Positions 1 to 29,288 of a stretch of DNA of 29,288 nucleotides are shown here, in pieces. Both the position numbers and the translations under genes were made by a program. Numbering within the stretch: the first letter of the stretch is position 1; the number at the start of each line of letters is the position of its first letter. Origin of the DNA: Pseudomonadota bacterium (GTDB lineage: Bacteria; Bdellovibrionota_B; Oligoflexia; Oligoflexales; CAIYRB01); contig JANOTL010000168.1 of NCBI GenBank assembly GCA_031416315.1, positions 1 to 29,288 on the forward strand, read 5' to 3'. Below the pieces are notes generated by a model that searched no databases, had not been told where the DNA came from, and was given only the letters and a program-made list of their open reading frames with translations.

Positions 1-401
1 ACGGCGACCACGATTGCCAGAGGCTTACACTTCGAGTGCTCGAAGGTCTCCATCTCGTCGAAGGTGACGGTGGGGAGGCAGTCGCCGCGGGCTACCGCAG
101 TGGCGTTGTTTTGCGCGGCCTTTGACCCGAGACGGCGCAGCTTTCTTGCCACAGTCTTCCTATGGATTCCCAAGATTCGCGCGCAGCCGCGCTGCGAGAC
201 GCCTTCGTTGAGGGTGCGCGCGAGCACCTGGTCGACGTGCGGCTTTCGCTCGCGATAGGTGAGAGTGCCTGTCTGCGTCGAGAAGCGTCGGCCGCAGCTG
301 TGGCAATGGAAGCGTTGGATTCTCTCAGCGCGCGTCGCCTGCTTGCGAAAAAAGCCGCACTTCGTGACTTCGGCGGCCGCATTTTGGCACAAAGGACACA
401 T
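1..401 (-). CDS. IS1-like transposase, N-terminal 133 codons (absent from the ORF track because it is cut by the window edge)
   Basis: Manual translation: MCPLCQNAAAEVTKCGFFRKQATRAERIQRFHCHSCGRRFSTQTGTLTYRERKPHVDQVLARTLNEGVSQRGCARILGIHRKTVARKLRRLG...TFDEMETFEHSKCKPLAIVVA. Shows a Zn ribbon (CxxC...CxxC), an HTH and the first catalytic Asp. GGAGG at 411-407. Clear paralog of 8764..9687 and 26690..27601. Confidence 0.92.
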   Translation of the reverse strand, partial: MCPLCQNAAAEVTKCGFFRKQATRAERIQRFHCHSCGRRFSTQTGTLTYRERKPHVDQVLARTLNEGVSQRGCARILGIHRKTVARKLRRLGSKAAQNNATAVARGDCLPTVTFDEMETFEHSKCKPLAIVVA

Positions 402-496
402 GTCTGCCTCCTAGGAAAGGAGGCAAGATCGCGAAAACGCGACCGCAATCGAAGCGACATCCCATGTCCGGCCCAACAATTAGGTAGGCCAGTTTA
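1..496 (-). mobile_element. IS1-related insertion sequence, copy 1 (partial, runs off window start)
   Basis: Minus-strand end reads CA-TAAACTGGCCTACCTAATTGTTGGGCCGGACATG. It shares AAACTGGCC and TGGGCCGGACATG with the upstream end of copy 3, and lies 95 bp upstream of a transposase ATG. Confidence 0.8.
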
Positions 497-689
497 TGTT
501 TTGTCGTCGGGTCCCCGCCGTAAGTGCCTTGTCTCCATTTTCCTTCAAAGATCCCCGCCCATTTCCGCGCCGAAAGTTCGCAGCAAAGACGGGCTGAAAC
601 GACCTCATTTCGTCTAAGGATGCGCGCGGCGCGATGGCACACCGATAGGAGTTTTTCAGGTCCTAGCGCGGAACGCCGCGAACTTTGAA

Positions 690-1907
690 ATGAGTCACAC
701 CATGGTGCTGCACAAAGCTCTGTTCATGATCGCCATCCTGGCGACGACGACGACGACTGGCTGCGATCGCGAAGATGACGCAAGCGACGACTCCACCGAG
801 ACTCCGACTACACCGAGCGCGCCAGTCGCCGCTAACGCGCCGCTGGATCCTGCGTCTCCCGCTGCCCCCGCGACGCCTTCGATCACGCCCTTGCCTGCGT
901 CCGCTTCGATGCCCCCCGCTTCGTCGGATGCGACAGGCGCCCCGACCGTCGTCGCCACGAGCCCGCTCGGCGGCGCCGTCGGCGTCGCGATCAACCGCAG
1001 CATCACCGCGACGTTCAGCGAAGCGCTCGACCCGGCGACGATCGACGCCTCGACCTTCGTCCTGATGCAGGGCAACGCGCCGGTCTCCGGCACGGTCACG
1101 TTCCTCGGCCGCGTTGCGACCTTCGAGCCAGACGCCGATCTCATGGTCGACTCGATCTATGCCGCCACGCTGACGACCGGCGTCAAAGACCTCGCCGGCA
1201 ACGCGCTCGCCGCGGAAAATTCCTGGAGCTTCACCTCCGGCGCGGTCGCGGCGCTCGGGCCCGACCCGGTGGCGCTCGGCACCGCGGGGAACTTCGTCAT
1301 CCTCTCGAAGGCCGGAATCACCAACGTCGCGACTTCTGCGATCACCGGCAACATCGGCACGAGCCCGATTACCGGCGCCTCCATCGTCGGACTCGACTGC
1401 GTGCAAGTCGTCGGGACCGTGTTCGAGGTCGATCCCACGGGCCCGGCTTGCGGCACCGTCGACTCGGTCTATCTGACGACCGCCGTCAGTGACATGGAGA
1501 TCGCCTATACGGATGCAGCGGGGCGCACGACACCCGATACTACAGAGCTGGGCGCGGGCGAGCTCGGCGGCTTGACTCTGCTGGCGGGCCTCCACAAGTG
1601 GAGCTCGAACGTCACCGTCTCGACCGATCTGAAGCTCTCGGGCGGCGCCAACGACGTCTGGATCCTCCAGATCGCCGGCGACCTGACCCAAGCGAACGGC
1701 ATCCGCGTGACGTTGGAAGGCGGCGCCCTAGCTAAGAACGTCTTCTGGCAAGTCGCGGGTCAGGTCGACATCGGCACGACGGCGCACGTCGAAGGCACGA
1801 TCCTCACGCAGACCAACATCGCGATGAAGACCGGCGCGACGATGAACGGGCGAGCGCTAGCCCAGACTGCCGTCACGCTGCAAAGCAACACGATCGCTGC
1901 CCCATGA
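690..1907 (+). CDS. Ice-binding (DUF3494) family lipoprotein with Pro/Ala-rich linker and bacterial Ig-like (Big_5/SbsA-type) domain
   Basis: Lipobox-like TTGC (Cys25). Ig-like APTVVATSP...ITATFSEALDPATI...TTGVKDLAGNAL. DUF3494 hallmarks PVALGTAGNFVILSKAGI, GGANDVWILQIAGDL, KNVFWQVAG, NGRALAQTAVTL. Confidence 0.9.
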   Translation: MSHTMVLHKALFMIAILATTTTTGCDREDDASDDSTETPTTPSAPVAANAPLDPASPAAPATPSITPLPASASMPPASSDATGAPTVVATSPLGGAVGVAINRSITATFSEALDPATIDASTFVLMQGNAPVSGTVTFLGRVATFEPDADLMVDSIYAATLTTGVKDLAGNALAAENSWSFTSGAVAALGPDPVALGTAGNFVILSKAGITNVATSAITGNIGTSPITGASIVGLDCVQVVGTVFEVDPTGPACGTVDSVYLTTAVSDMEIAYTDAAGRTTPDTTELGAGELGGLTLLAGLHKWSSNVTVSTDLKLSGGANDVWILQIAGDLTQANGIRVTLEGGALAKNVFWQVAGQVDIGTTAHVEGTILTQTNIAMKTGATMNGRALAQTAVTLQSNTIAAP

Positions 1908-2300
1908 GTCGCTCTCGGCCTCGCCGAAAAACCCCGCGACGGCCTGCCTCAGGCCTCGCGGCCCGCTTTCTTTCGCGACCAAGCCGACGGCGTCGAGCTC
2001 TTTGATCGGATCCTGGCTCGAGTCGAACTCACACGAGTAGATCATGACCGGGATGTCGCGGAGCCGCGGATCGAGGCGCTGCAACGCGCGAAAATGGAAG
2101 CCGTCCATGACCGGCATGCGCAGGTCCAGGACGATGAGCTCCGGCGCCTCGTTTTCCTGAAGGTAGTCGAGCGCCTCCAAACCGTTGCGAGCCTCGGCAA
2201 CCCGAAAGTTGCTGCGAGCAAACGACGCGCGGAAGATCTGACGAAAATCGTCGGAATCCTCGACGAGAAGAATGACTGGTGGCCCGTTGGACCGTGGCAT
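1857..2300 (-). CDS. Single-domain (CheY-like) response regulator
   Basis: ILLVEDS, LIVLDLRMPVMDG (phospho-Asp), IPVMIYS, VAK. Downstream of the hybrid kinase on the same strand. Confidence 0.88.
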   Translation of the reverse strand: MPRSNGPPVILLVEDSDDFRQIFRASFARSNFRVAEARNGLEALDYLQENEAPELIVLDLRMPVMDGFHFRALQRLDPRLRDIPVMIYSCEFDSSQDPIKELDAVGLVAKESGPRGLRQAVAGFFGEAESDSWGSDRVALQRDGSLG

Positions 2301-2435
2301 GGCCGGCTCGCGCGTTCAGATTGACGATGTCGTGGGGCTTCCCAAGATTCGTATCGCGTCCGCTCGGCAAAGTGAAGACGCGGCCGAGCCAATCTGTTGC
2401 GAGCCGCCGCAACAAGAGGGCTTGAGGCGCGCAAT

Positions 2436-4130
2436 CTAAGCGTTTTTTACGACCTGAGGCGATTGGCGCTTGAGCAAGAGCAAGTTCGCGACGGCTTCCC
2501 GAACATCTCGCGCCAGCGCCGGCTTCCCGAGATGCAGATTGAAGCCCGCCGCGATTGCGTTGACCTTGTCGCGCTCGGTGACGAAGCCGGAGAGCGCGAC
2601 GGCCGGAACCTCGCTGCCGAGGCGGCGGCATCTCTGCATGAACGTAAGCCCATCTTCCGTCGGCATGCCGATGTCGCAGATGATGATGTCGATCGTGTTC
2701 GCCGCCAAAGCCTCGCGCGCCGCGCTCGCCGAGTCCGCCTCGACGACCTCAACGCCGTCTCGACGCAGGATCGTCGACACGAGGCGCCGGCTGTCGGGCT
2801 CGTCATCAACGACGAGGATGCGATTCTTGCTGACGGGCGCGGCGACGGCAGCCTTCCCCTCGGCGGGCGCGTCGGTCGCGTCTGCTTCCGCCAGCGGCAT
2901 CCAAACCCGAAACGTCGCGCCCTGGCCCTGGCCGCGGCTTGTCGCCTCGATCGTGCCGCCGTGCATCTCGACAATGTGCGCGACGATCGAGAGGCCGAGG
3001 CCGAGCCCGCCGAACTTGCGCGTGAACGAGCCGTCCTGCTGGCGGAAGCGGTCGAACACGTGCGGCAGGAACGTCGCGTCGATGCCGACGCCGGTGTCTT
3101 TGACCTGGATGACGATGCCGCCGGCCTCTAGGCTTAGGCTCGCCTCGATCCTGCCGCCCTCCGGCGTGAACTTCACCGCGTTGGACAAGAGGTTCCAAAC
3201 GACTTGCTGCAGGCGGCGGCTGTCGGCGAGCACCTCGGCATTCTTCAGGTCGGTGATGAGATGCAAGGTCTGCCGCTTCGCCTTCACCATCGGTTGGAAT
3301 GACTCGAGCGCTTCCGAGACAAGGCGAACGACGTCCTCGGGCTTCTTCTCCAGGATCAGCTTGCCGGAGATGATGCGCGAAACGTCGAGGATGTCGTCGA
3401 TCAAGTCGCGCTGCAAGTTGGCGTTCCGGACGATGGTCGCGAGGGCGGTGTTGAATTCCTCGGAGCCTGGCTCTTCCTGAGGCAGAAGCCCGGCGAAGCC
3501 CAGAATCGCGTTCAACGGCGTCCGCAGCTCGTGCGACAACGTCGCCAGAAAAACGTCTTTCAGGCGGTTCGCCGCCTCCGCGTCCTCTCGCGCCTCGGTC
3601 TCTCGGGCGAGGGCCAAGCCTAGCTCGCGGTTTGCGCCTTCGGTAGCGAGCTTCGCGGCGCGTACTTGACGCAGCAGATCCTCGCGCTCGGCCTCGGCGC
3701 GCCGGCGCTCGAGTTGGCGCCTGCGCGCGTGCAACGCCGAGCGGATGGCCGACAGAATGATCCGCGGGCTCGTCGGCCGCTCGAGGAGCGTCAGATGCCC
3801 TTTTCGATCGAGCGTGTCCAAAACGTCGAAGAGCGCCTTCGACTGCCTTTTCGCCTTCCCGTAACAGACAACAATCGGCAGATCGGACCACGAGGGCTGC
3901 GCCCCGATGGTGCGGAGGAGAGTCTCGACGTCCGTCGGATCCTCCAGCGCCTCCTCGGTCAGGAAGACGGCGCCGACGCCGCGCTCCACCTCGGCACATA
4001 GCTGACGCATCGTGAGCGTCGCCTGGCTCTCCAAGCCGTTGCGGATCAGCGCGTCGCGGACGAGCACGCCGTCTCGCCCCACCGGAGCGCGGACCAGAAC
4101 CCTAAGCTCCGTCTCAATCACGTTTGCCAC
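2436..4130 (-). CDS. Hybrid sensor histidine kinase (degenerate N-terminal receiver-like domain, HisKA, HATPase_c, C-terminal REC)
   Basis: LSHELRTPL H-box, NLLSNAVKFT N-box, DTGVGI, GGLGLGL, REC ILVVDDE...ICDIGMP...GKP. GTG start overlaps the kaiC-like gene end by 17 nt. Confidence 0.93.
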   Translation of the reverse strand: MANVIETELRVLVRAPVGRDGVLVRDALIRNGLESQATLTMRQLCAEVERGVGAVFLTEEALEDPTDVETLLRTIGAQPSWSDLPIVVCYGKAKRQSKALFDVLDTLDRKGHLTLLERPTSPRIILSAIRSALHARRRQLERRRAEAEREDLLRQVRAAKLATEGANRELGLALARETEAREDAEAANRLKDVFLATLSHELRTPLNAILGFAGLLPQEEPGSEEFNTALATIVRNANLQRDLIDDILDVSRIISGKLILEKKPEDVVRLVSEALESFQPMVKAKRQTLHLITDLKNAEVLADSRRLQQVVWNLLSNAVKFTPEGGRIEASLSLEAGGIVIQVKDTGVGIDATFLPHVFDRFRQQDGSFTRKFGGLGLGLSIVAHIVEMHGGTIEATSRGQGQGATFRVWMPLAEADATDAPAEGKAAVAAPVSKNRILVVDDEPDSRRLVSTILRRDGVEVVEADSASAAREALAANTIDIIICDIGMPTEDGLTFMQRCRRLGSEVPAVALSGFVTERDKVNAIAAGFNLHLGKPALARDVREAVANLLLLKRQSPQVVKNA

Positions 4131-5601
4131 CGATCAGCTCCGTCGAGAGGCCGACGAACACCGGGACGCCGTTCAGGACGCCCTGAAAATTGCTTAGCGG
4201 GGCGCCGATCGCGATCGACTTCGGCGCCAGCCTGAACTCGCGGATCGTGGTCTCGTGGGGACCGGTCCGCTTCTTGATGACCGAGATGGCTTTCTTGATC
4301 TCGCCCGCAGCCTCGAAATACCGCATCAAGATGACGCTATCCGCGAGATAGCTGATGTCAGTCGGCGTCTCGAGCGCATTCCCGAGCAAACCGTGTTGCG
4401 TCAGGATCAAGAGCGTCAGGAAGCCATGATGATTCAGAAAGCTCAAGAGCTCGTGCATCTGCACGGTGAGAAGGCTCGCTTCAGGCATCGAGGCGAGATA
4501 GCCCGCGAGGCTGTCGATGACGATCACCCGCGTCCCGTCCTGCTCGACCGACCCGCGCACCAGATGCGCGAATTCGCCCGGGGACAGCTCCGCAGGGTCG
4601 ATCTGCTTCACGATGATGCGCCCGGCGTCGACGTGGCGCTTGAGATCGATGCCCAAGCCCTCGGAGCGGGTGAAGAGAGCGTCACTACTCTCGTCGAAAG
4701 TGAAGATCACCGCGTGCTCGCCACGCGCGGCCGCGGCGGCGGCGTAAAGCGAGCCGATCACCGACTTGCCTGAGCCGACGGGTCCGAGCAGCAAGGCGCT
4801 CGTGCCACGCTGTAGGCCACCACCGAGGAGCATGTCGAGGGAGGTGAGCCCGCTCGATACCGCCTCTTTCTCGTAGGACGCGCGATGCTCCGCGGCGACG
4901 AGCCGCGGGAAGACGCACAATCCGCCGGTCTCGATCAGAAAGTCATGGAGGCCGGAGACGAAGTTGACGCCGCGGAGCTTCGCGACCTCGAGCTGCCTTC
5001 GCGCCCCGCCGTACCGGGGAGAGGTCTTCGTCAAAGAGATCACGCCGTGAACGATGCTGTGCATTTGCAAGTCGGCTTTGTCGCGCGAGCTATCGTCGAG
5101 CAACATCACGGTGCAGCCGCGGGTCACGAGCGCCTGCTTCAAGGCGAGAATTTGCCGCCGGTAGCGCGAAGGGCTCTGCGACAAAAGACGCATCTCCGAA
5201 AGCGAGTCGAAGACGACGCGGCTCGGCTTCACGCGCTCGATCTCGGCGAGCAGCTGGCTCGTGAGCCGGTTGAGTTCCAAGTCGGAGGCGTGGAAGACGG
5301 TGACCTGCTCCGACTCGGCGAAAAGCTCCTCCGACGGCACGAACTCGAAGATCGAGACCTTATCGAGCGCAAGACCGTGCGTCCGCGCCGCGCCTTCGAT
5401 CTCCCGTCTAGACTCGGAGAGCGTGATGTAGAGCGACGATTCGCCGAGGCGCACGCCTTCGAGCAAGAACTGCAAGGACAAGGTCGTCTTGCCGGCGCCC
5501 GGCATGCCCTCGACCAGGTAGACGCAGCCACGCGGCAAGCCGCCGCGAAGGATGATGTCGAGGCCTTCGATCCCGGTGGTGCTACGCGGCGGCTGTTCCA
5601 T
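4114..5601 (-). CDS. kaiC: KaiC-like double-domain RecA-superfamily ATPase
   Basis: Two P-loops (GMPGAGKT, GPVGSGKS), Walker B VVFDS/IVIDS, KLRG and KKRTG motifs, DISYLADSVI. Start placed at ATG 5601 (MEQPPRSTTGIEGLD), GGAG upstream. Confidence 0.9.
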   Translation of the reverse strand: MEQPPRSTTGIEGLDIILRGGLPRGCVYLVEGMPGAGKTTLSLQFLLEGVRLGESSLYITLSESRREIEGAARTHGLALDKVSIFEFVPSEELFAESEQVTVFHASDLELNRLTSQLLAEIERVKPSRVVFDSLSEMRLLSQSPSRYRRQILALKQALVTRGCTVMLLDDSSRDKADLQMHSIVHGVISLTKTSPRYGGARRQLEVAKLRGVNFVSGLHDFLIETGGLCVFPRLVAAEHRASYEKEAVSSGLTSLDMLLGGGLQRGTSALLLGPVGSGKSVIGSLYAAAAAARGEHAVIFTFDESSDALFTRSEGLGIDLKRHVDAGRIIVKQIDPAELSPGEFAHLVRGSVEQDGTRVIVIDSLAGYLASMPEASLLTVQMHELLSFLNHHGFLTLLILTQHGLLGNALETPTDISYLADSVILMRYFEAAGEIKKAISVIKKRTGPHETTIREFRLAPKSIAIGAPLSNFQGVLNGVPVFVGLSTELIGGKRD

Positions 5602-5735
5602 GAAAACCAGAGCTCCGTTTTTGGCGAAACGCCCCGCCAAAGTATCATGGGCGGACGCGCCTCGTCTCCCCGATCCGAAGACGACCATTCCGACTTCCTT
5701 GATCGCGGCCCAAGAGTGAGGCCTCCATCCCCGCC

Positions 5736-5752
5736 TGCAAAAAAGTCACCTT
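5736..5752 (-). promoter_or_regulatory. Possible sigma54 -24/-12 promoter for the kaiC-like operon
   Basis: Minus strand AAGGTGACTTTTTTGCA: GG-N10-GC with TTGC, but a weak -24 element. Confidence 0.3.
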
Positions 5753-5903
5753 CGGCGGAGGCGACTTAAGACGCCTTCGCCAGCCAGAAGGGCGGCCGAA
5801 GGCGGACGCAACGCGCGGTCGATGCCGTCGTCTTCGGCCTGGATCTTGAATGGTCCCGCCGGCAGGAATCTGCGGCGCCATCATCCAATTCCGGGAGATA
5901 GAT

Positions 5904-6506
5904 ATGCCCCATGCGCTAAAGGACAAGGTCGTCGTCGTCGCCGGAGGCGAAAGCCTCACGACGCGACGGGTGATCGAGCGGCTGCGAAAGGAAGGCGCCA
6001 AGGTCTCCAGCTGCCTCGCCAACGACAGCGGCGACATCTTCTCGTTCCTTGCCAAGAGCGGCCTAGACGTTCACTTGCCCGACGCCGTCGTGGCGATGAC
6101 TTGCAGGCCCCAAGATGCGTCCCTCGCGATGGCCATCCAGCGCCCGCAAGCCCTCGTGCCGCTGCTCGCGAAGAAGCCGCGGACAAGCTACGTTCTCGTC
6201 TGCGAGCCGGCTGCCGGCCCGTCGCGGGACGTCGCGGAGGCGGTCGCGACGTGCGAGATGAACCTCGCCCTCAGCCTGTCGATGAGGACCGCCGGCAATC
6301 CCGCCGTGCGCAACCTTTCCCTCTCGATCGGAACGGGGTCGGACGACGGCGACGAAGACTATCTGACGGCGGAGAACTTTTGCGATGCCCTGGTCTTGTT
6401 GCTGAGCTCGCCCGAGATCGCGAGGGGCGAAGTCCAGATCGGCCACGATTGGCGGCGTAAGCTCGACATCGCTTCAGGCGCAGACGAGTACTCCAGCTAT
6501 CTTTGA
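5904..6506 (+). CDS. Degenerate short-chain dehydrogenase/Rossmann-like protein
   Basis: GGAG plus ATG at 5904. N-terminus LKDKVVVVAGG...VIERLRKEGAKV and C-terminal LTAENFCDALVLLLS resemble SDRs. GxxxGxG and YxxxK are not evident. Confidence 0.55.
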   Translation: MPHALKDKVVVVAGGESLTTRRVIERLRKEGAKVSSCLANDSGDIFSFLAKSGLDVHLPDAVVAMTCRPQDASLAMAIQRPQALVPLLAKKPRTSYVLVCEPAAGPSRDVAEAVATCEMNLALSLSMRTAGNPAVRNLSLSIGTGSDDGDEDYLTAENFCDALVLLLSSPEIARGEVQIGHDWRRKLDIASGADEYSSYL

Positions 6507-6661
6507 TGAGAGCCAAGCCACCGCGGTGGAACAGATGACACGCGTGCCCTACACTCGCGCGTGCCGACGAGGCTAGTCACGAACGTCGCGACCTCACGAA
6601 GAGACACGTGCCGCGCTCGGCCTACAGCTCCGGGTAAGCGCTGCGCTGGACGCCGCCGACG

Positions 6662-6677
6662 CGGCGCTCTTTTTGCA
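6662..6677 (+). promoter_or_regulatory. Putative sigma54 promoter of the disrupted katE-like gene
   Basis: CGGCGCTCTTTTTGCA (GG 6663-6664, GC 6675-6676), 43 nt upstream of a GGAG-preceded ATG at 6719. Confidence 0.45.
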
Positions 6678-6718
6678 TGAGGTCCGCACCCCGCTTGTCC
6701 AACTCCTGGAGTCGTCCC

Positions 6719-6735
6719 ATGGCGCAAAAAAAAAT
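6719..6735 (+). pseudogene. N-terminal codons (MAQKKM...) of the gene interrupted by ISL3, probably the katE remnant
   Basis: GGAG 6708-6711 plus ATG 6719. Removing ISL3 and one TSD gives ATG GCG CAA AAA AAA ATG AAC CCG AAC AAC CTG..., which joins the catalase C-terminal fragment out of frame. Confidence 0.5.
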
Positions 6736-6860
6736 GGGTCCTCCGCCGAATGTGTGGATAGCTGGGCAGCTATCGCGCGGCTGCCATGATCGCCGAGACG
6801 CGAGCGTAGCGGCCGCTTGATAGCCCAATGCCCGCGTCAGACGCAGGCATTGGGCTTCGG

Positions 6861-6959
6861 GACCTTTCCTTCGGCGCCCTCGGCGCTTCGGCGGTCGTCC
6901 GAAACGACGCTTCGGACGACCGCCGAGGCGCCGAGGAGCGGAAACGCCGAGGGGAAGTC
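6861..6959. repeat. Long inverted repeat in the ISL3 leader
   Basis: 6878-6903 CCTCGGCGCTTCGGCGGTCGTCCGAA pairs with 6911-6936 (25/26 Watson-Crick plus one G-U, 7-nt loop). Outer stem 6861-6876 with 6945-6959. Confidence 0.85.
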
Positions 6960-7065
6960 TATCGGGCAAGAGTCTTGGACGGATTGGACGAGTTGGAGGT
7001 GCAGCCGGCACTCGGTTCTGAGATGACGAGGTTGCGAAGCCATCGACAATCAGAGCGGAGCCGGC

Positions 7066-8322
7066 GTGCAGCTCAAGGCTATCCTCAATTCCATCGAAAA
7101 GCACAAGGGCTTTGTCTACGACGGCGTCTGCTGGGACGCGACCGCCGCCGACAAGACGCTGCTCATCGACGTCCGTCCCCGCCGCGGCAGCCGAGGTTAC
7201 TGTTCGGGCTGCGGCGAGCGCTCGCGTACCTACGACACGATGAAGCCACGACGCTTTCAGTTCGTGCCGCTGTGGGGCATTCTCGTCTTCTTCGTCTACG
7301 CGATGCGCCGCATCGACTGCGAGAGATGCGGTGTCACCGTCGAGATGGTCCCGTGGGCGGACGGCAAGAAGCGGATCACCAAGACCTTCGGCTGGTTTCT
7401 CGCGACGTGGGCCAGGAGCCTCTCGTGGAAGGACACCGCCGAGGCCTTCCAGACGAGCTGGGACACGGTCTTCCGAGCTGTCGAAGTCGCGGTTGAATGG
7501 GGACGATCGCGCCTCGACCTCACCGGTATCACCGCCATCGGCGTCGACGAGATCATGTGGCAACGGGGACACGAGTATCTGACGCTGGTCTATCAGATCG
7601 ACACGCACTGCAAGCGTCTCCTTTGGATCGGTCAACATCGCTCCGAGGAGACGATCAAAGCCTTCTTCACTTGGTTCACGCCTGAGCGCGCAATGGCGCT
7701 GAGCTACATCTGCTCCGACATGTGGAAGCCCTACCTGAAGGTCATCGCCAAGCGCGCGCCGGGCGCGATCCACGTGCTCGATCGGTTCCACATCATGTCG
7801 CACTTCTCGAAGGCGATCGACGAGGTGCGCGCCGACGAAGCGCGCAAGTTGAAGCAGGCCGGCAAGGAGCCGGTATTGAAGGGCTCGCGCTGGTGCTGGC
7901 TGAAGCGCCCCGAGAACCTGACCGACAACCAGGAAGCGAAGCTCGCCGACCTCGTACAAATGAACCTCAAGACGGTGAAGAGCTACCTCTTGAAGGAGGA
8001 TTTTCAGAACTTCTGGGAGTACACGTATCCAGCTGCGGCCGGGCGATTCCTCGACCAGTGGTGTTTCCGCACGATGCGTTCGAAGATCGATCCCATAAAG
8101 ACGGTCGCCCGTATGCTGCGCTCGCATCGCGATCTGCTGCTCAACTGGTTTCACGCCAAGGGGACGATTTCCGCCGGGATCGTCGAGGGCATGAACAACA
8201 AGGTCAAAGTGACTACCAGAAAAGCCTACGGCTTCCGTAGCTACCGCGCCGTGCGATTGGCGCTATATCACAACCTTGGCGGCCTGCCCGAGCCGGAGTT
8301 CACCCACAGATTCTGCGGTTGA
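7066..8322 (+). CDS. ISL3-family transposase
   Basis: Zn finger CSGC...CERC, AIGVDE, ICSDMW, DRFH, VEGMNNKVK..TRKAYGFR. Intact 418 aa with GTG start. Confidence 0.95.
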   Translation: MQLKAILNSIEKHKGFVYDGVCWDATAADKTLLIDVRPRRGSRGYCSGCGERSRTYDTMKPRRFQFVPLWGILVFFVYAMRRIDCERCGVTVEMVPWADGKKRITKTFGWFLATWARSLSWKDTAEAFQTSWDTVFRAVEVAVEWGRSRLDLTGITAIGVDEIMWQRGHEYLTLVYQIDTHCKRLLWIGQHRSEETIKAFFTWFTPERAMALSYICSDMWKPYLKVIAKRAPGAIHVLDRFHIMSHFSKAIDEVRADEARKLKQAGKEPVLKGSRWCWLKRPENLTDNQEAKLADLVQMNLKTVKSYLLKEDFQNFWEYTYPAAAGRFLDQWCFRTMRSKIDPIKTVARMLRSHRDLLLNWFHAKGTISAGIVEGMNNKVKVTTRKAYGFRSYRAVRLALYHNLGGLPEPEFTHRFCG

Positions 8323-8333
8323 GGCAAAAAAAT

Positions 8334-8664
8334 GAACCCGAACAACCTGCCCCTCGATCGCGGTGTTGTTCGACGCTCTGGCCGTGCCCGGCGGCAAGGC
8401 CGCCGTCAACCTCCTCGGTAAGCTCGGCCATGCCCTCGAGTTCATCAAAGATCAATACCGCCACGCCAAGCCGATCCTCGCGCTCGGCGAGGGCGCGGAC
8501 CTCGTCGAGAACGCCGGCGCGTCCGCCAAGCTCTCTTCCGACGCCGACGACCCGGGCATGATCGTCGACCGGAAATGCAGTACCGCGAAGCTCCTCGGCG
8601 CCTTCGTCGAGGCCATCGCCAAGCATCGTCACCACGAGCGCGAGATGGATCCGCCGCCCTCTAA
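8334..8664 (+). pseudogene. katE: C-terminal GATase1/DJ-1-like domain fragment of large-subunit catalase (HPII/KatE type)
   Basis: VLFDALAVPGG...ALEFIKDQYRHAKPILALGEG...FVEAIAKHRHHEREMDPPP matches the KatE C-terminus. No heme catalase core is present on either side. Confidence 0.8.
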
Positions 8665-8670
8665 ACCGCA

Positions 8671-9696
8671 TAAACTGCCCTACATGTCTGCGCCCACCCG
8701 CTGATGTCGCTTAACTTGGCGCGCGGACTGGATGAAAGTTGCCCTCTTTGAGGGAGGCTTTCAATGCGTTGCAAGCACTGTCATGAAACTTCCGGAGTGT
8801 TGAAGAAGGGCAGTTTTCTGCGGAAAACCGGCCTCAGGGCGAAGATCCGTCGGTATTTCTGTCGTCTTTGCCGCCGCCACTTTTCGGAGCAAACCGACGC
8901 TCTTTGTCGGGGCCACCGGCGGCCGGAGCTCAACGGAATTGTCGCGGCTCTCTTAGCCTCAGGAGTGTCGCAGCGTCGCACTGCAAAGCTACTCGGCACG
9001 ACGCAGGTGACGGTGGCGCGCAAGCTCGTCCGCATTGGCCTCTTCGCTGCGCGCTATGAAGCGACACGTTGGCAGAAGGAGGCGGGGACTGTGAAAGTTA
9101 TTAACTTCGACGAGATGGAATCGTTTGAGCACTCGAAGTGTAAGCCCTTGGCCATCGCCGTTGCGGTGGAGCAAGGCACCGAGCGAATCATCGACGCCAA
9201 GGTCTCACGCATGCCCGCCAAAGGTCGCTTGGCGGTCATCGCACGTCGCCGCTACGGCTATCGAAAAGACTGTCGTTCTAACGGTTTGCGTAAAGTTCTG
9301 CGGACCTCGGCCATGGCGGGCACATACGACGTAAAGTTGAAATCGGACTCTTGCCCCCGCTACCCGAAGCTCGTTGCCGCGTGCGTCCCAAACGCGACGC
9401 TCGAAACCTCCCTCAGTCGCAAGGCTTGTGTTGTAGGGCAAGGCGAGCTCAAGGCGGGAGGCTTTGACCCGCTCTTCTACATCAACCACGCATGCGCCAT
9501 GTACCGTGACAATGTAAAGCGACTAACTCGCCGCACGTGGTGCACGACCAAGCGCCCTGATCGCCTACAGGCACTGGTCGACCTATACCGATTCGTTCAT
9601 AACGCTATGATCGACCACAAGCTGGCCCAAATGAGTCCAGGTCGCAGCGGCGGACTTTTGTCTTTGATTGCAGGCGCAGGTATGTAGAGCAGTTTG
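8671..9696 (+). mobile_element. IS1-related insertion sequence, copy 2, complete (~1026 bp)
   Basis: IRs 8672-8694 AAACTGCCCTACATGTCTGCGCC and 9673-9695 (reverse complement AAACTGCTCTACATACCTGCGCC), 20/23. Flanking direct repeat TAAACCGCA at 8662-8670 and 9697-9705. Visibly lower GC than neighbours. Confidence 0.9.
8764..9687 (+). CDS. IS1-like transposase (Zn ribbon, HTH, RNase H-like domain)
   Basis: CKHC...CRLC, SGVSQRRTAKLLG HTH, FDEME, KSDSCPRY, INHACAMYRDNVKRLTRRTWCTTK. Stop lies inside the IRR. Confidence 0.88.
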   Translation: MRCKHCHETSGVLKKGSFLRKTGLRAKIRRYFCRLCRRHFSEQTDALCRGHRRPELNGIVAALLASGVSQRRTAKLLGTTQVTVARKLVRIGLFAARYEATRWQKEAGTVKVINFDEMESFEHSKCKPLAIAVAVEQGTERIIDAKVSRMPAKGRLAVIARRRYGYRKDCRSNGLRKVLRTSAMAGTYDVKLKSDSCPRYPKLVAACVPNATLETSLSRKACVVGQGELKAGGFDPLFYINHACAMYRDNVKRLTRRTWCTTKRPDRLQALVDLYRFVHNAMIDHKLAQMSPGRSGGLLSLIAGAGM

Positions 9697-9780
9697 TAAA
9701 CCGCATCTCCCGATTATTGCATGGGAGTGGCCCCGGGCATTCCGCCTGGCCGTCATGATGAAGATGGGGAGAGACCAAAC

Positions 9781-10077
9781 ATGGAATCGACGCAAGAATC
9801 GAAGATCGAGGAGCATCGTGAGGGACCGGTCGCCAAGACGATCGAGAACCAGACCGCGAAGATCCCGTCCGACGTGTTCCTCTGGGGCGCCGGCGCCGCG
9901 ATCGTCGGCTCCCTCGGGCTGCAGCTGATGAAGAAGGCGAAACTCGCCAATTTTGTCGGCCAATGGGTGCCGACGATCCTGATCCTCGGCCTTTACAACA
10001 AGATCGTGAAGGTCGCCGGCTCGGATCGCGCCGAAAAAGACGACGAGTTCGACACGGCCTCCCCTTCGCTGCACTGA
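9781..10077 (+). CDS. Conserved small membrane protein (stress-associated type), function unknown
   Basis: GGGAGAG plus ATG 9781. HREGPVAKTIENQTAKIPSDVFLW...FVGQW.P.ILILGLYNKIVKVAGSD with hydrophobic segments. Confidence 0.75.
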   Translation: MESTQESKIEEHREGPVAKTIENQTAKIPSDVFLWGAGAAIVGSLGLQLMKKAKLANFVGQWVPTILILGLYNKIVKVAGSDRAEKDDEFDTASPSLH

Positions 10078-10133
10078 CCTGCACTTAGAGGACGGTCGTT
10101 CTCAGGAGCCAATCTCCCACGAAAGGCGAATCC

Positions 10134-10295
10134 GTGACCAACACGAAGAAGAAGACGGCGCATAAAGCCGAGCATAAGCCGCATGTGACCACCGGCGGCC
10201 CGAAAGAGGCGAAGCCAAGCAAAAAGGCGGCGGCAACCGTCGCCAAACAGGTTCAGGAGGAGTCTCCGGAGGCCACCGGCCACAACGATATTTGA
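10134..10295 (+). CDS. Small Lys/Ala-rich disordered protein (53 aa, below the ORF-track cutoff)
   Basis: AAAGG plus GTG. MTNTKKKTAHKAEHKPHVTTGGPKEAKPSKKAAATVAKQVQEESPEATGHNDI* fills the gap between co-directional genes. Confidence 0.55.
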   Translation: MTNTKKKTAHKAEHKPHVTTGGPKEAKPSKKAAATVAKQVQEESPEATGHNDI

Positions 10296-10343
10296 AGCGA
10301 ATCCTGAGGCGCTTCCCATGAGAAGCGCCTAAACTGTTGCCTC

Positions 10344-10919
10344 ATGAGCCTCAGACCGCATGTCTTCGGATTCCGTCTCGCTGCCCTGGACGCCCTTTTC
10401 GGCTCCAAGGATCAAGCGATCCTCGAGCGGCTGACCGCCGCTGCGAGCGCGCAGTTCGCGGACGACCCGAACCTTGCGCGCGAAGTATCGACGATCCTCC
10501 GCCGCGCGCTCTTCGACGGCGTGCCGTTCGACGATCTCGAAGACGAAGGGGCGGCGCACGTTTGGGCGGCGCACATCCTCGCAGGAGCCGGCCAGGAGCT
10601 CTGGGATTCCGGCTCGAACGTCTGGAAGGTCCAGCCCCCGGAGATTTTCTTCGACGAGGGCGCCCAACTTTCCCCGCGCTGCGAAGAGCTGCTCGAGCTC
10701 CTGCTGGGCCGCGCCCTCTTCGGCGAGTCGATCGAGTCGGAAAGGACGACGTACGCCTGGCTCACGCATGCCGAAGTGAAGGAACTCGCCGTCGAGCTCG
10801 CCGGGGAGGCGACGAGCACGCTGAAAAATCCAGTGATCGCCGCCCTAATCGACGCCTTCCGCGGGTGGCTCAATGAGCTCGAGGCGCGTGGTCTGGACCT
10901 CTGGTACCTCGCCAATTAG
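10344..10919 (+). CDS. Hypothetical acidic cytoplasmic protein
   Basis: 191-aa ORF with typical codon usage and globular composition. Ends RGWLNELEARGLDLWYLAN. Confidence 0.7.
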   Translation: MSLRPHVFGFRLAALDALFGSKDQAILERLTAAASAQFADDPNLAREVSTILRRALFDGVPFDDLEDEGAAHVWAAHILAGAGQELWDSGSNVWKVQPPEIFFDEGAQLSPRCEELLELLLGRALFGESIESERTTYAWLTHAEVKELAVELAGEATSTLKNPVIAALIDAFRGWLNELEARGLDLWYLAN

Positions 10920-10937
10920 ACGCGGAAGGCTGCTTTT

Positions 10938-10953
10938 TGGCTCGGGCCTTGCA
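10938..10953 (+). promoter_or_regulatory. Putative sigma54 promoter
   Basis: TGGCTCGGGCCTTGCA (GG 10939-10940, GC 10951-10952), upstream of the membrane protein gene. Confidence 0.5.
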
Positions 10954-11021
10954 AATCCCGCATCGCCCGATTCAGGGCCATGAATCCACCACCCTCCCCC
11001 TGCGCAAAGCGAGCCCTCAGC

Positions 11022-11648
11022 ATGGTTCAAGTCGACGTTTTTTGGTCTTACGGCCTGGCCTCCGGCCTGGCTCTCGCCGGTCGCGAGCAACTTCGTCGCG
11101 AGGCGACGCCGTTCGACAACCGCGTCTTCACCGGCATGTTGTTGTGGATCGCGCTCCTCTTCGCGCCGTCGGGCGTCTACCTGCTCTGGGCCTTCCCCTC
11201 GTGGGAGACGATGTTCGTCGCGCCCGATCACGCCGCGATTCCGGCGTGGCTCGTCGCGCTCTTCGCGTTGACGAATGTCAGTCAAGCCGTTCTCGGCTTC
11301 TACGTGACTTGGCGCTGCTTGCGCGCCGGGCGCGACCGCGTCGCATGGCTGCAGACGATCGGCAGTCACGCCGCGATGCTCTTCGTCCTGGTCGTCGGCT
11401 GGGACGGCACCGGCATCCAGCGCTTCACCTACACCGGCACCGCGGCCGATTTCGCCACCGGCGTCGCGTATCCTTGGCGCGCGTTCATCGGCTCTCCGGT
11501 GTTCGTCGCGCTTGCGGTGATGGGCCTCGTTCTCGTACCGTCTTACGCGTGGCTCTGCCGCGCGTTTGCACGCATGACAAGCGCTAAAAGCGCTTACTCC
11601 ACTCCAAAAGCGCCGTCCCAGCAGCCTGCCCCGTCTGCTCGTCCTTAG
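11022..11648 (+). CDS. Polytopic integral membrane protein, function unknown
   Basis: MVQVDVFWSYG... with about five hydrophobic helices, FAPSGVYLLWAFPSWETM, GWDGTGIQRF. Start could instead be 10980. Confidence 0.8.
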   Translation: MVQVDVFWSYGLASGLALAGREQLRREATPFDNRVFTGMLLWIALLFAPSGVYLLWAFPSWETMFVAPDHAAIPAWLVALFALTNVSQAVLGFYVTWRCLRAGRDRVAWLQTIGSHAAMLFVLVVGWDGTGIQRFTYTGTAADFATGVAYPWRAFIGSPVFVALAVMGLVLVPSYAWLCRAFARMTSAKSAYSTPKAPSQQPAPSARP

Positions 11649-14600
11649 ACAAGTCCGTCTCTACCGACCACGTACTACTGAGGCGCCGCCGCAGGCCCAC
11701 CCGCTGATCGGCCTCCTGCGTCGTCCCGAGATTGAGCGAGGTGCGGCTGTCGAGCCGCACCTTCGCGTTGAAGGACTTGGTCGCGGGATTGTAACGCACG
11801 CTCTCGATCGGCGTCGTCGCCAAGAGATACAAAGACGCGAGTCCCACCATCCGGTCGGCGAAGGCCGCGCTGAGGTCGTCGGCCGTCTGCAGCTGGTCGT
11901 CGTCCGCGTTCGCCGCGTCTTGTCCGTAAAGCAAGATGGAGATGATCTCGCGCTCCGTACGGATCGGCGTGCTCTCGAAGGCGATGATCGGCTCCTCGGT
12001 CGTGCCGCGGATGCGGATGTTGATGACGATATCGGTGTATTTGAACTCGATGTTACCGTCGACCGTGGGGCTCTCCTCCTCCCCGGCGGGCAACCCGATC
12101 GCCACCGACTTCACGTCGGCCTTGCGGCGGAAGACCTCGAAGCCGAACTCCTCGATCCGGATCATGCCGCGCATGCCGCTGTTGTCCAGCACGACGCCTT
12201 CGACGCTGATCGGGACGACGCTCGAGGTCAGGTTCGTGCTGATGCGCACCGGGTTGGTCTTCCGCGTGTCGATCTCGACGTGGTACGCGAGCGGATTCTC
12301 GTCGACAGCCACCTCCGGCTTGCACTTCGCGACCTCGATGCGCCGATCGGGGAAGAGCATCGGAAACCGCTCGCGCAGCGAGAACCGCGGCAAGGTCAGC
12401 GCGATGTCGTCGAGCGTCACCTTCGTCGTCACCGATTTCTTCGGCACAGCCGAGCCCAGCTCGCTCAGCCCGAATGCGCCCACGGCGCCGACGTTGAAGC
12501 GCTGATCCTTCGACCGGAGCGCCGCCTTGAACTCGAACGGCAGCTCCACCTTGCGCGTGGTCGAATCGCCGCGCAGCCTGACGGAGACCTTACTGAAGCC
12601 CTCGAGCTCGTTGAACGGCGCGATGATCGCGTAAGGGGTGTGCTGAAGCTTGTCGACGATGACCGCGAAGCTCTCGATCGCGAGGTCTAAGCCGCCGCGC
12701 GTGGACCATGTCGGATTCTGCGCCGGCGCGTCCTGGGCCGCGACGAAGTCGCCCTCGACTTTGCCCGCGATGCTGAACCCGTCGGGCTTCGCCTTGAACT
12801 CGACCTCTCGCAAGCCGACCGACGCCGCGCCGCGCCAGACCGGCTTCGGCCCGGCTTCGCCGACGACGGCCAAAGAGGTCGTGATGCCGGCCGTCACCGT
12901 TTCCGCCTTACCGTGCGCCTGCGCCTCGGGCGCGGTGAGAAGCGCCGTCAGCCCGATCGGACAGGTCGCGTCGAGCCGCGCCGTAGGCAGCCCGTCGGCG
13001 TACTGCAGATCGAGCTTGCACGAGCTCAGAGTGATCGCCTGCAGGTCGAGATTCGGCCCCGGCGGCGGCGACTCGCACGCCTCCTCCGGCGTCACGCTCG
13101 GAAGCACGACTCGGGCGAGTCCCGAAATCAGGGACAGTTTGCCCTGAAGCGCCAGGTTCGTCGCGCGCGGGCTCACCTCGCCCGCGATCGTCACCGTTGA
13201 CGCCGAAAGCCCTTTGATGCCTTGGCCCGTGACCGTCCCGCGCAGAACGACCGTCTCGGCGCGTTCTTCCCGTCCGCTCAGGGCGACGCTCACCGACTCG
13301 CCGGTCGGCAACGCGGCGGAGGCGCTCAAAGTTCCCGCGAGCGGCCCCTCGGGCGTCTGACCGCCGTCGAACTCGAGGCGCACGCGCTCTCCTGTCGAGA
13401 ACGCGGCCGCTGCGCGCAGGTTCCCGCGGTATGGCCCCTGCAGCGGCCGCTCGCCCGATCCGGCCCGCGCCGTCAGCTCGACCGTGCGCAGCCGCTCCGC
13501 AAGGCCCGGATCCGCCGACTGCGAAAGGCTCGGCAGTATTGTCGCCTCGAGTAGCCAGGCGCTTCCACCGGGCGCGGGAGCCAAGCTCAAGTCGACCTTC
13601 CCCCGCGCCACTGCCGGCTGCCGCACGCCGCGCTCCGTCGGCACGACGACGATCTCGCCGAAACGCACGTGGTAATGCTCGGGATCGCGGTTGGCGAAAG
13701 GAAGGGCGCGCCAATCGAAAGCGTCCGCCTCGGCCGCTGCGCTCGTCACGGGCGCGCCACTCGATGCTTCCGCGGCGCCGTCTGGCAGGATCACGACCAT
13801 TTTCTCGGAGGCGGCGCTCGCCCGTTCGACCGAAGCGAGGCTCCACCCGCCGTCACCGGCCGCTTTCGCGAGCGTCGCACCCAGATCCACTCGCTCCAGA
13901 CAACCGTCCGCATAAGGAATCTCGAGGCACAGATCCTTGGCCTTCACGCGAGCCTCGATCTCGCTCACGCTCGACAGGGACGCATGCTTCGGCACCGACG
14001 CGAACGCTTCGACGCTTCCCTCGAACGTCCACGGCACGCCGTCGATCACGACGCGCACTTCGGTGTCGCGGACCTGAACCTCAGCCTGCTCCAGGCTCGC
14101 GCCGCTCACGAGCTTAGGCATCACGAACGGCTCTTCCGGCGCCACCCGCACAGGTTCCGCCGGCCCGCCCTCGCCGAAGATCAGGCGCACGTCGCGCGCC
14201 GAGACCTTGACCGGCCCGAGCTGCGTCACCCGTACGAACCCCAACGCATCGAGCCCCAGAGCCGCCTTCACCGAAACGTGCTGCACGCAGGCGTCTTTCC
14301 GCGCGGCTTTCCAGCTCCACGGCACCGACTCGCGCCAGCAGATCGGGGCCCATCCAGCCTCGGCGTCGTTGACCGAGATGGCGAGGCGGCCGGCCTCCGG
14401 CATGCGCAAGGAGACTTGCAACGGGCCGTCGAGCGCCCCCGCATCGGTCATGACCCGCACGCGATCGAAGCTCAAGCGCGCGGGCTCGAACACCGCCTCG
14501 GCGAGAATCCAGGGCACCTCGATTCGATCAGGATCGAACGTCGAAGGTTCCGCCTCCGGCGCCGGGGCGAAGGGCCCCACCGCGAGCTTGCCGCCCGAGA

Positions 14601-14964
14601 CGAACACGCCGCCGATGCGCGTCACCCGCAGAAAGCGCGGGAAATCGGCGAGCCGCCAGCCCAGATCCACGGCCCCGATCAGGCTCTCGGCGCAAAAATC
14701 CAGGGGCACGCTGTCCACGGCCACGCAGAGGCCGCGAAAATCCCAGGCGAACCGATGCGTCCACCGCTCGGGTGTCGAGCTTTCCAGCGCGACCTCGCGC
14801 CAGGAGGCTTCGACGCCGACCTTTTGTAGGAGCCCCGGCGCGTAAGACAAGGTGCGCTCGTTGAAGAGCCAGCTCGGCCGAAAGAACAGCACGAAGACGA
14901 GGCTCCCCGCCGCCGCGGCGAGGAGCGCCAGGAATCCGAGCAAGATCTTTACGGCGAGCCGCAT
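11584..14964 (-). CDS. TamB/AsmA-like translocation and assembly module protein
   Basis: N-terminal TM anchor, long beta-rich body, C-terminal IRGTTEEPIIAFESTP...EIISILLYG motif, ends LEWSKRF. Starts just after the Omp85 gene stop. Confidence 0.8.
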   Translation of the reverse strand: MRLAVKILLGFLALLAAAAGSLVFVLFFRPSWLFNERTLSYAPGLLQKVGVEASWREVALESSTPERWTHRFAWDFRGLCVAVDSVPLDFCAESLIGAVDLGWRLADFPRFLRVTRIGGVFVSGGKLAVGPFAPAPEAEPSTFDPDRIEVPWILAEAVFEPARLSFDRVRVMTDAGALDGPLQVSLRMPEAGRLAISVNDAEAGWAPICWRESVPWSWKAARKDACVQHVSVKAALGLDALGFVRVTQLGPVKVSARDVRLIFGEGGPAEPVRVAPEEPFVMPKLVSGASLEQAEVQVRDTEVRVVIDGVPWTFEGSVEAFASVPKHASLSSVSEIEARVKAKDLCLEIPYADGCLERVDLGATLAKAAGDGGWSLASVERASAASEKMVVILPDGAAEASSGAPVTSAAAEADAFDWRALPFANRDPEHYHVRFGEIVVVPTERGVRQPAVARGKVDLSLAPAPGGSAWLLEATILPSLSQSADPGLAERLRTVELTARAGSGERPLQGPYRGNLRAAAAFSTGERVRLEFDGGQTPEGPLAGTLSASAALPTGESVSVALSGREERAETVVLRGTVTGQGIKGLSASTVTIAGEVSPRATNLALQGKLSLISGLARVVLPSVTPEEACESPPPGPNLDLQAITLSSCKLDLQYADGLPTARLDATCPIGLTALLTAPEAQAHGKAETVTAGITTSLAVVGEAGPKPVWRGAASVGLREVEFKAKPDGFSIAGKVEGDFVAAQDAPAQNPTWSTRGGLDLAIESFAVIVDKLQHTPYAIIAPFNELEGFSKVSVRLRGDSTTRKVELPFEFKAALRSKDQRFNVGAVGAFGLSELGSAVPKKSVTTKVTLDDIALTLPRFSLRERFPMLFPDRRIEVAKCKPEVAVDENPLAYHVEIDTRKTNPVRISTNLTSSVVPISVEGVVLDNSGMRGMIRIEEFGFEVFRRKADVKSVAIGLPAGEEESPTVDGNIEFKYTDIVINIRIRGTTEEPIIAFESTPIRTEREIISILLYGQDAANADDDQLQTADDLSAAFADRMVGLASLYLLATTPIESVRYNPATKSFNAKVRLDSRTSLNLGTTQEADQRVGLRRRLSSTWSVETDLSKDEQTGQAAGTALLEWSKRF

Positions 14965-14965
14965 G

Positions 14966-16693
14966 TCAGAACTCTTCTCCAAAGCTGAGGAACGCCGTCA
15001 ACCGCGGCTGAAAGCGCGCGGCGACCCTCTCGTCCTCGGTCCGCACCAAACCCCGCGCCACGCTGCCCCGCAAACTGCCGATTGGCGACTGCCAGCGCAC
15101 GCCGAAGCCCGGTGAGTAATAGATGGTCGGGTCGAAGATCCAGCCGCCCGGCCCGATCTGCCCCGCGTCCAGGAACCCAAACGGCTGGATACCGTACGGC
15201 ACGATGGTCACGAGCCGCGTCTCCGAGCCGACGGTGACCAGCGTGCGCGCGCCCTTCTCCTTCGACGGCACGGTCCGCCGCACGAAGCCGCGCACGTCGT
15301 CGGAGCCGCCGAGATAGTGGAGGTACTGATCCGGCAGCTCGACGTCCGCGTCCGCATCCGTGTTCGCGACGCGCGCGCGGATGCCGAAGACGAGCAGCGG
15401 CGGCTCGAGCATCGCCGTGTTGAAGAGGACCTGGCCGTTGGCCGTGAACGTGTCGACGGCCATCGTCGAGAGCGTGCGATCCGACGCGGTCGTGTAGCGC
15501 CAGTCGACGAAATGCCCGGTACGCGGCGAGCCGCGGAAGAACTCGTAGGCGTGGCTCAGCACGCGTCCGCTCACCTCGGCCTCGAGGATCCGCGCGAAAT
15601 CCGGCGCCTCACCGCGGAACGTCCGCACGTGGTTCAGGTTTGGCCCCGTGTAAACGCGCCAGTAGCGCCCCCAGAAATCGCGATAGGCGCCGAGGTGCCA
15701 CGACGCCGTGGTCGTCTGTGCCTCGCTCTCCTTCTCGCTTTGCCGGTCGAACGCCAGTCGCGGCTTGAAGTGAAAAGCCGACGGCGTCGCGAGGAAGTAC
15801 CAGTCGAAGCTGGCCTCGATCCGCTGCTTGACGTAGTTCGCCGAGAGGACGGCGTCGAAACGCGAGGCGTTGGCGTCCACGCGCGCGTTGCGGTAGCTGC
15901 TGCGCACCAGGAAATAGGTCTCGGTGTTCACGCCGAAGCCGACCGACATGCGCCGCGCCGGCCCGGTCACGGCGCGATGCTGCACCAAGGCGCCGTCGGG
16001 CTCGCAGGTGCTGACCATGTAGGTGCTGGCGAGGATATCCTCCGAGCGGATGCGCTCGTTGGCGATGAACACCAGGTCGCCGTCGTACCAGTCGCCCTCG
16101 GTCAGCGGAAAGTAGCGGCGTAGCGTCAACGGGCGAAGATCGACCGACTGCTCCTCGTCGATCCGCTTGACGCGCAGCCGCGGCCCGTTCTGAGCGGTGA
16201 CGGTCATCGAGCGCTCCGGCGCGTCGGCGGTCGCCTCGACGGACGGGCACGGATAGCCGCGACTCTCGATCCTGCCCCGCACCAGGTCCTCGTATTCATT
16301 GAGGAGCCCCGGCGTCAGCGTCTTGCGCGGCGGCACCCAAAACCGGCTGAAGTCGAGCTCGGCAGGCATCCCCTCGCCGCGCAGGATCTTGATCCGCGTC
16401 TTGTCGCCGATCTCGACGACGAGGACCGTGCCTTCGCGCCCGAACGTCGGCTGAAAATAGCCGCGGGACTGAAGGAAGGACACGATGAATTGCTTCACCT
16501 GGCTTTCCGACGGATCGGCCCACGGCGCGTTCTTCTCGTCGCCGCAAAGCAGGCGCTTTTCCGTCTCGCTGAAGTTGAGCTCGACCTCGCCGCGCATCAG
16601 GAGCTCGGGACACAACTTCACGTCTTCCGCCGCGGCCCAAGGGGCCAGGCAAAGGCAGGCGAAACCGAGTAAAAAAAGGGTGCGCGCCAGCAT
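14966..16693 (-). CDS. Omp85 family (TamA/BamA-like) outer membrane protein
   Basis: Signal peptide MLARTLFLLGFACLCLAPWAAA, POTRA-like LQSRGYF and ESRGYP, loop motif GGSDDVRGF, GFGVRWQSPIGSLR, terminal Phe (FGEEF). Confidence 0.88.
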   Translation of the reverse strand: MLARTLFLLGFACLCLAPWAAAEDVKLCPELLMRGEVELNFSETEKRLLCGDEKNAPWADPSESQVKQFIVSFLQSRGYFQPTFGREGTVLVVEIGDKTRIKILRGEGMPAELDFSRFWVPPRKTLTPGLLNEYEDLVRGRIESRGYPCPSVEATADAPERSMTVTAQNGPRLRVKRIDEEQSVDLRPLTLRRYFPLTEGDWYDGDLVFIANERIRSEDILASTYMVSTCEPDGALVQHRAVTGPARRMSVGFGVNTETYFLVRSSYRNARVDANASRFDAVLSANYVKQRIEASFDWYFLATPSAFHFKPRLAFDRQSEKESEAQTTTASWHLGAYRDFWGRYWRVYTGPNLNHVRTFRGEAPDFARILEAEVSGRVLSHAYEFFRGSPRTGHFVDWRYTTASDRTLSTMAVDTFTANGQVLFNTAMLEPPLLVFGIRARVANTDADADVELPDQYLHYLGGSDDVRGFVRRTVPSKEKGARTLVTVGSETRLVTIVPYGIQPFGFLDAGQIGPGGWIFDPTIYYSPGFGVRWQSPIGSLRGSVARGLVRTEDERVAARFQPRLTAFLSFGEEF

Positions 16694-16726
16694 GAGGCCG
16701 CCTTGATACCATGCACGGGGGGCAAC

Positions 16727-17422
16727 GTGGAAATCACCAGAGTGACGACGCCGCAGCTGAAGACGCTGCTGGATCATTACCGCCGGACGACGCCGGCGGC
16801 GCATCATCAGCGGTTCCTAATTTACTTGCGCCAGGTTGCCGCGCGCTATGAAGCCGAATTGCTTCAGCTAGAGCCGGGCATCACGCGGGCTCGGGCGGCG
16901 CTGCGCCTCCTGGACGAGGAAGTGGATCGTTCCCACGTCATCCCGTCCACCTGTCGCGAAGGCTGCGCCCACTGCTGCACCCTCCCCGTCGAGGTCACCG
17001 CGGACGAGGCGGCCCTGCTCGCGGAGGCGGTGCGCGACGGCTGCGAGATCGCCCTCGACCGCCTGGCGGACCAGGCCCGGCGGGAAAAGCACGACCCCGC
17101 CTGGAGAAGCCGCACCGATCCCGGCAATCGTTGCGCGTTCTTACGCGCCGAGGGCACGTGCAGCGCCTACGACCGTCGCCCGAGCGCTTGCCGAAAGCAC
17201 CTCGTCATCAGCCCTCCGGGCGCCTGCGCCCAGCCCGGCGGGGAGCCCCAGGCGATTTCGATCCCCCTAGGCGAAGTCCTCGTAAGCGTCGCTCTGAGCC
17301 TCCCGGAAAACTCGATCGCCTCTTTGGCTCGAAGCGTCACCTTGGCCATGGAGCGGAATTTGCAAAGCGACGGCGAACGCAACCGGGCCGAGCCGATCGG
17401 AGATGAACCATGCCAAGCCTAG
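16727..17422 (+). CDS. YkgJ-family (CxxCxxCC-type) Zn/Fe-S cluster protein
   Basis: CREGCAHCC, CAFL..EGTCSAYDRRPSACR. Start uncertain (16703/16727/16742). Confidence 0.85.
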   Translation: MEITRVTTPQLKTLLDHYRRTTPAAHHQRFLIYLRQVAARYEAELLQLEPGITRARAALRLLDEEVDRSHVIPSTCREGCAHCCTLPVEVTADEAALLAEAVRDGCEIALDRLADQARREKHDPAWRSRTDPGNRCAFLRAEGTCSAYDRRPSACRKHLVISPPGACAQPGGEPQAISIPLGEVLVSVALSLPENSIASLARSVTLAMERNLQSDGERNRAEPIGDEPCQA

Positions 17423-17628
17423 GCGCCCTAAACCTCGCCGTGATCTTCGACCAAGTGGCCGGCCGCTGGCCCCGTCTCACGGCCCGCGACCTCCGCACTC
17501 TCCGCCGCCGCCCCGACGAGATCTTCGAGATCATGTGGGTTCGTTACGGCTACCTGAACGAGCGCGTCGCCCGCGAGCTCTCCGAGATGGCGCAGGACGC
17601 GCAAGGGTCGGACGCCATCGCGTCTTGA
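17410..17628 (+). CDS. CsbD/YjbJ-like small protein
   Basis: GGAG plus ATG. RWPRLTARDL...DEIFEIMWVRYGYLNERVARELSEM resembles the CsbD pattern WGKLTDDDL...ERYGYAKEQAEREV. Confidence 0.55.
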   Translation: MPSLGALNLAVIFDQVAGRWPRLTARDLRTLRRRPDEIFEIMWVRYGYLNERVARELSEMAQDAQGSDAIAS

Positions 17629-17702
17629 GGTCATTCACCGCCGCAGCGACCGCTGCGAGCCATGGTGCCAACCCGCCCCGCGCCGTGCTACTGTGTCGCC
17701 CT

Positions 17703-19460
17703 ATGGCCGTCCTCGTCACCTGCGATCGCATCTCCAAGTCGTACCATGCGCGTCCTCTTTTCGAGGGCCTGACGTTTGCCATCCACGAGGACCAAAAGGT
17801 CGGCATTGTCGGTCCGAACGGCGCCGGCAAGTCGACGCTGATGCGCCTGGTCGCCGGGGCGGAGCAACCGGACGAGGGCCTCGTCGTGCGCCGACGCGGC
17901 CTCGTCGTCGCTTACGTGCCCCAGGTCTCCACCTTCCCCGAAGGCGCCACGTGCCGCGAGGTCGTCTTGGCCGCCGCGCGTGGCGACGAGCTCGAGGCCG
18001 CGATGGCGCTCAGCCGCTGCGGCTTCGAGGATACCGAGCAAAAGGCGCGCGGCCTGAGCGGCGGCTGGCAAAAGCGCCTGTCCCTCGCCACCGGCATCGC
18101 GCAGCAGCCCGACGTGTTGCTCCTGGACGAACCGACCAACCACTTGGACCTCGAAGGCGTCCTCTGGCTGGAGGATTTTCTCCGCGAGGCGCCGTTCGCG
18201 TGGGCCTGCGTCAGCCACGACCGCCAATTTCTCCAGCGCACCGTGACGCACGTGGTCGAGGTGAGCCGCATTTATCCCACCGGGATCTACGTCTGCGAGG
18301 GCCGTTACAACGACTTCCTCGACCGCCGCACGCAGTACCTCAGCGATCAGGCGAAGAACCAGGCGACGCTCGCCAACAAGGTGAAGCGCGAGACCGACTG
18401 GCTGCGCGCCGGCGTCAAGGCCCGCACCACGAAGTCGAAGAGCCGCATCGAAGCCGCTCACGCGCTCATCGCCGAGCTCGCGACGGTCAAGGGGCGCCGC
18501 GAGGGCCCGTCCGCCGGCATCGACTTCGTCGCCTCGGGCCGCAAGACCAAGCGCCTCGTCGTGGCCGAAGGCGTCGCCAAAAAGCTCGGCGACAAGGTCA
18601 TCGTCAAGAATCTGAACCTGATCCTGGTCCCGAACATGGTGGTCGGCCTGGCCGGCGGCAACGGCACCGGCAAGACCACGATCCTGAAGCTCCTCGCCGG
18701 CGAATACGCGGTCGACGCCGGAACGGTCACGCACGCCGATAAACTAAAAGTAGTTTATTTCGACCAAAGCCGCGACCAGCTCGACCCGACCAAAACCTTG
18801 AAGCAGACGCTGAGCCCCGAGGGCGACGCGGTCATCTTTCAAGGCCGCTCGATCCACGTGGCGGGCTGGGCCAAACGCTTCAACTTCGCGGTCGAGCAGC
18901 TCGCGCTCCCGGTCGGCGAGCTCTCCGGCGGCGAGCAAGCCCGCACCTTGATCGCGCAGTTGATGCTGACGCCGGCCGACGTCCTGCTCCTCGACGAGCC
19001 GACCAACGACCTCGACCTTCCGACGCTGGAAGCGCTCGAGGAGAGCCTGAGCGAGTTCCCCGGCTGCGTCGTCCTCGTGTCCCACGACCGATTCCTGATC
19101 GACAGCGTCTGCGACGTCATCGTCGGCCTCGACGGCTACGGCGGGAGCAAGATCTACGCGGACCGTGAGCAATGGCAGAAGGACGCGCTGACGCCCGCCG
19201 GCCGCCCGAAAAAGCAGGTCGAGGAGCGCGTCGACCGCCCGGAGCGCACGGTGGGGATCGAGGCCTCGCGCGAGGCGAAGGACGTCGAGGCGCAGATCGC
19301 CAAGACCGAGGCGCGCATCTCCGATCTGACGATCAAGCTCGGCGATCCGGCCGTCTCCGGCAACGCCGCGAAGCTGGCCGCGACCTCGAAGGACCTGCGC
19401 ACCGCCGAGCTCGACGTCGAGCGCCTCTACGCACGGCTCTCCGCGCTCGAAGGCAAGTAG
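17703..19460 (+). CDS. uup: ABC-F family ATPase (Uup-like)
   Basis: Two ABC domains (GPNGAGKS/LSGGWQKR/DEPTN and GGNGTGKT/LSGGEQAR/DEPTN), no TM segments, linker GVKARTTKSKSRI, C-terminal coiled coil. Start at ATG 17703. Confidence 0.88.
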   Translation: MAVLVTCDRISKSYHARPLFEGLTFAIHEDQKVGIVGPNGAGKSTLMRLVAGAEQPDEGLVVRRRGLVVAYVPQVSTFPEGATCREVVLAAARGDELEAAMALSRCGFEDTEQKARGLSGGWQKRLSLATGIAQQPDVLLLDEPTNHLDLEGVLWLEDFLREAPFAWACVSHDRQFLQRTVTHVVEVSRIYPTGIYVCEGRYNDFLDRRTQYLSDQAKNQATLANKVKRETDWLRAGVKARTTKSKSRIEAAHALIAELATVKGRREGPSAGIDFVASGRKTKRLVVAEGVAKKLGDKVIVKNLNLILVPNMVVGLAGGNGTGKTTILKLLAGEYAVDAGTVTHADKLKVVYFDQSRDQLDPTKTLKQTLSPEGDAVIFQGRSIHVAGWAKRFNFAVEQLALPVGELSGGEQARTLIAQLMLTPADVLLLDEPTNDLDLPTLEALEESLSEFPGCVVLVSHDRFLIDSVCDVIVGLDGYGGSKIYADREQWQKDALTPAGRPKKQVEERVDRPERTVGIEASREAKDVEAQIAKTEARISDLTIKLGDPAVSGNAAKLAATSKDLRTAELDVERLYARLSALEGK

Positions 19461-19586
19461 GGCAAGCTCACCCGATAGCCAAACTGCTCGATCTCACGAC
19501 CGGAAGCACGCGCCATCGTTGACTCATTCGCGTTCTGCGCGGCTTTCTCGACCCCGTGGCGACCTGGGTCAACATGCTCGTGCCTG

Positions 19587-19602
19587 CGGCCCTCGAATTG
19601 CA
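19587..19602 (+). promoter_or_regulatory. Putative sigma54 promoter
   Basis: CGGCCCTCGAATTGCA (GG 19588-19589, GC 19600-19601), 42 nt upstream of the cheB-like ATG. Confidence 0.45.
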
Positions 19603-19642
19603 TTCAACCTGGGATGTCCATCGATGAAACGGAAGCCGCAAG

Positions 19643-20230
19643 ATGAGATCACAAAATTTGAATGCGCCCGACGCGGCCGCTTACGTCGTCGGCATCGGCG
19701 GCTCGGCCGGCGGCCTCCTCGCCTACCGCGCCTTGTTGGACGCGCTGCCCTCGGATACGGGCATGGCGTTTGTCATCGTCGCGCACATGAGCCCTTCGGG
19801 TGAGAGTCTGCTCCCAGGGATCCTGGCGCGCTCGACGACCATGCCCGTCGCCCAGGCGAAGGAAGGGATGCGGATCGAGCCCAACCGGGTCTACGTCATT
19901 CCGCCGAACGTCGATCTCCTGCTCGTGGACGACGTCTTCAAGATCGTAACGCCGCGCACCATGGATCGCGGCCGCCATCGTCAGGTCGACGAGTTCCTGA
20001 TCTCCTTGGCCGAGTCCAGGGGGACCCGCGCCGTCGGCATCATCCTCTCGGGAGGCGACGGCGACGGCACGGCGGGCTGCATGCAGATCAAAGAGCACGG
20101 TGGGACGACGTTCGCGCAGGACCTCTCCGCCGAAGTCGACAGCATGCCTTTGAGCGCGCGCGCTTCGGGATGCGTCGACTTCGTGCTGGCGCCGGCGGAG
20201 ATCGCAGCCCGCCTGGCGAAGATGGTCTAG
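19643..20230 (+). CDS. cheB: Stand-alone CheB-type methylesterase domain protein
   Basis: IGGSAGG (Ser), AHM (His), ILSGGDGDG (Asp), SMP. No receiver domain. Confidence 0.85.
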   Translation: MRSQNLNAPDAAAYVVGIGGSAGGLLAYRALLDALPSDTGMAFVIVAHMSPSGESLLPGILARSTTMPVAQAKEGMRIEPNRVYVIPPNVDLLLVDDVFKIVTPRTMDRGRHRQVDEFLISLAESRGTRAVGIILSGGDGDGTAGCMQIKEHGGTTFAQDLSAEVDSMPLSARASGCVDFVLAPAEIAARLAKMV

Positions 20231-20304
20231 GTCTTATACGGGCGGCATCCGGGAGCCGAACACCGGCAGGCGATCCGATCCGGCTCGGCTCTCTCGCCGT
20301 GATT

Positions 20305-20859
20305 TCAGGCTTTCGGCGACACGCGGGCCGGCGCGACGGGACGATAACTCCGCACCAGCCGCCGCAGTTCCTGGTAGGTCGCGTCGAACGCGGCACGCGT
20401 CGGCGCCGCGAGCGTGAAGCCGACGACGAGGTCGCCGCCCGCTTTCAGCCAGGCGACGCAGGAATAGGGCGCGACCGCCGCGGCCGCTTCCGGCGGGATC
20501 TCGCCGAAGTATTTGCTCACCACGATCTGCTGCCCGAACATGGCGATCGGATCGCCGTCGCGCATCTCGACGGTCGACCGAGCCGCTTTGTGCGCCGCTC
20601 GGTTCCGCACGATCAAATCCGGAACGCTCGGCTCGCGCACGGTCACCACGGTCAATACCGCGCCGTTCGCGTGGACGAGGCGCGCGCATTCGGCCTTTTC
20701 CGCCGCCGCCGGAGCGAACGACCCGCCGCCCTCGACCGAATACACGAGGTCGGCGGCGGCGCAGGTGAAGAGCGTCGGGCCTTCGGCCGCCGCATCGGCG
20801 CGCGGGGTCGCGGGCAGTGCCAAGGACGAAAGGACGCAGATTTGGGCCAGAAAGCGCAT
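20305..20859 (-). CDS. Hypothetical secreted protein
   Basis: Signal peptide MRFLAQICVLSSLALPATPRA-DAA, 184 aa. Confidence 0.65.
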   Translation of the reverse strand: MRFLAQICVLSSLALPATPRADAAAEGPTLFTCAAADLVYSVEGGGSFAPAAAEKAECARLVHANGAVLTVVTVREPSVPDLIVRNRAAHKAARSTVEMRDGDPIAMFGQQIVVSKYFGEIPPEAAAAVAPYSCVAWLKAGGDLVVGFTLAAPTRAAFDATYQELRRLVRSYRPVAPARVSPKA

Positions 20860-21093
20860 AGGAATGTCTACGAGTTCGCGCCGGGCTTCGTCAACCGGTC
20901 ACAACGTCGGACTGGGACGTGCGCCAACGCCAGGCGGCGAGGAATGCCGCTGTTACCGGGATGTTGCATGCGCAAGCTTGAAGATCCGATCGGCGGACGG
21001 GACGGTGAGGCTCATGTTTCTATTTTAGGAGCCGATTCCGGCCTGTTCACGCTTCTTGCAAAGGCGTTCCCATCTCTAGCGGAGGGCTCTCTT

Positions 21094-21498
21094 ATGCAAA
21101 GAAACCTATCAAATCTGGAACGCGGGCTCTCGATCGCCGTAGGCGTCGCCAGCGTTTTGCCGGCGTTTCGAGGCGCAAAAAACGCTCGGATCGCGCTCAA
21201 GGTCGCTTCCGCCCTCGTGGCGACGGGGCTCGTCGGACGCGGTCTGTCGGGACGCTGCCCGCTTCTGAAGGCCCTCGGCCGTGACAAGCTGCCGTCAAAT
21301 GGAGACGAGGCTCACCCGAAATCGCTCTTGGTGAACAAGCGCCTCGCCGACGTGCGCGCCGCGCTCGACGACGAAGTCCTGGACTCCCTGAGCCTGAGCT
21401 CGGCTCCGGACGGGCGCCGCACTCGCATTCGGCCGCGCGCCGACGCCGATCTGAAGTTCGAGGATCTCGTCGGCCTGAAGGCGCAGATTGAGACTTGA
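21094..21498 (+). CDS. DUF2892/YgaP-like membrane protein
   Basis: GGAGG plus ATG 21094. RNLSNLERGLSIAVG...GLVGRGLSGRCPLLKALG (N...ER...CP pattern). Confidence 0.75.
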   Translation: MQRNLSNLERGLSIAVGVASVLPAFRGAKNARIALKVASALVATGLVGRGLSGRCPLLKALGRDKLPSNGDEAHPKSLLVNKRLADVRAALDDEVLDSLSLSSAPDGRRTRIRPRADADLKFEDLVGLKAQIET

Positions 21499-21502
21499 GG
21501 CC

Positions 21503-21958
21503 TCAATTCACGCCGCAGATGTACGCTGGTTTCGTCTCAGAGGTCGGCGTGCAGTATGAGATCCAGTCCCCGTTCAAATAATGCGCGTAGCCAAAAACCC
21601 ATCGCACGACGTCGGTGTCGGCCTGCAACGCGATTTGATCCGGAAACACGTCGGGCTCGACGCCGTTGACGCTATAGCACCAACCGTATGCGCGCATCTC
21701 GACGCCGCTCAATATCTCGAGCGCCGCATCGCCAGTGACCGTGCCGCGGATCGAGCTGATGCCGCCGGCTTCACCGACAAACGGAACCTCGTGCGCCGTG
21801 AGCGTCGCGACGGTCGCTTCGCCGGCACTATCGCCGACGCGGGCTTCGGCTTGAGCCTCGAGCCAATTGCCGTCGGAGCAGGGGTCGGCCACCACGAGGC
21901 GAATGCCTAGGCTCTCGGTCGAGGTCACTATGGCTGCGATCAGGAATAGTTTATTCAT
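21503..21958 (-). CDS. Secreted protein with DUF4430-like domain
   Basis: Signal-like MNKLFLIAAIV, GISSIRG, GWCYSVNGVEPD...DVVRWVFGY. Confidence 0.65.
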   Translation of the reverse strand: MNKLFLIAAIVTSTESLGIRLVVADPCSDGNWLEAQAEARVGDSAGEATVATLTAHEVPFVGEAGGISSIRGTVTGDAALEILSGVEMRAYGWCYSVNGVEPDVFPDQIALQADTDVVRWVFGYAHYLNGDWISYCTPTSETKPAYICGVN

Positions 21959-21996
21959 GCGCCGGAGTGGAGCACGCAGCCTCAATCAAAACAAGG

Positions 21997-22061
21997 ACTT
22001 CTAAGAGATTAACAGTATGTTAATAGTGTATCTTAACATTTGATAACACTTCTAATGTAAC
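21997..22061. promoter_or_regulatory. AT-rich divergent control region with palindromic operator
   Basis: Perfect ATTAACA-GTA-TGTTAAT (22008-22024), further TAACA units, direct repeat ACTTCTAA (21997 and 22048). Confidence 0.6.
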
Positions 22062-22120
22062 TCGTGGCAAGATCCGCCCCGGTCCCGCACAACTTCTGCG
22101 TGCCTCTTGGAAGCCTTCCC

Positions 22121-25100
22121 ATGAACACCGCCAAATCCCTGCGTCGTGTCAGCGCTCTCATCCTCGTCGCCGCCTTCGCGCAAGCGTGCGGCGCGAAGGG
22201 CTCGTCGCGAGACGACTCCCCAGCGCCAACCGGCGGTCCGGGCAAGCCGACCGTCGAGGCGACGCCTTCGCCCGCGCCGGGCCAGCCGCATACCCCCACT
22301 CAATCGCCGAACCCGGGCCAGCCGCCGCAACCGGGTCAGCCCGCGCCCGCGCCGACGGGTCCGACCCCGGTCAACGCGCAGCTCGTGCTCTCGCTCGCCA
22401 ACTTCGACTCCGACGTCGCGACCGACGAGCAAGCGCTCCAAGTCTTGAGCTTGCGGTGCCAAAGCTGCCACGGCGCGCAGAGCGGGGCGCGCTGGAATCT
22501 GACGGTTCTGCCGTCGCCCATGCAATGGGCCGAGATCAAACGCCGCGTCGAGCTCGACGTGGGCACGCCCGGTCATATGCCGATCGGCGTCGCGATCTCC
22601 GGCGACGAGAAGGCGAGTCTCGTCGGCTGGCTTGACCAGCGCCTCGCGCCGCCGACCGACGATCCCTTCTTTGACTACGCCGTCACCATCGACGCGCAGA
22701 CGCCCGAGAAAATCGCTCCGGGACGCTTCGTCCTCCCGCTTGGGCAAAGGGCGGCCGGCCAGCTCGTGAGCTTTGAGGTCACGATCACCGGCAAAGATCA
22801 GATCGCCCGCGTGACGACGCTCGCGGGCCTTCCCGTGCCGTCCGACGGCATCGTCTACCAGACCGTCACGGTCGAGCCGCGCGACACGACCGTGCCGGCC
22901 CTCGTCGATCGGGCTCTTCGCGCCTCGAGCATCACCGACACGAGCCTGCGTCTCGCCTGGAGCGCGGCGACCGACGACCGCCCGACCGAAGACCTCACGT
23001 ACGCCCTTTCCCGCGACGGTCAAATCGTCGAAGGAGTGCAAGCAGAGGCCGGCGGCTTCTTCGCCGACGTCGCCGGCCTCGCGCCAGGCCAAAGCTACGG
23101 GTTCGCGGTCATCGTCCGTGACCTCAGCGGCAACGAGACCGCCTATCTACCTCTCCGCGCGACGACGACCGGCCCGGTCGAGACGCACCTCGATCTACGC
23201 CTCACGACGACCGGCTCGCAGCTCGTTCCGGACGGCCGCGCGCTCGAGCTCCTCAAGAATCGCTGCCAAACCTGCCACAACCCGCAAAATCCGCCGCGCT
23301 GGGACCTCACCGTCCTGCCCTTGCGCGCGAATTGGGCCGAGATCACGCGTCGCATCAACCTGGACGAGCACGCGATCGGCCACATGCCGATGGGCGCCGC
23401 GATGCCGCGCGATGAGCTCGGGACCTTGAACCGCTGGTTCGCCGAGCAACAAAGCCCGGCCGACATCTTCGCGGGCTACACCGTGCGCGCTTTCGACGGC
23501 GCGACCAACGCCGAGCTGACGGCCGCGCCGCTGAGCCAAGGCCGCACGCGCATCGCGCTCGGCCTGCGCCGCCCCGCTGCCGCCCTTAAAGTGAAGGTCC
23601 TCGTGACCGGCGCCGACGGCATTGCGCAGAACTTCGCCGTGCCCTTGACCGTCGCCGCCAACGGCGCTTCGCTGGAAGGCCTCGCCGTCTTCGCCCGCGA
23701 CAGCACGGCACCGGTCGTCACGACGCCGACGCTGCGCGCCGCGGATTTGACGGCGACGTCGGTGACCGTGTCGCTAGAGGCCGCGACCGACGACCGTCCG
23801 ACGCAGCACCTGACGTATTTGATGTATCGCTCCGACGTCCAACAACTCGATTCCCTCGACGAGATCACGCAGCACGGCGTGCGCGTCGGCTCCGATTTGA
23901 GCGGCACCGGCGCCCTCTCTGTCGACGTGGCGGGCCTCGAAGCCTCGCGCACTTACTACTTCAACGTCGTGGTCCGTGACCGCACCGGCAACGAGTCGGT
24001 CTACGCGAAGCTTTCGGTGCTGACCTTGCCGCTCGTGTTCTGCGAGGAGATCCAGCAGATCGGCAGCATCCGCGCGTGGCGTAACGGCCTCGTGCAGCGG
24101 ATCCAGCTCGGCGCCATCGCGGACGGCGAGATCGTCGAGCAGGTGAACCGTTGCTTCCCGACCGAGAAGCCGCAGTGCGTCGAGCGCGTCGTCACCTACG
24201 CGCAACGCGACGACGTCGCGCCCTCCGGCTCCGACGGCACGATCGAAGACGTCCCGCAGAAGCGGCCGCCGAATGAGATCAAGGACGCCGTCACCGGCAA
24301 ATATTGGATCCCGGACGACATCGAGCAAATCGCCAAGGACAAGGGCTGGACCTCGGTCCGCTACAAGAGTCGCCACGCCGGCGGCTTCGACTCCGGCACG
24401 CCGAACCTCCTCATGGTCTACGTCCCCGGCGACAAGGTGAGCCCTCCGGTGAAGTTCGACCGTTGGCTCAACTTCCCGCTGCCGCAGGACGACGACGAGC
24501 CGGCCTCCGGCCTGCCGCAAAGCCCGCGCCCAAAATTCGGCCCGCCGAGCCGCGAGGACTACGCGCTACCGAACAGCTTCCCCAGCACCTTCACCATGGT
24601 CTCCCAGGACCGCGCCGAGGACGGCAAACCCGCCGTGGTTTACTTCCAGATGTTCGGCCGCGGCAACGGCTACACCTTCGAGCCGCGCGGCGCCGTCGGC
24701 ATGCGCGGCTGCGTCAGCTGCCACCCGAACGGCCTACGCGCCATCAGCCCTCTCGGTTACCACGTGCGGGAGGGCGAGGAGCGCCTGCCCGACGAGGACT
24801 GGAAAGCGGTCGAGCTCATCAACCGCATGATGGTCGAGCGCGCCGGATTCAAGGCCGCGACCTGGGGCGAAGGCCTGACGAACGGCGAAAAGAAGCCGCT
24901 CTATCGCGCCGAGCGCGGCCCGATCATGGGCCCCGCCGCTCCGGCCAACGGCATCAGCAGAAAGCCCGCCTTCATCCTCGGCGGCACGATCAACGGCCAG
25001 CAGGTCGACGGTTGCTTCAAGCGCCGCTCGACGATCACCGTCCGAGACATCTTCGGTCGCAGCCCCGGAATGTACGAGCCGACCTACAAGTTCAAGCTCT

Positions 25101-25414
25101 CGCCTTCGCCCGTGATCGACGCGAACAAGGTCATCAGCGCAATGAACTGCGAAGGCTGCCACGTCAACGGCCAGCGCTGGCCGATCAACGAGGACACGGG
25201 CATCGCCCAGGTGCAGTTCAAGGTGCTGGTCGACCAGTCGATGCCGCTCGGCATGCACCTCAACCCGCGGGAGCCCGGCAACGACACCGACCACGTCGTC
25301 GATCATCTGACGCCTGACGAGCGCTTCGCGCTGGTGAACTGCCTCGAAGCGGAGTTCGAGCTTGAGCGTGCCAACCTCGACAAGTGGCTGAAGCAGGTCG
25401 ATTGCCAGCAGTAA
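22121..25414 (+). CDS. Large multiheme c-type cytochrome lipoprotein with two (cytochrome c + FN3) repeats and a C-terminal diheme region
   Basis: Lipobox AQAC, Pro-rich tether. CQSCH (22457), CQTCH (23264), CVSCH (24710), CEGCH (25148). GHMP distal Met motifs. FN3 signatures LAWSAATDD...GLAPGQSYGFAVIVRDLSGN, repeated. Confidence 0.85.
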   Translation: MNTAKSLRRVSALILVAAFAQACGAKGSSRDDSPAPTGGPGKPTVEATPSPAPGQPHTPTQSPNPGQPPQPGQPAPAPTGPTPVNAQLVLSLANFDSDVATDEQALQVLSLRCQSCHGAQSGARWNLTVLPSPMQWAEIKRRVELDVGTPGHMPIGVAISGDEKASLVGWLDQRLAPPTDDPFFDYAVTIDAQTPEKIAPGRFVLPLGQRAAGQLVSFEVTITGKDQIARVTTLAGLPVPSDGIVYQTVTVEPRDTTVPALVDRALRASSITDTSLRLAWSAATDDRPTEDLTYALSRDGQIVEGVQAEAGGFFADVAGLAPGQSYGFAVIVRDLSGNETAYLPLRATTTGPVETHLDLRLTTTGSQLVPDGRALELLKNRCQTCHNPQNPPRWDLTVLPLRANWAEITRRINLDEHAIGHMPMGAAMPRDELGTLNRWFAEQQSPADIFAGYTVRAFDGATNAELTAAPLSQGRTRIALGLRRPAAALKVKVLVTGADGIAQNFAVPLTVAANGASLEGLAVFARDSTAPVVTTPTLRAADLTATSVTVSLEAATDDRPTQHLTYLMYRSDVQQLDSLDEITQHGVRVGSDLSGTGALSVDVAGLEASRTYYFNVVVRDRTGNESVYAKLSVLTLPLVFCEEIQQIGSIRAWRNGLVQRIQLGAIADGEIVEQVNRCFPTEKPQCVERVVTYAQRDDVAPSGSDGTIEDVPQKRPPNEIKDAVTGKYWIPDDIEQIAKDKGWTSVRYKSRHAGGFDSGTPNLLMVYVPGDKVSPPVKFDRWLNFPLPQDDDEPASGLPQSPRPKFGPPSREDYALPNSFPSTFTMVSQDRAEDGKPAVVYFQMFGRGNGYTFEPRGAVGMRGCVSCHPNGLRAISPLGYHVREGEERLPDEDWKAVELINRMMVERAGFKAATWGEGLTNGEKKPLYRAERGPIMGPAAPANGISRKPAFILGGTINGQQVDGCFKRRSTITVRDIFGRSPGMYEPTYKFKLSPSPVIDANKVISAMNCEGCHVNGQRWPINEDTGIAQVQFKVLVDQSMPLGMHLNPREPGNDTDHVVDHLTPDERFALVNCLEAEFELERANLDKWLKQVDCQQ

Positions 25415-25576
25415 TTGGGGCGTCAGGACGGGCAGTCATGATCCCGAGTCATGAGTCGCTCAGTTTAGAAACGAGCTCTGAAAAAAGTCCAAACGGATCA
25501 TCCGTTCGCACTCAGCCAACTTCGAACAGGTGACCCTGTACGGTATCAGTGATACCCTGAGTAGAGGTCACCCGAG

Positions 25577-26518
25577 ATGAGCGACAAAAGGGCGGATACC
25601 TCTCAGCTGGCGCGCGAACGGACCGATGCGAGCCTCGCGCAGGAGCGCGAGCACGTCGACGCCGACATCGAGCTGTCGCCAACGCGCGCGCAGGCCTTAC
25701 GACAGGCCCTGGAACGCTCGCGCAATTACGAGAGAGAGCGCGAGGCGACGGACGCCGACCTAAGCACCGAGCGTCAAGTCTCCACGTGGCTCTTGAGCCT
25801 CGAGCGAGCCGCGCACGAAGAGACCAAGGCGACCCTGACGACCCGCGACGAATTCCTCGCAATCGTCAGCCACGACCTACGGAGTCCCTTGAGCGCCATC
25901 CTCCACGGCACCGAGATGCTCAATTCCAACCGCGCTGTCGAAGGCAGCGAAAACGCCGGCCGCACGGTCGAGGGCATCCGCCGCAACGCGGCGGGCATGC
26001 TGCGCATGATCGACGACCTCCTCGACGTCGAGCGCCTCGCCGTCGGCAAGCTGGAGCTCGTCACGCGCGACCACGATCTGCGGAAGCTCGTCAGCAACGT
26101 GATGGAGATGTTCGCGTCGCGGGCACAGGAAAAGGCGCTCAGCCTCTCCGTCGACCTCCCCGAGGCGCCTGTGGTCGTGAGCTGCGACGGTGACCGCGTC
26201 ATGCAGGTTCTGACCAATCTGGTCAGCAACGCCGTCAAGTTCACGAGCCGCGGCGGCGCCGTCGTCATCTCGGTCTGCCGCGGCGAGAACTCGGGGCTCG
26301 TCTCGGTCGGCGACACCGGCCCCGGTATCCCGGTCGAGGCGCGCGGCAAGATCTTCGAACGCTTCTCCCAGCTTCCGAGCGGCAATCGCACGGGCCTCGG
26401 CCTCGGCCTCTTCATCGCCAAATCCATCATTTGCGCGCACGAAGGCAAGCTTTGGGTCGCCTCGGCCGTCGGCGAAGGCAGCGTGTTTTCCTTTGCCTTG
26501 CGGTTGGCCGACCACTAG
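25577..26518 (+). CDS. Cytoplasmic sensor histidine kinase (orphan)
   Basis: VSHDLRSPL, NLVSNAVKFT, DTGPGI, GLGLGL. N-terminal coiled coil, no TM. Confidence 0.92.
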   Translation: MSDKRADTSQLARERTDASLAQEREHVDADIELSPTRAQALRQALERSRNYEREREATDADLSTERQVSTWLLSLERAAHEETKATLTTRDEFLAIVSHDLRSPLSAILHGTEMLNSNRAVEGSENAGRTVEGIRRNAAGMLRMIDDLLDVERLAVGKLELVTRDHDLRKLVSNVMEMFASRAQEKALSLSVDLPEAPVVVSCDGDRVMQVLTNLVSNAVKFTSRGGAVVISVCRGENSGLVSVGDTGPGIPVEARGKIFERFSQLPSGNRTGLGLGLFIAKSIICAHEGKLWVASAVGEGSVFSFALRLADH

Positions 26519-26650
26519 GGGCGTGAGGAGACCGTGACGCACGCGAACGCGCCGCGGCCGAGCCCCGCGTCGCCGCGCACCTGAGCCTCGACGTCGTGAT
26601 CGAGATCCTGCGCGGGCGGGCGGGCGAACGGCTGCCGCAATAGCTCCCGT

Positions 26651-26683
26651 TCAACTGCCCTAAATGACATGTAGAGCAGCTTA
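26651..26683 (+). mobile_element. 33-bp mini-element made of abutted IRL and IRR of the copy-2 type
   Basis: TCAACTGCCCTAAATG matches copy-2 IRL 14/16. CATGTAGAGCAGCTTA matches copy-2 IRR 13/16. Confidence 0.65.
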
Positions 26684-26689
26684 TAACTC

Positions 26690-27601
26690 TCAGAAACTGG
26701 CCCCGATGATTGGGCCGGCATAGACCTTCGAGTGCCGGCCTTTCGACTCGATCCCATCGTTGTGAAACGTCACATAAATGTCGATGAGCGCCTGAAGGCG
26801 GTCGGGCTTTTTCGGAGTGCACCAAGTGCGGCGCGCGAGCGTCTTTAGGTTGTCGCGAAACATGGCACACGTGTGATTGAGCGAGAAAAGAGGGTCGAAC
26901 CCTCCCGCCTTCAGCTCCCCTTGCCCAACGGTGCAGGCGCGGCGACCCTTGTGGGTCGTGAGCTGCGCCCCTGGAAACGCCGCCGCAAAGAGCCTGGGAT
27001 AGCGCGGACACTCATCCGACTTGATCTCCGAAAGGCCGGGCAAACCAACGGCCACGCCGGCGAGGACTCGCTTGAGACCGGCGGCACGCCCGTCAGTCCG
27101 GCGGCCGTATTTTCGCCGCGAGCGCTCTGCAAGTCGCCCCTTGGCGGGCATGCGGCTGACGGCAGCACCGAGGATCAGGCGCGACCCCTCCTCGACGGCG
27201 ACGGCGATCGCCAGCGGCTTCATCTTCGTGTGTTCGAGGGTCTCCATCTCGTCGATGACGGCGACGGGGCCACTGGCGGGCGCGTGGGCGGTCAGCCAAA
27301 GCTGATGTTGGTGGCGCGCCGCCCGACCTAGGCGGACGAGCTTTCTCGCCACGGTCGCGCGGGTGAGGGCGAAGATCATGGCACAGCGGCGCTGTGAGAC
27401 GCCCGAGTTGAGGAGCCGGTAGAGGGGCTGGTCGACGTGCGGCTTTTTCTCGCGGTAGGTGAGCGTCGCGGTCTGCGCCGAGAAGGACCGCCGGCATTGA
27501 AGGCAGCGGAAGCGCTGGACTCTTTCCGCGCGCGTCGAAGTTTTCGCGAAGAAGCCCTTCTTTTGGCAGCGCGCCCGCTCATCAAGGCAAAATGGACACA
27601 T
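26690..27601 (-). CDS. IS1-like transposase
   Basis: CPFC...CLQC, SGVSQRRCAMIF HTH, IDEME, KSDECPRY, LNHTCAMFRDNLKTLARRTWCTPK. Paralog of copies 1 and 2. Confidence 0.88.
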   Translation of the reverse strand: MCPFCLDERARCQKKGFFAKTSTRAERVQRFRCLQCRRSFSAQTATLTYREKKPHVDQPLYRLLNSGVSQRRCAMIFALTRATVARKLVRLGRAARHQHQLWLTAHAPASGPVAVIDEMETLEHTKMKPLAIAVAVEEGSRLILGAAVSRMPAKGRLAERSRRKYGRRTDGRAAGLKRVLAGVAVGLPGLSEIKSDECPRYPRLFAAAFPGAQLTTHKGRRACTVGQGELKAGGFDPLFSLNHTCAMFRDNLKTLARRTWCTPKKPDRLQALIDIYVTFHNDGIESKGRHSKVYAGPIIGASF

Positions 27602-27692
27602 GCGACACCTCCACGAGGCGCCAACACTGGACGAAGACGAGAAGGTAGGGAAACGACGTCACATGTCCGGCCCATTTATAAGGGCCAGTTTG
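26693..27692 (-). mobile_element. IS1-related insertion sequence, copy 3, complete (~1000 bp)
   Basis: IRs 26694-26718 AAACTGGCCCCGATGATTGGGCCGG and 27667-27691 (reverse complement AAACTGGCCCTTATAAATGGGCCGG), 21/25. Flanks TAACTCTCA (26684-26692) and TGACTCTCA (27693-27701). Confidence 0.88.
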
Positions 27693-27703
27693 TGACTCTC
27701 ACA

Positions 27704-27719
27704 AGGCACGCAAGTTGCT
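27704..27719 (+). promoter_or_regulatory. Putative sigma54 promoter
   Basis: AGGCACGCAAGTTGCT, close to consensus TGGCACG-N4-TTGC, 46 nt upstream of the GGAGG-preceded ATG 27764. Confidence 0.65.
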
Positions 27720-27763
27720 TGAAGCGGATCGATTCAGAAGCAACGGCTTTGGAGGAAACCCTC

Positions 27764-28489
27764 ATGATCCGCTCTAGATTACCGGTCCTTCTTCTCACCC
27801 TCCCCACTCTCGCCGTAACCGCCACGCCCGCGTGGGCCGACGAGATCGTCGACGTCGTGGCGGAGCGCGTGTTCGTGCCGACCGGCTTCGACGACAACGA
27901 CGACGTCGAGATCGTCGTCGACGGCGTGTTCCCGGACACATGCTACCACTTGGCGCCAGGCACTTTCGTCGTCGACGCGGCGGGCGGCTCGGTCACGCTC
28001 TTTCCGAAGGCTCGGCGCTCCGACGCCATGTGCTTGATGTTGCCCGTGCCTTACACCTACGTGTTCAACATCGGGAAAATGCCGATGGGTGCATTCAAAG
28101 TGAAGACGGGCACCCTGGTGAAAGACCTGCCGGTCGCCGAGGCGACCAGCGCCGGACCGGACGACGAGCTCTACGCCGCCGTCGACAATGCCACGATTTC
28201 GCGACATCCCGACGGCAGCCTGCGCGTCGTTCTCGAAGGGACATACACCAATACGTGCATGACTTGGGACCGCACCGAGATCGTTCACCTCAATCCGGAG
28301 GTCGTGGAGATCCTACCGATCGTCAAGATCGCGAGCCGTCCGGACTGTCGTGACGAGAAATTTCCGTTCAAGGGCGTCTCGGTCGTCCTGCCGAGCGTGC
28401 CGCCGGGCCGCTTTCTGGCGCACGTTCGGGCGATGAACGGCGGCAGCGTCAACCGCGTGTTCACCGTAGACGTGGAGGCGCGACGCTGA
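27764..28489 (+). CDS. Secreted hypothetical protein with two similar Cys-paired beta domains
   Basis: GGAGG plus ATG, signal peptide ...TPAWA. Repeats VVDGVFPDTCY...MCLM and VLEGTYTNTCM...DCRD. Confidence 0.8.
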   Translation: MIRSRLPVLLLTLPTLAVTATPAWADEIVDVVAERVFVPTGFDDNDDVEIVVDGVFPDTCYHLAPGTFVVDAAGGSVTLFPKARRSDAMCLMLPVPYTYVFNIGKMPMGAFKVKTGTLVKDLPVAEATSAGPDDELYAAVDNATISRHPDGSLRVVLEGTYTNTCMTWDRTEIVHLNPEVVEILPIVKIASRPDCRDEKFPFKGVSVVLPSVPPGRFLAHVRAMNGGSVNRVFTVDVEARR

Positions 28490-28499
28490 GGGGAGGGCG

Positions 28500-29096
28500 C
28501 TAGCGCTTCCGATTCGGCACTCGATGCTTGTAGCCCAAGAGAAATCCGTAGACATCGGCGTCTTCGCCCTGATTGCGCGTCAAAGAAAACGCGTAACGGG
28601 CGTCGGCGACGACCGCGACGTCCCCTTTGCCCCAAATCTCCCACTGGAGCGAGCCGTCGAAGCCGTATTCGGTGATGTCCCGAGCGGTCGTACGGAACGT
28701 GTCGCGGACACGGCCAGAGATCACTTGGGGATCGCCCATGGAGTAGGAAGAGTAGACGGCAACGGCGGCGGAGACCCAGGGCGCGAACCAATGCCGGTAA
28801 CCCGTCGTGACGTACATGCGCTTGATGCGCTCGACCAGCACTTCCGCGCCGCGCTCGCGCACGTAAACCTTGTTCAGATAAAAAAGCCCGACCTCGACGC
28901 CGCCGTTGTCGTCGACGTCGGCCTCGACGACCGCGGCGGCGCCCAGGTAAGGCGCATTCAGCACGGCGGGATGGGAGGTCTTCGTCCGGTTCGCGATCGG
29001 CGCGAGCGTGCCCCAGATCTTGCCGCCTTCCGGTTGATGGGCCCAGGCCGTCGAGCCGAAGAGGGAAGAGACTATGATAAGTTGCAAGCAGTGCAT
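28500..29096 (-). CDS. Putative small outer-membrane beta-barrel protein
   Basis: Signal peptide ...STAWA, alternating amphipathic strands, C-terminal DVYGFLLGYK. Confidence 0.7.
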   Translation of the reverse strand: MHCLQLIIVSSLFGSTAWAHQPEGGKIWGTLAPIANRTKTSHPAVLNAPYLGAAAVVEADVDDNGGVEVGLFYLNKVYVRERGAEVLVERIKRMYVTTGYRHWFAPWVSAAVAVYSSYSMGDPQVISGRVRDTFRTTARDITEYGFDGSLQWEIWGKGDVAVVADARYAFSLTRNQGEDADVYGFLLGYKHRVPNRKR

Positions 29097-29153
29097 GAGT
29101 TGACGATAGGACCGAGCTCCTTCTCACGCCACCGTTTTTCGAGGAGCCCTCGA

Positions 29154-29288
29154 TTGCGAAGACTCTTGGTGCTGGCGCTCCTGCTTCCGGGCTGTGCGAA
29201 CGGCGAGGCATGGCTCCTCGAGAAGAACCGCGTCATCAAGGAGTCGATCGACGCTGGCGCCGAGTCGCTCGACGTCTACGTGGCAAAC
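29154..29288 (+). CDS. Putative lipoprotein, N-terminus only (runs off window end)
   Basis: GAGGAG plus TTG. MRRLLVLALLLPGCANGEAWLLEKNRVIKESIDAGAESLDVYVAN with lipobox LPGC. Confidence 0.65.
   Translation, partial: MRRLLVLALLLPGCANGEAWLLEKNRVIKESIDAGAESLDVYVAN

Follow-up and report, generated by a model that had tools for sequence, protein, structure and literature searches.

The window analysed here is a 29,288-nucleotide stretch that makes up the entire contig C168 of a 6.36-Mb bacterial genome with 65% GC, and it raises the question which kind of mobile element left three related transposase genes in it and how these genes came to differ from one another. An earlier note on this DNA had taken them for members of a distinct, IS1-related and recently mobile family. 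Our data show that the element is a real insertion sequence (IS), a variant of the IS1 type whose active site, ends and population structure are unusual.

Three diverged copies in one contig

The three paralogous transposase ORFs described before were confirmed (Table 1), with a mutual identity of 45-58% and with ATG codons located 95, 93 and 91 bp inward of the left ends of copies 1, 2 and 3, as had been stated. The interval 8662-9705 proposed earlier corresponds exactly to the copy 2 element together with its two target duplications. The host genome contains seven full-length elements and several fragments, which fall into three subtypes: i) subtype A on contigs C95, C170 and C32, with the cut copy 1 and a right half on C88, ii) subtype B with copy 2 and the copies on C47 and C180 and iii) subtype C with copy 3. 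The ORF of copy 1 is cut by the contig end, and the full-length subtype A transposases elsewhere in the host genome comprise 291 aa. The ORF of copy 3 extends through the right inverted repeat (IR) and takes its stop codon from the three target bases that follow, an arrangement found in three of 99 elements, copy 3 included. The right target copy of copy 3 is adjoined by a 33-bp imperfect palindrome, which is possibly a collapsed subtype B element. A sigma-70-like promoter was not found in copy 2, and Rfam gave 0 matches.

Table 1. Elements and neighbouring genes in the window (IR, inverted repeat).
Feature	Position	Strand	Description
Copy 1 element, left half	1..496	-	subtype A, truncated by contig end; 91-97% identity to the copies on C95, C32 and C170
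Copy 1 transposase ORF	3..401	-	
Copy 1 left IR	472..496	-	
Copy 1 left target half	497..505	-	right half outside the contig
Ice-binding-like protein	690..1907	+	with bacterial Ig-like domain (PF11999, PF13205); just past copy 1
Apparent hybrid histidine kinase	2436..4130	-	follows the KaiC-like gene
KaiC-like double ATPase	4114..5688	-	PF06745
ISL3 transposase	7066..8322	+	intact; NF033550 above cut-off; single copy in the host genome
Catalase fragment	8363..8661	+	C-terminal fragment of a long catalase (PF18011)
Copy 2 left target duplication	8662..8670	+	9 bp, TAAACCGCA
Copy 2 element	8671..9696	+	complete subtype B element, 1026 bp; limits set by alignment with the C47 and C180 copies and by the family register
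Copy 2 left IR	8671..8695	+	20/25 match to right IR
Copy 2 transposase	8764..9687	+	307 aa; predicted triad D116, D195, N241
Copy 2 right IR	9672..9696	-	overlaps the final ORF codons
Copy 2 right target duplication	9697..9705	+	9/9 identical to left
Omp85-family protein (PF01103), then 1,132-aa protein	11584..16807	-	a TamA/TamB-like arrangement
1,116-aa protein	22064..25414	+	repeated CxxCH motifs and fibronectin III-like domains; Pfam matches below or near cut-off
33-bp remnant	26651..26683	-	two subtype-B-like ends that face each other and match copy 2 left IR at 16/18 and 15/18
Copy 3 right target duplication	26684..26692	-	8/9 identical to left; provides the ORF stop codon
Copy 3 transposase	26690..27601	-	303 aa; D117, D196, N242, R249
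Copy 3 element	26693..27692	-	complete subtype C element, 1000 bp
Copy 3 IRs	27668..27692 and 26693..26717	-	20/25 match
Copy 3 left target duplication	27693..27701	-	

Among the neighbouring genes, the ISL3 transposase sits immediately upstream of the catalase C-terminal remnant. The insertion point of copy 2 is the end of the catalase C-terminal domain, and the remnant is thus flanked by two IS.

Element ends and target site

All visible ends had been read before as YA-N-AAACTG. This motif indeed has exactly five matches in the window, all at element ends, compared to a mean of 0.5 and a maximum of 3 in 300 base shuffles of the window, whereas the YA is host target DNA: the element begins at N, and YA represents the last two bases of the duplication. 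The target consensus is about TRA-NNN-TYA, a loosely palindromic preference, and the YA of the earlier motif stems from it; family-wide, no more than 87 of 248 ends have YA outside. The true form of the element is N-AAACTG…CAGTTT-N with a 9-bp target duplication. The two coexisting IR subtypes are real, with AAACTGC in copy 2 and AAACTGG in copies 1 and 3. The duplications, formerly described as intact, are so for copy 2, whereas that of copy 3 has one mismatch.

This form rests on homologous loci from many genomes. An unanchored inverted-repeat search around 80 related loci recovered the AACTG core in most of them. Anchored on this core, 77 of 87 loci had paired ends (the other 10 were dropped), and the flank identity of the anchored loci rises in a single register only, starting two bases outside the core and then spanning nine. 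From 30 further loci, four with short flanks and one unpaired were dropped, so that 25 of the 26 with enough flank had paired ends; the pairing rule passes 0 of 78 flank controls. A 9-bp duplication with at least 7/9 identity is present in 23 of the 77 loci (15 perfect), compared to 0.9% of 5,852 mismatched pairs, and pooling gives 25 of 124 elements, 17 of the 124 being perfect. The 9-bp register lies above background and the 8-bp register at background level. A 10- or 11-bp duplication, as suggested by copy 2 alone, was ruled out by the subtype A copy on C170 and the family register.

The 124 distinct elements measure 968-1435 bp (median 1034), and their 248 pooled ends show imperfect IRs of about 22-25 bp, in which the first base is free (98 A, 90 T, 41 C, 19 G), AAACTG follows and a second TG stands at positions 19-20. 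NAAACTG is found in 183 of the 248 ends, a GG start in one, and the second TG in 224. The TG at positions 6-7 is partly built into the anchoring rule, whereas the unanchored search and the unanchored TG at 19-20 are independent of it.

Several further ideas on target choice and derivatives were discarded. The idea that the element prefers targets similar to its IR was rejected (1.76 versus 2.03 background); IR remnants adjoin 3 of 198 ends (null 0.14%). That host stop codons are targeted was set aside as well, and the gene stops at 9 or 3 nt in 11 and 8 of 188 flanks, respectively, are read as a by-product of target motif and selection. A MITE family was not found in the host genome, where 72 IR-like matches compare with 33-64 for shuffled patterns; the genome scan gave one facing pair, the 33-bp remnant. 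At a contig end of a same-genus genome (L189, G036:C820), a subtype-B-like left end is bordered by nine outer bases that match the copy 2 target at 8/9 in an unrelated context.

A predicted D-D-N active site

The transposase is encoded by a single unbroken ORF of 290-310 aa and combines a four-cysteine Zn ribbon, an HTH and an RNase H-type core. Using the copy 3 protein, 2,629 homologues were found among 8,000 scored candidates, and a profile search gave 489 clusters at E≤1e-30. In the N-terminal part, Cys 33 and 36 are invariant, and InsA of IS1 matches the profile of the main group (A1) at E 8e-14. A PDB sequence search gave no significant match. The AlphaFold model (pLDDT 92.5) has its best fold matches among DDE transposases and integrases, including ISCth4 (Z 12.3, rmsd 7.1, 243 aligned) and the MMTV integrase core (Z 10.6, rmsd 3.4, 139 aligned). 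In this model, D117 lies on strand 113-122, D196 ends strand 192-196, and N242 and R249 are on helix 239-251. This would place the acidic residues on strands 1 and 4 of an RNase H core and the predicted third metal ligand on the following helix.

D117, D196 and R249 are invariant in the diverse alignment A2. The third position is Asn in 113 of 113 and in 103 of 104 rows, the remaining one being Asp, and it is never Glu. In a joint MAFFT alignment, N242 falls without a gap into the catalytic Glu column of IS1, extended IS1-like proteins, IS6 and IS1595. In contrast, hhalign opens a three-residue gap and aligns N242 to the Asn that precedes the IS1 glutamate by three positions; with this pairing, a third ligand would be missing. 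Because of this gap, it is likely but not proven that N242 is the third residue of a D-D-N site and replaces the catalytic Glu. The earlier note had overlooked this Asn, and the site is predicted to be D-D-N, with Arg at +7, instead of DDE. There is a precedent, as four of six fetched IS1595 members have Asn as third residue.

Relationship to IS1, IS6 and IS1595

Where scores are shown, no transposase model of Pfam or NCBIfam is matched at its cut-off. All 113 members match the IS1 model NF033558 weakly, the best shown with 78.6 bits in comparison to a cut-off of 100 and the window proteins with 35-53 bits. PF03400 is not matched by the window proteins, DDE_Tnp_IS1 is absent among the 25 of 34 Pfam families listed for 104 members, and DDE_Tnp_IS1595 is absent among the Pfam matches listed. 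Profile comparison by hhalign with small outgroup profiles of 2-7 sequences gave 99.5% for IS1 over 216 columns; with the core only, IS1 reached 97.4%, IS6 66.3% and IS1595 2.5%, and with the N-terminal domain IS1595 reached 99.3% and IS1 98.4%. In the tree, from which L159 was omitted as its first Asp is absent, the main group and a sister family of about 380 aa form their own clade (99/99). In the AU tests, run without the long-branched L094, a grouping with IS1595 (p-AU 0.49) or IS6 (0.55) was not rejected. The earlier proposal of a separate and diversified clade, related to IS1 and with conserved ends other than GG, is supported.

We compared the clade with IS1A of E. coli K-12, single-ORF IS1 of Bacteroidota and the models NF033558 and PF03400. 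The order Zn ribbon-HTH-core is common to both, as are an Arg at +7 after the third residue, the +8 spacing to the next Arg and a Lys at +15. The target duplication of IS1 is about 9 bp, as in the clade. IS1A ends carry GG, TG at 6-7 and TG at 20-21, and the clade has TG at 6-7 and 19-20 without GG, so that it resembles IS1 in register but not at the tip. Further differences are Asn for Glu, 290-310 aa versus 231-232, elements of 968-1435 bp versus 768, and two inserts in the core, one of about 17 residues behind strand 3 and the other a GQGELK-GGFDP loop. In addition, the A6 frameshift run of IS1 (PMC12428005) is absent from the two complete ORFs of the window.

Four extended IS1-like proteins (L162, L169, L170, L172), which we take to be of the ISMhu11 type, share with the clade a longer protein, the Zn ribbon-HTH and an aromatic-Asn motif after the core, but they keep the Glu, carry a TPAxAAG tail absent from the main clade, form a separate clade (98/87) and match the core at 74%. 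IS1595 (ISAma5, ISClsp5, ISH4 and unnamed members) resembles the clade in its N-terminal zinc finger and HTH and in the third Asn of four of the six fetched members, and differs in the core match, in having Lys or Arg at +7 followed by another tail, and in a duplication of usually 8 bp (PMC8101967). GGnnnTG is common to IS1 and IS6, and altering the GG abolishes IS26 activity (PMC6807381). In IS6/IS26, as in the clade, duplications are often missing, which is put down to adjacent deletion; IS6/IS26 differs by DDE, GG tips, a 14-bp IR, an 8-bp duplication and the weaker core match; common short IS6 members have an H-HTH N-terminus and not a Zn ribbon. The sister family (A4, 370-385 aa) agrees in D-D-N and the Arg at +7, invariant in 69 of 69 sequences, and in an hhalign value of 99.9%, and differs by an extra invariant Asp at N+3 and a longer C-terminus. 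Its 113 homologues carry almost no Pfam domain, and the single sister locus examined (L093, G001:C24:23500-27000) has different, G-rich ends.

Judged from these comparisons, the element would work like an IS1-type IS, and it departs from IS1 in three defining traits, the DDE triad, the GG ends and the model cut-off; it likewise departs from the defining traits of IS1595 and IS6. Measured against the Pfam and NCBIfam models and the literature searched, the family is apparently uncatalogued. Our literature search gave no description of the clade; the tables in the IS1/IS1595 reviews by Siguier may bear on its novelty, and the portion of PMC12642874 considered here names IS3-family elements as the only ones. 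We regard it as unlikely that the group is already catalogued as an IS1/ISMhu11 member or as an unclassified ISfinder entry outside the libraries used. The weak NF033558 match of all members would fit this, as would the 'IS1 family transposase' name given to one member by NCBI and to one cluster automatically by the ESM Atlas, and a YxxxHN tail that resembles extended IS1-like proteins. On the other side stand the best score shown, below the cut-off, the missing DDE_Tnp_IS1 among the families listed, the Glu and the separate clade of all four extended proteins, the silence of the literature searched, and the lack of a close relative among 72,556 annotated plasmids and 50,697 phages.

Host range

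The clade is widespread among Bdellovibrio-type bacteria and nearly confined to related phyla. Of 131 genomes in the phylum of the window, 46 have matches, as do 141 of 401 sampled genomes from the phylum of a Halobacteriovorax genome, with up to 14-18 matches per genome. Among 301 sampled Actinomycetota, the only full match was in the seed genome, on a 2.3-kb contig. The best 80 named loci comprise 64 from Bdellovibrionota, 8 from Pseudomonadota without class, 6 unlabelled and 2 others. Three viral contigs carry distant relatives, which fail the end-pairing rule. The 82% complete same-genus genome G036 gave no protein match and two left-end fragments at contig ends.

Divergence, age and selection

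Recent mobility, as assumed before, is not supported by our data: no two full-length copies of the host genome exceed 93.4% identity, and two of five duplications carry a mismatch. Copies of the same subtype share 91.5-93% ORF identity with a dS of 0.22-0.32 and a dN/dS of 0.07-0.15. Median dN/dS values are 0.03-0.13 in 12 genome sets with close pairs, and the private changes of six copies in the G562 chromosome are 19 synonymous and 3 not. The transposase ORFs are under purifying selection. An empty-site joint was not found among the joints listed in reads.

As two contigs of the host genome, the window and C88, begin inside an element and several matches are located at the ends of contigs, the collapse of short reads could mask identical copies and leave only diverged ones visible. 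We therefore sampled six single-contig chromosomes, in which 39 of 42 loci had paired ends and were kept. None of these 39 copies reaches 99% identity to a sister (the median being 91.9% and the best value 98.8%), and six have a duplication that matches at 8/9 or better. Two of the same chromosomes resolve identical or nearly identical IS3 copies: four in G562 are 100% identical and three in G659 98.9-99.5%. An assembly artefact is thus largely refuted for the family and highly improbable as a general explanation, and it may still apply to the host genome. In one multi-contig genome, three of ten pairs reach at least 99%; therefore, recent duplication does occur. Copies within one genome are mosaics that share 99-100% tracts with changing partners. 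Two frameshifted copies (L254/L255, G458) are 97.8% identical overall, which suggests either gene conversion or that a defective copy was spread in trans.

Homologues with IRs and duplications were found at unrelated sites and not at syntenic positions, with two flank-sharing pairs among 99 elements. At one homologous site (L023/L026), two related genomes carry different elements with 86% identity, inserted 3 bp apart and each flanked by a perfect duplication of its own; this site is a hot spot. The two genomes share one other insertion, with a dN/dS of 0.17. Such a shared copy, the intactness of nearly all copies and their purifying selection, also on private branches, and the near confinement to related phyla would be expected if the copies were old and largely immobilised, kept by the host as domesticated genes or useful deletion makers, with a weak or dead D-D-N site. 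We consider this very unlikely, because shared sites are extremely rare, the two IRs are conserved throughout, perfect duplications persist in 17 of 124 elements and at the homologous site with two neighbouring insertions, and named IS1595 members use Asn too; the low dN/dS of the shared copy can be explained by mosaic tracts.

Another explanation would be mainly non-duplicating movement, by cut-and-paste or by arrival on foreign DNA with loss of the donor, so that the copy number stays flat while lineages diverge. This is in line with perfect duplications beside nearest sisters that are 92-97% alike, with two mismatches over the 45 duplication sites of the host genome in comparison to its dS values, with the nearly identical IS3 controls in two of the same chromosomes and with the relatives on three viral contigs. 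However, IS1 is described as primarily replicative (PMC12428005), one genome contains the nearly identical pairs mentioned above, the highest match numbers per genome indicate net amplification, and the viral copies do not pair their ends. We see non-duplicating movement as possible but less likely.

Flanks and transposition mechanism

A duplication is absent in 76 of 99 distinct elements. The flanks of these 76 nevertheless contain the target motif at the exact 9-bp register (3.52 versus 2.08, z 15.7), and the distal triplet of the motif is present as well (z 11.8). As the motif occurs in both flanks without a duplication, each junction would be made by the transposase, with the two halves derived from different targets. 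The usual causes are adjacent deletion and recombination between copies (PMC11708052). Recombination is unlikely at a copy identity of 58-79%, as in genome G134, so that adjacent deletion is favoured, and the unmatched flanks are pointing to deletions made by the transposase.

We propose that the Zn ribbon-HTH would bind the IR, and that the D-D-N site would hold the metal, nick each 3' end and join it to the target with a 9-bp stagger. As with IS1 and IS26, an event within one chromosome would remove the neighbouring DNA, so that a single copy ends up flanked by two target halves that are unrelated. If the enzyme acts mostly on its own element and at a low rate, only lineages that still move would survive, and copies would diverge synonymously without a burst. 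Since the A6 run is missing, low activity must come from elsewhere, conjecturally from the Asn site or weak expression.

For the strand pathway, IS1-like copy-in with simple insertion would have slightly better than an even chance, mainly conservative cut-and-paste would be a plausible minority candidate and circle-based copy-out an improbable one. Copy-in that leaves a single chromosomal copy fits the absence of identical sisters. However, copy-in also predicts near-identical sisters and swapped duplications, and in the six single-contig chromosomes neither such sisters (0 of 39) nor an exact inverted swap between copies was found. As the inversions expected of copy-in are not seen, cut-and-paste stays a serious rival. 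One exact direct match was seen, for a copy flanked by a perfect duplication of its own. In AT-rich sets, an exact match and several near ones were not counted as evidence. Taken jointly, an autonomous IS of about 1.0-1.2 kb on the IS1 side of IS1, IS6 and IS1595, mainly in Bdellovibrionota and with the mechanism proposed here, is in our view probable.

Biological meaning

A more far-reaching reading, which we put forward tentatively and consider rather unlikely as a whole, is a new IS family of the main clade and its 380-aa sisters, with Asn for Glu on the IS1 side, a free terminal base and a slow, largely non-duplicating persistence in Bdellovibrionota without burst and extinction. If this were true, copies would stay functional for long, delete adjacent DNA and exchange tracts, unlike standard IS dynamics. 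For these dynamics, a model of acquisition, burst and extinction has been put forward (PMC3522654), and intact, diverged copies beside identical IS3 elements in the same chromosome form a controlled exception to it. An IS1 scaffold with a naturally occurring D-D-N site, together with ends lacking the GG needed by IS26, allows direct tests of the roles of the third ligand and of the terminal bases in the IS1/IS6 group. Since about one third of the sampled genomes in two phyla carry an unnamed element, their mobile DNA is undercounted. Bdellovibrio-type hosts are predatory, and a transposase that is adapted to its host and mildly prefers palindromic targets is a possible genetic tool in such bacteria.
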